Origin: a virus
Taxonomy: Duplodnaviria > Caudoviricetes
DNA length: 61,723 nt
Direction: 5' to 3' (one strand)
IMG/VR virus record: IMGVR_UViG_3300030376_006080
Coordinates: 1 to 61,723 of that record
Shown here: one piece after another, positions 1 to 61,723 of the stretch
How positions within the stretch are numbered: the first letter of the stretch is position 1
Layout of the letters: the number at the start of each line of letters is the position of its first letter
Notes under the pieces: generated by a model
Told to the model about the DNA's origin: nothing
The model's input: the letters and a program-made list of their open reading frames with translations, nothing else
The model's database searches: none
Translations under genes and position numbers: made by a program

Positions 1-321
1 ATCCCAGCCACTCTGTCTGATTAGATCAAGTACGACAGATTCTAGGTCTTCAGACATTTCCCAATCAGACTGAAATATAAGATCGCCATTTACAAATAAT
101 TGATTGCCTGCGTTCTGATAGGAACCATCAACCATTTTCCATAACTCTTCGCCCACTTGTTCAATAGTCTTATCTTTATCCGATCCAGTAACTAAGTAGA
201 CTTTGTTTCCAGAGGATTGTTGCGTTCTGACCCAAAACTTAAAATATGTTTTGAAGTCAAGAACCATTTGTTTTCTGGATGGCGTTAATGTTCCATCAAC
301 ATCGAATAAATAATTAATCAT
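1..321 (-). CDS. HAD-superfamily phosphomannomutase-like protein (truncated at window edge)
   Basis: Manual translation from ATG at 321: MINYLFDVDGTLTPSRKQM...VYLVTGSDKDKTIEQVG. It has the DxDGTL HAD motif I and GSD...EQ as in eukaryote-type PMM. The frame is open to base 1. Confidence 0.75.
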   Translation of the reverse strand, partial: MINYLFDVDGTLTPSRKQMVLDFKTYFKFWVRTQQSSGNKVYLVTGSDKDKTIEQVGEELWKMVDGSYQNAGNQLFVNGDLIFQSDWEMSEDLESVVLDLIRQSGWD

Positions 322-348
322 AACTTAGTTCCTTATAAAGTTGATCAG

Positions 349-422
<74 letters not shown>

Positions 423-426
423 ATAG

Positions 427-498
427 TGACCTGTACGGGAATCGAACCCGTGTTGCCAGCGTGAAAAGCTGAAGTCCTAACCCCTAGACGAACAGGCC
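427..498 (-). tRNA. tRNA-Glu(TTC)
   Basis: Acceptor GGCCTGT/ACAGGTC, anticodon arm TCAGC-ttTTCac-GCTGG, T-loop GGTTCGATTCC. Confidence 0.95.
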
Positions 499-551
499 AG
501 AGAGGATGCTCGGACAATAAAATTTTGCACAATTTCAATCGTTTAATTTGA

Positions 552-1058
552 TTAAACTCGTCCGAAGTCATCCTCAATTCTTATAATATCGTCTTCTTGA
601 CACACACCTGTTTGAATCTCAAGTATAACTAAATCGTTAAGACCTGAAGCTCGAACTCGGTGTGTCTGGTATTTCTTAATATCAAAAGAATCACCAGCGG
701 AAATGTCAGTTGCTTGTCCGTTTAATTCTAAAGTCCCGAAGCCTTCTACTACGAACCAATGTTCATCTCTTTTGGTGTGTAGCTGTAGACTTAATCGCTT
801 ACCAGAATTAACTACTATCTTTTTTACTTTGACATATTCCTCATCAAGAAGAACCTTAAAAGAACCCCAATCTCTGTTCTCAAATGGCTTATCGCCTGAG
901 AACGGAGGCAGATTATAAAAGACTCTATCTTCTTTGTCTACCTCTTCCATTATGGGATTCTGTTTTCCACATTTTGGACACTCTTGTAAACTGCCATGAT
1001 TTTTAGCTGCGGGAGCTATCATATTGCAACAAATAAATCTGAACTGCTGTGTATTCAT
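552..1058 (-). CDS. Cupin protein, mannose-6-phosphate isomerase type II C-terminal-like, with N-terminal Zn-ribbon
   Basis: RDWGSF...VKKIVVNSGKRLSLQLHTKRDEHWFVVEG...EIQTG..EDDIIRIEDDFGR matches the ManC/PMI cupin pattern; N-terminal CC...CPKC. Confidence 0.85.
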   Translation of the reverse strand: MNTQQFRFICCNMIAPAAKNHGSLQECPKCGKQNPIMEEVDKEDRVFYNLPPFSGDKPFENRDWGSFKVLLDEEYVKVKKIVVNSGKRLSLQLHTKRDEHWFVVEGFGTLELNGQATDISAGDSFDIKKYQTHRVRASGLNDLVILEIQTGVCQEDDIIRIEDDFGRV

Positions 1059-1116
1059 ATTGTTCTCCTTTATTAACTAAAAGTATTGTATCATAAGATA
1101 GTCCAGTTTGCAAGAA

Positions 1117-1329
1117 TTATTCTGGAACTTTTCTATTAAGTTCAAATCTATTTGGATCAGCAAATCCAGAGTCAAGCATTTTGGCATCTGTAATATACTT
1201 TCCTTTGTCATCCTCACAGATAACAATACCATCAGTCAATTCTTCTACAACCATTTCGGCGTGTGAGCCAAACCAGCTTTTTGTAGTAATAGTATTTCCT
1301 GTAACATGTCTTGATCCTCTTCTAGCCAT
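1117..1329 (-). CDS. hypothetical protein
   Basis: ORF with SD-like GAAGGAG, co-oriented with neighbours. Confidence 0.6.
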   Translation of the reverse strand: MARRGSRHVTGNTITTKSWFGSHAEMVVEELTDGIVICEDDKGKYITDAKMLDSGFADPNRFELNRKVPE

Positions 1330-1451
1330 TTTATATGCTCCTTCTCAATCTTTCTTATTTCTCTATTGTATCTTCTGATGTCTCGTCTAGTAAATCTATC
1401 TAACTTAAAGAAGGGCAACATCGCAAGTGTTAGTATTACCCAAGCCATAGT

Positions 1452-1745
1452 CTACTCCCTGTAAAATCTTCCTGAGTTATATTGAAACTCAAGTCTTGGT
1501 TTTTTGAAGTAGTAAGTTTTCTTTCTTGGCTTGTAGAAGTCTGCTCTGAATGGAGCAGTTACAATTTCTCCAAGACCAAATGCCGTAGTCTCGATTCCTT
1601 CGATGACTTTAGCACCAGTATCAATTACAAAACTGCCAGCACTCTTAACATATTCGTCTAGTGGGACGAGTCTGAATTGTTCTGCGGCATTTACACTTGA
1701 TACCGGAATAAATAATAAAACTAAAATTGGTAAAAACTTTTTCAT
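1452..1745 (-). CDS. hypothetical exported protein
   Basis: Signal peptide MKKFLPILVLLFIPVSSVNA; GGAGG SD. Confidence 0.6.
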   Translation of the reverse strand: MKKFLPILVLLFIPVSSVNAAEQFRLVPLDEYVKSAGSFVIDTGAKVIEGIETTAFGLGEIVTAPFRADFYKPRKKTYYFKKPRLEFQYNSGRFYRE

Positions 1746-1936
1746 TATAAACCTCCATGTCTAAACTAAAAAGTATACTAGAGTGGCTAACAAACCAACT
1801 CCAAATAAAAGTAAGCACAAATACAGCAAAGCCTCCGTAGATTTCGTTTGCGCTCTATCTAAAATCTTTTTTTGTATGTCATCTGGTGACTTGAACCTCC
1901 CAGACGAAAGGTACTCTTCTCTATCTTCTTGCCAAC

Positions 1937-2137
1937 TCATTCTTCTGTTTCTAATCCTTTGACCTCGAATCCAAAATCACTATACGTTTTCCAAGCAGAC
2001 TCAACCAATTCTTCTTCCGGTGGTGAAAATCCTATTGGGTTGCTTCTTTTAATTACATCTAACGCAATACCCTCATCATCCATCTTAACTGAAACTGTAA
2101 TCTTTCCAATGTCTAAACTCAAATATCTATTTTCCAT
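1937..2137 (-). CDS. hypothetical protein
   Basis: ORF MENRYLSLDIG... packed directly after the methyltransferase. Confidence 0.55.
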   Translation of the reverse strand: MENRYLSLDIGKITVSVKMDDEGIALDVIKRSNPIGFSPPEEELVESAWKTYSDFGFEVKGLETEE

Positions 2138-2139
2138 AT

Positions 2140-2730
2140 CTAAACCTTTCTTATCCAAAGCTGATAGTCTTTATGAATTATCGTAAGCTGACTCGAAAAT
2201 AACTCAAGAAAATAATCTATCGCCGCCTTTGTTAAACCTTTATTTGCTAAAGACCCTTCTGATTCGGGATATCTTATACATAGTAAGTAATCATCTAACG
2301 CCATGATGCCGCCAGATTTCAAAACCCTAAAGGATAATAGCATGTCTTGCAATACTGCTCTCTCATCATGATTTCCATCTACATAAATGAAGTCAAAGTA
2401 ATCTTTGGGAAACGTGCCTACATAATCTATTGAATCACCCTTGATAACCTCAATCTTGTCTTTATGTCCACTGAGTTTAATATTATTTACAAACGTAGGA
2501 AATGCGTCACCAGTCCATTCAGCCCACACATCAATACACCAAAGCCTTGAGTGTTCATGTGTGAGAATATTATCAAGCATCCAAATTGCCGACATTCCTT
2601 CGTAAGAACCTATTTCAAGGAACTTGCATGGCTTGTCCTTATAACAAGAAAGAAACCTGTCGAACTCTCTTACGACTGGCTCTCCGTTCTCCTCAGAGAA
2701 CCAGTCATTTGTAAAAGTATAGTTAGTCAA
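2140..2730 (-). CDS. Class I SAM-dependent methyltransferase (Methyltransf_24-like)
   Basis: FLEIGSYEGMS motif I, FDFIYVDGNH, LKSGGIMALDDY. Confidence 0.85.
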   Translation of the reverse strand: MTNYTFTNDWFSEENGEPVVREFDRFLSCYKDKPCKFLEIGSYEGMSAIWMLDNILTHEHSRLWCIDVWAEWTGDAFPTFVNNIKLSGHKDKIEVIKGDSIDYVGTFPKDYFDFIYVDGNHDERAVLQDMLLSFRVLKSGGIMALDDYLLCIRYPESEGSLANKGLTKAAIDYFLELFSSQLTIIHKDYQLWIRKV

Positions 2731-2914
2731 CCCTGCTTTCCTCTACATACAATTCGGTAAGTCTTGTTTTTAGCTTTTCTTGGATGATATAAATCTCTGA
2801 TTCAAGCTCAGCACCTGAATACATCAAATCTTCCAAGTCATGGGCATCATAGTCGTTTTGCAAATAACATAATGCTCGTTCAATAATTTCAATTTGATAA
2901 TCTTTTAGTTCCAT
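2723..2914 (-). CDS. hypothetical protein
   Basis: MELKDYQIEI... with AAGGAG SD; overlaps the next start. Confidence 0.55.
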   Translation of the reverse strand: MELKDYQIEIIERALCYLQNDYDAHDLEDLMYSGAELESEIYIIQEKLKTRLTELYVEESRVD

Positions 2915-2924
2915 AATAATCTCC

Positions 2925-3296
2925 TTACCACCAGCTAGAATAAATAACAGTATAACCTTGTTTGATTGCGGCACGCGCCTGCACGATAAACTCACGATCT
3001 TGCTCTGCATAATGTTCGTCTGAGTTTTCACCGAAGAAGAAACCCTGTGTTTCCGGCAACGCATTTTCGTCAAGAGTTTCCTCCATGCTATCTAAGTCGT
3101 CAAGTGTCAACTCTAAATCAACACAATTAAAATCACCCTCGTTACCTTTCTCAAACCATAGGTTTTCCATGTACCCCTGTAAGCTAGGGTGTTTACGCCA
3201 ATACATTAGCTCCATACTATCTTCGTAGTATGTGAAGCCCTCGTCGTCTGTCTTTGCTTCGCCTCTGCGAGCAGTTGCGTATTGATCTAGTCCCAT
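2925..3296 (-). CDS. conserved phage protein (MGLDxY...YWRK...FFFG...SSWW type)
   Basis: Motif pattern MGLDQY, YWRKH, FNC, GFFFG, YSSWW recalled from a widespread phage family; AGGAG SD. Confidence 0.7.
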   Translation of the reverse strand: MGLDQYATARRGEAKTDDEGFTYYEDSMELMYWRKHPSLQGYMENLWFEKGNEGDFNCVDLELTLDDLDSMEETLDENALPETQGFFFGENSDEHYAEQDREFIVQARAAIKQGYTVIYSSWW

Positions 3297-3398
3297 TATA
3301 AAACTCCTATCCAATGTAAAAAGTAAATTAGAAAATATCCTAAGATGTATCCTCCGATGTACCATAGTATAACATACAAGGTCATGTCTGTCAAGTCT

Positions 3399-3635
3399 TT
3401 AATTTCTTTTTTCATAATTATCTCGGCACATCTTACATACAGAGCCACCTTGTGACGGGTCTGAAGATTCATATCTTTTAATATTAAGACCTCCTGTTGA
3501 AGCTAAACGGCAAAGAGTATCTTCGCCATCCCACATGTGGTGCTTCCACTTAGCCTTATTTTGTGGTATCTTTTTCTTGGCGATGTATCCCACTTCAGAT
3601 AGGTTCTCTTTTATTATATCAAATAGTTCAAACAT
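3399..3635 (-). CDS. hypothetical protein, possible Zn binder
   Basis: HMWDGEDTLC...STGG...CKMC. Confidence 0.55.
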   Translation of the reverse strand: MFELFDIIKENLSEVGYIAKKKIPQNKAKWKHHMWDGEDTLCRLASTGGLNIKRYESSDPSQGGSVCKMCRDNYEKRN

Positions 3636-4059
3636 TTATTTCTCATAATCTTTCTGAGTTATAGTATATATTGCAAACATTGTGCCGAATATAAAGCCAC
3701 CAATTCCCGCAGCCCAAGCTAAACTATAAATTCCCACTTCTATAACCCTTTCCATGATTAGTATATTAGTTCCATGAGTCCCAAAAATAACCAAATGCCT
3801 ATGGCAAAAGGGGTGAGTGCAACTAACATCAATATCATGAAGTTATTATATTTGTCCTCATTTTCACTCATATTTCTTCCTCAATACTTTATTTGCTATA
3901 TATGTTATCGGATAAGCACATGTGCAAACTACAGTTAAAATCTGAGAAATGCTAAATAAACATTGTCCACAAGCTATCATGCCATTGATCCTAGCAATAT
4001 TACTGCCACAAATACACAAACCCAAAACCAATCCGTATCAGTTATTTTATTTGACTTAT

Positions 4060-4326
4060 TCATTCGCAAACTTCTTTCAATATATTATTTTTACGAAGCT
4101 CATACAATGCTCTTTGTAGGTCTTGCTCCAACTCTACAGATTCTGTTAGGCTGTAGACATTGTTCTCTACAGTAAGCTCAACAGTGGTATCAACTAACTG
4201 AACGAGTACATACTTACCGATATAAATATCAGCTATAATACTTTCGCCATAGTGAAGGCCATCGTTACCATTCTGCCCGATTACATTCATACGCTCGTCA
4301 TTCTCTTCGTAGTGATCTTTACTCAT
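4060..4326 (-). CDS. hypothetical phage protein
   Basis: Contains RMNVIGQNGNDGLHY, a motif recalled from marine phage ORFs. Confidence 0.55.
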   Translation of the reverse strand: MSKDHYEENDERMNVIGQNGNDGLHYGESIIADIYIGKYVLVQLVDTTVELTVENNVYSLTESVELEQDLQRALYELRKNNILKEVCE

Positions 4327-4481
4327 CCTTGCTTCTCCACATCATAATCTTCAATAGCATAGTCCCATTCTTCTGGTAGTCCTCTGACATCTACACACAT
4401 GCCACCTTCAATGACTACTGTGATTTCGTGATGTCTGTCCACTACCATCTCATGCTTACTTAAAGTTACTGTATTACTCAT
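4323..4481 (-). CDS. small hypothetical protein (52 aa)
   Basis: Manual translation MSNTVTLSKH...YDVEKQG; AGGAG SD. Confidence 0.55.
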   Translation of the reverse strand: MSNTVTLSKHEMVVDRHHEITVVIEGGMCVDVRGLPEEWDYAIEDYDVEKQG

Positions 4482-4491
4482 CTTCAATCTC

Positions 4492-4647
4492 CTAATAGTC
4501 TAGTACGCCGTAAGTTTCGTCACCATCATATACTTTATAGTCTAGTGACTCGTCTTCAATCAACTCCTCAAGATAATCCCAGACATCACAATTCAATACC
4601 TTGCGACCGTTTCCTTCAAACTCTAACTCAATTACTACCTTAGCCAT
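4492..4647 (-). CDS. small acidic hypothetical protein (51 aa)
   Basis: Manual translation MAKVVIELEFEG...YGVLDY; AAGGAGG SD. Confidence 0.6.
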   Translation of the reverse strand: MAKVVIELEFEGNGRKVLNCDVWDYLEELIEDESLDYKVYDGDETYGVLDY

Positions 4648-4661
4648 GATGACCTCCTTAG

Positions 4662-4767
4662 AAAAAAAACTGGCTTATCCGACTTACGCAGGCTCCACAA
4701 GGGGATGACATATCATGCTGCTCGGTTACGGCTTTGGATCACACCGTCACTTGTGACCTCGCCAGTT
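4662..4767 (-). ncRNA. putative structured small RNA or leader (~105 nt)
   Basis: Starts at the predicted TSS of promoter 4774-4801. 5' AACUGGC pairs with 3' GCCAGUU, followed by a U-tract. Internal stems ACGGU/GCCGU, CCGA/UCGG, GCAG/CUGC; possible CACAAG/CUUGUG pseudoknot. Confidence 0.6.
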
Positions 4768-4803
4768 GATTTGATTATACAATACTTATCGACAGTTGCA
4801 AGA

Positions 4804-5217
4804 CTAAACTTTAGATAAAACCTTTTTATTTTCGTAATAGTTTGGTAGGCTTTTGATGTGGCATGGAGTCATGATATGAGGTTGGATACGGTCTCTTTCA
4901 ACATTACAGTATTCAACATGACCACCCTTTGGTACATCATACCATTCAATGGTAACCTCACCGTCCTTATCTAGTACCTGAGCATGAAAGTCAACATCTA
5001 TAATCTTAACAACCCACTGCTTACCTAGCAGTTTGCTTTGGCCGTCGATTGTTATGACATCAATGAACTCACCTTCCATATCTATGTCAGTTACTTCTTC
5101 GTACCACTTACTGCCAGCCATACCACCGCCGCAGCTCATCGTGATTCTTTTGCCGCTTCCTCCTTTACGGGTTTCTAATCTTCGTTGGTAAATACTATTT
5201 AATCCAATGTTTGCCAT
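4804..5217 (-). CDS. hypothetical protein
   Basis: Start MANIGL at 5217 with AGGAG SD; the longer ORF-track start overlaps the tRNA. Confidence 0.6.
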   Translation of the reverse strand: MANIGLNSIYQRRLETRKGGSGKRITMSCGGGMAGSKWYEEVTDIDMEGEFIDVITIDGQSKLLGKQWVVKIIDVDFHAQVLDKDGEVTIEWYDVPKGGHVEYCNVERDRIQPHIMTPCHIKSLPNYYENKKVLSKV

Positions 5218-5247
5218 TTTAATTCTCCTAAAACGTGTTATACCGAG

Positions 5248-5321
5248 TAGGCTTGGTAGGATTTGAACCCACGACAAAGGGATTATGAGTCCCCTGCTCT
5301 AACCAACTGAGCTACAAGCCC
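5248..5321 (-). tRNA. tRNA with CAT anticodon, probably tRNA-Ile2 (lysidine type)
   Basis: GGGCTTG/CAAGCCT acceptor, GGGGA-ctCATaa-TCCCT arm; body AGCTCAGTTGGTTAGAGCA resembles bacterial ileX; no C1 mismatch as in fMet. Confidence 0.9.
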
Positions 5322-5461
5322 TTATGTCCTTTATTATACTTTATGTATCGTCATTCGCAAGTAGAAACTTTAGAAAAAATATTTATTTTTTAGACATCCA
5401 AACAATCCAGTCTTTCCAAGTGTAAGAATGTATTGGTAAACCCTTCACTGAAAGAAAATAA

Positions 5462-5782
5462 TTACTCATTATACTCATCGTCGTCCTCCTCTTCAAAGTT
5501 TCTAACATACATTGGAAAAAACTTATCCCAGCAGGTATCACAGGTGTTACTTAGCATAAGCTCACGTTGTCCCGCTGTTAGATATGAAAAGACATCCTGA
5601 ATATACTCTCCGTTATGCCAAGCAATGTAATCGCACTCATGCACTGATATAGTTTCCTCATAGTCACAATACTTACATTCTAGCTCTAATTCTAAATCTA
5701 GCGGATCAGTCATCCTCTCTTCCTTTCTTTTCATAGTCCCATATCGCATTTGATAAGAAAGACCTTGTGACTTTGTTTCCAT
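5462..5782 (-). CDS. hypothetical Zn-finger protein
   Basis: CKYC...IQDVFSYLTAGQRELMLSNTCDTCW; true start may be 5713. Confidence 0.6.
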   Translation of the reverse strand: METKSQGLSYQMRYGTMKRKEERMTDPLDLELELECKYCDYEETISVHECDYIAWHNGEYIQDVFSYLTAGQRELMLSNTCDTCWDKFFPMYVRNFEEEDDDEYNE

Positions 5783-5833
5783 CTTTTACCTCTTGGTTTA
5801 TTTTATCTGCTAAATATCTTAGCATCTTATTAT

Positions 5834-6343
5834 CTATAGTGATACTTCTAAGCATGTATGCTCCTTCCACCACTGCGGTTCTTCACGGTCAGTCCATACG
5901 CACTTAAAGCTACTACGCTTATCTACATTGTAAAAGTGTCTGTAAGCAGATACGCTGCACTCTTCCTTAAATTCATCGGGCATACACTGAGGCATTTTTG
6001 TCATTGATCTGGCTGGTATAGCTGGTACATTGTCTGCGCACCACTCGATCAACGATTGACTTGCGTGAATTTTGCCGTACCTGTGAGTATATTCCTCGCA
6101 CAAAGCAAGTGCATGTATAACCATCCATTCATAATTAGCAGTAGTAGTACGAACCCAGATGGTCGATGGGTGATTGAGGTGAGCCTGTTTATAAAACTTC
6201 TCTGGTCGTGTTGCATCGCTCGGACATGCGTGGTGTGCCGTACAAAGCATCTGCGCTGACTCAAGTATCATCTTAACTACATGTTTGTCACACTGTGACT
6301 GAGCCGATTCTACAGGACATTCTGATAGATAAAATATATTCAA
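5834..6343 (-). CDS. Pyrimidine-dimer DNA glycosylase / endonuclease V-like
   Basis: MNIFYL...CDKHVVKMILESAQMLCTAH...HLNHPSTIW...LCEEYTHRYGKIH signature. Confidence 0.85.
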   Translation of the reverse strand: MNIFYLSECPVESAQSQCDKHVVKMILESAQMLCTAHHACPSDATRPEKFYKQAHLNHPSTIWVRTTTANYEWMVIHALALCEEYTHRYGKIHASQSLIEWCADNVPAIPARSMTKMPQCMPDEFKEECSVSAYRHFYNVDKRSSFKCVWTDREEPQWWKEHTCLEVSL

Positions 6344-6573
6344 AGTTCATCTCCAAAGTCAAAATCTAGTCCTGACAATACATCTGAACTGGTCATCTGA
6401 ACTGTGTCGTCTGAACGAAAGCCTTTCTCACTGACATAGAAGTGCGGCTCTAAGTCTAAGTCTAGACCATTCTTTTCAATGTATGAGTTAAGTGCTGATA
6501 GAATTGCGTCTGATTCGTTAGCCCCTTGAATAATAATGTTCATATCTCCCGAACTGATATAATACTTTGGCAT
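6340..6573 (-). CDS. hypothetical protein
   Basis: MPKYYISSG...YVSEKGF; start TTG, translationally coupled. Confidence 0.55.
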   Translation of the reverse strand: MPKYYISSGDMNIIIQGANESDAILSALNSYIEKNGLDLDLEPHFYVSEKGFRSDDTVQMTSSDVLSGLDFDFGDEL

Positions 6574-6574
6574 C

Positions 6575-7132
6575 TTATTCTCCTTTGATTTCGATATTTA
6601 TATCGAGCAGTCGCTCAATCTCCTTTGGAATCTTCTTTATCTTACTATCTCTATCGGGCTTTGTCAACTCTTTTCTTGAATCTGTTTTGATAATTTTTGT
6701 ATTTAGATGCTCTGGATCGTACATAGTTCGTGTAATCTTTATCTGTTTAGATATAACAATCCTCTCGCAGTGATCTATATTGTCATAATAATGAGTATAC
6801 CATTTACCTCTATAGAAATAAGGAGCCATACCGTTTATCTTGTCTAGACCATAGCTTTTGTTGTCAAGTGTAAAATAATCCACAACAACATAGTCAGAGC
6901 CTTGATACCAGTTGCCGGTCTGCTTACCTTCTTTTGTTTCTGGCAACAATACATTCTTGCGATACTCCCAGAATATAACCTGAATAAACTGTCTCTTTAT
7001 TTCAGGCGGCGTATTAGACTCATAGTATTTATGATTGACTTCTATCAAGTCTACATAATCAACCACTACAACTTTTTCTTTAATACCTCTGTCTATAGGT
7101 AATAACATTAGTAATAATGCTAAGAATTTCAT
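6575..7132 (-). CDS. hypothetical exported protein
   Basis: N-terminal hydrophobic stretch; VDLIEVNH...QVIFW motif. Confidence 0.65.
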   Translation of the reverse strand: MKFLALLLMLLPIDRGIKEKVVVVDYVDLIEVNHKYYESNTPPEIKRQFIQVIFWEYRKNVLLPETKEGKQTGNWYQGSDYVVVDYFTLDNKSYGLDKINGMAPYFYRGKWYTHYYDNIDHCERIVISKQIKITRTMYDPEHLNTKIIKTDSRKELTKPDRDSKIKKIPKEIERLLDINIEIKGE

Positions 7133-8358
7133 TTTTTCCAGCCGTTCTTTAGCAACCTTAAAGCGTTAAGGCCAAGAAACTTTTGAATTATTACATCTGG
7201 ATACCTAAGTGCAGATAGATACTTTGTTATTCTTGGTAGCTCAGACATATCTACTATTTCGTCTGGAGGGTCAGTGAATCCATCAAAGTCAGTACCAATA
7301 GCTATAGAGTCAGCCGAACCAACGGAGCGAATATGATCTATGGTTTGTTCTATGTATTTAAGTCCAAGACCTGTATCTGTCGGTGAAATCCAATAGTTCA
7401 TAAATATAATACCAATTAAACATCCATGATCTGACATCCATTTAATTTCTCTGTCAGTAAGATTATACATATTTCTATTTACGGAAAATGCTCCTACATG
7501 AGAGGCTAATAAACATTCTTCTTTATTGTAATGCTCAACAATGTCGAAGATTTGTTGCCTTGCTTTTGGTGTGCAGTGTGATATATCTATTAACATACCT
7601 AAGTCGAGCATCTTCTCGACAACCTTTTCACCAATAGGAGTTAGACCCTTTGTTTCATCCCAGCGACCAAGCATACCTCTCCAGTCATTGCTATGGCCTG
7701 ATCCGTACTCTGGAAATGGGAATACAGGATAAACACAATCATTCTCATAGAAGTGTGCTAATGTAAGATATGCTACCCCGAAGTCAAAGAACTTCTGTAG
7801 ATTATCTAAACATATTTTTTCTTTTTCTTTGTATGTGAGAGGAGCTTCAAATGGATATGATGAAGCTGAATTGTTTTGTAGTGAGTGACCTCCCTCAACT
7901 GAATGGATCAAAGCGAGCGTACCTCTGTCTAATGAAACATCCAAATCCTCCACACTTTTACATATAGCTATTTGTCTATTATTCTTATCCTCATTCCACT
8001 TCGCTGTTTGCATCTCTATATCATACATTGTAGACATAGTGGCATCAAAATACGAAGAGTTATATATTTTCTTCTTTATGCTAGGAAAAAGAGTAACTAT
8101 TTTTTTGATAATGCCAATGTCGGCAAACCATCCACCTTCAGGGACATAAGCGGTAGATAACATAATATCTAAACCGCCATTCATAATTTTAGGGAATGTG
8201 GCTCTGCTACTAAAAGGCCAAAATTTCTCCTTAAAAAACTTCGCAAGAAGTTTAGTGTTGCTAGAAGTCAAGTCTCTGTTGAAGATTGATGCCTTTATCG
8301 CAGAGTGACAATGAAGGTCTGTTACTATACTAGTTTGGTGTAATTTTTCCCAGTTCAT
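7129..8358 (-). CDS. Membrane/renal dipeptidase-like metallopeptidase (peptidase M19)
   Basis: DLHCH, SVEGGH, LTLAH, GLTPIGEKVV, IDISH, ASH, RNxxNLTD, IGTDFDG motifs. Confidence 0.9.
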   Translation of the reverse strand: MNWEKLHQTSIVTDLHCHSAIKASIFNRDLTSSNTKLLAKFFKEKFWPFSSRATFPKIMNGGLDIMLSTAYVPEGGWFADIGIIKKIVTLFPSIKKKIYNSSYFDATMSTMYDIEMQTAKWNEDKNNRQIAICKSVEDLDVSLDRGTLALIHSVEGGHSLQNNSASSYPFEAPLTYKEKEKICLDNLQKFFDFGVAYLTLAHFYENDCVYPVFPFPEYGSGHSNDWRGMLGRWDETKGLTPIGEKVVEKMLDLGMLIDISHCTPKARQQIFDIVEHYNKEECLLASHVGAFSVNRNMYNLTDREIKWMSDHGCLIGIIFMNYWISPTDTGLGLKYIEQTIDHIRSVGSADSIAIGTDFDGFTDPPDEIVDMSELPRITKYLSALRYPDVIIQKFLGLNALRLLKNGWKK

Positions 8359-8361
8359 TTC

Positions 8362-8676
8362 TTACCTGTTGTTTCGATAAAAATTAAATAAGAACCCATT
8401 GAAAGAGCTATAGTTCTGATTGTAATAACTATTATATCTACTTGTATTCATTCCATTTGAATTTCTGTTGAAAGTATAATAGGTTGGCCTATAGTTATAC
8501 ACATTTACACGAGGAACTCCGAACATATTTGACGGGCGTCTACGGTTGTAGTTTGATGAATAAAATGATGATCTATAGTTATAAGTATTATAGCTATAAT
8601 AGTTGGGGTTTTGCGCACTCAGACTATGAGGAAACAAAAATAAACAAGAAAGTAACGATGCAATAATAGTCTTCAT
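8362..8676 (-). CDS. Signal-peptide, Tyr/Asn/Ser-rich small protein
   Basis: MKTIIASLLSCLFLFPHSLSA followed by a low-complexity YNSF-rich tail; AAGGAG SD. Confidence 0.6.
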   Translation of the reverse strand: MKTIIASLLSCLFLFPHSLSAQNPNYYSYNTYNYRSSFYSSNYNRRRPSNMFGVPRVNVYNYRPTYYTFNRNSNGMNTSRYNSYYNQNYSSFNGFLFNFYRNNR

Positions 8677-8698
8677 AAAATTCTCCTTAAAAAAGTAG

Positions 8699-8770
8699 TA
8701 GGGCATAGAGGAATCGAACCTCTATTGTCGGTTTAGAAGACCGATGTTCTATCCGTTGAACTAATGCCCC
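8699..8770 (-). tRNA. tRNA-Arg(TCT)
   Basis: GGGGCAT/ATGCCCT acceptor, TCGGT-ctTCTaa-ACCGA arm, GGTTCGATTCC. Confidence 0.95.
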
Positions 8771-8774
8771 GCTG

Positions 8775-8981
8775 TCAAAAAATATTTGGTTCGTCTTCTC
8801 CCCAATCGGCATCTCTTGGGTGTATCAATTCAAGGCCAAGTTTTTCAAAGTATTCATAAGCCTGCTGCTTGCAGACAAATCTGGTTACTGGCTCTACAAC
8901 ACGGGTATCAGAATTTTTTTCAAAGACAATGTAGTGTTTGTCTAAGTCTTCGTAAACTAATAAATATTCTACTTCAGGCAT
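8775..8981 (-). CDS. hypothetical protein
   Basis: MPEVEYLLVY...; overlaps the upstream stop. Confidence 0.5.
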   Translation of the reverse strand: MPEVEYLLVYEDLDKHYIVFEKNSDTRVVEPVTRFVCKQQAYEYFEKLGLELIHPRDADWGEDEPNIF

Positions 8982-9147
8982 TATGTTCCTCAACCCTCTT
9001 ACCATCTTTATCCATAGTAATCCATCCACACCCCTCGCATAATCCATAGTATCTTTCGTTATGTCTAACTAAGCCTATAAAATCATTCTCGTGGGCATGT
9101 TCTTCGCCAAATAATTCCTCTGTACACTGGTGACAAAAACTAGCCAT
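8974..9147 (-). CDS. small CxxC...CxxC protein (57 aa)
   Basis: Manual translation MASFCHQC...NDFIGL...LCEGCGWI. Confidence 0.6.
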   Translation of the reverse strand: MASFCHQCTEELFGEEHAHENDFIGLVRHNERYYGLCEGCGWITMDKDGKRVEEHNA

Positions 9148-9331
9148 TATTTCTTAAATCCTTTACTAAGCTGTAGTAGTCTACCTGCTGTTCACTAGGG
9201 GTTATTCTGGCGACTTCCCATTCTGGGTATCTTTTTTCTATTGACTCTTGTGCGCTTTTGATGTCAGTTCCTTCGACATACCTTACTTTGTTCACACCTC
9301 TTGTGTTTACTAAATTTACTATATACTTCAT
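9140..9331 (-). CDS. hypothetical protein
   Basis: ORF with AAGGA SD. Confidence 0.55.
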   Translation of the reverse strand: MKYIVNLVNTRGVNKVRYVEGTDIKSAQESIEKRYPEWEVARITPSEQQVDYYSLVKDLRNNG

Positions 9332-9652
9332 TTAGTAATCCTTACAAAAATAACTATAGATGATTAAACTAAGCAGAGCGCTTAATATATATGATCCAGT
9401 AATATCCTCTAATATATGCTTGTGGTTGAAAAGTATCGCCATTCTCTCAATACTGCTCATGACATTACTTCTCCCAATTAACAGGTAACATCCTCAGTAT
9501 AGCATATCTTCGGTTAGTCGCAACCTTTTTCTTTAGAAATTTTAGTAACTTTACCTGAGAAAGTAATAGTATAATTCCTAGAGTGGGACTGGCTACATAA
9601 CCTAAAGGTACAATGCTTACAATAGCAATAGTATTAACGAAAGAAAACTGCT

Positions 9653-9802
9653 CTATGTCCATGCTTTTTTTAGAAGAGTCAAAAATATCTCTAAGTCCAT
9701 TTCAAACTCTATATCTCCATTTTCATCTATACTGACATCTACTTCGTCTGGCGAATCTGCCGCCATCTTTTGTAGTTCATATGTTAAATCGAAGTCATCC
9801 AT
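9653..9802 (-). CDS. small acidic protein (49 aa)
   Basis: Manual translation MDDFDLTYELQKMAADSPDEVDVSIDENGDIEFEMDLEIF... Confidence 0.5.
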   Translation of the reverse strand: MDDFDLTYELQKMAADSPDEVDVSIDENGDIEFEMDLEIFLTLLKKAWT

Positions 9803-10115
9803 TGTAAGGCCATATTTCTGCTAGGGCTGAATTAACAACAGGTATATCTATTATCCATCTGCCATACTTGCCTGTCTTATGGGTGGTGAAATATAAATAC
9901 CCTTCGTCGTCCAAATTTTCCTGCATAAGGTTAGCAAACGCCCATGTAGCTTTTTGGAAATCTTTCTCACCTCTCTCTGGAGTATTTACTCCATCTAGTC
10001 TACATCTGACCTTAGCGTGCATATAAAAACCTAGATCAATATCTAAGTCTACAGTATCGCCATCTACTACCCTAACAATTTTGCCCCTATAGCCATTGTG
10101 TACAAAGTCGCCCAT
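9795..10115 (-). CDS. Thermonuclease (SNase-like) family protein
   Basis: VRVVDGDTVDLDIDLGF, RLDGVNTPE, GKYGR. Confidence 0.85.
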   Translation of the reverse strand: MGDFVHNGYRGKIVRVVDGDTVDLDIDLGFYMHAKVRCRLDGVNTPERGEKDFQKATWAFANLMQENLDDEGYLYFTTHKTGKYGRWIIDIPVVNSALAEIWPYNG

Positions 10116-10588
10116 ATTACCTTCTCCTTATCTGCTCATTATTAATATCGAACAACCAATAATACACACTAAGACAAAGTAAATGCAAATCTCGGAGATT
10201 AACTTATCTCTCTTGAATCTGTCCTGCTTCTTTTGCGTAGAGTAGTTTCTGTAATGTCTCATATTAATTATCTCTAAAATATAGATTAAAGGATTTTTTT
10301 ATATTTTTTATATGGGCTTTTAGAGAAAAACAAAGAAAAGTAGTTAAGAGGTAAAAGCCTTACATATATTATAGCCTACATAACGGCCTAATGCAAAGCT
10401 AATTACACATCCTATAAATATAGGGGTAAAGTCAGTAATCATATCATATACCATAGTAATAATACTCCTAAAGAATACAGGGTTTGGATATTGTCGAATG
10501 TAAAATTAACCTACTTCGGGCGCAACAAGTATATATACTGGGTTTTTTACCCAAAAGTTGGTTATATTTGGTTCAGAAATGGGGATAT

Positions 10589-10972
10589 TTACCCTTTTGT
10601 TGGAAAGTCGATTGTTATATCTGGTGTCTTTCCTGAGTTATTTGGTAGGTGAATTCCTATTTCTCTTATGCCTACTCTAAGAAAGTAGCTAGTAATGGTC
10701 ACAACTTTGGTCTGATTCCTCTTACAGAAGCGTTTATGATAGAAACAGACTCTACCATACTGATAATCTCCCTTTATCCATCCTTTGTACAGACTAAATC
10801 TATATTTACCATCATAGTCTTGTGGCTTCCCGCACTTAGTTAATATATTAGCAATGACATATTGTTCTAGGCTAGGCGTTTGGTTTATTAACTCAACAAT
10901 GGGGCTAGTATTATTTTTAGACTTCGCCCTTGTTCTCTTTTTGGGAATTGGTTGGTGCATAGCAGTCTCCAT
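10589..10972 (-). CDS. hypothetical basic protein
   Basis: ORF with AAGGAG SD, own promoter at 11009-11036. Confidence 0.6.
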   Translation of the reverse strand: METAMHQPIPKKRTRAKSKNNTSPIVELINQTPSLEQYVIANILTKCGKPQDYDGKYRFSLYKGWIKGDYQYGRVCFYHKRFCKRNQTKVVTITSYFLRVGIREIGIHLPNNSGKTPDITIDFPTKG

Positions 10973-11322
10973 AATGTCTCCTTTGAAATAGTGTTGAGGT
11001 TTTCCTCTAGTATAGTATACACATCGGGATTTGCAAATGGAATCTTTAGAAAAAAACAGAAATCATGTTGGCTCTTTTGGTACTTGAGTATGATAATAAG
11101 GCATATTAACATCCAACGAAAGAATGAATAACACTAAGAGCTTGTATCGTATATCTAAAGGAGTTTACACTCTTAACTTAATCGTTCATATTAGCAAGAA
11201 AGACTAAGTATAATATATTGACCTATCTCTTAATATTATTGGTAAGTTTATGTATGACCCCCACTTATTAATTATTCTTACTTTTATCTGCTAATACTAA
11301 TCACTTTATAGGTGGAGGAATT

Positions 11323-11490
11323 ATGTCCAAAAATAATCCATACCGCCCACCAGAAAATGATAGCCGCCCTCGTCTCCCAAAATACAGAGAGCCTCTAGTA
11401 GACTGGCCATCTTTGATTATAATATTAGGCACTCTATTTGCAATATTAACATTTGCACTTCTTGCTATTTCAGCATCGACAAAACTCTAG
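11323..11490 (+). CDS. small membrane protein (55 aa) with N-terminal NPYxPP motif
   Basis: GGAGGA SD; MSKNNPYRPP...WPSLIIILGTLFAILTFALLAI; only clear plus-strand gene in the left arm. Confidence 0.6.
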   Translation: MSKNNPYRPPENDSRPRLPKYREPLVDWPSLIIILGTLFAILTFALLAISASTKL

Positions 11491-11496
11491 AGCTGC

Positions 11497-11647
11497 CAGA
11501 GCCCAAGCTCCAGCCAGTTGTCGGGCAAGTTTAGAAAATACACAGAGCCTCACCCAGCAGAGCTGTACTCCCCAGCAGTTGTCGGGATAGAATAGCAGAG
11601 ACAAAATACCGAGATTACAGGGCCCAAGCCATATGCCAGTCGTCAGA
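11497..11647. repeat. degenerate tandem repeat, 3 units with 61-bp period
   Basis: CAGTTGTCGGG at 11515 and 11576 and CAGTCGTCAGA at 11637, each preceded by CAG(A/G)GC. Confidence 0.55.
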
Positions 11648-11666
11648 CATGATAAGGTAGGACATA

Positions 11667-11682
11667 CCCCTCCCTAGAGGGG
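11667..11682. repeat. half copy (single 16-bp arm) of the 55-bp dyad element
   Basis: CCCCTC-CCTA-GAGGGG, abutting the stop codon at 11684. Confidence 0.7.
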
Positions 11683-11683
11683 G

Positions 11684-11932
11684 TTAAACGTGCGGACAAC
11701 CAACATCGCTCAGGCGATCCATAAACTTCCACATCTCAATAAATTCACATGTACCATTCAGAACTTCCCAGTCAGGGTACTCTTCATCAGCCCAGTGATA
11801 TATATAGCTAGAATTGCCAGTCTCAGCAATTGCATCACATACATCAGGCGGTACAGGTACAGACATAGAGGAGCCTACATTACCCCTAGACAGAGTAATC
11901 AAAACTACACCTTCAATATCATCATCATTCAT
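11684..11932 (-). CDS. acidic hypothetical protein, single-gene unit
   Basis: Own promoter 11960-11987, AAAGGA SD, flanked by repeat elements. Confidence 0.65.
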   Translation of the reverse strand: MNDDDIEGVVLITLSRGNVGSSMSVPVPPDVCDAIAETGNSSYIYHWADEEYPDWEVLNGTCEFIEMWKFMDRLSDVGCPHV

Positions 11933-12029
11933 ATAATTTTCCTTTCGTGTTACAATACTAGTATACTATAACATCGACCATTTTCAACAAATACTTTACT
12001 AGAATCCCCAGAAAATGTTGACTATTTTT

Positions 12030-12084
12030 CCCCACCTTTAGGGGGTTCGATGTGTGCCGGCACAGCCTCCCCCCATCAGGGGGG
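12030..12084. repeat. 55-bp tripartite dyad element, copy 1
   Basis: CCCCAC-CTTT-AGGGGG ... TGTGCCGGCACA ... CCCCCC-ATCA-GGGGGG. Confidence 0.9.
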
Positions 12085-12085
12085 T

Positions 12086-12123
12086 AAAATTACCGCCGGC
12101 AGAACTTGCCCACCGGCGGCAAT
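12086..12123 (-). terminator. intrinsic terminator-like hairpin after the DUF932 gene
   Basis: AUUGCCGCCGGU/GCCGGCGGUAAU stem followed by a short U-run. Confidence 0.6.
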
Positions 12124-12221
12124 GCGCTAGCGTTTATTAACGCAATCGAGACATCCTCGAATGAGCCCCGCAATAAACGCCAGCACCACCACTACAAATA
12201 GCGTTAGGCTAGGCTTCTCAT

Positions 12222-13445
12222 TCAAGCCGACGCCATATAAATCTTCTCGAAGTCCTTATCGGTAAGAGTATTGGCACGGGCAACCATGCTCTCCCATCGA
12301 GACCCAGAGACATCCAGCAGGCTACCGCCGATTTCGTCGAACCGAACCCAACCTTTATTATCCAGCACTTGACCAGCGCGAGTAACCGCATTGACCACAC
12401 CAAACAGATTTTTGTCGGCTCGCTCGTAAGTAGCCCATTGGCTAAACACTTCGGACGCCTCAGCCTTAGATAGCTTATATTCACTAGCTACCACACCGAA
12501 CACGTTTTTCATGCGAACGTCAACAACTTCCATCTCTTGAAGTTCCAACAACTTGCGAACACCCATAGGTAGAAGGGGTAATTGCTCGTTAATGTTTTCA
12601 GAGATAAGACCACCAAGTTCAACCAAGTCAATCGTCCCAATGTGACGCTTCTTGATTTGCTTGCCAGATACCTGTCCCCAGATACAACCATTCAAACAGA
12701 TAGAACGGAATAGGCTAGGCGTTTGGGAAATACGGCGTTTACCGATTTCACAATTACCAATAGACATCATACCGCCATAGTCGGAATCGTCAGATTGACC
12801 GTAATCAATAATCGTATCAGGCAAAAGAATATTACCGTAGATAGTATCCTCGTCACCGCGCCAGTGAGACAATCGACCTTCCGGCAGATTCTCTTTTAGC
12901 TGCTCCAAGTACCAACGGTTATCAATCGGTGCGTATCGGTCAGTAACGAACGCTCGACAAGTACCATCGGTATAGGTGCGTAGTCGATACTTCTTTTCAG
13001 GGTCAAGACGACGTAAAGCATTATTAGCAAGCATTGCCATAACTTCGGCATCTTGGGTATCATAATCAGATTGCTCACGCAGTTTTGAAATAACTGTCGA
13101 ACTCGGCACAGATGCACGAATAGAGAATTGTTGCAACGCCCAGTCAGTCGGCTCGAATTCACGGTCATCGACATTGAAAACAAAGTTACCATCGTCGTTG
13201 ACAGTAGCCTCAATAGACTTAACGGGCATCATTAGGTCTTCACGATCCTCAGCGGAACGTTGCAGGTTTTCCATTGCATCATCATAAGAAACAGTAGTTG
13301 CCCACCAATCCTTATGCACATGCGTACCCTTATGGAAACCTGTTCCAGTTTGACCTTGCAGCTCACGAACGAAGGAACCTTCGTTTTTATCTGCGGTCAT
13401 CTGTAATTTAGTGTAGTGGTTCATATCAGAACTCCCATAAAACAA
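12222..13445 (-). CDS. DUF932-family protein
   Basis: LRT...RAFVTDRYAPIDN, G.SIGNCEIG...SLFRSICLNG, KKRHIG, LFGVVNAVTRA. Confidence 0.75.
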   Translation of the reverse strand: MFYGSSDMNHYTKLQMTADKNEGSFVRELQGQTGTGFHKGTHVHKDWWATTVSYDDAMENLQRSAEDREDLMMPVKSIEATVNDDGNFVFNVDDREFEPTDWALQQFSIRASVPSSTVISKLREQSDYDTQDAEVMAMLANNALRRLDPEKKYRLRTYTDGTCRAFVTDRYAPIDNRWYLEQLKENLPEGRLSHWRGDEDTIYGNILLPDTIIDYGQSDDSDYGGMMSIGNCEIGKRRISQTPSLFRSICLNGCIWGQVSGKQIKKRHIGTIDLVELGGLISENINEQLPLLPMGVRKLLELQEMEVVDVRMKNVFGVVASEYKLSKAEASEVFSQWATYERADKNLFGVVNAVTRAGQVLDNKGWVRFDEIGGSLLDVSGSRWESMVARANTLTDKDFEKIYMASA

Positions 13446-13484
13446 GAAACTTAATACTTTAGTATAACATATATATCGGCATTT

Positions 13485-13889
13485 TCAAGCCGGAACTTGA
13501 AGTAAATCGCTATTAAAATACTCACGCGTGAATATTGCTTCGACGTACTTCCAACCCTCACCGCATGACAGGTGTGCATACTCTGACCACTCTTGTGGCT
13601 CATGGTCATCAGCAGAAACAAATGTTGCGTGCTTGTATGGATTATATGTTACATCGAAACTAATTAGCGGAACTGGTACACGGTCAACCATATACCCAGT
13701 CAGAAATGCGTGGACGTTTTTACGTCTCTCTTTAAGTACCTTTGCACGTCCTGCCGGTTGGACTAGGTAACGCACATCTTTTAGACACACTTCGGTGTGA
13801 TGCTCAACGGGCGATCCAGATTGACGGACGCTCCAAATTTTCTTGTGTAGGTTGAAGTAAACAGACACGCGGCGGTTTTTGTCGATCAT
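13485..13889 (-). CDS. conserved phage protein (VYFNLHK...KNVHAF...YNPY type)
   Basis: Motifs VYFNLHKKIWSVR, V.PAGR.KVL.ERRKNVHAF, VTYNPYK recalled from many phages. Confidence 0.7.
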   Translation of the reverse strand: MIDKNRRVSVYFNLHKKIWSVRQSGSPVEHHTEVCLKDVRYLVQPAGRAKVLKERRKNVHAFLTGYMVDRVPVPLISFDVTYNPYKHATFVSADDHEPQEWSEYAHLSCGEGWKYVEAIFTREYFNSDLLQVPA

Positions 13890-13973
13890 AAAAATCTCCT
13901 TGTAGTGGTTGATACCTATTAAGTATACTATACTTATCGACCATTTGCAAGGGAAAACTTTAATCTTTTTTTA

Positions 13974-14028
13974 CCCCACCATCGGGGGGTAGGCCGTGTG
14001 CCGGCACACGCACCCCCCACCAGAGGGG
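13974..14028. repeat. 55-bp tripartite dyad element, copy 2
   Basis: CCCCAC-CATC-GGGGGG ... CGTGTGCCGGCACACG ... CCCCCC-ACCA-GAGGGG. Confidence 0.9.
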
Positions 14029-14041
14029 GTTCTTAGTCTAT

Positions 14042-14077
14042 AAAAAAAGGCCGCCTACCACAAAGGATAGACGACCT
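14042..14077 (-). terminator. intrinsic terminator
   Basis: GGUCGUCUAUC/GGUAGGCGGCC stem plus U7. Confidence 0.75.
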
Positions 14078-14095
14078 CCACAACAACAAGGAAAA

Positions 14096-14392
14096 CTACT
14101 TGATAGCTTGCATGGCGTTAACCATACGCCCATTGTAAAACGCTTTGGCTTCGCCGTCAGTCGTTTCAATGGTCACTAACTTGTTAGACCGTTCACCCTT
14201 GATTTTGCCATAACGCAGAGTTGCGTCAGACACAGGGCTTTTTTCGATGTCTCGAACATCGACGATCTTGCCGGAATAATTCTCGGCTCGTGCTGAGTAA
14301 TCCTTCGTCAGGACACCCTTAGCATTTATGGCACTTTCAGCGCCTTTCAAGTAAGTGAAACTAATTTCTTTTCCAATTTCAAAAGCAGTCAT
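14096..14392 (-). CDS. hypothetical protein, possible WYL/SH3-like fold
   Basis: I.FTY...KAFYNGRM resembles the WYL-like pattern; GGAGG SD. Confidence 0.5.
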   Translation of the reverse strand: MTAFEIGKEISFTYLKGAESAINAKGVLTKDYSARAENYSGKIVDVRDIEKSPVSDATLRYGKIKGERSNKLVTIETTDGEAKAFYNGRMVNAMQAIK

Positions 14393-14472
14393 AATCAGAC
14401 CTCCAAACATAAAACAAAATCCTAGTTACTGTTAACACTTCTATTATACAATATATATCGGCATTGTCAAGC

Positions 14473-15249
14473 CTAAACCTTTAATTTCTTTCTAGAATAA
14501 CTACCTTTCCCCTTTAATTTTTTGAGTGCTGTTGATGCCTCTGATCCTGCCGGTTGAGTACCGTGAATCAATAAGGCGAAACTATTGTCTCGTAGTGACG
14601 GCTTTGCCGCGTGTGAATCGTCGTGGTCGATTGCCAAACCTAATTCTTCCGCTTCCGCTTCGCTGAATACAACCTTAGTTGAACGTAGGTTAAACTCGTC
14701 AATCATATGGTCATCACGTCCACCATAGGAAGCAGTCAAAACAAAGTTGTGAAGTATAGGCAATTCGTTAATGCCACCTACCCAAAATTTAAGGGACTTA
14801 GTATAAGCATAGAATAGCACATTAGGGTTTAGTGCTGCGACCATATACCATGCGTGCATATAGGGAAGACTGAAAAAATCACCTGCTACATGGATGCGAA
14901 CAATACCGGCGTTTTCAGGTAGTGAACTATTGATTAGATTTACCATTTCTTCGTGATTTTGTTTACGCAACAAATCAAAATTGTGCTTGCGTGAATTGTA
15001 TACGTTGGTATACTGTACTTCTTGCGATGCTGAGAAGCAACGGAATTGAGTATGCCTACCATCTTTAATTTTACGTTTGCCATTGTCCTGCACTACTGCC
15101 TTAGATAGACAATCTTTTGCATGAGGACACGACCAACCCGATAACAGGTCAAGCGAGTATATTTTGCGATTGCCTTGTAGGTACTCGGCTAGTTCTGCAT
15201 CGTTGGCGAGTGCTTGCGTTTTGGCGTTGGCTTTGCTGAATTTTAGCAT
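14473..15249 (-). CDS. GP88-like protein
   Basis: N.K...SLDLLSGWSCPHAKDC...CFSA, VRIHVAGDFFS, FYAYTKS. Confidence 0.75.
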   Translation of the reverse strand: MLKFSKANAKTQALANDAELAEYLQGNRKIYSLDLLSGWSCPHAKDCLSKAVVQDNGKRKIKDGRHTQFRCFSASQEVQYTNVYNSRKHNFDLLRKQNHEEMVNLINSSLPENAGIVRIHVAGDFFSLPYMHAWYMVAALNPNVLFYAYTKSLKFWVGGINELPILHNFVLTASYGGRDDHMIDEFNLRSTKVVFSEAEAEELGLAIDHDDSHAAKPSLRDNSFALLIHGTQPAGSEASTALKKLKGKGSYSRKKLKV

Positions 15250-15357
15250 TGTGTTTCTCCGTGTGTTGTGATTGTTATACTACCAGTATACTATATATAT
15301 CGTCATTCACAAGCTATAATCTTTAAGAATTATCGGAAAATGCCAGAAATATTTTTA

Positions 15358-15412
15358 CCCCACTATTGGGGGGTCCGCGTGCCGGCACATCCCTCACCCC
15401 CCACAAGAGGGG
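15358..15412. repeat. 55-bp tripartite dyad element, copy 3
   Basis: CCCCAC-TATT-GGGGGG ... GTGCCGGCAC ... CCCCCC-ACAA-GAGGGG. Confidence 0.9.
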
Positions 15413-15491
15413 AAAAGGAAAGATACCACCCATGCCGCTATTTCAATCGCGATGATTCACCGGACTCACAGGGTGGCACTCCTCCCAACCA

Positions 15492-15677
15492 CTAGAAGTC
15501 TAGTACTGTATTGTACTTCTTCTTAGCAACCCGTTTGATGTAAGACGGATGTCCGGTGTGTAGGACTCGTCCACTACGGGCTTCAGTAATCTGCGCCCAC
15601 TGGTTGCGTTGGCGGTTCTTAGTGTTAAGGTGAGCGTCAATCTCAAGTGCGAATTGTTTAGTAGTTGCTTTTGGCAT
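15492..15677 (-). CDS. small basic hypothetical protein
   Basis: MPKATTK...; GAAGGAG SD. Confidence 0.6.
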   Translation of the reverse strand: MPKATTKQFALEIDAHLNTKNRQRNQWAQITEARSGRVLHTGHPSYIKRVAKKKYNTVLDF

Positions 15678-15802
15678 AATAAAATGCTCCTTCAAAAAGT
15701 GGTTAGTAGATAGTCTACCGTTCGTTTAGCCAGTCGATAAGTCCGAGTATTAGGCCAGTGACGAACGCTAAGACTATAGTAAAAAGTATTGTTAAACTGG
15801 GT

Positions 15803-16066
15803 TTACTCTGCATCGGCTTCTTCAGCTTCACGCTGAGCTTTTGCGATTTGCTCCTTATCATAGTTTTCCAGATCCGTGGTCAATTCCTTAGCCAAAGCAC
15901 GAGCCTTGTCGAGTGGCATCTGAACATTCAGCTTGTACTCTGAGCCGTCTGACTCGTAACCGTTGAACTTAAGTTCCACGTTGCCAGACCAACCTGATAC
16001 ATAAGTGTTTAGGTAAACTTCAGTACCGCATTCTACACTGAGTGCGTTGGTTTTTTGAATCTTCAT
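15803..16066 (-). CDS. hypothetical protein
   Basis: AAGGAG SD, promoter 16107-16134. Confidence 0.65.
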   Translation of the reverse strand: MKIQKTNALSVECGTEVYLNTYVSGWSGNVELKFNGYESDGSEYKLNVQMPLDKARALAKELTTDLENYDKEQIAKAQREAEEADAE

Positions 16067-16164
16067 GCGATTCTCCTTAGTGGTGGTTAGTAAATGTTAC
16101 TCTTTGATTATACTATAGTTATCGTCATTTGCAAGCCGTGACTTTAATTTTTTTCTGACTTTTT

Positions 16165-16324
16165 TGCCAGAGCCGGTTGCCCAAAGTCTTCGGCCCCAGC
16201 TTACCCCCAGTTGTCGGGATGGTAAGGGTAAGACATCAGGATGCTAAGCCGTCACATCATGCCACACGAGACCTATGGTGTGACACCCCTTCATCAAGGA
16301 GGCTTTAATTGGGCTGCGTCTTAC
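16165..16324 (-). ncRNA. putative ~160-nt multibranch ncRNA
   Basis: Own promoter 16331-16358 and no ORF in the track. 5' GUAAGACG pairs with UGUCUUAC. Other helices: AAGCC/GGCUU, CUCCUU/AAGGGG, UGUCACAC/GUGUGGCA, CUUACC/GGUAAG, CUGGGGCCG/CGGCUCUGG. Confidence 0.6.
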
Positions 16325-16396
16325 TCCTCCATTATAATATATATCGGCTTATTCGCAAGGGAAACTTTAGTATAATCTCAGATTATTTTTGAAATA

Positions 16397-16450
16397 CCCC
16401 ACCATCGGGGGGTGCGTGTGCCGGCACATTCCTACCCCCCAAGAGAGGGG
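16397..16450. repeat. tripartite dyad element, copy 4 (54 bp)
   Basis: CCCCAC-CATC-GGGGGG ... TGTGCCGGCACA ... CCCCCC-AAGA-GAGGGG. Confidence 0.9.
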
Positions 16451-16512
16451 GTTCGTTGTAGTCCCTGCCGGCTGTCTTGATGTGAACCGACAGGGACACC
16501 GCACAACGAAAG

Positions 16513-16692
16513 TTACACTTTGAGCGCGCCTGACTTCAGCATACCTTCAGTCGTCTTGAAGTTGTGAATAATATCTTCACCCTTCTCATTCTGAAAAATT
16601 ACTGAGTCGTTTTGAATAGCGACGACACTCGCCTTGATACCCGTTAGGGTGAACTCAACCGGCTTACCGGCTTTCAAAATTGCATCTACCAT
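16513..16692 (-). CDS. small hypothetical protein (59 aa)
   Basis: MVDAILKAG... with GAAGGAG SD. Confidence 0.6.
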   Translation of the reverse strand: MVDAILKAGKPVEFTLTGIKASVVAIQNDSVIFQNEKGEDIIHNFKTTEGMLKSGALKV

Positions 16693-16845
16693 TATTGGTA
16701 CTCCTTCATAGTTGCCCGAGTTTGTGCGGATCGAGTGCGTTGACGTTTCGGGCGATTGTCCCACGCTCCCGTACCAGTGAAGTGCTGGCGGTGACCTATT
16801 GATACTTTAATATCTTCGGCCTTAATAATCATCTTCTTGCTTTTC

Positions 16846-17214
16846 TTACGCATCTAATTCTAGCTCCATTGCTGAGGCGAAAGCCTGCTCGTTTTTGTAT
16901 AGTCTGTCTTCATTGACTTCATATGGAATCTCTTCACCGTTGGCTACTGCGTCACGGTACTTGTTTAGGATTGCCATACGTTCAGGCGTGCCACGCCCTT
17001 CAGGTGTATCGTAAAAGATAACAGGTCTTTCACGGGCTGGAATCTCAGCCTTTGCTTCTTCCACTTGGTCAGCCTGTTTGTTTAGGCGTTTCAAAGTCTT
17101 ACCACCTTCACGGTCGTCGTGGTATGCTTCGGGCAAGTGTTCGTTTGGAATCCATAGACATTCCATAACAGCGGCGTCTAGTTCAGCGAGCATCTTTTTT
17201 GTTGTTTCGTTCAT
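16846..17214 (-). CDS. hypothetical protein
   Basis: MNETTKK... with AAGGA SD and promoter 17249-17277. Confidence 0.6.
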   Translation of the reverse strand: MNETTKKMLAELDAAVMECLWIPNEHLPEAYHDDREGGKTLKRLNKQADQVEEAKAEIPARERPVIFYDTPEGRGTPERMAILNKYRDAVANGEEIPYEVNEDRLYKNEQAFASAMELELDA

Positions 17215-17290
17215 ATCGAAATCCTTTGTTGTTGTTTTGTATACTACGATTTTACCATAGCGGAAGCTGATTTGCAAGCCCAAAAAACTA

Positions 17291-17602
17291 TTATTTTTGG
17301 ATTACTTTTACAGACCAGTTATCGCCAGCGTAGTCCACGTAATTGTCACCGTGACTGTAGACAGTAACGCGACCACCATAACCGTATGATCTAGGCTGAT
17401 CCTGTGCGTCGTCGTCCTGAACAGGATACCAACGATCTCCACAACAATCGCAATCAATCCCATCGGCTACGCCATTGAAATAGATACCATTATCCTGTGC
17501 GATAGCGTTTGCGGCTTTCGCATTATCTGCCTGAATGAATACCAACGGAGTACCGTTGTAATGTCCGAACGAATTGTTCTGTTTGAATTTGAAGTAGCTC
17601 AT
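17291..17602 (-). CDS. conserved phage protein (QNNS...GIYFNG...DCxCCGDRW type)
   Basis: Characteristic Cys cluster; consensus TTGACA-17-TATAAT promoter at 17631-17659. Confidence 0.7.
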   Translation of the reverse strand: MSYFKFKQNNSFGHYNGTPLVFIQADNAKAANAIAQDNGIYFNGVADGIDCDCCGDRWYPVQDDDAQDQPRSYGYGGRVTVYSHGDNYVDYAGDNWSVKVIQK

Positions 17603-17845
17603 CTTATTTCCTTTCGTTTAAGATAACCCTATTATACCATAAAGTATGCCGATTGTCAAGGGCAAAACAGAATTATTTACAAAGTTTATTGTAAAACTTC
17701 CGCCCCTAAAAAACCAACCAAGCAAGCACCAACCAATAATAATAAGAATGTCATATTGTTCTCCTTTCATTCTATACTATTATTATCGGCATGTATAGCC
17801 CTAACCTTTAGATAATTCGGAGAAAAACCTAACTATTTTCAAAAC

Positions 17846-17900
17846 CCCCACTGTCGGGGGGTGCGCGGGGCGGCCCGCTACTCATCCCCCATCAGAGGGG
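17846..17900. repeat. 55-bp tripartite dyad element, copy 5
   Basis: CCCCAC-TGTC-GGGGGG ... GCGGG-GCGG-CCCGC ... TCCCCC-ATCA-GAGGGG; abuts the stop at 17901. Confidence 0.9.
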
Positions 17901-18149
17901 TTATGCCCACTCCCATTCTTCAGGTGGTGCCAAGTCATACAGGTCGTCACCCTCTGCCGTCATTGTTACATATGGCGCGACTTCTTCAAGGTTGAAGCTG
18001 CCCATTTCTTGATGTAGTCCCATCACAACACCGAAGGCGTTACCTTCAATCGGCGGATCTAAAATATAATATTCCCAACCGTGTTTTGTGATCAGCCATT
18101 TATGAACTGTGAACTCGTTCCCGCTTGGGCTTTTTACTTTTCTGCTCAT
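17901..18149 (-). CDS. DUF2958-like protein
   Basis: WEYYI...AFGVVMG..QEMGSFNLEEV pattern. Confidence 0.55.
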   Translation of the reverse strand: MSRKVKSPSGNEFTVHKWLITKHGWEYYILDPPIEGNAFGVVMGLHQEMGSFNLEEVAPYVTMTAEGDDLYDLAPPEEWEWA

Positions 18150-18151
18150 CT

Positions 18152-18319
18152 TCAATTTCCTTTCAGTGACTCGCACCACTTGCTAAATACTTCACGGGCA
18201 TCGGCTTTGTTTAGTCCGAACTCATGCTCTAATTCTCTCGGCGCTCCCATCATATTCATAGAACCGCCATCTCGTAGATCACTTAGGAACTCAAAATATT
18301 CTTGCATGTACTCGTTCAT
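18152..18319 (-). CDS. small conserved phage protein
   Basis: FLSDLRDGGSMNMMGA...L..EF...A..VF..W. Confidence 0.6.
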   Translation of the reverse strand: MNEYMQEYFEFLSDLRDGGSMNMMGAPRELEHEFGLNKADAREVFSKWCESLKGN

Positions 18320-18485
18320 CTTTATACTCCTGTTACCTGATACTTGTGTCCGTTTTCTAGCGTGATTGTTCCACCGAAGAACTCCCACATAATTTTTGAC
18401 TTCATCGCTTCACGATTTAATCTTTCCAGCTCCGGCAAATCTTTTTGCACTTGTTCCGGTGTGCAATCTGTTTGTAAAATTCTCA

Positions 18486-18746
18486 TTAGAACTCCTCCGT
18501 TATTTCAACTAAAAAATCATCATTGTGAACTGTACCGCATACGCCAGTTTCAGACCACGACAAACTGAAAACAGTATTCCCGTCTGCGTCTTTAACTTCA
18601 AGACCACGAACAGAATTCCATAGCGCGCCATCTTCATCGGCACACATTTTCAGCGTATCGTTTTTCATTTCAAACGCCTGCGCTCCGTCTAGGTTAAAAA
18701 CCTCTAGGCTTTTATTGGCTCTCTCATTTGCAACTATCATAATCAC
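18486..18746 (-). CDS. hypothetical protein
   Basis: ORF coupled to the upstream gene. Confidence 0.55.
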   Translation of the reverse strand: MIMIVANERANKSLEVFNLDGAQAFEMKNDTLKMCADEDGALWNSVRGLEVKDADGNTVFSLSWSETGVCGTVHNDDFLVEITEEF

Positions 18747-18979
18747 TTCCCTACTGCTAATTTACGTAATGCGTCGAAACTTTCGTTTCCGACAAGTTGT
18801 TTCCACTTCTTTATGACATAGTCATATTCACCCTGACATTCAACAGTACCCATTGATGAGCCGGTTGAACCTACCCAACTACAGATAGCGTACTTGCCTA
18901 GTCGGTTGCATCGCACTAGGTGACGCTTGCCGGTTGGGGTTTCTTTCGTTCGTCTGATTTCGTATGCTGTATAAGCCAT
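18743..18979 (-). CDS. hypothetical protein
   Basis: AAAGGA SD, promoter 19006-19033. Confidence 0.6.
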   Translation of the reverse strand: MAYTAYEIRRTKETPTGKRHLVRCNRLGKYAICSWVGSTGSSMGTVECQGEYDYVIKKWKQLVGNESFDALRKLAVGK

Positions 18980-19042
18980 CTTATTTCCTTTCGTCTTATA
19001 CTAATATTTTACCATAGCATTTCTGATTTGCAAGTATTATTT

Positions 19043-19336
19043 CTAAAAACCTTGAAGACCATGCAAATCGTGCAGCATGTCCCAATGGTCACAAGCTGCG
19101 TTCCAATCTTCAGCTGAAACTTCTTCAGCTTGATTTTCATTTTCGTTTTGGTTTTCGTCAACCATAATATTGTTCCTTTCAAGAACGTCTCGTTGTATTT
19201 CGTTGGCTTGTTCATAGCTCAGTTGGTGGTGTATTTCTACTCCGCCGGTTGGACTAGTAACGCCCAGCACTCTCATACTTGGGATGTATTCAAAAGTGAA
19301 GCCGTTAGTTGTAACTGTTTTAGTACCTTTAATCAT
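19043..19336 (-). CDS. hypothetical protein with acidic C-terminus
   Basis: AAAGGA SD. Confidence 0.6.
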   Translation of the reverse strand: MIKGTKTVTTNGFTFEYIPSMRVLGVTSPTGGVEIHHQLSYEQANEIQRDVLERNNIMVDENQNENENQAEEVSAEDWNAACDHWDMLHDLHGLQGF

Positions 19337-19394
19337 TTTAGTTCCTTTCGTTGAACTGTCTTAATGTCTTATATATATATTATCGTCTAAGGGT

Positions 19395-19906
19395 GTGACA
19401 CGTTAGGTCACTCACTCAGATTATTTTGTAAGAAAGTATACTTTTTTTATCTGTGTGAATATATCTTTTTACACGGGGAGCATAGAACATAATGCTATCG
19501 CCGTCGAACTCAACCAGTTCCGCTGTTGTCTTATACTTCCAGTCACAACGGACACCGCGTCCAGAGATCGCAATCTCGCAATCGTGAGGGATATTTTCGA
19601 TGAAGTTTTCTATTAGTATCATATTATTTCCTTTTGTTATCGTTTCTGTTATGTCTATATTATACCATAACCCTGTGACACGGTTGGTCACTCGTGCCGG
19701 TTGATTATTTATTTTTTGGCAATTTAAAGGTTTTTATTTTCTTCTGTGTTTGCTTCAGCGTGCCGGCTGATAAGCATCCGGTGAATATATCCGCAAAGCG
19801 TTTCTTGCTCGCGTTGTGCATTGCTATTGCTTTTTTTCTGTTGTTCATCATTTCCTTAACTCCTTATATATATATTATCGCACATGGTCGTGACACGTTA
19901 GGTCAC
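19395..19906. promoter_or_regulatory. three GTGAC-N7-GTCAC operator-like inverted repeats
   Basis: At 19395-19411, 19675-19691 and 19890-19906, each where the -35 region of a leftward promoter would lie. Confidence 0.75.
19416..19622 (-). CDS. hypothetical protein
   Basis: MILIENF... with AAAGGA SD. Confidence 0.55.
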   Translation of the reverse strand: MILIENFIENIPHDCEIAISGRGVRCDWKYKTTAELVEFDGDSIMFYAPRVKRYIHTDKKSILSYKII

Positions 19907-19950
19907 TCGTAAGACATTTTTTCAAAATAATATATTATTTATCTCAAAAC

Positions 19951-20005
19951 CCCCACCGATAGGGGGTCAGCGGGGCGCCCCGCACCACTCCCCCCACTAG
20001 AGGGG
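19951..20005. repeat. 55-bp tripartite dyad element, copy 6
   Basis: CCCCAC-CGAT-AGGGGG ... GCGGGGCGCCCCGC ... CCCCCC-ACTA-GAGGGG; abuts the stop at 20006. Confidence 0.9.
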
Positions 20006-20170
20006 TTAACCCCAATAGTCAGGATCGTCAAAGACCATAAACAGATCGTTCGGCAGTTCCATCACAGGCTCGCCTTCCCACATCTCCGCCTCCCATTCAG
20101 CCTGTGCGTCGTACAGGTCAGCGGCGGTCAGTTCGTCGGATTGTGGGTTGGTGTCAAATTTAGAAAACAT
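20006..20170 (-). CDS. highly acidic 54-aa protein, single-gene unit
   Basis: Manual translation MFSKFDTNPQSDELTAADLYDAQAEWEAEMWEGEPVMELPNDLFMVFDDPDYWG; promoter 20208-20236. Confidence 0.65.
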   Translation of the reverse strand: MFSKFDTNPQSDELTAADLYDAQAEWEAEMWEGEPVMELPNDLFMVFDDPDYWG

Positions 20171-20273
20171 AGTAAAACCTTTCGAGGAGTGAATTTGTTA
20201 TGCCTTGATTATACTATAAGTATCGGCAGATGTCAATAGCAAACTTGAGAAAAAAACAAATTATTTCAGAAAC

Positions 20274-20328
20274 CCCCACCATCGGGGGGCGCGCGGGCCG
20301 GCACGTACCATTCCCCCCACTAGAGGGG
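20274..20328. repeat. 55-bp tripartite dyad element, copy 7
   Basis: CCCCAC-CATC-GGGGGG ... GCGGGCCGGCACGT ... CCCCCC-ACTA-GAGGGG. Confidence 0.9.
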
Positions 20329-20356
20329 CATATTGTCTGGCAACATCAGCATGTAC

Positions 20357-20392
20357 AAAAAAACCGCCTGCAAGGTTTCCCCTGCAGACGGC
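20357..20392 (-). terminator. intrinsic terminator
   Basis: GCCGUCUGCAGGG/CCUUGCAGGCGGU stem plus U-tract. Confidence 0.8.
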
Positions 20393-20413
20393 CAACGAAA
20401 GGAATCTGCTCTA

Positions 20414-20686
20414 TTATTTAGAAGCGGAACAGAACGCCGTTTCTCCCATGTGTGCTTCACACCATGAATCAGTCCATTCACTAAATCCACAGTCGGCACA
20501 AATCTTATTGTAATCATATGCGGGATACGTCAACTCCTGCATCTTGAGAGGTTTCATCTCTATGATCTCAGCGCCACCCTCTACCTTTGCCGATGTACTA
20601 CACCCTAGCAATAGGGCACAGCATAACCCAGCCAATAAAGCTAATGTACATAGTGCCGCCGCTTTTACTTCTGTTTCTTTAGCCAT
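20414..20686 (-). CDS. putative lipoprotein
   Basis: MAKETEVKAAALCTLALLAGLCCALLLG-C lipobox-like; Cys-rich C-terminus. Confidence 0.5.
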   Translation of the reverse strand: MAKETEVKAAALCTLALLAGLCCALLLGCSTSAKVEGGAEIIEMKPLKMQELTYPAYDYNKICADCGFSEWTDSWCEAHMGETAFCSASK

Positions 20687-20983
20687 GCTAATAAACCTTT
20701 CTTTTTTGTTTGTTCTTTCTTCCTGTTGTCCAGCCGCTGGAATTCCCTCGCCAACTGTATTGCGTGTATTCTTCGCATACGCATTATTACTTACTCCAAA
20801 AAATTCATATTCGCTTATTGTCATTAGTTCACCATTGACATATAAAGACCAAAGGATGCGATGCACGAAGCACCAAGCCAAAACAGATATTCGTTAAACT
20901 TCTCTTTCATTACTTTATCTCCCAAGGACAAGCCAATGCCATAACATAAACAGACACAATCATAATACCTAAAACTAATTCCA

Positions 20984-21166
20984 TTACACGCACTCCATAT
21001 TATATTCGTGTTCTGCTTGCCCGTAATCGTCACAGTTAAACACGGGTATACCGTCAACAATTACCTCGTAAACTTCACAATGCCTATTGCGTACTAATTC
21101 AACCAATCGGCCATTGTCGTCCGCTTCTGATTTATATACTACAAAATCCATATCGTTTCCTTTCAT
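20984..21166 (-). CDS. small acidic hypothetical protein
   Basis: Promoter 21173-21200; probable start MDFVVY. Confidence 0.55.
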   Translation of the reverse strand: MKGNDMDFVVYKSEADDNGRLVELVRNRHCEVYEVIVDGIPVFNCDDYGQAEHEYNMECV

Positions 21167-21315
21167 GCTCTTATTATATAATACTTATCGGCGTTTGCAA
21201 CTAAAAACTTTAGGAAATTTGGCAACTTCTCCGTCACCCCTGTCCTAGTGTTGACCCCCCTAACCAGTGTCGGACTGGCTTGGGATGTACACCTGTCCGG
21301 AATTCGCCGCACCTT

Positions 21316-21522
21316 CTAGCCATACATTTGTTCGTTGCGTTGCTTCCTCTTGAATTCATTATAGTAGTCAATGCTGAATTGGTAGCTGTCGATTGACTCC
21401 TGCACTCTTTCGGGTGTCCAGAATCCATCGAACTGTTTATTATCCATCTTAGCCTGCATGTGATTGCGTTGTTTGATGTCTTGGTCATTCAGTGCGTCTA
21501 GTGCTGTTCGTTTGTGTGTCAT
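21316..21522 (-). CDS. hypothetical protein
   Basis: AAGGAG SD, promoter 21559-21587. Confidence 0.6.
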   Translation of the reverse strand: MTHKRTALDALNDQDIKQRNHMQAKMDNKQFDGFWTPERVQESIDSYQFSIDYYNEFKRKQRNEQMYG

Positions 21523-21626
21523 ATCTGACTCCTTTAGTTCCTTAATTGTTATATACTAAGTATATACTATATATCGTCATTTGTCAATAGGTACTTGAGT
21601 ATTTTCTCAGAATAATCCTATTTATT

Positions 21627-22130
21627 TTAGAGGGGGAAATCCTCTATATCGTGCATCCAATCGTGCCATTCTTCCTGTGGGCTGGATATAGCGTAGCCTA
21701 GTGGGTGCTTCCTCTTAGTATCACAGAACGCCTGTAGGTCTGATCCGTGCGCCCATTTAATTGCTATCCCTTCAGGCTTTACCCATACAAAGAATACATA
21801 ATCAAAGTGTTCAGGCGATACTGCTTTATGTAGGTAACGTACAGCGCCGGTTGACTTATTCAGTTGTGCTAGTGACGACTTAACCTCTACCCTTACTGGC
21901 TTGTCATCTAGGTCTACTGTTATATCCCAAGCGTGCGTTGGTGCTGTTACGCTTGCACGATAGCCGGTGTTCTTAGTAATGTAATCAGCTATCCATCGCT
22001 CGCATATCGTGCCTCGTTCCGTTCGTCCCATTAATGACAGCTCATAAGCCGCTTCATTCTTATCGGCACTGTATAGGCTTTCGGTCTTTTCGTTTGAGTG
22101 TCGTTTAATGTCTTGTAGTGTGATTGTCAT
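21627..22130 (-). CDS. PD-(D/E)XK nuclease-fold protein
   Basis: G..CE...WDITV...RVEVKSS...FDYVFFV; promoter 22172-22200. Confidence 0.65.
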   Translation of the reverse strand: MTITLQDIKRHSNEKTESLYSADKNEAAYELSLMGRTERGTICERWIADYITKNTGYRASVTAPTHAWDITVDLDDKPVRVEVKSSLAQLNKSTGAVRYLHKAVSPEHFDYVFFVWVKPEGIAIKWAHGSDLQAFCDTKRKHPLGYAISSPQEEWHDWMHDIEDFPL

Positions 22131-22248
22131 AACTTTGCTTTCGTTGTTGTTGTGTTGCTTGTTATGCTTTAAGTATATTATATATATCGACACATTGCAA
22201 TAGATACTTAACCATTTTCTCAGAATAATCTGATTTATTTTTCGTTTA

Positions 22249-22303
22249 CCCCCCTCGTGGGGGGTGTGCGGGGCGGCCCGTTCCTTCCCCCTCTATCGGG
22301 GGG
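22249..22303. repeat. 55-bp tripartite dyad element, copy 8
   Basis: CCCCCC-TCGT-GGGGGG ... GCGGGGCGGCCCGT ... CCCCTC-TATC-GGGGGG. Confidence 0.85.
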
Positions 22304-22308
22304 AGAAA

Positions 22309-22554
22309 TTATTCACTACCGTGCTGATCGCAGAATCGCTGCTTAGCTTCACCGTAAGCCGCACGACCTTCCGCGAATGCTGGTACAGCCCAGTAGCCAT
22401 ACCGTTCGTTCCAAACGATCTCAACATCTCCATTAGCTTCAATGAAGCTATCCTTATTGAAGTCGTTAGTAAACAATGCGTGTGCATCGCTGTTAGGCTT
22501 TTCCACTGAAGGAGATTGTGGGTAAGCGGCTGGTTGTAGTTCTGAAACTCTCAT
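22309..22554 (-). CDS. hypothetical protein
   Basis: Promoter 22600-22628; the stop is 5 nt from repeat copy 8. Confidence 0.6.
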   Translation of the reverse strand: MRVSELQPAAYPQSPSVEKPNSDAHALFTNDFNKDSFIEANGDVEIVWNERYGYWAVPAFAEGRAAYGEAKQRFCDQHGSE

Positions 22555-22637
22555 TGTATTATTCCCTTTCGTTGGAATGTTGTTGTTTGTTATGTTCTTA
22601 TTATATTATATATATCGGCATTTGTCAATAGCTATCT

Positions 22638-22808
22638 TTAGCTATTTATTGTATTTTGTAAAGTTTTTTTCTTGTCCCACAATCGCTGTAGTTCATTGAA
22701 TACACAGTTCTTATTGAACTGTCCTAATTCGTTAGCGTGTTCAGCAACCTTCTTTTCGATGTTGCGGTTTACTTTGAACAGTTCTAGTTTAGCTTCGTTG
22801 CGAGTCAT
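22638..22808 (-). CDS. small helical protein (56 aa)
   Basis: Manual translation MTRNEAKLELFKVNRNIEKK...; AAAGGA SD; promoter 22851-22879. Confidence 0.55.
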   Translation of the reverse strand: MTRNEAKLELFKVNRNIEKKVAEHANELGQFNKNCVFNELQRLWDKKKTLQNTINS

Positions 22809-23117
22809 GTTGTGTTCCTTTCGAGAACGTTGTTTAATTGTTATACTAGTAGTATATACTAAGTATCGTCAAAAGTCAATAGCAATCTTAACTATTTTAA
22901 GAAATAATTCTAATTAATTCTGTTGTATAAAAGTATACTGCATACACAACAATAACCGTTAATGATACCTTACCTACTATCTCGATTACTTTATCTACCA
23001 TTGTCGTTTCCTTTTTTTTGTTTTCGTTTACTAACTTAACTACTTAACTATAACATATATCGGCTATAAGTCAAGTATTACTTTAATATAATATCGAGAT
23101 AAGTATATCTTTTTTAT

Positions 23118-23202
23118 TGGCAGTATCTACTGTCATAATGGCACCCTATACTTTTCTATTCTGTCACGTTGGCAGTACCTATTGTCGTTGTGGCCGGGGG
23201 GG
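23118..23202. repeat. phased TGTCN-N3-TGGC sites plus G7 run
   Basis: TGGC half-sites at 23118, 23139, 23170 and 23191 (21/31/21 bp apart). Confidence 0.6.
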
Positions 23203-23236
23203 TTCAAACATTAAGTCGAAAATATTTCTGTATGTC

Positions 23237-24067
23237 TTACCCAATCCTTCCAGACCTCCCCTCATCGCTCCAAGTCGCCGCTTTTTTTAGATTCTCTTCG
23301 GCCCAAAGTGGTTGCAAGTTGCTATAATGGAAACATTTCTGTATTTCTTCCTCTTTTGTGAGGTCAAATGATGCGCATGGCCGTATATGATCTATGTGCC
23401 ACCCATATAAGCTATAATTTTCCCAATTCATGCCCGGTTTGAACTGTTTTTCTATATGCGCCACCAATTCTTCCTTAGTGCAGCCTATATATTTCAAGAT
23501 ACTGTTCTTTTTCCAAATACCCTTAGCCTTTAGTAGCTTGGTTAGCCTTTTTGACTGCGCCTTTCTTACTTTTTGATGAGGCTTATCTCTATATTCCTTT
23601 ATTTTGTCCCAGTTCTCGCCCCTATACTTTCTCTGCCACTCCTGTCGGTACTCTTTATTCTTTTGGTAGTAGTCTCTATAATACTGCTTTTTGTTGGCGT
23701 AAGTTTTTTCATGGTATTTTTTAGCGTATTCTTTGGAACACTCTTTACATTTTGCACTTGTTCGGTATTGATGTGACTTATAGAAATCGCCCACAGGTCT
23801 TCTCTCCCCGCACATCTTACATGGTTGCCCCTTTGTATCACACTCTTGTGTAAACATCTCCCTTTTTTTCTTGTTCGCCTCTTTTCTGCGCTCAGCTATT
23901 TCTTCTTTGGACATTAAAAGACCATTTCGCCTCTCCCTTTTTCGTTTATTATGACAAGCTTTACACCTAGTACTCAGCTTAGCACCATTCTTATGGAAGA
24001 ACTCACTAGTATACTCTTTATATTCATCACACCCGGTACAGAATTTCATGTTTTTCTCGCTATCCAT
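23237..24067 (-). CDS. HNH endonuclease with N-terminal Zn fingers (homing-endonuclease-like)
   Basis: CxxC pairs; YIGC..EL..HIEKQF..GMNWENY...WHIDHIRP..SFDL...CFHYSNLQPLWAEENLKK. Confidence 0.85.
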   Translation of the reverse strand: MDSEKNMKFCTGCDEYKEYTSEFFHKNGAKLSTRCKACHNKRKRERRNGLLMSKEEIAERRKEANKKKREMFTQECDTKGQPCKMCGERRPVGDFYKSHQYRTSAKCKECSKEYAKKYHEKTYANKKQYYRDYYQKNKEYRQEWQRKYRGENWDKIKEYRDKPHQKVRKAQSKRLTKLLKAKGIWKKNSILKYIGCTKEELVAHIEKQFKPGMNWENYSLYGWHIDHIRPCASFDLTKEEEIQKCFHYSNLQPLWAEENLKKAATWSDEGRSGRIG

Positions 24068-24199
24068 ATCGCCCTTTCCTTCCTGCTAATATCCTATTTG
24101 TTTTGTATTTTTCAAATTAGGTCTTTTTTTGTGTATAGTTTTTTACAAAAGCCTATTATTATTATAGGTAATTTTATATTTTAGTGCAATGGAGATAAC

Positions 24200-24385
24200 A
24201 TGTCACACGATAAAAATCAACCGAAACAGGTAGAATCTGAGTTCGTGGCGCGCGCTTCCGGGGAGCTAGAGGAGTCTGTGGCTTCTGAATTAGAAATTGA
24301 AGACCCGGCGACTGAAGAAGCTGCAGCTATCATTGAGGAACTAACTGTTAATGTTATTATAGAAGAAGAGGGCGGCGACAGTTAA
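24200..24385 (+). CDS. small acidic protein
   Basis: GGAG SD; first gene after the late motif. Confidence 0.55.
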   Translation: MSHDKNQPKQVESEFVARASGELEESVASELEIEDPATEEAAAIIEELTVNVIIEEEGGDS

Positions 24386-24888
24386 TGAAGATACCTAGTA
24401 ATATGTCAGAACAGGAAGTTGTTGACGTTATTACTAAAGTTGCCGACAAGTTGTCTAATAAATATACGTTTGCGTTTTATTCGATAGAAGACATTAAGCA
24501 GGAGGCTTTTATTATAGGTATGGAAGCTCTTGAAAGATATAATGAATCTAGACCACTAGAAAATTTCTTGTTTGTACATATAGCCAACAGACTTAAGAAC
24601 TTTAAGAGAGACAATTATTATCGACAGGACGAAGGCAAGGCAGAAAATGTCCAGAGAAGAAAAAAGAATCTTCTTGAAGCACATAGTATCGAAAACTTTA
24701 GTATAATGAGAGAAGATCAAGATGTTTTATCCAGAATCTCTGATCTAGAAATAAAAGAGCTAGTAAAAAACAACATACCAGCGAATATGAGGGCTGATTA
24801 TCTCAGACTGTGTTCGGGTGTATCTATATCTAAAAAGAGAAGGCTTGAAATAGAGAGTATAATTAAAAAGATTGTTGAGGGGGAATAA
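24385..24888 (+). CDS. phage sigma-factor-like protein (sigma70 region 2)
   Basis: EDIKQEAFIIGMEALERY...LENFLFVHIANRLKNFKRD. Confidence 0.7.
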   Translation: MKIPSNMSEQEVVDVITKVADKLSNKYTFAFYSIEDIKQEAFIIGMEALERYNESRPLENFLFVHIANRLKNFKRDNYYRQDEGKAENVQRRKKNLLEAHSIENFSIMREDQDVLSRISDLEIKELVKNNIPANMRADYLRLCSGVSISKKRRLEIESIIKKIVEGE

Positions 24889-24890
24889 TT

Positions 24891-25706
24891 ATGTCTGAAA
24901 CTAGCAAAGACAAGAAGAAGGGACGGTTCTCGGTAGAAGAGATTGAATTTATCGAGCAGAACTGCGAGGCTCTTTCTCCTGAGCACATAGCGGATCAGCT
25001 AGACAGAAATGTATCGTCGGTTAAAAACTGGATCGAAACGAATGTTGGGCTGTCTAAAAGTCAGAAGAAGGAAATAGAGGCTCATCAGGAATTAAAAAGT
25101 AAACCATACTTTAAGGAGCTTTTAACTCAGTTCTCGAGTTCCGAATTAGAGCTTTTTCAGTTCCACTTCGCCAAAATGTGGGCGCAGTTCAAAGACGACG
25201 TGTTTCACACAGAAGAAATCCAAATCGTGGATACAATTAAGCTTGAGATTCTAATGAATAGGATCTTAACGACACAGCAAGAAAATCTAGATGACATTGA
25301 GGGCGTTCAGGCTCTCATCATAGCCGAGAAACAAAGAGATAAAGAAGATCAGGACCGTGACTACATCTCGTCGTTAGAACGGCAAATAGCTATGCAGAGG
25401 GCCGCGCAAGAGACGCTATCCAAGGATTACAAAGATCTTCAAGCACGAAAAGCAACAATGCTCAAGGATCTAAAAGGTACTCGTGAGCAAAGAATCAAAG
25501 CTATAGAAGACTCTAAGCTAACGTTTGCGTCTTTGGTGAAAAAGATTGCATCAGATCCTACTTTTAGAACCAAGATAGGTATAGAGATGGAAAAAATGCG
25601 ATTAGCTACAGCCGCAGAGAAAGAGCGTTTATCGGAATACATTAAATACGAAGATGGTCAATTAGACCAACCGTTTCTAACAAGTGATACTTTTAAAGGT
25701 GAATAA
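24891..25706 (+). CDS. HTH plus coiled-coil protein, probable terminase small subunit
   Basis: N-terminal Myb/HTH-like (FSVEEIEFI...IADQLDRNVSSV), long coiled coil, upstream of TerL. Confidence 0.5.
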   Translation: MSETSKDKKKGRFSVEEIEFIEQNCEALSPEHIADQLDRNVSSVKNWIETNVGLSKSQKKEIEAHQELKSKPYFKELLTQFSSSELELFQFHFAKMWAQFKDDVFHTEEIQIVDTIKLEILMNRILTTQQENLDDIEGVQALIIAEKQRDKEDQDRDYISSLERQIAMQRAAQETLSKDYKDLQARKATMLKDLKGTREQRIKAIEDSKLTFASLVKKIASDPTFRTKIGIEMEKMRLATAAEKERLSEYIKYEDGQLDQPFLTSDTFKGE

Positions 25707-25707
25707 T

Positions 25708-26910
25708 ATGAAAACAGCGATTGTTTTTGGAGTTACAGGCCAAGACGGAAGTTATTTAACTGACTTGCTAATATCAAAAAATTATAGAGTAGTTGGTGTC
25801 GCTAGAAGGAGTAGCGTAGACACAACCGAAAGAATTGGCGAACACCAAAAAAATGAAAACTTTATCCTAGTTGAAGGAGACATCACTGATGGATTTTGTG
25901 TTTCCGACATTATTAATAAATACGAGCCAGACGAAGTTTATAACCTTGCTGCTCAATCTCATGTTGGTACGTCTTTTAAGCAACCGACTCTTACTTGGGA
26001 TGTGACCGCCGGAGGATGCCTAAATATCCTAGAGGCGATTAGAGTTTCTCCAAGAGTTAAAGATATTAGATTTTATCAAGCCTCTTCTAGCGAAATGTTT
26101 GGCAAAAACTTTACCGTTGTTGCTGAAACAGAAGAAAGCGTAGGTGATAGTCTTATTGTTGGCATCACTGAAGGTTCGACAACTACATATAAAAAATATC
26201 AAGACGAAAACACAGCGTTTATGCCTCAGTCTCCATACGCTATAGCTAAGCTAGCTGCACACCATCTAGTTAGAAACTACAGGGATAGTTATGGGATTCA
26301 TGCTTCTAGCGGAATTTTATTTAATCACGAGAGCGAGCGACGAGGTGAAAACTTTGTTACTCGCAAAATAACGAAGTGGATCGGAAGATTTTTAGCTTGG
26401 GAAAAACAAAACAGCCCACTACCGCCGTCGTTGTGCGGATTTGGAACTAGCGAAGAGGATATCTACATGCCTAGAGAGAGAATGTATTTAGATATGATTA
26501 AAACACCGATATTTCCTAAGTTAAGACTTGGGAATCTAAAAGCAAGGAGGGATTGGGGTCATGCAAAAGATTACGTCCGAGGAATGTGGCTCATGCTGCA
26601 AGAAGAAGAACCAGACGATTATGTCATCGCTACTGGAGAGACACACAGTGTTGAGGAATTTTTGGAACACGCTTTTAGGCACGCTGGTCTTGGTAATTGG
26701 AACCAGTACGTGTACATTGACCCTGAGTTCTTTAGACCCGCTGAAGTTGATTACCTACTTGGTAACCCGGCCAAAGCAAGAGAAGAGCTTGGATGGGAAC
26801 CCGAAATCAAATTCAGAAGACTAGCAGAATTAATGACGGAGGCAGATATAAATGAGGAATTACGACGATCCGGCTTACAAGAAGTTTCGGAAGGATGTCC
26901 TGAAGCGTGA
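25708..26910 (+). CDS. gmd: GDP-mannose 4,6-dehydratase
   Basis: GVTGQDGSYL, NLAAQSHV, QASSSEMFG, SPYAIAK, LFNHES.RRG..FVTRKI, RDWGHAKDYV, RPAEVDYLLG. Confidence 0.95.
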   Translation: MKTAIVFGVTGQDGSYLTDLLISKNYRVVGVARRSSVDTTERIGEHQKNENFILVEGDITDGFCVSDIINKYEPDEVYNLAAQSHVGTSFKQPTLTWDVTAGGCLNILEAIRVSPRVKDIRFYQASSSEMFGKNFTVVAETEESVGDSLIVGITEGSTTTYKKYQDENTAFMPQSPYAIAKLAAHHLVRNYRDSYGIHASSGILFNHESERRGENFVTRKITKWIGRFLAWEKQNSPLPPSLCGFGTSEEDIYMPRERMYLDMIKTPIFPKLRLGNLKARRDWGHAKDYVRGMWLMLQEEEPDDYVIATGETHSVEEFLEHAFRHAGLGNWNQYVYIDPEFFRPAEVDYLLGNPAKAREELGWEPEIKFRRLAELMTEADINEELRRSGLQEVSEGCPEA

Positions 26911-27109
26911 TAAGTTCCGCTGCAAGATGTGTAAGACTAGCGGGAAAAAGAGAAAGATGTATGTTCACCACATTAGAAAGTGGGCTAGCGCCTCTTCTCT
27001 GAGGTTTGATGTCAATAATGGCATAACCTTATGTTATAATTGTCACAAAGAAGTAACAGGCAATGAGGGGCATTACGAAGGTTATTTATTGGGGTTAATA
27101 GATGGCTAA
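26852..27109 (+). CDS. small HNH endonuclease
   Basis: RD.FRCKMC...VHHI...NGITLCYNCH. Confidence 0.85.
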   Translation: MRNYDDPAYKKFRKDVLKRDKFRCKMCKTSGKKRKMYVHHIRKWASASSLRFDVNNGITLCYNCHKEVTGNEGHYEGYLLGLIDG

Positions 27110-27629
27110 AAAAACTATTCCTAAATATACAGTATTACAAGACACCAGAGAGCAAAAGGGTTGGTACTTTGGTGAATATGATAAGTGCGCGGGGATGCAG
27201 AAAGAAACTCTTAAAACTGGAGACTATACACTCAAGGGGTTTGAGGAAATGGTTTGCATTGAGAGAAAGTTCTCTGTAGAAGAAATAGCGAACAATCTAG
27301 GGAAAAAGAAAAAAGCCTTTGATAAAGAGATGCAGAGAATGAAGGACTTCGCGTTTAAGTACATTATCTGTGAATTTTCTATGTCAGACTTAGTAGATTA
27401 CCCGAATTCTATTTTTTCTGATTATATGAAACAAACCAGACCGGCCTATGTTGAGGCACAAATAAAAAAGCGGCGCATAACAGGTAAGTATTTGCTTAGA
27501 TCTTTAATGGAATACCAAAACTGGTATGGCATACATATTCTTTTCTGTGACAACAAAGAAAACGCCTTCTTGGTAGCTAACAGTATTTTTAAGAGGTTGA
27601 ATGAGATGTTCTATGAACCGACCGAATAG
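27102..27629 (+). CDS. ERCC4-domain nuclease
   Basis: DTREQ, L.TGDY, IERK signature. Confidence 0.85.
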   Translation: MAKKTIPKYTVLQDTREQKGWYFGEYDKCAGMQKETLKTGDYTLKGFEEMVCIERKFSVEEIANNLGKKKKAFDKEMQRMKDFAFKYIICEFSMSDLVDYPNSIFSDYMKQTRPAYVEAQIKKRRITGKYLLRSLMEYQNWYGIHILFCDNKENAFLVANSIFKRLNEMFYEPTE

Positions 27630-28272
27630 ATCACAAATATATTCAGCCTTATCAAATTGGCACGACTATGGCTTATTGTCGCAGACAAGAGAAATATTTC
27701 TTGAGTCGGGAGATGATGGGCTAGGATCGAAACATGCTGTAGAGTTTATCAAAAACCTAACAATGCTTGAGTCGCTGAATAATAACCCAATAATTGTTCA
27801 TCAATATAATATTGGCGGAGACCAGAATGCTGGTTTTGCGATATATGATGCAATAAGGGCAAGCAAATCCAAATTCTTATTTTTGTGTTATGGATCGGCA
27901 TCTTCTATGGGTAGTATTATACCGCAAGCAGTCATAGGTAAAGGTCTAAGGGTCACACACCCCCATACAGAGTGGTTAATACATGAAGGGTCTTGCGAGT
28001 CCAGTGGAACAACAAAGCAGTTTATATCGAACGCTGAGGCCCTCAAAAGATCAAAAGAACTAATGTATGACATATATGTTACCGCATGCAAAAAGGGCGT
28101 AGCATTTAAAGGCAAGAAGCCTGTAGAAATAAAAGCAATCTTGAAGCGTCGGCTAAATGTAAAAGAAGACTGGATACTTGATGGTCAGCAGGCTGTCGAG
28201 TATGGGTTTGCTGATATTTTGTTTGGCAAAGGTCAAAACAACTCAATAGAAAATATACTAAAGAGACTGTGA
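27601..28272 (+). CDS. clpP: ClpP-like serine protease
   Basis: GG...GFAIYDAI, GSASSMGS (Ser), LIHEG (His), EDWIL...AVEYGFAD (Asp). Confidence 0.8.
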   Translation: MRCSMNRPNRSQIYSALSNWHDYGLLSQTREIFLESGDDGLGSKHAVEFIKNLTMLESLNNNPIIVHQYNIGGDQNAGFAIYDAIRASKSKFLFLCYGSASSMGSIIPQAVIGKGLRVTHPHTEWLIHEGSCESSGTTKQFISNAEALKRSKELMYDIYVTACKKGVAFKGKKPVEIKAILKRRLNVKEDWILDGQQAVEYGFADILFGKGQNNSIENILKRL

Positions 28273-30266
28273 TGAAAAAAGAAAACATAGAAAAAATGCT
28301 GCAAGATGCATGGCTTGGCATAAGTGTAAAAGAAGAAGATCTATTCAATCCAATTGATTTTATATTCCATGATGGAGACAACGATAGAATATTAGAAAGA
28401 ATTGCTTGGCTTTTTATGCAGCCTGAATATTTTTCTTTCGCATGTAAATATATTTTGAATATTGAAATATCGCCATTCCAATCTCTGTTATTGCAAGAGA
28501 TGTGGAACAAGAAGTTCCCAATGCTTATAGGTAGTCGTGGTATGGGTAAGTCATTTATACTTTCTGTGTACCCTCTCCTTAGAGCTTTGTTTATGCCCAG
28601 AAGAAAGATTATCGTTGTCGGTGCGGCGTTTAGACAGTCTAAAGTTCTTTTTGAGTATATGGACACCATTTGGAAGAATGCGCCCGTTCTGAGGGATCTG
28701 TGCGGCTCTAACAGTGGACCAAGAAGAGATGTCGATAGATGCGTAATGCATATTGGAGATAGTACCATAACATGTTTACCTCTTGGTGATGGAAGTAAGA
28801 TTCGTGGTCAGCGCGCTAACGATATTATAGCTGACGAATTTGCGTCTATACCCCGTGATATATTTGAAAACGTTGTCGCTGGTTTTGCTGCGGTGTCGGC
28901 ATCACCAATAGAAAAGGTCAAGAGTAAAGCCAGTAAAAAGAAAGCCGAAGAGTTAGGGATTATCTATACACCAGAAGCAAGCAATGAGCTTACCGATAAA
29001 TCAAACCAAATTATACTCTCCGGAACAGCATATTACGATTTCAATCATTTTGCCGATTACTGGAAAAGATACAAAGCTATTGTGAATAGCGGAGGAGACA
29101 GATTCAAGCTGCAAGAGGTTTTTGGCGTAGACGTTCCTGAAGACTTTGCTTGGGATGAATACTCCGTAATAAGAATGCCTGTTACGACGTTGCCAGAGGG
29201 ATTCATGGATGAAGGACAGATAGCTAGAGCTAGAGCCACAGTCCACGCAGGTATTTTCCAAATGGAATATGGAGCATGTTTCACAACAGATAGTCAGGGA
29301 TTTTTCAAAAGATCTTTAATAGAAAACTGCGTAGCGTCAGAATCAAACAGCATAAAGATTAATAATGAAGATGTTCATTTTGAAGTAATGCTCAAGGGAG
29401 ACCCAGAGAAAAAATATATCTTTGGAGTTGACCCGGCTTCTGAGGTTGACAATTTTAGTATTGTAGTTCTAGAATTAAATGGCACACACCGTAGAGTGGT
29501 TCATGTATGGACCACAAATAGAAGTCAGCATAGAGAAAAGTTAAAATCGCATATGGTAGACGAGGACGATTTTTATTCATACTGTGCTAGAAAGATACGA
29601 AATCTAATGAAGGTGTTTCCCTGTGCTGAAATAGCTTTAGATGCACAAGGGGGAGGTATAGCTGTAATGGAAGCTCTCCACGATAAAGACAAGGTTAGAG
29701 AGGGAGAGCATAAGATCTGGCCTGTTATAGATTGGGATAAACCTAAAGACACGGACAACGAAGCTGGTCTACACATATTGAAAATGTGTCAGTTTGCGAA
29801 GTACGATTGGCTAGCAGAGGCTAATCACGGCTTGAGAAAAGACTTTGAAGATAAATTAGTCTTGTTTCCTGATTTTGATGCTGTTAGCTTGGGCTTGTCT
29901 GCAGAAGAAGATGGGAGAGAAGGCAGAGTGTATGACACTCTAGAAGACTGTGTTATGGAGATAGAGGAATTAAAGAACGAACTATCCATGATAGTCATGA
30001 CTCAGACCGGAACAGGAAGAGAGAGATGGGATACTCCTGAAGTTAAAGTTGCGGCGGGGAGAAAGAGAAGATTACGCAAAGACCGTTACTCTTCTTTGAT
30101 CATGGCCAACATGTCAGCTAGGCAAATGGCAACAGAGAAAACAGTACAAACGTATGACCATTATGGTGGGTTTGCTAAAAAGTCCAATACTATTGATAAT
30201 AAAGAAGACGGTCCAATGTACAGAGGACCCTCTTGGTTTACTGAAAATATGGACAATATATACTAA
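28269..30266 (+). CDS. terL: terminase large subunit
   Basis: Walker A GSRGMGKS, IRGQRA, Walker B IIADEF, nuclease GVDPA, DAQGGG, KDRYS. Confidence 0.92.
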   Translation: MMKKENIEKMLQDAWLGISVKEEDLFNPIDFIFHDGDNDRILERIAWLFMQPEYFSFACKYILNIEISPFQSLLLQEMWNKKFPMLIGSRGMGKSFILSVYPLLRALFMPRRKIIVVGAAFRQSKVLFEYMDTIWKNAPVLRDLCGSNSGPRRDVDRCVMHIGDSTITCLPLGDGSKIRGQRANDIIADEFASIPRDIFENVVAGFAAVSASPIEKVKSKASKKKAEELGIIYTPEASNELTDKSNQIILSGTAYYDFNHFADYWKRYKAIVNSGGDRFKLQEVFGVDVPEDFAWDEYSVIRMPVTTLPEGFMDEGQIARARATVHAGIFQMEYGACFTTDSQGFFKRSLIENCVASESNSIKINNEDVHFEVMLKGDPEKKYIFGVDPASEVDNFSIVVLELNGTHRRVVHVWTTNRSQHREKLKSHMVDEDDFYSYCARKIRNLMKVFPCAEIALDAQGGGIAVMEALHDKDKVREGEHKIWPVIDWDKPKDTDNEAGLHILKMCQFAKYDWLAEANHGLRKDFEDKLVLFPDFDAVSLGLSAEEDGREGRVYDTLEDCVMEIEELKNELSMIVMTQTGTGRERWDTPEVKVAAGRKRRLRKDRYSSLIMANMSARQMATEKTVQTYDHYGGFAKKSNTIDNKEDGPMYRGPSWFTENMDNIY

Positions 30267-30304
30267 TACTGTGTATATTGTTATGAATACAACTATCAAT
30301 ACTA

Positions 30305-32431
30305 TTGCTTAGAGAGGTAATGCAAATGTCCGACGATCTTTACTTAACATGGTCTGATGATTTAGAGAAAAGCAAGGCCTATCAACAGTCTTCTGACAAT
30401 GTTCATGCCTATGACGGAATACAAAAATCATACGCTTACGACAATAGAACTTTTATAGACGTTGAGTCATCTCGTTCTGTTCGCCCAAGTTTCTATAGAA
30501 ATGACTACAATGCGTTTCGTCCGGGCGAAGCTGTACCTAAACAGCAAAAAAGAATAATGAAGATGTGTATGCAGGCCTACGATAGGGTTGGTATTGTAAG
30601 AAACGTTATCGACCTAATGGGAGACTTTGCTTCTCAAGGCCTCACACTAGTGCATCCCAATAAATCTATCGAAAGATTTTATCGAAAGTGGTTTGAGCAG
30701 GTTGGCGGATTAGATCGCTCCGAAAGATTCTTAAATTATCTTTACAGGTGCGGCAACGTTGTAGCAAAAAGAAGAACGGCAAAGATTAGCAAGAAAAAAG
30801 AAGCCGAGCTAAAAAGAAGTAGCGCTGCTGCAGATATGAAGATAGAAGAAATATCTGTATCGAAACGCGAGATTCCATGGAAGTATGATTTTCTAAACCC
30901 GCTAGCTGTATCGGTAAAGAATAGCGAGACCGCAGCTTTCACAGGCGACCTAGAATATGTGCTCAAAGTATCAAAGACAACAGTCAACTCTCTTTTAATG
31001 TATAATGGTCGAGAGGGTAACAATAAACCTCTCCCAACATCAATGCTTAAAAAGTTTAGTGGAGGGGAAAGAGAAATACCTCTTGATAGAGAAAAAGTAA
31101 TGATGTTCCATTACAAGAAAGACGATTGGAACATGTGGGCAAATCCTATGATCTATGCTATTCTTGATGACATTATTATGCTAGAGAAGATGAAGCTTGC
31201 GGATCTGGCGGCGCTAGACGGAGCAATCTCAAATGTAAGACTCTGGAGGATCGGTGATTTAGACCACAAAATCATTCCTACCAAGGCGGCGATTAACAAA
31301 CTAAGAGATATCTTGGCTAGCAATGTTGGCGGAGGTACAATGGATTTAGTTTGGGGTCCAGAAATTGATTTCAAAGAAAGTAGTACTCAGGTATACAAGT
31401 TCTTAGGCTCAGAGAAATACCAACCAGTTCTTACCAGCGTTTATGCTGGTCTTGGAATCCCACCAACTCTTACCGGCGCGGCAGGAGCGAGTGGAGGATA
31501 TACAAATAATTACGTATCATTAAAAACTCTAATTGAAAGACTAGAGTATGGAAGAGAAGTTCTAAAGCAATTCTGGCAACATGAAATCAAGCTAGTACAA
31601 AAAGCTATGGGATTTAGGTTTCCTGCAGAGATACATTTCGACTCTATTATTCTTTCGGATGAAGCCGCTCAGAAACAGCTATTGGTTCAGCTAGCGGATA
31701 GAGATATCATATCTCATGAGACACTTCTTGAAAGATTCAGAGAATTACCATCTATTGAGAAAATACGAGTGAGAAGAGAAGAAAGAGCTAGAGTTAATGA
31801 TGCCTTATCTCCAAAGAAAGCAGGGCCTTATCATAATCCTCAACATAAAGACGACATCGCCAAGATAGCCCTAACTAAAGATATAATAGATAAAGACATT
31901 TATCTAAACGGATTAGGATTACCTCCGTCAGAAGTTGACGAGATTAATAAGCTTGAAGAAAAATCTCAACAGCCTCCACAAGAAAAAAAGCCTGATTTAG
32001 TAGATCCAAAAGGCGGAAGACCTCTAAATTCTAGAGATACTCGTCCGAGAAAACAGAAAAGAGTTTTGCCTAGATCTGGAGACTCTCTTGCCGTAACTCT
32101 TTGGGCTTATGAGTCACAGAAAACTATTGCCGAGCTTGTTGCTCCAATGGCTTTGAATCACTTTAAGAAAAAGAACGCTAGAAGCCTAACTAAAAACGAA
32201 TTTGACCAACTGGAATATCTTAAGCTTTGCATATTAACAGGTATGGAGCCGTTCATGGATATTGATGAATCTGTAATAAAGTCTATTATAGACACTAATA
32301 CAAAACCGTCAGCCAGTTTCAAAAATAATGTTCAAGAGGCTGTAGCTTCTTTTGTAAAAAACCAAAAACGAAAACCAAACATTGATGAAATGAGGTACAT
32401 CTATGCTTCGACCTTTGCAGCGCTTGCTTAG
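30305..32431 (+). CDS. portal protein
   Basis: 708 aa immediately after TerL; IVRNVIDLMGDF, GLGIPPTL motifs. Confidence 0.8.
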   Translation: MLREVMQMSDDLYLTWSDDLEKSKAYQQSSDNVHAYDGIQKSYAYDNRTFIDVESSRSVRPSFYRNDYNAFRPGEAVPKQQKRIMKMCMQAYDRVGIVRNVIDLMGDFASQGLTLVHPNKSIERFYRKWFEQVGGLDRSERFLNYLYRCGNVVAKRRTAKISKKKEAELKRSSAAADMKIEEISVSKREIPWKYDFLNPLAVSVKNSETAAFTGDLEYVLKVSKTTVNSLLMYNGREGNNKPLPTSMLKKFSGGEREIPLDREKVMMFHYKKDDWNMWANPMIYAILDDIIMLEKMKLADLAALDGAISNVRLWRIGDLDHKIIPTKAAINKLRDILASNVGGGTMDLVWGPEIDFKESSTQVYKFLGSEKYQPVLTSVYAGLGIPPTLTGAAGASGGYTNNYVSLKTLIERLEYGREVLKQFWQHEIKLVQKAMGFRFPAEIHFDSIILSDEAAQKQLLVQLADRDIISHETLLERFRELPSIEKIRVRREERARVNDALSPKKAGPYHNPQHKDDIAKIALTKDIIDKDIYLNGLGLPPSEVDEINKLEEKSQQPPQEKKPDLVDPKGGRPLNSRDTRPRKQKRVLPRSGDSLAVTLWAYESQKTIAELVAPMALNHFKKKNARSLTKNEFDQLEYLKLCILTGMEPFMDIDESVIKSIIDTNTKPSASFKNNVQEAVASFVKNQKRKPNIDEMRYIYASTFAALA

Positions 32432-32495
32432 TTTTAGTGCAAAAAAAGTAATTAATCCGCTTTTTTGTGTATTTAAATCTAAGGAGAATAATAAA

Positions 32496-34031
32496 ATGAA
32501 AGTTTATGCACAAGAAATCGAAGACGGCCTTCAGGATGTTATACAAGATAGTAATACAGTTGCGTATTGCTCGCCTGTTATGTCCAAAGAAGACCTAATC
32601 GAAGCTACTGCATCTGAACTTGAGAGTGATAATAAAGTAGCTCTTTCGTTTATGGGTGCTGAGGCAGAAAACAAAGAACAGATAGACCTGTATTATCTTA
32701 GTTCTGTTTTAGTCAGTACTGGCTGGAATAAGAATGACGACGTTTTTGATGCACAAGAAATGTGGAGCGCTCGTTCAACTCCTGAAGATAAACAGTTCAA
32801 CTATATGCACAATGAGGCTGATATAATTGGCCACATTACTGGAAATTATATTGTTGACTTCGACGGAAACGTAGTGGAGAGCCAAGCAGAATGGGAAGAA
32901 GCTGGCAGTCCTGAAGAATTTAATATAATTACAAACGCTGTTCTCTACAAATCTTGGAGTGACCCATCACTGCGAGAAAGAATGAACACAATAGTAGAGG
33001 AAATAGAAGAAGGAAGTAAGTGGTTTGTGTCCATGGAATGTTTGTTCCCAAACTTTGATTACGCTTTAAAGGATTCACAAGGCGAATTCAAGGTTGTTAA
33101 GAGAGAGGAAGCCTCGGCGTTTTTGTCGAAACATCTTCGAGCTTACGGGGGAACAGGAAAGTATGAGGGTTACACAGTGGGTCGATTATTAAGAAATATA
33201 TCTTTCTCTGGCAAGGGCTTGGTTTCTAAACCTGCTAATCCTCGAAGTGTCATACTTAATGACAACAAAAGTTTTAGTGAAAGTAAAAGTGAATTCATTA
33301 CTGTTTCATCAATAAAGGAGACTGATATGTCCGATGTTTTACAGAAACAGTTGGAAGATCTAAAGGCTGAATTAAGCGAAGCCCGTCTTACCAACGAAAC
33401 TATGAAGCAAGAAATGGAATCTCAAAAGGCCGAAGCAATTGAAGCTCAATTGAAAAAGTTTGAAGAGACCATCTCTGCTAAAGATGAGGCTATTGCCTCG
33501 AAATCAGAAGAAGCCACAGAAGCCTTAGCTAAATTAGCTGAAGTTGAAGAAGCTCTTTCTGTTGCCGAAGTTGCCAAAGAAGAAGCAGTTGCTAAGATTG
33601 CAGAAATCGAAAAAGCAGCAGCTCTTGAAAGAAGAATTGCTTCCCTTAAAGAAGCTGGTATTGAAGAAGAAGAGATTGAAGAAACTCTAGCTCAGTTTGA
33701 AAATCTAGACGACAGCACTTTCGAGTTTGTTGTTGCTAAGATGTTCAAAAAAGCCGAGAAAGAGAATCCTTTTGCAAAGAAGGATAAAAAAGAAGACGAA
33801 GAAGAAGCTCCAGCTGCAATGACTAAAAAAGTCAAAGCCGAAGAAGAACTTCTTGATGAAGAAACTGACGAAGCTGAAGCTAGCGCTGAAGAATTAGAAG
33901 AAGTAGAAGTTCAGGAAGATATCGCAATGGCTGAAGCCTCTGACGATCTTGACCCATCTACGGAATTACGTTCGACTGCAAGTGAATGGTTTGGCTCTCT
34001 TCTTAAAACAACTGCTAACCTTAATAAGTAA
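32496..34031 (+). CDS. prohead protease/scaffold fusion
   Basis: N-terminal NKNDDVF...H...IIGH...VSMEC...FSG.GLV..PA protease-like domain plus acidic coiled-coil C-terminus; start MKVYAQ with AAGGAG SD. Confidence 0.7.
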   Translation: MKVYAQEIEDGLQDVIQDSNTVAYCSPVMSKEDLIEATASELESDNKVALSFMGAEAENKEQIDLYYLSSVLVSTGWNKNDDVFDAQEMWSARSTPEDKQFNYMHNEADIIGHITGNYIVDFDGNVVESQAEWEEAGSPEEFNIITNAVLYKSWSDPSLRERMNTIVEEIEEGSKWFVSMECLFPNFDYALKDSQGEFKVVKREEASAFLSKHLRAYGGTGKYEGYTVGRLLRNISFSGKGLVSKPANPRSVILNDNKSFSESKSEFITVSSIKETDMSDVLQKQLEDLKAELSEARLTNETMKQEMESQKAEAIEAQLKKFEETISAKDEAIASKSEEATEALAKLAEVEEALSVAEVAKEEAVAKIAEIEKAAALERRIASLKEAGIEEEEIEETLAQFENLDDSTFEFVVAKMFKKAEKENPFAKKDKKEDEEEAPAAMTKKVKAEEELLDEETDEAEASAEELEEVEVQEDIAMAEASDDLDPSTELRSTASEWFGSLLKTTANLNK

Positions 34032-34050
34032 TTAAAAGGAGAAAGATATA

Positions 34051-34575
34051 ATGGCTCTTAAATCAGATAGAAATGAAGTGCAAACTGATATTAGCTTCTT
34101 CATGAACGAAGTTGCTACTAGAGGTGGTGTGGTTTCTTTAAGCACTGGTGGTAGTGGTGCAGCAATGGATCAAGGTTCTGCCTTGGTTACTTACGCTGCT
34201 TCAGGAGCACGAGTTGTGCCTATGGGTATTTTGCTTAATGATATGGTTAATCTTGACCTTACCCGTCAACATATTAACCAACACAAAGATGAAATTCAGA
34301 AGGGTGGTAAAGTTACTATTCTTCGTAAGGGATATGTTGTTACTAATGCTATTGAGGGGTCTACAACTAGCCTAGCTGGTAAACCTGCCTTCTTAGCTCA
34401 TAGCGGTAACATGTCACAAAGTGCTATTGCTGCAGGCCAAGGCGGTGCAGATAATGTAACTATTGTTGGACGATTTTTATCTGGCGTAGACGAAGACGGA
34501 TATGCCAAGGTCGAAGTTGATCTACCAAGTGCTCAGGCTTACGTACCATACGGTTCGGGCGCTACAATACTGTAA
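34051..34575 (+). CDS. capsid cement/decoration protein
   Basis: Position between scaffold and MCP; Gly-rich beta pattern ending GRFLS..DEDGYAKV. Confidence 0.6.
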   Translation: MALKSDRNEVQTDISFFMNEVATRGGVVSLSTGGSGAAMDQGSALVTYAASGARVVPMGILLNDMVNLDLTRQHINQHKDEIQKGGKVTILRKGYVVTNAIEGSTTSLAGKPAFLAHSGNMSQSAIAAGQGGADNVTIVGRFLSGVDEDGYAKVEVDLPSAQAYVPYGSGATIL

Positions 34576-34604
34576 ACCACAAACCTCATAAGGAGAATAT
34601 AAAG

Positions 34605-35612
34605 ATGAATATGAAAGAACGTCCTTCTGAAGATTTTATCGCTCTGCTAAAACAATCTGGCAGCTCTGATAAAGCAGTGGCTATTGAAGCTCAGCGAGAA
34701 ATCGCTAAAGCGCTAGAATTGCCACTACGTAAAGGTGTATTATTTGGTGATGTGGTTACTTCTATTTATGAAGCTATGCCTCTTGAACCGGGTGCAACAC
34801 CTGAATTTCCTCTCGACCTACTTGCTCCGGGAACAGAAAATGAGCATGTTGCTTATACTAATCCCGGTCACGGTCGTATTCCAGAACGTAGCGTCGAAGG
34901 CGATTACGTCATGGTTAACACTTACGGAATTACCAGCTCGATTGACTTCTTGCTGAAGTATGCCCGTGAAGCTAACTGGAACGTTATTGCTCGCGCAATG
35001 CAAGTTTTGGAAGCATCATTTGTAAAGAAAATCAATGACGACGGATGGCATACATTGCTAGCCGCTGCTGTTGACAGAAATATCTTGGTATACGATGCTG
35101 ATGCAGCTGCTGGTCAGTTCACTAAGCGTCTTGTATCGCTCATGAAGACTGTTATGAGAAGAAACGGCGGCGGTAATAGTGTTACTGCTAATGGTCGTTT
35201 GACTGACTTGTACATGTCTCCAGAAGCTATCGAGGATATTCGCAACTGGGGTGTTGATCAGCTTGACGAAGTTTCACGTCGTGAAATCTACGTGGCAGCT
35301 GACGATGGTGCCCCTCTTACTCGCCTATTCGGTGTCAACCTACACGACTTGTTCGAGTTTGGCACAAATCAAGAGTATCAAACATACTTTGATGACGATC
35401 TTGGCGGTAGCCTCGGACCTAATGGCGACGTTGAACTTGTTATTGGTATCGACCAAGCAAGCAACGACAGCTTTGTAATGCCTGTTAAGAAAGAAGTTGA
35501 AGTTTATGAAGACGAAGCTCTTCACAGACATCAGCGTCAGGGGTATTACGGTTGGGCCGAAATTGGCTTTGGTGTTCTTGACAATAGACGAGTTATCGCT
35601 GGCTCATTCTAA
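34605..35612 (+). CDS. major capsid protein
   Basis: 335 aa at the end of the head operon, strong SD, followed by a terminator; C-terminal GYYGWAEIGFGVLD. Confidence 0.8.
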   Translation: MNMKERPSEDFIALLKQSGSSDKAVAIEAQREIAKALELPLRKGVLFGDVVTSIYEAMPLEPGATPEFPLDLLAPGTENEHVAYTNPGHGRIPERSVEGDYVMVNTYGITSSIDFLLKYAREANWNVIARAMQVLEASFVKKINDDGWHTLLAAAVDRNILVYDADAAAGQFTKRLVSLMKTVMRRNGGGNSVTANGRLTDLYMSPEAIEDIRNWGVDQLDEVSRREIYVAADDGAPLTRLFGVNLHDLFEFGTNQEYQTYFDDDLGGSLGPNGDVELVIGIDQASNDSFVMPVKKEVEVYEDEALHRHQRQGYYGWAEIGFGVLDNRRVIAGSF

Positions 35613-35632
35613 TTTTAGGCACTATATCCATA

Positions 35633-35669
35633 AGCCGTCTCATTATTTCGATAGTGAGGCGGTTTTTTT
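35633..35669 (+). terminator. intrinsic terminator after MCP
   Basis: GCCGUCUCAUUAU-UUCG-AUAGUGAGGCGGU plus U-tract. Confidence 0.85.
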
Positions 35670-35724
35670 ATGTATTTTGTGTATATAATATAGAGTATAG
35701 TTTACCTACAAATGGAGAATAATT

Positions 35725-36171
35725 ATGGCAGGAATGACAAATAGAGGCAAAAAGATTATATTGTCTATGGCTTTCAGAGCTCAAGACGAACCTACTAATT
35801 TTTATGTTCACCTCCTAACAAGCTCAGCTAGCCTTAGCGATAACACAAACACGTTCAGTGATGTAAGTTCAGCCGAATCTACTGGTGGCAGTTATGGAGA
35901 ATTAACTAAGGCTAGAGGCACAGGCTTCCTTATCGCTGAAGACGATACCAGTAACTTTGGACAAATCACAGTGCCAGACTGCGCATGGACTGCCAGCGGT
36001 TCAGCAATAGCAAATGCTAGATATGCAATTATAACAGATGATGCCGGCGGTAGCGGTGGTCATGCAAGTAACAATGTACTGTGCTACTGGGATTTAGGAA
36101 GCACACAGGCAGTTTCAGATGGAGCAACATTAACCCTTACAGGTTTTAAGATTAAGATCACCGAAAGCTAA
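35725..36171 (+). CDS. virion structural protein (fibre-associated)
   Basis: WTASG...A.YA...L.YWDLG...V.DG.TLT pattern common in phage fibre clusters. Confidence 0.55.
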   Translation: MAGMTNRGKKIILSMAFRAQDEPTNFYVHLLTSSASLSDNTNTFSDVSSAESTGGSYGELTKARGTGFLIAEDDTSNFGQITVPDCAWTASGSAIANARYAIITDDAGGSGGHASNNVLCYWDLGSTQAVSDGATLTLTGFKIKITES

Positions 36172-36187
36172 TTTTGAGGGATAAACT

Positions 36188-37759
36188 ATGACTCAGTACG
36201 CAAGACCAGATTCAGATGTATCAGATGGTTCGTGGGTAAACCAAGCTGGAAGCAACACTAACTTATACCAGAGTATAGACGAGGCTGGAGGAGAGGACGA
36301 CAGTGACTATGTTATCTCTACGGATGACTCTAGCTCATCTGACACTATGGAGGTTGGATTAAGTGATATTACCGACCCTCAAAGTTCTAGCAGTCATATA
36401 GTTAGATACAGAGCAAAGGGTAGCGACCCATCGGGCTCTTATGGTATACCAAGCCTGACGGTATCCCTACGCCAAGGAAGTACGCAAATAGCTACGGCCA
36501 CCAATTCTTCATTAACTACTTCCTTTGCTGATTATAACTTTACTCTAAGTTCATCTGAAGCCAATGCTATCACTGACTATACTGATTTAAGGATTAGGTT
36601 TGTTAGAGCTAGTGGCGGTAGTGCCAGCGAGACTAACCTTGTTTCTGAAGCTTCGTTTGAAACTCCGGACGCTTCAAACAACTATGATTTCAAAGTTGGA
36701 GATAGAGTCAAGGAGACCACTACTACTACTGGAACTGGCACAATTAATCTTGCAGGTGCAGAAGATGGCTACCAAACTTTTGTAGCAGGAGTAGGAGATG
36801 GAAACTATACTTACTATGTTATTGAGAGTGGTAATAATTGGGAAGTTGGTATTGGTCTTGTAACCGACGCGTCTCCAGACACTTTGTCTAGAGCCACAAT
36901 AATTTCCTCAAACAATTCAAATAATGCAATAACTCTAGCTAGCACATCTACTGTTTTTTGTGGTTCGCCCTCAAGGATGGAGGGTGCAGATTACATTGTA
37001 AAAAGCGGAACTTACACGGCTGATGATAATGACTCAACAATTCTTTGTGACACGTCTTCTGCTTGGACTTTGACCTTGCCTACTGCAGGAGCAACGTATT
37101 TGGGTCTTAGATACTTGATCAAAAAGATGACGAATGACGCAAACGCCCTGACGATTTCTTCTGGCGGAAGTGATTTTGTAAGCGAAGGAGGATCGCTTGC
37201 TTCTACAATGAAGTTATTCCTGTATGGCGATTTCGTCGAGCTGCAGTGCATGAGAAATCCTAGCAGCGCCAATGACTATATATGGGCAGAGGTAGGCAAG
37301 GGGATTAAACCTCATGTTGCTACGATCACTCAAACTAGTCAGCAAACAATATCAAATAAAACTTTAACACAAGTGACTTTTGACGAAGATACTATTGAGC
37401 GAGGCGCTGATGCAGACCATAGCAATAATAAGATAGTAATTAAAAGAGCTGGTCTTTACAGAATAACTGGGTATATCATATATGTTAGCTTGGACAATTG
37501 CTGTTCGGGCGCGGTTGTTATGATTGGAATAACACCGGACGGAGGTGCTCTTGATTATTATAAAGTTGGGACTGCGGCTAACTGGTCACTAAGCTCTGAT
37601 TATGACAAGAGGCCTGCTCCACAAACAAGCTTTATAAGGGAGTGTGCTGTCGATGATGTTATTACATTATATACCTACCAAGATGACGGAAGTAGTGAAG
37701 CGACTCTCGTTGCAAACAATGGTGGAAAACCGTTTTTAGAAGTTGAGGAGATTAGATAA
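36188..37759 (+). CDS. multi-domain fibre protein with C-terminal C1q/TNF-like domain
   Basis: DRVKETTTTTGTG...WEVGIG module; C-terminal V.FD...KIVIKRAGLYRITG...DVITL. Confidence 0.6.
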   Translation: MTQYARPDSDVSDGSWVNQAGSNTNLYQSIDEAGGEDDSDYVISTDDSSSSDTMEVGLSDITDPQSSSSHIVRYRAKGSDPSGSYGIPSLTVSLRQGSTQIATATNSSLTTSFADYNFTLSSSEANAITDYTDLRIRFVRASGGSASETNLVSEASFETPDASNNYDFKVGDRVKETTTTTGTGTINLAGAEDGYQTFVAGVGDGNYTYYVIESGNNWEVGIGLVTDASPDTLSRATIISSNNSNNAITLASTSTVFCGSPSRMEGADYIVKSGTYTADDNDSTILCDTSSAWTLTLPTAGATYLGLRYLIKKMTNDANALTISSGGSDFVSEGGSLASTMKLFLYGDFVELQCMRNPSSANDYIWAEVGKGIKPHVATITQTSQQTISNKTLTQVTFDEDTIERGADADHSNNKIVIKRAGLYRITGYIIYVSLDNCCSGAVVMIGITPDGGALDYYKVGTAANWSLSSDYDKRPAPQTSFIRECAVDDVITLYTYQDDGSSEATLVANNGGKPFLEVEEIR

Positions 37760-38259
37760 TGGCTTTTGTAGAAGTTTCACCAGAACAAAACTTATCCTCT
37801 ATAGTTGCTATAGCAGGTGGTAGTATGTCTTCTACTCTATATAGGGACGGAGGAATTCAAGTAGATGGCGTTTCGCAAGAAGACTTAGAGGCCGCACTTG
37901 CTACCTACATGTCTAACCTTGAGGCTTATCTGCTTCAGCCGGCTAGAGAGAGTAAGAATAATACTATATCTCAGCAGGCAAACTTTTACATAGAGGGATA
38001 CTATCCATCTTTTAGAAGAGAGCTTTTTATAGCACTTGCTGAGGAGGCCAGAAACACAGGGTTAACGAATAGACTTAATTATATTAATCAACTTCTCACT
38101 TGGGTAAAGACGGTCGTTGCTTTGGTTATTTCCGCAGAGACTGCACTTGAGTCAGAAACTACTTTAGATGACATTCAAAATTATAGTGTAGATTTTTCCG
38201 TATTCGATGCGACAAATCCAAACATAACAGTCAAAGGTGCTTTGGCTATCGAAGATTAA
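37759..38259 (+). CDS. hypothetical, possible fibre chaperone
   Basis: Helical protein coupled to the fibre gene. Confidence 0.45.
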   Translation: MAFVEVSPEQNLSSIVAIAGGSMSSTLYRDGGIQVDGVSQEDLEAALATYMSNLEAYLLQPARESKNNTISQQANFYIEGYYPSFRRELFIALAEEARNTGLTNRLNYINQLLTWVKTVVALVISAETALESETTLDDIQNYSVDFSVFDATNPNITVKGALAIED

Positions 38260-38270
38260 TGAGGTAAAAA

Positions 38271-38804
38271 ATGGTTTACTCCGGTGGTCCTATAGGGTCG
38301 CTTCCCTATGCTGATGATGGGGCGGGCGTATCCGATATTACTATAAGTAATATTGAAGCTACCGCTATCGGTTCTTCCGCTAGTGGAACCAACTCTATGA
38401 GTATACCTAGCGTGCAGGCCACAGCTATAGGATCTGCTGCAGCAGGAACATTCAGTAATAACCTTCCTATTTCTAACGTTGTCGCTACCGCCATAGGTTC
38501 TGCTGCTGCCGGAACAAACTCTATGAGTATTCCAAATGCTGTCGCAACTGCCATAGGTTCTTCCGCCAATGGCACTATATCTAACAGTGAGATTATATCA
38601 AATATTGTAGCTACTGCGATTGGGTCTTCTGTCAGTGGCACGAATAGCATGAGTATTCCAAACATAACAGCTATCGCTTATAGCGAATCGGAGAATGGAA
38701 CCGTAAATAATTCTGGGGATACCGCAACTAAAAACCGTTACAACTTCTGTCTAGGATATGAAGATTATCATGAACTTGGTGACTTTTATTTAGACGTGTT
38801 TTAA
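38271..38804 (+). CDS. repeat protein (ATAIGS repeats)
   Basis: Six alternating 20/22-aa units I(S/P)N..ATAIGS...GT. Confidence 0.65.
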   Translation: MVYSGGPIGSLPYADDGAGVSDITISNIEATAIGSSASGTNSMSIPSVQATAIGSAAAGTFSNNLPISNVVATAIGSAAAGTNSMSIPNAVATAIGSSANGTISNSEIISNIVATAIGSSVSGTNSMSIPNITAIAYSESENGTVNNSGDTATKNRYNFCLGYEDYHELGDFYLDVF

Positions 38805-38876
38805 TTTTCCCTGTTTACGCCCTGATTTTGTGTATATGTATGTGTAGTAGTATATTTTTTATGAAAGGGCAGTAAA

Positions 38877-39389
38877 ATGGCTTGGACAACAGATTTGGTT
38901 CTTTTTGTCAGAACCTTGATTGGTGACCTTGATAGTTCAAAGTACGCCGACGCTAGACTTAAGCAAATCATTGCTGTCGCAGCGTATAAGGTGAATGACC
39001 AAGCAGATTTTAGCTACACTTACACCGTAGATATTGGCGATAGTTCCATTAGCCCAGATCCGGTGACAAACACTGATACAGATTTTACTGTTTTGACAGC
39101 TTATCAGGCTGCCTGCATAATTGTTGGTAGTGAAGTAAAGACAGAAGCTGCAAACTCTCTAATGCTCAAAGATGGTCCTTCTGCTATTGACCTTAGAGGC
39201 GTAACAGGAAGTTTGAATATAATGTATAAAGATTTATGTTCTAAGTTTGAAGACTTAATGAATACATATAAAGCAACTAATAGCCTTCATGGTCAAGCTG
39301 TTCTTGGACCTTACAGCCCCGGAAGCTCTATTGTTAATACACAGTTCCAATACGGATATAGTCGTTCTGGTACTATATTTGAAAACTAA
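38877..39389 (+). CDS. head-tail adaptor-like protein
   Basis: VRTLIGD...Y.D..L N-terminus; position after the head genes. Confidence 0.55.
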   Translation: MAWTTDLVLFVRTLIGDLDSSKYADARLKQIIAVAAYKVNDQADFSYTYTVDIGDSSISPDPVTNTDTDFTVLTAYQAACIIVGSEVKTEAANSLMLKDGPSAIDLRGVTGSLNIMYKDLCSKFEDLMNTYKATNSLHGQAVLGPYSPGSSIVNTQFQYGYSRSGTIFEN

Positions 39390-39404
39390 TAAAGGAGATT
39401 TAAA

Positions 39405-39632
39405 ATGGCGATTGATGTAGTTCAAAAGGTAGTAGATGGTGACGACCAGCCCAAAGGCGGCAGGGGTGTTGTCGGTGTCGGCGGAGCTAGAGGCTTGACA
39501 TCGGCTCAGAAGATTGATTCTAATCACACTCTAGATCCACCTATCAGCTCAGCAAAAATAGATCAAACAATAACAACAATTTTTGATAACCTAAAAGACA
39601 GGTTTGATGATTATAATACCTATAGTGCATAA
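39405..39632 (+). CDS. hypothetical protein
   Basis: AAGGAG SD. Confidence 0.55.
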   Translation: MAIDVVQKVVDGDDQPKGGRGVVGVGGARGLTSAQKIDSNHTLDPPISSAKIDQTITTIFDNLKDRFDDYNTYSA

Positions 39633-39643
39633 GGAGGATTAAA

Positions 39644-39940
39644 ATGGCAGCAGTACCAAGTTTTGCCACAGGAAGAAAAAGCAGCATTGGAACCAGTGCA
39701 GCCCAACTTACAACAACACATGTCCATGCTAAGAGAGGCGTTCAAATTGTAGCGGCCTCCGGAAATAGCGTTGCCGTGTATGTTGGAATATCTACAGTAA
39801 CAGCAGACTCTGCAGATACCACAGATGGATTTCCTTTGGCTGCAGGAGAAAGTGTTGTAGTTCCTGTTATAGACCCATCAACAATTTACGTTAGAGCAGC
39901 AAGCGGTAGTAGTTCAAAGGTATTTTTTATAACGGTGTAA
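39644..39940 (+). CDS. small beta-rich virion protein
   Basis: N...VYVG...GFPLAAGESV...IYV pattern; AAGGAGG SD. Confidence 0.55.
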   Translation: MAAVPSFATGRKSSIGTSAAQLTTTHVHAKRGVQIVAASGNSVAVYVGISTVTADSADTTDGFPLAAGESVVVPVIDPSTIYVRAASGSSSKVFFITV

Positions 39941-39941
39941 T

Positions 39942-40454
39942 ATGCCTATTGTAATTCCCACAGGGGTATTTAATATATATAATGAGGCTGTTGGGCTTTT
40001 TGAAAGAACTGTCAGGCTTGTTTATCCAGAAAAAAAAGAGCAGTGTCCAAACTGCTACTTAGACACTATGGGTACGCGAACTAGATCAGTTAGTGTTTAT
40101 AAGCCGGGCGGTCCTTATCCTTTCGGTAGAGGTATGCCGTGTCCGTCTTGTGATGGACTTGGATACAAGGCAATAGAGACCGAAGAAGAGATTGAACTTC
40201 GCATATATTGGGAGCCGTCAAAGTGGTATAATGTTGGTTTTGCTGTTGATCTACCAGAAGGTTCAATACAAACCATATGCAATATGCAAGATTTGCCAAA
40301 GCTAGAAAGAGCTAAATATCTTATACCCAAAAGCTATGGAAATATAGATAACTATCACACTATGAGATATGTTAGATCTGGATCTTCTTACCCACAAGGA
40401 TTTAAACAAAATCCCGAAAAGTATGCAGTCACATTTTGGCAAAGGACTTCATAA
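39942..40454 (+). CDS. neck/head-closure-like protein with Zn finger
   Basis: CPNC...CPSCDG.G; position. Confidence 0.45.
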   Translation: MPIVIPTGVFNIYNEAVGLFERTVRLVYPEKKEQCPNCYLDTMGTRTRSVSVYKPGGPYPFGRGMPCPSCDGLGYKAIETEEEIELRIYWEPSKWYNVGFAVDLPEGSIQTICNMQDLPKLERAKYLIPKSYGNIDNYHTMRYVRSGSSYPQGFKQNPEKYAVTFWQRTS

Positions 40455-41089
40455 TGTCTTTTGTTCCATCTTTTAAAATATTAGAGTCTGATGCTCAGAT
40501 AGAAAATATGATACTGCGAGAAATTGCTCGACAGGCTAATCAGAGCTTTTCTAAACTGAAAGTCAAAGCTATTAATCCTATAAGACAGAGCATAAGATCT
40601 GCCATGTCTTCGCACCCAGCCATCTCTTCTCTTTCCGGCGGAAAACTCAGAGCAGATTTTGGTATTCCGTCTGGAGCAGATGTTGTTACAGCGATTATAG
40701 AGCAGGTTGTCAGCTCCGTTGATATGACAGTTATACCTGTAAGCGCAGGGAGGGGAACGCTAAAAGGAGGAATAACTCTTACGGCACAACCAACAGATTA
40801 TATGAACGTTTTGTCTTTACCCGGCAGTAATGTAGTTACAGAAAAAGGCGAGGTACTTCCTTGGCTAGACTGGCTCTTGCTGAAGGGTGATACAATTATT
40901 GTAGCTACCTATGGGGTAAAATATAAGGGTGGCACTGGTAGAAGTGGTCAAGCTACAATGAAACTTAATTATAATTCTCCATATAAGGTTGATAGCCAAT
41001 TCTCCGGAACGGCAAATAATAACTTTATCACAGAATCAATTGAATCTACAAACGATGAGATAATGTCTATAATAGCGAGGTACATATAA
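40454..41089 (+). CDS. neck/tail-completion-like protein
   Basis: LPWLDWLL.G motif; position. Confidence 0.45.
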   Translation: MSFVPSFKILESDAQIENMILREIARQANQSFSKLKVKAINPIRQSIRSAMSSHPAISSLSGGKLRADFGIPSGADVVTAIIEQVVSSVDMTVIPVSAGRGTLKGGITLTAQPTDYMNVLSLPGSNVVTEKGEVLPWLDWLLLKGDTIIVATYGVKYKGGTGRSGQATMKLNYNSPYKVDSQFSGTANNNFITESIESTNDEIMSIIARYI

Positions 41090-41090
41090 G

Positions 41091-42080
41091 ATGGCAGACG
41101 CAGACTATAAACATTTGAAAAGAGTAGAAAACACTCAAGACGCCACACTTTCTAACCTGCTACTAGAAAACTTTATAATGTTTTTTGATTGGGGTCTTGT
41201 TGATCTTGGTGGATTTTATAGTGTTCAAATCCCAGAGACTGGATTATACGGGGGAGACAAGCATAAATTAAGAGCTGTCAAAGATCCTAACTATAACGAT
41301 GGTCAGGTCTGGGAGGGGTTTAGAAGCAATTGGGTCTGGGAAACAGGGGTTCAAAATCCAGAGCAACCCATACAAATATCTGGTGTTTTTATTGGAGGAA
41401 CCTTCAGGGCAACTGGCAATATTCAACAACCATTCCATATAAACTATCCTGACGGCAGAGTGGTTCTAGATACCGCTATTTCAACAACAAGCGAAGTAAA
41501 GCTAGAGTACTCCCATAAATGGGTTAATGTTATTCCTGCAGAGGGAGTGCCTTGGTTTAGACAAATACAGCAGGGAGCTTCACGCTTAGACAATAGCACC
41601 TTTACCCAGTTTGGCTCTGGTGATTGGGCTCAGCTCGGTCAGACCAGAGTTCAATTACCTGCGATTGCCGTGGAAACCATACCAAATAAATCCTTCAATG
41701 GCTATCAACTTGGAGGCGGTCAGTTCGTCAATTCAGACATGTTGTTCTATGTAATAGCAGAGACTCATTGGGAATGCAACAACCTAATAGACCAAATATC
41801 ATTTCAGAATGATAGAGCTATATGGATGTTTGATACTAATAAAATTGCTTTGTCTGGAGTATACCCTCTAAATTACAGAGGGGAGCTTAATGAAAATGCT
41901 TTGCCTAGCGGTTTATATCCTCAGCTTGTAGATGAGGCACCAAATGCATCAGACACTTCTTATAACTTTAGATATAGAAAATGTTACATAGGGGATACAA
42001 GAGCTACTCAAATAACAGAAATAGCTCCTAATCTTTATATGGGAACAGTAAGATTCGGCACAGAAGTTAAGGCAATCTAG
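41091..42080 (+). CDS. tail terminator-like structural protein
   Basis: Directly upstream of the tail tube gene; QLPAIAVE motif. Confidence 0.45.
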   Translation: MADADYKHLKRVENTQDATLSNLLLENFIMFFDWGLVDLGGFYSVQIPETGLYGGDKHKLRAVKDPNYNDGQVWEGFRSNWVWETGVQNPEQPIQISGVFIGGTFRATGNIQQPFHINYPDGRVVLDTAISTTSEVKLEYSHKWVNVIPAEGVPWFRQIQQGASRLDNSTFTQFGSGDWAQLGQTRVQLPAIAVETIPNKSFNGYQLGGGQFVNSDMLFYVIAETHWECNNLIDQISFQNDRAIWMFDTNKIALSGVYPLNYRGELNENALPSGLYPQLVDEAPNASDTSYNFRYRKCYIGDTRATQITEIAPNLYMGTVRFGTEVKAI

Positions 42081-42167
42081 CTTTCTTTTCGATTTTTTGT
42101 GTATATAATAGTAACCAAGCCAGAGATAGATAAATATATACATGTATATTACAAGGAGATTTAAATC

Positions 42168-43253
42168 ATGGCAAATAATAGAATTTTCTATGCCTGCCAA
42201 GCTGTAGCGATTGTGCCATCGGGTGTTACGCCCGCTGCTGGTCATATTGCTAAAGGTGTTCAATCCGTTGGGATTAACACTAACTTCAGTCTAGAGCAGG
42301 CATTTGAACTGGGCCAAGTTGAAATATACGAAAACTCAGAAGAAATTGCCGAAGTAGAAGTCACTATTGAAAAATTGATTGATGGACAAAAAGGTCTCTA
42401 TAGTCTTGCTGTTGGAGCTAGTCCAGCTGCAGCCGGCGTTGTAGATGCCTCAGCTGTCAAGTCAGATGTTTACTTAGCTATATATGACGACACTGCAAGT
42501 AGTGTCGCCTCAACCGCAGCTAAGAGTGTTGTTTGGTGTTCTGGAATGTACGTAAGTAGCTGTTCTTGGACTTATCCAGTAGATGGTAATGCTACCACGT
42601 CTCTTACTTTAGTTGGTAATGACAAATATTGGAATAATGCTAATGTTGGAGCATCCGCCAAGAAAACTTATGTTAACGATACTGGTAGTGCAGGTATGTG
42701 GGTCAATAACTTAGCTACAGCTATTGATGGTACTGATACTCCAGCTTCCGGTCTTCAAAGACGATATGCTGGTGTTAGAGTCGAAATTGATCCTGCGTCT
42801 CCCGCAGCTGCAGCTGCATCTACTAACCTCCCTGCGGAAGTTGTTAGACAGGCTCCTGCGACTTCTATTACGGGTAGTGCTAAAACAAGTGCAGTTGACG
42901 CTCACCTCCAGAATATTAGCGTTAGCGCTGACTTTGGTCGTGAAAACATCTTAGAGTTGGGTCGATTTGGGCCTTATTATAAGTATGCAACGTTCCCATT
43001 TGAAATTACTTCTGAATTTGAAGTTATTGCAACTAGTGGTGACTTGATTAGTGTTTCGGGCGATGCTCAAAACCTAACAGATCAAGTTATTACTATCGCT
43101 GATAATGCTGGAACATTTTTGAATCTTGGAACTAAGAACAAGTTAACTTCAGTATCATACTCTGGTGGAGACACTGGTGGTGGTAATGCAAGTATTACTT
43201 ACTCTTACTCAACATTTAACGATTTGAAAGTGGTAGAATCTGCCACAACATAA
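42168..43253 (+). CDS. major tail (tube) protein
   Basis: GVQSVGI.T.F.LEQ.FELGQ..IYE and Q.ISVS.DFGRE.I.ELG internal duplication; late motif and strong SD upstream. Confidence 0.65.
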   Translation: MANNRIFYACQAVAIVPSGVTPAAGHIAKGVQSVGINTNFSLEQAFELGQVEIYENSEEIAEVEVTIEKLIDGQKGLYSLAVGASPAAAGVVDASAVKSDVYLAIYDDTASSVASTAAKSVVWCSGMYVSSCSWTYPVDGNATTSLTLVGNDKYWNNANVGASAKKTYVNDTGSAGMWVNNLATAIDGTDTPASGLQRRYAGVRVEIDPASPAAAAASTNLPAEVVRQAPATSITGSAKTSAVDAHLQNISVSADFGRENILELGRFGPYYKYATFPFEITSEFEVIATSGDLISVSGDAQNLTDQVITIADNAGTFLNLGTKNKLTSVSYSGGDTGGGNASITYSYSTFNDLKVVESATT

Positions 43254-43328
43254 TTATTTTGATCGTGCGACAGCCGTACACTTTAGGATAAAGCGGCGAG
43301 CACAAGGCTAGGATATGAGGAAGGTGAT

Positions 43329-44387
43329 ATGGCGGACGCGCGTATCGAAAAATTATTATATAGAATTATAAGAGGTCGCATGAGCTATAAAACTCGTGAC
43401 GGCCTCTTTCTATATATATATGAACCTGACTCCGCAATCATTGAAGAATCATATCAAATATATGACGAAGCGTATGAAGAGTCCTACAGAGAGGGTTCGT
43501 ATGTAGAGTCTGAAATAATGCCTATACTTATAGAGTATGGGTATTGGAGCCCTCTGGATGATAGGGAGATCGAGAAGATTAAAAAAGATGTAGAGGAAAC
43601 TAAGTACCAAGCCTTTAAAAGTTTCTACAATAAAAAAGAGCTTAATAGACTAAAAAGAAAAGTTATTAGCTTGGAAAAGAAGTGGTCTAAAACAATATCT
43701 AAAAAGTCGTCACTAAAGCATCTAACTTGTGAGGGTTCGGCAGAGCTAGCCAGAACACAGTGGATAATTTCTCAAACCGTCAAGACAAGAGGCGGAAAGC
43801 TCTACGACTGGTCTTCTCTAACAATACCTAAAGTTGTTAACTATTATGCTAAAAATGCTATAAGTTTAGAAAACACAAGAGAGATAGCTAGATGTGATGA
43901 GTGGAAAGGAATGTGGACATTGTTTAAGACTGGAGGCTGTGATCTTTTTGGTAAACCCGCTATAGAGATAACAGCTCCTCAATCTAGGCTTGTCGCTTAT
44001 AGTAGGATGTATGATAATGTATTAGAGCATCCAGAACACCCCAATGAAAAAATCATAGAAGATGATATTGCTCTCGATGGATGGTTTGTGGCACAGAAGC
44101 GCAAGGCAAAGAGGGAAAGAAAAGAACGTGAAGTTGAAGCGATGACCTCTAATGAAAAAATCAAAAATTCAGGCGAGATGTTTGTAATGGCCAATACAGC
44201 AGAAGAGGCAGGCGAAATATTTGATATAAATGACCCTGTAGCTAGAGGAACAATTATACAAAGACAAAACAGAATTAAGGAAACAGAAGGAGAAGACCTA
44301 AAACATACAGCTATGCCCGACGTTAAGTTGGATATTCAAATGCAAAGACAGCAAGCAATTGCTGATAGATTTAAAGGAGGAAGGTGA
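43329..44387 (+). CDS. hypothetical, tail-assembly region
   Basis: Between the tube and tape measure genes. Confidence 0.55.
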   Translation: MADARIEKLLYRIIRGRMSYKTRDGLFLYIYEPDSAIIEESYQIYDEAYEESYREGSYVESEIMPILIEYGYWSPLDDREIEKIKKDVEETKYQAFKSFYNKKELNRLKRKVISLEKKWSKTISKKSSLKHLTCEGSAELARTQWIISQTVKTRGGKLYDWSSLTIPKVVNYYAKNAISLENTREIARCDEWKGMWTLFKTGGCDLFGKPAIEITAPQSRLVAYSRMYDNVLEHPEHPNEKIIEDDIALDGWFVAQKRKAKRERKEREVEAMTSNEKIKNSGEMFVMANTAEEAGEIFDINDPVARGTIIQRQNRIKETEGEDLKHTAMPDVKLDIQMQRQQAIADRFKGGR

Positions 44388-44393
44388 TGAAAA

Positions 44394-44762
44394 ATGGATG
44401 ATTATAACAGCCTGCTAAGACAGTCGTTAGACTTGAAGGCAAAGAGGGAGGAAAGGTATAAAGAAATTTCAAAAACAAGACTTTATGAGATTTCTAGGAA
44501 AAAGATACAGACTACTATGATTGGAGCTCTTGATACTATTGAGAAGAGTTTTGGATTCCTTTGGGAGTCTGATGGAGAACTAACTCCAGAACAGTCAGAG
44601 CTTAAGAAGATATTTGAAGAAGCCAGATCTCAAATATTGGACAGAGGAAATGCTCAAATGAGAAACCTTAAAGCGGAGTTTGTTAATTACGATATTAATT
44701 GGAAAAAATACAGCTTAACACTACCAGTTGTTAGCAGAAAAGAAGGAGAAGAAAATGGCTAA
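44394..44762 (+). CDS. hypothetical protein
   Basis: Coupled ORF. Confidence 0.55.
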   Translation: MDDYNSLLRQSLDLKAKREERYKEISKTRLYEISRKKIQTTMIGALDTIEKSFGFLWESDGELTPEQSELKKIFEEARSQILDRGNAQMRNLKAEFVNYDINWKKYSLTLPVVSRKEGEENG

Positions 44763-45708
44763 AGAAGACAAAAGAGAAGGCCTATTTACAGGACAAGACG
44801 CAGATGGAAACGATGTTGTTGTCTACGTCAAAAAGCCAACAGTTACAGAATATAGAGATTCTCAGATCAGCTATAACAAAGCATTTAGGGCGGCTTTAGA
44901 CAGCGGCGCTGTGCTTAAGAAAAAACTCAACGAGTATATGCGAGATCAGGGACTGTGGGATGATGAAAAAGAAACAGAAGAACAAAAGCTCATGGAGCAG
45001 CTAATAGGTTTAGAGAAAGTTCTTAGGTCGGGCGGCATCCCTCTCAAGGAAGCCAGAAGAACAGCATTAGACCTCAGAAAGGCAAGAGGCAAGTTTAGAT
45101 CTCTTGTAGCAGAGAGGACTATGCTCGATGCGAACACTGTTGAAGGGCAAGCAGACAATGCTAGATTTAATGCGTTGGTCAGTCTTTGTATTCTAAAAGA
45201 AAATCAGTCAGGACCTTTCTTTGCTAATCAAGAGGAGTATGATAAACGTGCTGCCGAGCCATTCGCGGCAGAAGCTGCTTCAAAGCTAGCAGGTTTGATA
45301 TATGAATTAGATCCTAATTATGATGATACTCTTGAGGAAAATAAATTCTTATCGACATATAAGTTTGCTAACGATAACTATGAGTTGATTAACTCTGACG
45401 GGCACTTAATCTCTTTAGATGATGACGGCACAGAAAGATTAATCAATGAAGATGGTAGGTATATCGCTTATAAAACTGATGAGGGATATAAGAATAGAGA
45501 CGCTGAAGATATATACTTCGTAAACATTGATGGTGAAGAAGTTGATGAAGAAGGGACAGTTGCCGGTTCATTCAGTCCATTCTTGGATGACAATGGTAAA
45601 CCAGTAGATGTTCCAACCGAAGAGAAAGCTTCTGACGAAGAAACTGAAGAAGTTGCAGAAAAACCTAAAAAAAGAGGTAGACCCAAAAAGACTGAAGAAA
45701 TTACATAG
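44755..45708 (+). CDS. probable tail assembly chaperone
   Basis: Acidic, immediately upstream of TMP; start MAKEDK with AAGGAG SD. Confidence 0.5.
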   Translation: MAKEDKREGLFTGQDADGNDVVVYVKKPTVTEYRDSQISYNKAFRAALDSGAVLKKKLNEYMRDQGLWDDEKETEEQKLMEQLIGLEKVLRSGGIPLKEARRTALDLRKARGKFRSLVAERTMLDANTVEGQADNARFNALVSLCILKENQSGPFFANQEEYDKRAAEPFAAEAASKLAGLIYELDPNYDDTLEENKFLSTYKFANDNYELINSDGHLISLDDDGTERLINEDGRYIAYKTDEGYKNRDAEDIYFVNIDGEEVDEEGTVAGSFSPFLDDNGKPVDVPTEEKASDEETEEVAEKPKKRGRPKKTEEIT

Positions 45709-45802
45709 TTTTTGTGTATATAACTTTGGACAGTCTTAAAAAGGGGTAGCAAAATACTAAGGTATCGTGCTGCCCCTATTTTTTTTATTGAAAGGTTGAT
45801 AA

Positions 45803-48800
45803 ATGGCAGGCAAATTTGTACTAACAGCACAAATGCAGTTGCAAGCACCTACGAATACCCGTCAGGTTATCACGCAGGTACGTCGTCAGCTTTCGCAAGC
45901 AAACATAACTATTAACCCTACAATAAGTACTAAAGCATTAGCTAACGCTAATAAACAAGTACAGAATGTCGCTAACTCAGCTAAAGCAGCTAGCGCTAAT
46001 TTAAAGACCGCCTCTAGATCGGCAAGTAGTCTTGGATCTGCTCTTGGTGCAGCAGCAAGAAGATTTGCGTCTATTACTATTGCTACTGGAGCTTTCTTAG
46101 CTTTGGCTAGAGGTATAACTGAGGCGTTTGGTAGAGCTGTAGATTTTGAGAAAGAACTCTTAAAGATAAGTCAGGTTACCGGCAAGACTATGGCAGGCAT
46201 GAAGGGTCTGACTGGAGAGGTCAGTAGACTGTCTACAAGTCTTGGGGTTTCTTCTAGTGAACTACTTAACGTAGCGAGAACTCTTTCTCAAGCAGGCTTC
46301 TCTGCTAGTAAGACACAAAAGGCATTATCTATATTAGCTAAAACAGACTTGGGCGCAACATTTGACAACCTAACTGATACTACTGAAGGTGCGATTGCTA
46401 TACTCAGACAGTTTAGGAGTGAGGCTAGAGCTACAGGTGGAGACCTAGCGTTTCTTGAAAAGTCTTTGGACGCAATCAATACAGTTTCTAAGAACTTTGC
46501 TGTTGAATCTGCTGACTTGATTTCTGCGGTTCGTAGAACTGGGGGTGTGTTTGAATCTGCTGGCGGTAAAATTAATGAGCTGATAGCTTTGTTCACTTCG
46601 GTCAGATCTACAACTCGTGAAACCGCAGAGACTATTGCGACTGGGTTTAGAACTATTTTTACTCGTATTCAAAGAACTGAGACTGTTGAGCAACTTAGAG
46701 AACTTGGTATAGAGCTTAGAAATGCAAAGGGTGAGTTTGTTGGTCCGCTTGAAGCAATTAAAAGGTTGCAAATAGGTCTTTCCGGTCTTTCGGCTACGGA
46801 CTTTAGATTCCAAGAGGTTGTTGAGCAGCTTGGTGGTTTTAGGCAGGTCGGTAAAGTTATTCCATTGTTGAAGCAGTTTGGCACAACACAAGAAGCACTT
46901 GCCTTAGCTAATCTTTCATCTGGATCAACAGCGAGAGATGCCGCTATAGCACAACAGGGTCTTGGTAACGCCTTCGCAAAACTCAAAGAAGAGTTTGACA
47001 AAACAGTACGTAGTATCGCTGACAGCGATACTTTCCAGACTTTAGCCAGAGGAGCTATTAGATTTGCAGAGGCTATACTAAATGTAGTAGATGCTCTAGA
47101 GCCCCTACTGCCTCTCATGACAGCTTTGGCGGCGTTTCAGCTAGGTAAGATTGCTGTTCCCGCAATTGGTAGATTTTCTGGGCTTACCGGCAAGAATGAC
47201 GGTGGTAAGATATATGGTTTCAATAGGGGAGGCTTAGTCCCCGGAAGTGGTAATAGAGACACTGTGCCAGCAATGCTTAGTCCGGGCGAGTTTGTAATTA
47301 AAAAGTCTTCCGTCCAAAGTATTGGCGCAGAGAATTTAGCCAGAGCGAATGGCTATAGTAACGGTGGCATAATGGCGGCGGGCACATCGCAGAAGAAAGG
47401 CGCAGCCGCTGCGAAAAACGTTAATATACCTCCTTTAACAGTAACTCCTAAAGCTGGAGCTATTGGTGGGGCGGTGATGCATCCGATAGGAACATCCACT
47501 ACATATAGCCATGGAGGTGGATTTGCAGGGAAGGGCGGGAATCAGATTATTCCGGGTAATCAGCTTCCAGCCAACGTCCAAAATGCACTTGCCCAGAAGT
47601 ATTTTGGTGGAGACAGGAAAATGCTTGCGGGTCGCCAGATCCCGTTTAATGTAGGTGCCGGACAATATCCAATAGCCGCACCGCAACCGGCAAAATTAAA
47701 AGGAGGACAATTCGCTAGTGTCATTCAGGGAGCATCTATGGATGCTATAGGTAGCGGTGTTGCCAAGGCATCAAGGTCGATAGCAGCAACTGGACTGCTA
47801 GATCTTTTACCGGCTCTTCAAGTAGATGAGAACAAAATTGCCGCAGCAAGAACCTCGTCGGCTTTAGATGACACAGCTGTGACATCCATGGAAGGATTTA
47901 TACAAGAGGGCGTTATTTCCGCAATGACTGGAGCTATTCCATCCAGAGGTAAGGCTAGCTTTGACCTCGGGTTTGGAGAGGTGATGCGTAACAAGAAAAG
48001 TCTTACCTCTCTTTATGGCGCTAACCTTGCTACGGCTAAAGTTATGGAAGTAAAAAGAGATAAAGGTGAGGCAGCTAGACCCACAGGGATTCCTAGAAAG
48101 TTAGGCAACTATATCGCACAAAGTCCAGCTATAGCCTTTTCACAAGGTTTATTTAATGTAACAGGATTTAACAAAGGTGGTCAAGTAGACACTGTTCCTG
48201 CTATGTTAACTCCCGGCGAGTATGTAATAAATAAATCATCAGCCCAGTCTATAGGCTATGGTAATCTAAACAGGATGAACAAAACTGGTGTACAGCACTT
48301 TGCCGGAGGCGGTGGCGTACTCAACCCGCATAGTCAATATGTGGCTCCAGCGGCTCGCGGACCTCAAGCAGGCATGGGCGGTATGGGTGGAAATATTGGT
48401 AATATGGGAAGTGCTACTGCAGCGGCAAGCCAAGCTGCACAGAAATTCGCAGCTCAACTAAATACTACCATACCGATGCTCACGCAAATTAAGTCTGGGG
48501 CCTCAATGCTTGGTAGCGCAACAAAGAAAGTTGGAGGTGCTGCACTTAGGACTATGGGTCCGCTTGGTATTCTAGATGGAGCGTTCAACCTGAGTGGAAA
48601 AGCCTTCCAGAAGCTGGCGGGAAAGGCGCAGGTGGCAGGCCAGCAGACGCAGGCAGCCGGAGCTCAAATACAGCAAGGTGCCGCTAAGTTTGCTCAAGGA
48701 GCATCTACCCCAATAGGCTTTAGCGGTGGCAAGGCTCATGCCACTGGTCCTGTTCAAAACGCTCAAACTCAGAAAGCCGTAGGTGGAGGCGGTGGAGGTA

Positions 48801-51800
48801 TGGCAGGCTTAGGCAATGCTGCTATGATGGCTACATTTATGGCTCCTATGATGTTGGAATCTACTAATCTTTCAGAGTCAATGAAAAAAGCTGCGAGTAA
48901 TGCGCTTATGCTTGCAGGCATGTTTGGGATGATTCTCATTCCACTGGCTGCACAGCTAGATGCGAAAATAGCTGAAACAGCAGCATCCGCACTCGCAGCA
49001 ACCGCTGACACCGGTGAAGCTGTAGCATCAACTGCAGCAATGGGGCCATTTGCCCTTCTTGCGATAGCGATTACAATCGCAGTAACCGCATTGACCTTTT
49101 TCGCTTCGGCGGCGAAGGAAGCGGCAAAGGCTGCTGCCGAATCTGCCGCAGAAGAATCAAAGAGAGTAATAGAAGGCGGAGGCAAGTTTGATAGAGCTGG
49201 AGTTACAAAAGACCTTGGAACTTTTGTGGACGAAGCAGCCGCAGCAGAAATGTATAGCTTAGGTAATGCCGCCGGTATAGCCTTTGATACGCTTACAGGT
49301 TTTAGTAGTGCGGTAGACGCAGGAAAAGCTATCATGGCGGGAGACTGGAAAGGAGCGATGCTCAACACGATAGCTGTGTTTAGTCCTTTTGCAAGAGGTC
49401 TCAAAGTAGCGAACGAGCAGCAACAAAAATACAATAAGATGATTGCACAAAAGTCGGCTATTGAATCCTTTGTAAATGCATCAGCAGAAACTGCCGAAAC
49501 TTTGGGCAACTATAATGCAGCAATAAAAAAGAACGAGCAGATGCAGCTCACGGGTCTGAAGGCTGTTAATGCAAACATAAGAGCTACTAATGCTTTTGTC
49601 GCTGGTCAGGGTAGAGCTGATAAAGAGATGGCAAAATATGAAGAGAACCTTAAGAAGCTTGGTGAGGATAATATCTTCTCCGGCGAAGAGTTTGAAGCGG
49701 CTAAAGAGCAGCTTGCGAATTCTAGAGAAGAGTTAGCAAAAGCGAACTTTGAAGCAGCAGCGAGGGTCAGAGAAGGCATATCGACTATGGTCGATAGTAT
49801 GCGCGAGTCTGGTAAATCTTTTGATGAGATATTTGCAGACCCAAGGTACAAAGCGCAATTAACTCAGTTGACCCAAACATTATCAAAGGGCTTTGAAAAA
49901 GAAATTCTGGCTTCAGGCTCAGCTCGTGATGAAGCTATGGCTGGTGGCGGTTTTGGCACTAGGAGCTTTGAAGATCTTTCAGCTGCAGAAAAAGAACTGG
50001 TAAAAACTAGAGAGAAAGCAATCGCAAAAGCCAAAGGCCAAGAACAAGCAGTGGAAGCTGCCGAGAACTTGGATAAAGCAAACAAAGAGGCGGCGAAGGC
50101 AGAAGAAGAGCGTATCCGCGAACTAAAAGCACTGAAGGCTGCCGAGCTAGAATTAGTGAAGCTTGAGAGGGCAAGAACTCAGGCTATAAATAAAGCCAAT
50201 CGCGGATTTGAGATGGCAAGCGTGGCAATGGGTCAAATTGACAGTGCTGTTAAGGGCTTTTCTGGATCTATACAAGATGCTAAGGTAAATGTCGGAGGAC
50301 TTATAAAAACACTTAAGGATGGATTTAGTCCAGAAGCGTTTGCTGCAGCAAGAAGAATTAGTCCAGAAATAGCTGAGAGTATAAGATCAGGCTTAGCGAA
50401 GAACAAGAAATTAGAGGGCGCTTTGGATAGTTTGGTTGAGCAGTTCGCCGGAGAAAACCTAAGTAAACAACAGAGGGAAGACGCCCTCTCTGATGCAGGT
50501 ATAGATTTTGGAAGCCTTTCGGACGCTATGCAGGAAAAACTGCTGAAGCTCTTTGATGATGGGTTCGACTCTACTGACATTAAAGAAGCTCAAGAAATAC
50601 TAGGCGCTGAGGTGGGTCATCAGGTAGAGCTACTACAGAAATTAGCTAAAGCCCAAGGTGATTATGTCAATGTTCTTTCTGCTATTGGGGATGCCGTAAG
50701 GAAAAACAAGAAAGAGATAATTGATGCGTATAAATTCGAGGTTGATGTCAGACACAAAGGTATTGATAGAATACTAAAAGCTACTGGCCAAGAAATGACT
50801 GCACGTATGGCTAGAGCAAGAACCAATGAAAAGGCTGGCGCTGCAGCCGGAATAGGTGGTCCAGTAAATGTGGCTGGTCTTGGGGGCCGAGGTCAGGTAA
50901 TGAATAATCGGGTTAATCAAATACAGCAGGCCAGAAATAATGCGGGTCCAGTGGTAGGAACAGAGGCTGTAAAACGCGATCAAAACATGGCCAATGCCCA
51001 AAAACTATTACAGGACGAGATAGGCAGAACTAAAGATGCGCTTAAGATTTTGGCTGATAGGTCTGATGAAGCCGCAGCTGTTATGGGCGAGATAGAAAAA
51101 GAAAAGAGCTCCCGCGAAGCAATGCAGGGAGCGGTAAAGGACTTCACCTTTGCCACTAATGAACAGCGACAAGGAATGAATCAAGAGTTTGCAGCCCTGC
51201 AAAGAGTGCTGCAGACAGGAAACATAAATGCAATACCCGATAAGTTTAGATCTGCCGTAGGTAAGCTTTTAGATCAATTTAAAGATGTTCCAATATTTGG
51301 AAAAATGACTGGTGGTGACGTTTCTAAAAACCTTCAAATCAGACAGATGGAGCAACAGTTCCGAATGATGTCGGGCGGAAAACAGGGCGTACCTCCTCAG
51401 TTAGTAAAAGCTATATTTGAAGCTACTACAAAAGAAGAACAACTTATTGCCGACCTTCGTCAATTAAATAAAGAAGAGCAGGATGCTGCTGCCGCACTTA
51501 GAAAGCTTGAGGAACAAGAAGCCAACCAGCAATTGCAAGGTCTTGTGGCAATGAAGAAGGCTGCGGAGGATTTGTTGCAATGGCTAAAAACCAATACCAA
51601 TACAGCAGTTGACGAGGCTGACAACGCGGGCGGTGCCGCTAGAGGAGGTTTTGTCCCCGTTAGAGGTTTTGCTAAAGGGGGTAGTGTATTTCAGCCAAGA
51701 GGCACAGATACTGTTCCAGCAATGTTAACGCCCGGCGAATTTGTTATTAGGAAAAGCGCGGTAGACAAGATTGGTACAGGCGCTTTATCGGCTTTAAATA

Positions 51801-53122
51801 ATGGAAACGCCTCTACTGTTTATAGGGCTAATGGAGGTGTTGTCAATCCACTAGAGCAGGGCTTCAATGATATTATAAAAGCCACTTTTGCAGCACAGGG
51901 AGCGATGCCTAACGGCAAAGAGTTGCCAGCAGCGGTAAAGGCTAAAATTAACAAGCACCCAAATAATCAAAGGGCTTTTGAAGATCTGGCAAATAATGGT
52001 GCAGCTGCTGATGATGCCTCTGTCGGTCAATTATTCGGTAATACCATTAGGATGATGCAAGGCTTAAACGAGATGTTTAATGATTATCGTATCGGTAACG
52101 CCCACTGGTATAGGAACATCTGGACAGGTAAAAAAGACGAAGCAGGCAACAGAGTAAAAGAAAGTGCGCCGGGGCTTATCACTGACAAAACCGGGGGCCG
52201 GCTATTTGCGATGGACAGGCTCGAAACGGGTTTCATAGTAAATGATGATTTTTCAAAGAATCACAAGTTAGTATACCCTAAAGATGCTGCGGATAACCTC
52301 TATAACGACGTAAATTTATACAAACAGCCACATATAGCATGGGAAACGACTCAGGATGGTAAAATAGCCCGAGATAGGGGTTGGGGGAATGAGTTCCAAG
52401 CAGGGTTCGGCAGAATGGCAAGGGCAGCGAGTCAGGCAGCGAGGGGCGCGCCATTTGATAGGCTCAAAGATAGTGTAAACGACAATATGGACGATGCCAT
52501 AGCGGGCGGCGAGCTAGAGGGCTTGATGAATGCATATTACAATCCTCAAATATTTAGGGACATCAACACCTTCAAATCTGCGAGTTTGAATCCGGGAAAA
52601 TGGAGAGCACGTGCCCAAGGAACCACAAATTTCGCACTCCAGCAATTGGCTAGCGGCGGTAGCGTAGATTCTGTGCCAGCGATGTTGACTCCGGGTGAGT
52701 TTGTTATGAGTACCGCTGCCGTCAAGAAGCACGGTACTGGATTCATGAAACAGGTCAACAAGGGCAACATTCCCGGATTTGCCAAAGGCGGCTCTGTTAA
52801 CGGAGTTCAGTATAGACAAAATGGCGGAGGCATTCTCGGTGGAAGAGTTGCGCTGATGGAGGCTTTAGATAATGTCTCTCAAGCTATGTCAGCGTTTAAC
52901 ACTGTGGCTAATGCTCTACAGGATATAGCAACACAGTTTGGAAATATGCAAATAACACACAATGTGAATGTTAGTGGAAGTTTGGCAATACCCGGATTTA
53001 CCCAACAGGCGATTAATAAATTGGTTGATATTATCGGAAGTTCAGTCGCTGAAAGCACAGCAACTAAGATAGATAACGCAATTACAATGTGGCAGCGAGA
53101 ACAGGATGGCAGAGTAGCATAA
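45803..53122 (+). CDS. tail tape measure protein (2439 aa)
   Basis: N-terminal TP901-type TMP core (FEKEL..I..VTG...LSQAGF...FAVES.DL), Ala/Gly-rich helices, hydrophobic segments, four DxVPAMLxPGE repeats. Confidence 0.9.
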   Translation: MAGKFVLTAQMQLQAPTNTRQVITQVRRQLSQANITINPTISTKALANANKQVQNVANSAKAASANLKTASRSASSLGSALGAAARRFASITIATGAFLALARGITEAFGRAVDFEKELLKISQVTGKTMAGMKGLTGEVSRLSTSLGVSSSELLNVARTLSQAGFSASKTQKALSILAKTDLGATFDNLTDTTEGAIAILRQFRSEARATGGDLAFLEKSLDAINTVSKNFAVESADLISAVRRTGGVFESAGGKINELIALFTSVRSTTRETAETIATGFRTIFTRIQRTETVEQLRELGIELRNAKGEFVGPLEAIKRLQIGLSGLSATDFRFQEVVEQLGGFRQVGKVIPLLKQFGTTQEALALANLSSGSTARDAAIAQQGLGNAFAKLKEEFDKTVRSIADSDTFQTLARGAIRFAEAILNVVDALEPLLPLMTALAAFQLGKIAVPAIGRFSGLTGKNDGGKIYGFNRGGLVPGSGNRDTVPAMLSPGEFVIKKSSVQSIGAENLARANGYSNGGIMAAGTSQKKGAAAAKNVNIPPLTVTPKAGAIGGAVMHPIGTSTTYSHGGGFAGKGGNQIIPGNQLPANVQNALAQKYFGGDRKMLAGRQIPFNVGAGQYPIAAPQPAKLKGGQFASVIQGASMDAIGSGVAKASRSIAATGLLDLLPALQVDENKIAAARTSSALDDTAVTSMEGFIQEGVISAMTGAIPSRGKASFDLGFGEVMRNKKSLTSLYGANLATAKVMEVKRDKGEAARPTGIPRKLGNYIAQSPAIAFSQGLFNVTGFNKGGQVDTVPAMLTPGEYVINKSSAQSIGYGNLNRMNKTGVQHFAGGGGVLNPHSQYVAPAARGPQAGMGGMGGNIGNMGSATAAASQAAQKFAAQLNTTIPMLTQIKSGASMLGSATKKVGGAALRTMGPLGILDGAFNLSGKAFQKLAGKAQVAGQQTQAAGAQIQQGAAKFAQGASTPIGFSGGKAHATGPVQNAQTQKAVGGGGGGMAGLGNAAMMATFMAPMMLESTNLSESMKKAASNALMLAGMFGMILIPLAAQLDAKIAETAASALAATADTGEAVASTAAMGPFALLAIAITIAVTALTFFASAAKEAAKAAAESAAEESKRVIEGGGKFDRAGVTKDLGTFVDEAAAAEMYSLGNAAGIAFDTLTGFSSAVDAGKAIMAGDWKGAMLNTIAVFSPFARGLKVANEQQQKYNKMIAQKSAIESFVNASAETAETLGNYNAAIKKNEQMQLTGLKAVNANIRATNAFVAGQGRADKEMAKYEENLKKLGEDNIFSGEEFEAAKEQLANSREELAKANFEAAARVREGISTMVDSMRESGKSFDEIFADPRYKAQLTQLTQTLSKGFEKEILASGSARDEAMAGGGFGTRSFEDLSAAEKELVKTREKAIAKAKGQEQAVEAAENLDKANKEAAKAEEERIRELKALKAAELELVKLERARTQAINKANRGFEMASVAMGQIDSAVKGFSGSIQDAKVNVGGLIKTLKDGFSPEAFAAARRISPEIAESIRSGLAKNKKLEGALDSLVEQFAGENLSKQQREDALSDAGIDFGSLSDAMQEKLLKLFDDGFDSTDIKEAQEILGAEVGHQVELLQKLAKAQGDYVNVLSAIGDAVRKNKKEIIDAYKFEVDVRHKGIDRILKATGQEMTARMARARTNEKAGAAAGIGGPVNVAGLGGRGQVMNNRVNQIQQARNNAGPVVGTEAVKRDQNMANAQKLLQDEIGRTKDALKILADRSDEAAAVMGEIEKEKSSREAMQGAVKDFTFATNEQRQGMNQEFAALQRVLQTGNINAIPDKFRSAVGKLLDQFKDVPIFGKMTGGDVSKNLQIRQMEQQFRMMSGGKQGVPPQLVKAIFEATTKEEQLIADLRQLNKEEQDAAAALRKLEEQEANQQLQGLVAMKKAAEDLLQWLKTNTNTAVDEADNAGGAARGGFVPVRGFAKGGSVFQPRGTDTVPAMLTPGEFVIRKSAVDKIGTGALSALNNGNASTVYRANGGVVNPLEQGFNDIIKATFAAQGAMPNGKELPAAVKAKINKHPNNQRAFEDLANNGAAADDASVGQLFGNTIRMMQGLNEMFNDYRIGNAHWYRNIWTGKKDEAGNRVKESAPGLITDKTGGRLFAMDRLETGFIVNDDFSKNHKLVYPKDAADNLYNDVNLYKQPHIAWETTQDGKIARDRGWGNEFQAGFGRMARAASQAARGAPFDRLKDSVNDNMDDAIAGGELEGLMNAYYNPQIFRDINTFKSASLNPGKWRARAQGTTNFALQQLASGGSVDSVPAMLTPGEFVMSTAAVKKHGTGFMKQVNKGNIPGFAKGGSVNGVQYRQNGGGILGGRVALMEALDNVSQAMSAFNTVANALQDIATQFGNMQITHNVNVSGSLAIPGFTQQAINKLVDIIGSSVAESTATKIDNAITMWQREQDGRVA

Positions 53123-56100
53123 TGAGTTGTAAACCAAATCAAAACACATCCCTATTCATACAAAATGATGAGACAGGGACTAATGGTGTTTCGCAGAGAA
53201 ATTCTGAAATGGACTTGTTTCTACAGGCTCCCGGCGGAATAGAATGTTTTACTAACTTCAACGACAGAATAACCTCTATAAACAGAGGAAGAACACCCCT
53301 TTCTGCTTTTACTAGCAGTCCCTACCGTGATAACGCCTCTTCTATATTTGGAGATTTTTCTGACGACACATGCAGCAAGTTCCCTAGCGACATAAAGATA
53401 CTCGATGACATCGCTATAGTTTCCTATAAAGATCATAGCCAAAAAGTTTTTCTGGCGAACAGGCCTCTCGACAATACGGAAAAGTTTTTCATAATCAAGA
53501 AAACATACACTGTTGGATATGAGTCTACCACAACCGAATACGAACTCCAAACAGGGCTAGTATTTATGAACGTTGGGGCTTCTAATGATAACATTTCTGA
53601 TTTTGTAGACTCTAATGCGGGCAAAGATTCTCGTGTAGATTTTACTCTAGTAGATGGCGATTCCTCCACAACTTCAGTTTTATCCAAAACAGCTTATTCA
53701 GTTGACGCTGATGTCAGTAAAGTAGCAGCCAAAAAAGATAGTTATATTACAGATTCATTAGGATATAATCCTAGTATGGACATTATATTCTTTCCTACGA
53801 CGACAGCTATAGCAAAAATTGAAGGTAGTGATTACAAAGGTCTGGCCGTTAACTTCTCGCCCACTTCCGCCAACCTCACTTCTTTTGCTAGTCAGGGAGA
53901 GACTATATTTTCTTTTGTAAATCCTAGCAATTCTTCACAAAACATTAGTTTTATTAAAGTGCTGTTCGACGTATCTAGTAGTTCCTTTTTCAGTAAAACA
54001 GGAGTACATAATAGATGTGGCAGAGTAGATATATATGAAAGACGTAAGGGATCTGTTACTGCAGTCGATGGAAATAAGATAACTCTGTCCGGGCCAAGCG
54101 GCGATGGTACATATGATACAAAGTTACTTCAAGATGGAGATATAATTAAAATATCTGGCGCAGTAAACACTAACAACACTGTCGCTACCAACCATCCAAT
54201 CAACGGCATTAAGTATGTAAAAAGAATTAGCGACACTCAATACTTTGTGTTTGATGACGAAAGAATGTATGAGCCTACAGACACGTCTTCTCTTAGAAGT
54301 GTGTCCGGCGTGACATGGACTCATTATGGCTCAACCCAAGACCTTACTGGTTCTTGGCGTTACTACACGACTCTCTTTTCTCCAAATGGATTGAACGGCC
54401 AGTCGGTTTTTAAAGATGATATGCTTATTCCAACCGATCACACCTTTTCTGCTCCTACATCTGAAACCGTAGTAGATTATGACGGCACTTCTGTTGTTGC
54501 TGACAAATATAGATTTGGACAGTCTGTAGATATAGTTAGGCAGTCCGGTCAAGATTTTTACTGGCTAGCTATCAGCGAAGTTGGTGCCCCTTATTCCTGT
54601 CTAGAGGGTATTGATTACTATGGCAATAAAAGAAAGGCTAATCCTGTCATAGTGGATGAGAGGGCTGATGTGGGCGATTCAAGTACTTTGTTTAGATCTT
54701 ATGAAAACGAAGGCGGATTCAAATTTGTAGAGCCTGACAGTAAGCCCTTTGGTAAAGTGTTTTTATACAAGCTTAGTACAACAAATGATTTCTTGAGCGG
54801 TATATCAACCCCAGATCAAATAGATGCGTCAACCACTAATCCTTACGTTAATGCTGCACCCTTTCAAAATTCTGGTGTCACAATGGATGCGTTTACAGAT
54901 TATAGAAATCTGTATTGGTATAGGGCAGCTGTGGCAAATGCTATTGCCGATAATACATCTGGAGTTTTTTCTACAGTTGAAAACTCAAACAAAAACCTTG
55001 AGCAGGCTTTTGAAAATGATGAGTTTTTCTTAAAGACCGATGGCAGCAAAAGAGCTTCCTTCAAGAGGAGATGGGATTCTGAATTCTATAGAGAGAACAT
55101 AGTCAAATATGTAAAAGACAATACATTACCCTATTTTCAAAAAAGAGATGCTATTTCATTCAGGTGGCTTACAGATGGTTATAAATTTGCTGATGGCTTT
55201 GGTTATAGCATAGCACTTAAAGAAAACCATTTACCAAATCTTACTGGCTCAGAATTAAAGCCTATAGTCGCAATTGCCAATAGAGCATTTCCTCACATAA
55301 CATCAGTCAGTCAATCTGCAGACAGTCAGCTAGAAGAGTTAAAAAAGAAGATAGATTCAGCGATAGATGCCGGCTATAATGACAGAGATGCGCTAGACTT
55401 CTATGAAAGAAATACTAAAACAAATCAGTTTATAATAGATTTTTGCACGGACGGCACTAACTCAGATAACCTTGGGAATAAATTCAGATGCGGATCTATA
55501 TATGTGTATAACCCAAATCAAGAATACAACTCGAAATTTTTAGATCACACAACTAGATTGCGAGAAAAGGTTGTCGAGCAAAACTACTTCAATGCCTCTA
55601 ATGATCTTTCCACAAAATACAGAAACATGGTAGGATGGTATGGTAAGCCTTTCTCTATGCAGTATGTAAACGGTAAAATTATAGCTGGAACAGATGGCAA
55701 TGGAGTCAAAGTGTTTTTCGAGGGCGATAACACAACCCTATACAAGGGCTCGTCTACTTTGAGTGGAAGCGAGTTCAATACATTTAACTTAGATATCCAA
55801 ATAGAATCTGGCTCAGAAGAATATCAAAATTTTACAGCGGCACAAAAGCTAGAGAATGATGACTACAACATATACAGTGTGAATAGCAATCTTTACTCTG
55901 ACCCTATGCAGTTCTGGGAATTTTCAAAAATACACGATGGCAATTCTGAAAGTGTTCACTATCCGTCATCTTCGGGCACCTCTTACAACTCTCCATCGTT
56001 TCAAGAAGCTCAGGGGTTTGCCGACACGTCTGCAACTTCCTTCAGACTTTATCCCGGTCTAGGTAGCATGTATAGTGTTAACGCTGTAGGCAGCTTTGCA

Positions 56101-57807
56101 ACTGTCAATAGCTCAGACATTGAAGATGATAACATATTATTAAGAACTCCTTTTGGTCATAACTTCAGATCAGACGGACATATTTTAGCAACAAATGGAA
56201 CATCCTACAATAGTGAGTTTGATGTGTCTGTAGATGTTTTGGCGCAGAGGCTATATCTTTATGAGATTAGCGACTCGTTAAAAAGTGTTAATCTATTTCA
56301 GAAGATTACGCCCGCTGTCAATAGCCCAGACATTCGTTCGGATCGAGGTATTGCCTCAGACTTAAGTTATACAAAGTATTTTAGAGAAGGAACATTAACC
56401 TTTTCTGAAAATTGCGACCATAGCCTTTCTATTGCATATCTCATGGACGATATGTTTGATGTTCTAGACGGAAAAATAGTTTTGAAGACACCTATTGGAC
56501 ATGCTGTGTTTTCTGACTCAGGAAGGACCAAAAGAATAGACTTCCAGAATGTAGGCAAAACTTACTTTTCATCACCGTATTTTAGCTTCACAGAAAAGTT
56601 CGATTCAAAAAAACCTTACAATTTAAACAATATGTTTTCCTATAGGGATGGCGCAGGAGTCTCATCTGCTGATAATATATTTGATGTTTGTGAAGATCAC
56701 AAAGGTCTATGTTTAGTATATAATATTGATAATGTCTCAGATGAAGATCAGATAATAAGAAAGTTAGTTAGCGCTGAATTCACTGTCGATATAGGTAATA
56801 ATATTTGCTTGCAGGCTGGTGTTGATATAGGCGCAGATGCAGTATTGCCTGTGATGACACTTTACAATGAAGACCCAAGAAAAACCATAACACAGAAGGG
56901 CCATCTGTCCGGAATAAATTTGAAGTACGGAGCAAAAACTGCGACAAGAGCTCCTCTTTATACTGACGGCATGCAGGATAGTTATGACGTAGCAAGAGAG
57001 GGTACATTCCAGCAAAAGTCTCTTGCTTTAGGCGAAGCTATACTTGAATGGAGAGGCGTGTACTCCTTCACGACAGCGGAACTATTTAGATTTATAAGAT
57101 CGGGAAGTGTATTAAAAAACAGTTCTGACGACAGAACATTTAGATATAATGATGGAAACGGTAGGGCTACTCTAGCAGGAGAGATAAACACTTACACGTT
57201 GAACTTTGATGATGAGAACAAACCTAGCTTTAATTCGGAAGCATCAATAGAAGACAGCCTTATCGTTGGTTTTGTCAATCAAAATATTTCCATAGATCCA
57301 GACCAATACCGACAAAAATGGACATCCGAAATGAGACAGCAAGAGTTAGATTTTGTTCCCTACAGCAAGCCTTATGATGCAGTTGCAAACCAGCATTCAT
57401 TTGTAAGTGATGTTAGGGTTATTTCTGCTCAGCTATCTTATCGTGATTATGATCTTGGAGATATAAGAAGATTTCATTGCTCAGCCTATGAGGATACTTT
57501 GAATAGAAGACTTGACTGCAGCAGCTCTGAAGATACGCCGTCAGGAGAAAACCCCGGAATTATAAGGATTGGTTCTTCAAAATCTGCTGCATATTTTGAT
57601 AAAGAAAACACTATTAGTCGTGGAACTAGCAGTGAATCTATTCAGGTTTTGTATTATAACTCAGATGGTGATTACAATGGCCTTGTAAATCATGGACTTA
57701 CAGGTAGTGGTGGTCTAGATAGATACGGTAATTTTGATATACAGAAGCCAGAGATATTACCCTTGTTTATACGTTCTTACCCAACAGTTAGCTCGGAGGA
57801 TGAATAA
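53122..57807 (+). CDS. large tail-tip/adhesin-like protein with FG-GAP-like motifs
   Basis: RFGQSVDI, GFGYSIAL, GKVFLY, GSIYVY, GRVDIY; ATG at 53122 overlaps the TMP stop. Confidence 0.55.
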   Translation: MSCKPNQNTSLFIQNDETGTNGVSQRNSEMDLFLQAPGGIECFTNFNDRITSINRGRTPLSAFTSSPYRDNASSIFGDFSDDTCSKFPSDIKILDDIAIVSYKDHSQKVFLANRPLDNTEKFFIIKKTYTVGYESTTTEYELQTGLVFMNVGASNDNISDFVDSNAGKDSRVDFTLVDGDSSTTSVLSKTAYSVDADVSKVAAKKDSYITDSLGYNPSMDIIFFPTTTAIAKIEGSDYKGLAVNFSPTSANLTSFASQGETIFSFVNPSNSSQNISFIKVLFDVSSSSFFSKTGVHNRCGRVDIYERRKGSVTAVDGNKITLSGPSGDGTYDTKLLQDGDIIKISGAVNTNNTVATNHPINGIKYVKRISDTQYFVFDDERMYEPTDTSSLRSVSGVTWTHYGSTQDLTGSWRYYTTLFSPNGLNGQSVFKDDMLIPTDHTFSAPTSETVVDYDGTSVVADKYRFGQSVDIVRQSGQDFYWLAISEVGAPYSCLEGIDYYGNKRKANPVIVDERADVGDSSTLFRSYENEGGFKFVEPDSKPFGKVFLYKLSTTNDFLSGISTPDQIDASTTNPYVNAAPFQNSGVTMDAFTDYRNLYWYRAAVANAIADNTSGVFSTVENSNKNLEQAFENDEFFLKTDGSKRASFKRRWDSEFYRENIVKYVKDNTLPYFQKRDAISFRWLTDGYKFADGFGYSIALKENHLPNLTGSELKPIVAIANRAFPHITSVSQSADSQLEELKKKIDSAIDAGYNDRDALDFYERNTKTNQFIIDFCTDGTNSDNLGNKFRCGSIYVYNPNQEYNSKFLDHTTRLREKVVEQNYFNASNDLSTKYRNMVGWYGKPFSMQYVNGKIIAGTDGNGVKVFFEGDNTTLYKGSSTLSGSEFNTFNLDIQIESGSEEYQNFTAAQKLENDDYNIYSVNSNLYSDPMQFWEFSKIHDGNSESVHYPSSSGTSYNSPSFQEAQGFADTSATSFRLYPGLGSMYSVNAVGSFATVNSSDIEDDNILLRTPFGHNFRSDGHILATNGTSYNSEFDVSVDVLAQRLYLYEISDSLKSVNLFQKITPAVNSPDIRSDRGIASDLSYTKYFREGTLTFSENCDHSLSIAYLMDDMFDVLDGKIVLKTPIGHAVFSDSGRTKRIDFQNVGKTYFSSPYFSFTEKFDSKKPYNLNNMFSYRDGAGVSSADNIFDVCEDHKGLCLVYNIDNVSDEDQIIRKLVSAEFTVDIGNNICLQAGVDIGADAVLPVMTLYNEDPRKTITQKGHLSGINLKYGAKTATRAPLYTDGMQDSYDVAREGTFQQKSLALGEAILEWRGVYSFTTAELFRFIRSGSVLKNSSDDRTFRYNDGNGRATLAGEINTYTLNFDDENKPSFNSEASIEDSLIVGFVNQNISIDPDQYRQKWTSEMRQQELDFVPYSKPYDAVANQHSFVSDVRVISAQLSYRDYDLGDIRRFHCSAYEDTLNRRLDCSSSEDTPSGENPGIIRIGSSKSAAYFDKENTISRGTSSESIQVLYYNSDGDYNGLVNHGLTGSGGLDRYGNFDIQKPEILPLFIRSYPTVSSEDE

Positions 57808-60800
57808 TGAGTAAAGGTACTTTATTCCTAACCGGCTCCGTACCCGCTAGTGGAGATACAGTAGCATACGTCAAGGGGATAGCCTCCGCTGTTGGCGATA
57901 TGCCATTAAAAATAGGCGCTACTAAATCCTCGACATTCAGAACATTGAGTGTACCGGAAGTTCTCGGTTTTAGGTGTGACGGCATGGGTCTGTTCACACC
58001 CACACCTCTTGGCAGTAGAGTTAACTCTGCTCTTGATCTTCAGTTTGCCGGAGGCTCTGGTGTCAGTCAGGGTATTGACTTGAGTATAGGGAATATCTCT
58101 GCTACAGGCGCGCTAAATTTGGCTATTGGACAGCCTGCGCCAAATAACGCGAATATGAATGTTGCTTTTTCTGGTGTTCACGGAGCGGTAAATAGCATAC
58201 CTTGCGCTGAAGGTAATTTGCGTACTTTTGGAGCGAACATATTAAATAACAATATGACGCTACATATAAATCGAAATTCTGCAACTGGCGCACCTCCTTT
58301 ATATATGGGTTCACCAGATCCCGTAAATGCAGATATGCCTCTTGTGTTAAACACAGAGTTTTTCGGTAGTGGAATTGATTTAGACCAACATGGTCATGCT
58401 CTTGCTTCTTCTAACACCAGTCTATTTCTTAACGACACAAGGATGAGTCAAGATATTGATCTATTTGTCCAAGCTCCTGAGCCGGCAGTTGCTGATGCCA
58501 CGCTATACGCTTCTGGAAGTATTGCACCTTCAGCAAATTCACTGAGCGACAATTTTTCACACCAGTCATTGCCTTCCGTTTCCGACTCACCATTTGATGT
58601 TAGCGGAAATGCGGAAGCTCGCATCGTGTCAACGAACTCTAATTCTATATCTAGAAACAAACTTCTTGGAAGTAGTATGGACTATGGCTATAGGAGAATT
58701 TCTAGTGTTGGTTCCACTATAGCTCAATACAGCGGTCTCTACGCTGATAACTTCTATGAGAATGAGACAAGTAGAACATCTATTGATTCTAACGGCACTT
58801 ATCTAGCAATAGGCTCAAACACCAGCGTGTTATCTACGCAGTATGCGCTGCAAATATTTGAAGTAGTAAACTCGTCTTCTATTAAACTGAAATATACATA
58901 TGACAATTTCTTAGAAGAGCTTAAGACTACTGGTGTAATAAATAGCGATGAAGACTTTATAAAAATATTCTATAAAGATGTTAAAATTTCTTCCGCACAC
59001 AAAATTGCTGTTTCTATACGTGTTGAAGCGTCTTCTTCTTACAAAGATATTGTCTGCATATTAGAACCATCTACAATAACTACATCTACTGTAAATTCAG
59101 ATATTACAGATATATGTGCTTTGAATCCTATTGTGACTAAGCAAATTGTTACTTCTTCTGTTGATGGATGGAAATTAACTAAAGCCGTATCCTCTAAGGC
59201 TTGGACACTTGACACACCTATAGATAAAAAATTAAACATTATTATGGGTACGTCAGTTGCTTGGAATGGTGAAGATCTGTACTTTGATAAACAAAGCAAT
59301 AGATATGCCTCAGTTAAAGTAATGTTGGCTTCTGACTCATACTCTGGCTACACCACTGCCTTCTCTTTTAGTGATACTTCAGACGGTACGGGATATTACG
59401 ACAACAGATATAATTTGCCAGAAGGTACAAAAGTTGGATTTGGTAGTAGAATAATTGTTTCCGGAGATCTCGCCTTTGTCTCGGCTCCGCTCATGGATAA
59501 CTATGTTGCGAACAATACTTTGTCGGCAACAAACGCCTCTTCACCAAATGGCGCAGTTTATATATTTAAAAATGATGGAGGCTGGTCAAATACCGGCTCA
59601 GTATATGCGGGAGGATTTACCTCTGCTAATATTGCAGGCGAAGGTTCTTGTGGATACGAGCCTAAGCTGTTTGGATATGATATAGACTATGATTCTGTTA
59701 GTGAGTTTCTATCTATAGGAGAGCCTGTATCTAAGAAGGCTTACCAGTTTGTTGTTGACTCTGATGGCGTTCCAAGACTGGATAACTCTTACACATCTAC
59801 GAGTAGTAAGTTTGGCTCGTTCGTCAGCTCATCTTCAAGTAGTTTATTTACAAATACAGCATCTGAAGTTCAAGACCCAAGAAATTCTAGTAGTACTAGC
59901 TATTCCTCTAGCAATATAGGTTCGGAAATAGAACAGTATATAGCCGGAGAAAAAATATCTAGTTCTACAGAAACAATAACAATGTGTAAAAAGTTCGACC
60001 TCCTTGGTTCAGCTGTTCTTCTGGTAGGAAGGGACTTTTCGGCAACATATGCTTTAGGCAAGAAGTTAACAGTACAGAAAATCTCGTTGATGAATCTTTC
60101 CGATCTCAGCGGAACACTTATGCTTCAAGGCCCTCTACCATCTACTGGTATAGTAGACTTGTCTATGGAGACGTTTGGCACAGCTAGTAATGACATGAGT
60201 GTCACGTTTGCTGCATATGGCGTAACTGGCGCTACAACATTATACATGGCGTCTCCGGGCGGATCTACTGGAATAATACCATTACACATGAGAGCGAGCA
60301 CAGAGTTAGAGTTCCCACTCTTCATAACTGCCGAAAGAAGACCATCCAGTGGAATTTTGACTACATATATGTCTGGCCCATCCGGACTAACCGGAGCTAT
60401 GAATTTGATGGCTGAACCTCACGCAGCAGCTACTAAACAAGCAGATCTTTCTTTGCTTGGTGCAGCGGGCAATTCAGAACAACTTGGGTTTGATTTGTTC
60501 TTACCACAAGTAGATATATTTGATGCATCTGGCCAACAGAACTTGCAAATCTCAAATGTCATAGGTCTTGGAACAGGGAATATAACTGGACTTAAATCAC
60601 TTTATCTTGGCGCTGGAGACTTTGGCCCTGCTAGCGGAATAACTACCGCTGTGATGAAAGGCCCTGAATTTTTGGTTGGGTCGGGCAATATGGACATCGC
60701 ACTTAGGGTTGACGAACCTAGTGGTACAGATGCCAAAGCTAATGATTTAATGTTACAAAATACACAAACTTCAATACCAAGAAATTCTCTTGTTGGTGGT

Positions 60801-61076
60801 ATAATCACAAGAAAAGGTCTAGATATAGTAATGAATGCTGCTGGCCCTGCTAATTCAGGAGTAGATTTAGTATTATATAGAGAAGGCTTAAGTGGAGGTC
60901 AAGAAATTGAAAAGACTATGAATATGTCGCTGACCAATATTACTGTTAGTTCTAACGTAAATGTGTATACTAGTGGGGCGAACATAGTTAATGGTGATAT
61001 GAATGTCGCTATTTCAGGAGTTTTTGGAGCTACAAACAAAGACGCTTCGTTATATACAAAAGGTTATCAACTGTAG
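57807..61076 (+). CDS. large virion protein with FG-GAP-like propeller flanked by short beta repeats
   Basis: GFGSRIIVSGDLAFVSAP...GAVYIF, LFGYDID...LSIGEP; repeated xxLFI-type strands at both ends. Confidence 0.55.
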   Translation: MSKGTLFLTGSVPASGDTVAYVKGIASAVGDMPLKIGATKSSTFRTLSVPEVLGFRCDGMGLFTPTPLGSRVNSALDLQFAGGSGVSQGIDLSIGNISATGALNLAIGQPAPNNANMNVAFSGVHGAVNSIPCAEGNLRTFGANILNNNMTLHINRNSATGAPPLYMGSPDPVNADMPLVLNTEFFGSGIDLDQHGHALASSNTSLFLNDTRMSQDIDLFVQAPEPAVADATLYASGSIAPSANSLSDNFSHQSLPSVSDSPFDVSGNAEARIVSTNSNSISRNKLLGSSMDYGYRRISSVGSTIAQYSGLYADNFYENETSRTSIDSNGTYLAIGSNTSVLSTQYALQIFEVVNSSSIKLKYTYDNFLEELKTTGVINSDEDFIKIFYKDVKISSAHKIAVSIRVEASSSYKDIVCILEPSTITTSTVNSDITDICALNPIVTKQIVTSSVDGWKLTKAVSSKAWTLDTPIDKKLNIIMGTSVAWNGEDLYFDKQSNRYASVKVMLASDSYSGYTTAFSFSDTSDGTGYYDNRYNLPEGTKVGFGSRIIVSGDLAFVSAPLMDNYVANNTLSATNASSPNGAVYIFKNDGGWSNTGSVYAGGFTSANIAGEGSCGYEPKLFGYDIDYDSVSEFLSIGEPVSKKAYQFVVDSDGVPRLDNSYTSTSSKFGSFVSSSSSSLFTNTASEVQDPRNSSSTSYSSSNIGSEIEQYIAGEKISSSTETITMCKKFDLLGSAVLLVGRDFSATYALGKKLTVQKISLMNLSDLSGTLMLQGPLPSTGIVDLSMETFGTASNDMSVTFAAYGVTGATTLYMASPGGSTGIIPLHMRASTELEFPLFITAERRPSSGILTTYMSGPSGLTGAMNLMAEPHAAATKQADLSLLGAAGNSEQLGFDLFLPQVDIFDASGQQNLQISNVIGLGTGNITGLKSLYLGAGDFGPASGITTAVMKGPEFLVGSGNMDIALRVDEPSGTDAKANDLMLQNTQTSIPRNSLVGGIITRKGLDIVMNAAGPANSGVDLVLYREGLSGGQEIEKTMNMSLTNITVSSNVNVYTSGANIVNGDMNVAISGVFGATNKDASLYTKGYQL

Positions 61077-61091
61077 GAAGGAGCAATATAG

Positions 61092-61723
61092 ATGGCGGTA
61101 ACATTTAATCCAGCTGGTGGAGACTCAGTAGTCATAGGGGGCACTGATGCCACTGGGCCAAACCCTAAGTACAGTATCTCTGCAGAAAGAGTGCAAAGCG
61201 AACAGGGCATCTTGCTTGATGTCATATACAATATCGCTATTACTGGCTCAATGCTTGCAATTGGAAATATAACCACGCCCGGCTCCCGTCAGGGCAGCTT
61301 AATGGCAAGACAAAATGCGCTCTTAGCATTGCTTGAAAACAAGCGACCTACCGGGACATTAGATATAGATCCCTATGGATCAGGTTCAGCTGGCCAAAAC
61401 TTCACCTTTACTGACGCAAGATTAGTTTCTGTAGATTTTCCTGAAGGGGACGACGAAACTGGCGGTACTCAAACCGCAGAGTACACATTTAATTTTGAAG
61501 CGCATGCTGCCGATAGTGGAAAACAGGGCTCCATATACTACTTAAGTTCTGCTGAAGAAAACTGGAGTCTTGCTGAAAATGAAGGGCAAATTTTCGTTGA
61601 CTCAGAAGCCACTGTTGCAGACGATCCAGATACAGAAGATGATGAAGCTGCCGACGCTAAATCGGGGCTTTCTGGCACTTTATTTAAAACTTATACTCTA
61701 ACTCATACGATTAGCGCTACGGG
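61092..61723 (+). CDS. tail-associated protein (truncated at window edge)
   Basis: Manual translation MAVTFNPAGG...open to the end; AAGGAG SD. Confidence 0.6.
   Translation, partial: MAVTFNPAGGDSVVIGGTDATGPNPKYSISAERVQSEQGILLDVIYNIAITGSMLAIGNITTPGSRQGSLMARQNALLALLENKRPTGTLDIDPYGSGSAGQNFTFTDARLVSVDFPEGDDETGGTQTAEYTFNFEAHAADSGKQGSIYYLSSAEENWSLAENEGQIFVDSEATVADDPDTEDDEAADAKSGLSGTLFKTYTLTHTISAT

What the first reader, a model, noticed from the sequence alone, without database searches (positions are those of the whole stretch)
16165..16324. ORF-less transcription unit encoding a ~160-nt multibranch RNA
Seen: a full promoter (TTGCGA-16-TATAAT, 16331-16358) directly follows element copy 4. No ORF of 60 aa or more lies before the next promoter. 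The predicted +1 (about 16324) is the first base of an 8-bp closing helix GUAAGACG/UGUCUUAC. That helix encloses AAGCC/GGCUU and two hairpins, and two more hairpins follow. Many G-U pairs work only on the minus strand, which supports RNA-level structure. I cannot assign it to a known family.
Basis: partly seen in the sequence, partly recalled or inferred. Interest (0 to 1): 0.7.

Follow-up and report, generated by a model that had tools for sequence, protein, structure and literature searches.

The report
New structured small RNA in marine phages
A promoter-driven stretch without a gene in this uncultured marine phage encodes a compact, knotted small RNA that is kept, with compensating base changes, in about fifty related phage contigs and matches no catalogued RNA family; it is a real new phage RNA whose job is still unknown.

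Summary
A sigma-70-type promoter (TTGCGA-16-TATAAT, 16358-16331, minus strand) fires into an ORF-less stretch. Its first bases form a closing helix.

Pattern scans of viral, metagenome and genome contigs found about 50 distinct homologues.
- Count: 49 distinct rows in alignment A3, plus 4 later finds.
- Copy number: one copy in each of 4 relatives' records searched whole, two of them near-complete genomes.
- Closing helix P1: compensatory changes in 9 of 10 pairs.
GGCUU lies in the Px loop, so this pairing is a pseudoknot, not a nested helix.

The conserved unit is about 97 nt (16324-16228), not about 160 nt. The two 3' hairpins are not conserved as structure.

No Rfam 15 family matches. No ORF is conserved.

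Best reading: a stand-alone, early-expressed RNA that depends on its fold and acts in trans on a protein or a small ligand. The family and fold are near certain; the function is inferred. Rivals: attenuator or riboswitch, antiterminator RNA, ribozyme, pRNA-like multimer.

The parts
16331..16358 (-). Sigma-70-type promoter. -35 TTGCGA is at 16358-16353 and -10 TATAAT at 16336-16331, with a 16-nt spacer. It is a member of the 10-copy extended promoter repeat D1.
   Evidence: A promoter-like match directly upstream was found in 32 of 49 family members (regex).
16314..16324 (-). P1 5' strand, GUAAGACGCAG. It starts at the predicted +1. GUAAGAC also follows the -10 box of promoters that drive mRNAs or other units in two relatives (L178, L237).
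   Evidence: Compensatory changes in 9 of 10 P1 pairs across 49 sequences.
16306..16313 (-). Junction CCCAAUUA (family consensus CCC-A-R-U-N-A). CCC may pair with the invariant GGG at 16288-16285 (helix P2, untested).
   Evidence: CCC is also kept in members found through anchors that left it free: 5 of 5 and 2 of 2. Position 24 varies U/A/C.
16301..16305 (-). AAGCC, the 5' strand of the pseudoknot.
   Evidence: 100% complementary to GGCUU in 49 of 49 rows. Invariant except for one G-U, so there is no covariation.
16288..16299 (-). Hairpin CCUU-GAUG-AAGG, the first variable arm. In other subgroups it is replaced by CCUAG-CCGUUAAGUCGG-AGAAGGG, by larger two-hairpin inserts, or by no hairpin at all.
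16260..16285 (-). Hairpin UGUCACAC...GUGUGGCA, an optional arm between GGG and Px.
   Evidence: 2 pairs have changes on both sides among the 7 window-type sequences. Absent from the minimal 58-59-nt cores.
16240..16258 (-). Px hairpin GAUGU-GACGGCUUA-GCAUC. The loop carries the invariant GGCUU (16250-16246), the 3' strand of the pseudoknot.
   Evidence: 100% of cells paired. 4 of 5 pairs have changes on both sides: GAUGG/CCAUC, GACGG/CCGUC, GGCGG/CCGCC, GGUGG/CCACC, GAUGU/GCAUC, GGGGU/ACCCC. On the raw MAFFT alignment: 95% paired and 4 of 5.
16228..16239 (-). P1 3' strand, CUG-AU-GUCUUAC. It follows Px with no spacer.
   Evidence: The inner triplet CAG/CUG is replaced by UAG/CUA, UGG/CUA, CAA/UUG or CAC/GUG in other members.
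16165..16227 (-). It is not conserved as structure. It holds the sequence motif CCCGACAACUGG (CCGACAACTGG at 16217-16207) and the A-tracts ahead of the next promoter.
   Evidence: The motif YCYGACRAYTG lies 18-20 nt after P1's inner CUG triplet in 9 of 49 members.
16107..16134 (-). Next promoter, TTGCAA-16-TATAAT, serving the 87-aa ORF (15803-16066).
   Evidence: A further promoter lies within 260 nt downstream in 40 of 49 members.

Best explanation
The window carries one member (minus strand, about 16324 to 16228, about 97 nt) of an uncatalogued family of structured small RNAs. The family occurs in an abundant lineage of uncultured marine phages; the two near-complete relatives are 145 and 163 kb. 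Each of the 4 relatives' records searched whole holds one copy.

SHOWN
- A strong sigma-70-type promoter sits directly upstream. The first transcribed bases form closing helix P1.
- Inside P1 the order is: invariant CCC-ARUNA-AAGCC; one or two variable arms; invariant (A)GGG; then a 5-bp hairpin Px that abuts the P1 3' strand.
- The 9-nt Px loop holds the invariant GGCUU.
- P1 and Px are proven by compensatory changes.
- G-U pairs fix the strand.
- No ORF is conserved and no Rfam family matches.

INFERRED
- AAGCC pairs with GGCUU as a loop-loop pseudoknot, and CCC pairs with GGG. This would give a compact three-way junction with two side-by-side arms.
- The RNA is made early as a discrete, stable molecule and works in trans through its fold, by binding a protein or a small ligand. 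It is not an antisense RNA and not a leader for one particular gene.
- In the window itself no terminator follows P1. Here the RNA is either processed out or remains the 5' end of a longer transcript that runs into the 87-aa gene.
For: Family and fold
- 6 of 42 viral-contig stretches matching the 5' motif are true homologues.
- Anchors elsewhere in the RNA added 5 members, 2 more and 2 on small contigs of genome bins.
- Covariation (49 distinct rows): 92.3% of cells paired against 81.1% in shuffles (0 of 500 reach it). 13 of 20 pairs changed on both sides. Sliding the partners by 1-3 columns drops pairing to 29-51%.
- L238 restores with C-G a pair that is G.G in its close relative L029.

Strand
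- Px alone holds 14 G-U and 8 U-G cells. These would be A.C mismatches on the other strand.
- Fold z-score is -2.40 on the minus strand against -0.51 on the plus strand.

Stand-alone gene
- A promoter regex hits directly upstream in 32 of 49 members. The -10 box ends 12-15 nt before the inner CAG in most.
- Another promoter follows within 260 nt in 40 of 49.
- A T-run of 4 or more lies at the P1 3' end in 16 of 49.
- Clear terminator hairpins follow in L054, L192 and L231.
- One copy each in G002 (94% complete), G007 (98%), G004 and G008, and one in the window.

Not coding.

Not tied to one gene
- Where an ORF follows directly (L109, L127, L128, L149), the N-terminal sequences show no obvious likeness apart from L127 and L128 (by eye).
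- In G001 the RNA lies downstream, not upstream, of the 87-aa gene.

Modular build
- Close relatives (85% identical flanks) carry a different inner domain, swapped exactly after AAAGCCU.
Against: - No transcript ends were seen. RNA-library contigs of relatives cover the region but give no strand or ends, cross the promoter, and may be DNA carry-over.
- In the window no U-tract or terminator follows P1, so a discrete RNA is not shown here.
- 17 of 49 members lack a recognisable upstream promoter. In these the element follows an ORF or a terminator-like hairpin.
- In 4 members a ribosome-binding site and a start codon follow within about 20 nt (L109, L127, L128, L149). This looks like a leader or attenuator.
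- The pseudoknot and CCC/GGG never vary, so neither is supported by covariation.
- The 5' 17-mer was fixed by the search pattern for 44 of the members.
- Alignment A3 was fitted to the model and so leans toward it. The raw MAFFT alignment still gives Px 95% paired, but P1 only 68.6%.
- Nothing identifies a partner: neighbouring proteins have no informative Pfam or PHROG match.
Confidence: 0.5

Rival explanations
1. Cis-acting attenuator or riboswitch. The folded domain closes P1. Together with the U-tract that follows P1 in many members, this stops transcription. An unfolded or ligand-free domain lets RNA polymerase run into the next gene.
For: - The invariant unpaired nucleotides, pseudoknot and peripheral variable arms are typical of aptamers (the comparison is recalled knowledge).
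- A T-run of 4 or more lies at the P1 3' end in 16 of 49 members.
- L127, L128 and L149 read P1, then U6-U9, then GGAG(G), then a start codon. L109 has a ribosome-binding site and AUG about 20 nt after P1.
Against: - A separate strong promoter lies between the element and the next gene in 40 of 49 members, including the window.
- The genes that follow directly show no obvious likeness, apart from L127 and L128 (by eye).
- In G001 the element lies downstream of the 87-aa gene that it precedes in the window.
- The window type has no U-tract.
- No alternative (antiterminator) pairing was found. The one idea tested, J1/2 pairing with a downstream motif, holds as a full 7-mer in 2 of 49.
Confidence: 0.2
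2. Cis-acting processive antitermination RNA, like HK022 put, or like lambda nut with an arginine-rich partner. The nascent RNA modifies the polymerase that made it. Transcripts from this promoter then read through the many multi-hairpin terminator-like elements of the early region.
For: - The element is promoter-proximal, ORF-less and structured, with +1 at its first base.
- The early region holds 7 copies of a GC-rich multi-hairpin element.
- A 53-aa arginine-rich ORF (16692-16853...DNRPKRQRTRSAQTRA...) lies upstream. Its family lies a median of about 0.9 kb upstream in 19 of 49 loci.
Against: - Terminator-like hairpins or U-tracts directly after the element in many members fit a gene end better.
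- Downstream genes have their own promoters.
- The element lies mid-way in the early region, not at its start.
- No likeness to put or nut was tested or seen.
- The linkage to the arginine-rich ORF may be plain synteny.
Confidence: 0.08
3. Self-cleaving ribozyme or RNA-processing signal of a new class, which cuts early transcripts or matures neighbouring RNAs.
For: - The compact pseudoknotted fold with invariant unpaired bases resembles small ribozymes (recalled).
- In L146 a tRNA gene starts about 10 nt after the element.
Against: - No match to twister, pistol, hatchet, hammerhead, HDV-like or any other Rfam ribozyme model at E up to 5-10, in the window and in 12 member loci.
- With +1 at the first base of P1 there is no 5' leader to remove.
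- tRNA adjacency was seen in 1 of 49 members.
Confidence: 0.07
4. Self-assembling RNA in the manner of phi29 pRNA. AAGCC of one molecule pairs with GGCUU of the next ('hand in hand'), building a ring or chain that scaffolds a phage machine.
For: - The gross anatomy matches pRNA as recalled: paired 5'/3' ends, a central three-way junction and two complementary loop segments.
- It has its own early promoter.
- Each relative searched whole holds one copy.
Against: - No Rfam match of any kind, and Rfam holds a pRNA model (recalled).
- The loops are invariant rather than co-varying.
- The phage has a conventional large-terminase-like ORF (28269-30266, PHROG 2, E = 7e-22).
- Both loop segments begin 8 nt above the junction (3 bp + 5 nt on one arm, 5 bp + 3 nt on the other). 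This fits pairing within one molecule (inference).
Confidence: 0.04
5. No function of its own: a spacer or 5' leader whose apparent structure is chance or hitch-hiking conservation.
For: - The single-sequence fold z-score is only -2.4.
- The flanks are also conserved in close relatives.
Against: - Compensatory changes in 13 of 20 pairs, and 0 of 500 shuffles reach the observed covariation.
- The core is kept while flanks, inner arms and genomic position change.
Confidence: 0.02

Closest known systems
phi29 packaging RNA (pRNA). Knowledge recalled, not from a call.
   Same: - A phage-encoded, promoter-driven, ORF-less RNA.
- The 5' and 3' ends pair.
- A central three-way junction.
- Two short complementary loop segments.
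   Different: - No sequence or covariance-model likeness to any Rfam family.
- The loops here are invariant.
- The host phage is about 150 kb with a terminase-like ORF, not a 19-kb protein-primed phage.
- Intermolecular pairing was not tested.
Three-way-junction aptamers with loop-loop contacts, such as purine riboswitches (recalled).
   Same: - P1 closes two side-by-side arms whose distal parts pair with each other.
- Peripheral parts vary and the core is invariant.
   Different: - The conserved unpaired bases lie in the arm (CCC-ARUNA), not in the junction.
- The element is not consistently in the 5' UTR of one gene family.
- No Rfam riboswitch model matches.
- No ligand is known.
HK022 put and lambda nut antitermination RNAs (recalled).
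   Same: - Promoter-proximal, ORF-less and structured.
- Lies in a phage early region rich in terminators.
   Different: - A different fold: pseudoknotted three-way junction against two plain stem-loops.
- Each relative searched whole holds one copy.
- Often followed at once by a terminator-like signal and a new promoter.
Candidate structured RNAs predicted from IMG/VR by Fremin, Bhatt and Kyrpides 2023 (PMC10690425; abstract and outline seen).
   Same: - The same data source (IMG/VR viral contigs).
- The same kind of object: a covarying intergenic motif of unknown function.
   Different: - The paper names no such motif in its abstract or section headings.
- Its list of 10,006 candidates is in supplements that were closed, so I cannot tell whether this family is among them.

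Membership tests
Any Rfam 15 family (4227 models) | Covariance-model match at the gathering score, or at least at E up to 5-10 | tested here: not met
   - Window at gathering score: only 4 tRNAs elsewhere.
- 15700-16800 at E up to 10: only a chance mir-203 hit inside the 87-aa ORF.
- 12 member loci at E up to 5: no hit overlaps the element.
tRNA / tRNA-like | Cloverleaf recognised by ARAGORN or the Rfam tRNA model | tested here: not met
   the 4 tRNAs lie at 348-498, 5247-5321 and 8698-8770. None is at 16.2-16.3 kb.
Stand-alone small-RNA gene | Own promoter with +1 at the RNA's first helix | tested here: met
   Window. Family: 32 of 49 by regex.
Stand-alone small-RNA gene | No conserved ORF | tested here: met
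   median longest forward ORF 8 aa, none in 13 of 49. for the window.
Stand-alone small-RNA gene | Own terminator or a defined 3' end | tested here: inconclusive
   - T-run of 4 or more at the P1 3' end in 16 of 49.
- Hairpin terminators after L054, L192 and L231.
- None in the window.
Stand-alone small-RNA gene | Discrete transcript observed | tested here: inconclusive
   Only assembled contigs of RNA libraries were available. They give no ends and no strand, and DNA carry-over is possible.
Riboswitch | Conserved aptamer-like fold with covariation | tested here: met
Riboswitch | Sits in the 5' UTR of a coherent set of genes | tested here: not met
   - A promoter intervenes in 40 of 49.
- ORFs that follow directly show no obvious likeness, apart from L127 and L128 (by eye).
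- The position relative to the 87-aa gene differs in G001.
Riboswitch | Ligand binding | not testable with these tools
   Needs in-line probing or ITC.
phi29-type pRNA | Paired ends, three-way junction and two complementary loops | tested here: inconclusive
   The elements are present. CCC/GGG, the pseudoknot and intermolecular pairing are not shown.
phi29-type pRNA | Phage of the phi29 type whose motor needs an RNA | tested here: not met
   Terminase-large-subunit-like ORF at 28269-30266 (PHROG 2, E = 7.1e-22). Near-complete relatives are 145 and 163 kb.
Intrinsic terminator | GC-rich stem followed directly by a U-run | tested here: not met
   - The window has no terminator-like site on the minus strand between 16330 and 16135.
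- P1 is followed by CCCUUACC.
- The feature is met in some other members.

The most novel reading that the evidence does not exclude
The RNA is a new class of free-standing functional RNA. It would be a natural aptamer or ribozyme that an abundant marine phage lineage transcribes early from its own strong promoter. Its invariant unpaired nucleotides (CCC-ARUNA, the Px loop) and pseudoknot would form a binding or catalytic pocket. It would act in trans, for instance by soaking up a host metabolite or signalling molecule or by capturing a host protein, rather than regulating an adjacent gene.
Probability: 0.2. Interest if true: 0.85.

Novelty: new variant of a known kind. Interest (0 to 1): 0.7.

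Why it matters
- Abundance: the phage lineage is very common in marine data. Among the 8000 candidates scored for its major-capsid-like protein, 4932 had E up to 1e-10. The best hits lie on contigs of up to about 150-160 kb, several from ocean surveys. It has no cultured relative in the phage collection.
- What the data say about the RNA: each of the 4 relatives' records searched whole holds one copy. It has a strong early promoter and a compact pseudoknotted fold. Its core is kept while everything around it changes. This implies an RNA-level function that selection holds tightly.
- What is known elsewhere: free-standing structured phage RNAs with a known job are few. From memory these are tRNAs, phi29 pRNA, put RNA and some antitoxin or anti-CRISPR RNAs.
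- Experimental access: the 58-59-nt minimal core, about 67 nt with P1, is small enough for direct biochemical and structural work.
- Reuse: the covariance model (R1) can annotate this element in marine viromes.

Tried and rejected
- Similar DNA in 50,697 phage records: none, in near and distant modes.
- Upstream 59-aa protein as a probe: no relatives.
- 3' motif CCATCCCGACAACTGGG: 11 stretches, of which only the G002 contig is homologous. The other 10 are coding chance matches.
- Idea that J1/2 (CCCARUU) pairs with the downstream AAYUGGG motif as a switch: the full 7-mer is present in only 2 of 49, and a partial 6-mer in one more. Rejected.
- Search for members with a changed pseudoknot (5' strand left free): 113 matches examined, none a new member.
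- Weak model hit in G003 (E = 0.056): it lies in coding-like sequence and is not a member. G003 is a 33% fragment, so absence means nothing.
- Genome bins: 2 hits, both on 3-5-kb contigs binned with a Flavobacteriales and a Chloroflexota MAG. I read them as phage fragments and as no host evidence.
- RNA runs: 13 of the 24 runs listed are on record as RNA, and one run of unknown kind holds half or more of the words. Contigs of four RNA runs were laid. One 635-nt contig of X2 spans 15712-16355 at about 90% identity. Others cover parts. One (X6) switches at 16299 to the G002-type inner domain. These are contigs, with no ends or strand, and DNA may be present. I use them neither for nor against transcription.
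- Pfam and PHROGs on neighbours: only DUF7296 on the ORF at 17291-17602. Nothing bears on RNA.
- Literature: one topical search and one search for literal motif strings (36 papers, and the 10 listed were unrelated, judging by title). Neither found a description. Only these two searches back the statement that the family is not in print.
- Supplements of PMC10690425 were closed and may list the family.
Full report
WHAT IS IN THE WINDOW

The window is a 61.7-kb viral contig, estimated 40% complete. Genes up to about 24 kb lie on the minus strand. They are punctuated by a 10-copy extended promoter repeat and a 7-copy GC-rich multi-hairpin repeat.

At the finding, a sigma-70-type promoter follows one multi-hairpin copy. 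It reads TTGCGA-16-TATAAT at 16358-16331 on the minus strand and matches 10 of 12 consensus positions. The next promoter (16134-16107) serves an 87-aa ORF at 15803-16066. Between the two promoters there is no minus-strand ORF of 20 aa or more.

The minus strand folds better than shuffled sequence: -65.9 kcal/mol, z = -2.40. The plus strand does not: z = -0.51.

HOMOLOGUES

The phage collection holds nothing similar. The 87-aa protein led to three related viral contigs.

One of them, G002 (145 kb, 94% complete), is 85% identical to the window across 11958-17899. It has the same promoter, the same 5' and 3' parts of the element, and a different, larger inner domain.

Pattern scans then built up the family:
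- The conserved 5' motif CAGCCCARTTAARGCC matched 42 viral stretches, of which 6 are true homologues.
- The same motif plus T in metagenome contigs gave 118 stretches.
- After filtering and removing duplicates, 44 distinct members remained. This followed 134 motif occurrences examined, one false positive (L135) dropped and three members added by eye. They form alignment A2.
- An anchor in the 3' half (GGTATGGCTTCCCRYC) matched 47 stretches and added 5 members whose 5' motif differs.
- An anchor in one variable arm added 2 members.
- A scan of 185,579 species genomes found only 2, both on 3-5-kb contigs of metagenome bins.
- The covariance model R1 finds one copy in each of G002, G007 (163 kb, 98% complete), G004 and G008, and one in the window.

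STRUCTURE

On the model-based alignment A3 (49 distinct rows), I counted a structure made of P1, Px and the pseudoknot:
- 92.3% of cells form standard pairs, against 81.1% in shuffles (0 of 500 reach it).
- 13 of 20 pairs show changes on both sides.
- Sliding the 3' partners by 1-3 columns lowers pairing to 29-51%.

P1 has compensatory changes in 9 of 10 pairs. Even the innermost triplet CAG/CUG is replaced by UAG/CUA, UGG/CUA, CAA/UUG and CAC/GUG.

Px is a 5-bp hairpin that abuts the P1 3' strand. It is paired in 100% of cells, with 4 of 5 pairs compensatory. On the raw MAFFT alignment Px is 95% paired, with 4 of 5 pairs compensatory, but P1 is only 68.6% paired.

The Px loop always contains GGCUU. 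This was not imposed by the 5'-anchored pattern. GGCUU is complementary to the invariant AAGCC in 49 of 49 rows.

CCC after P1 and (A)GGG before Px are also invariant and complementary. If they pair, the RNA is a three-way junction of P1, P2 and Px with no spacer at two of its three corners. Each pseudoknot strand would then begin 8 nt above the junction on its own arm. This is inference: neither CCC/GGG nor the pseudoknot varies, so covariation cannot test them.

The variable arms fall into four types:
- Window type: CCUU-GNUG-AAGG plus one hairpin. That hairpin has 2 compensatory pairs among 7 sequences.
- A type with CCUAG-CCGUUAAGUCGG-AGAAGGG and an optional hairpin of unrelated sequence.
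- A minimal type with a 58-59-nt core and no arm.
- The G002 type, with a two-hairpin insert.

An RNA-library contig of a relative switches from window-like sequence to the G002-type arm exactly at 16299.

WHAT IS NOT PART OF IT

It holds a conserved sequence motif, YCYGACRAYTG. The motif lies 18-20 nt after P1's inner CUG triplet in 9 of 49 members. It also holds A-tracts. Similar A-tracts lie ahead of the next promoter in most of the relatives listed.

CODING, KNOWN FAMILIES AND LITERATURE

No ORF is conserved.

No Rfam 15 family matches the element. This holds for the window at gathering scores, for 15700-16800 at E up to 10 and for 12 diverse member loci at E up to 5. ARAGORN finds no tRNA there.

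Two literature searches found no description. A 2023 survey predicted 10,006 structured-RNA candidates from the same viral collection (PMC10690425; abstract and outline seen). Its lists are in supplements I could not open, so the family may already be listed there without a name.

CONTEXT AND MECHANISM

- A promoter directly precedes the element in 32 of 49 members. The -10 box mostly ends 12-15 nt before the inner CAG, so transcription should start at the P1 5' strand.
- That strand (GUAAGAC in many members) also follows the -10 box of promoters that drive mRNAs or other units in two relatives, L178 and L237. The P1 3' strand complements it.
- Another promoter follows within 260 nt in 40 of 49.
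- A T-run of 4 or more sits at the P1 3' end in 16 of 49. Clear terminator hairpins follow in some members (L054, L192, L231).

This promoter-RNA-stop-promoter layout is that of a separate small-RNA gene. Other facts point the same way:
- Each relative searched whole holds one copy.
- The ORFs that follow directly show no obvious likeness.
- The element sits on the other side of the 87-aa gene in G001.

A tightly conserved tertiary-looking core with swappable peripheral arms suggests that the fold itself is what acts, by recognising a protein or a small ligand, rather than an antisense seed.

I therefore favour a trans-acting, fold-dependent early RNA (about 0.5).

The main counter-evidence:
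- 17 of 49 members lack a recognisable promoter.
- 4 members sit just ahead of a ribosome-binding site and a start codon, three of them in a P1, U-run, GGAG, start-codon arrangement that looks like an attenuator.
- The window type has no terminator.
- No transcript ends are available.

Rivals, with rough odds:
- attenuator or riboswitch: 0.2
- put/nut-like antitermination RNA: 0.08. An arginine-rich 53-aa ORF lies upstream in 19 of 49 loci.
- new ribozyme or processing signal: 0.07
- pRNA-like multimer: 0.04
- no function: 0.02

VERDICT

That a conserved structured RNA family exists here I hold at about 0.95. Its function is unknown.

The phage lineage is abundant in marine data, which adds weight.

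I rate it as a new family within the known kind 'free-standing structured phage RNA', with interest 0.7.

Noticed in passing
window 13969-14028, 15351-15421, 16390-16510, 17839-17909, 19944-20014, 20267-20337, 22249-22285, 12025-12084: A GC-rich multi-hairpin element (CCCCNNNNGGGG, GUGCCGGCAC, CCCCNNNNGGGG). The largest repeat family has 7 copies. It recurs between early genes, usually just ahead of a promoter. It is probably a compound terminator or insulator. Relatives carry it too.
   Followed up: partly
window 4768-21219 (10 copies, e.g. 16101-16153, 16325-16377): An extended promoter repeat of about 53 nt (A/T-rich upstream part, -35, GACGATA-like spacer, -10). In two relatives the first transcribed bases of promoters for mRNAs or other units read GAGUAAGAC. 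The P1 3' strand of the RNA is complementary to this start.
   Followed up: partly
window 16207-16217, 11514-11524, 11575-11585, 11636-11646 (all minus strand): The sequence motif YCYGACRAYTG(G). One copy lies after the RNA, and three tandem copies about 61 nt apart lie downstream of an ORF near 11.5-11.7 kb. It is conserved as sequence, not as structure, in 9 of 49 relatives' tails. Its function is unknown; it could be a protein-binding site.
   Followed up: partly
L002 2320-2470 (G001); L237, about 50-230 nt downstream of its element; L150 downstream of its element: Relatives carry other promoter-driven, ORF-less units closed by a helix built on the same GUAAG(A/G)C start, for example GUAAGGCAG...CUGUCUUAU and GUAAGACAGAGGGGC...GCCCCCUGUCUCUU. 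These look like further small-RNA genes of different families.
   Followed up: no
window 16692-16853 (minus strand): A 53-aa arginine-rich ORF (...DNRPKRQRTRSAQTRA...). Its family lies upstream of the RNA in 19 of 49 loci, a median of about 0.9 kb away. It has no Pfam or PHROG match. It is a possible RNA-binding peptide, or the linkage is plain synteny.
   Followed up: partly
window 19360-19413, 19640-19693, 19855-19908: Three copies of a 54-nt repeat holding an AT-rich -10-like run followed by the inverted repeat GTGACACG..GGTCAC. It looks like a second promoter or operator type.
   Followed up: no
window 38342-38653: Five tandem 60/66-nt repeats inside a plus-strand ORF, i.e. a repetitive 20-22-residue unit in the structural-gene half of the window.
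   Followed up: no
window 45803-53122, 53089-57807, 57807-61076 (plus strand): Three very large consecutive ORFs (2439, 1572 and 1089 aa) in the structural module. They were not examined.
   Followed up: no
L146 534-606: In one relative a tRNA gene begins about 10 nt after the RNA's P1 3' strand, so the two are probably co-transcribed there.
   Followed up: partly
window 14473-15249 (minus strand): A 258-aa early protein (PHROG 1392, function unknown). It is 39-45% identical to hypothetical proteins of several Synechococcus phages, more weakly related to a marine viral contig and some Streptomyces and archaeal-virus records, and weakly related to part of a protein in many mycobacteriophages.
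   Followed up: no
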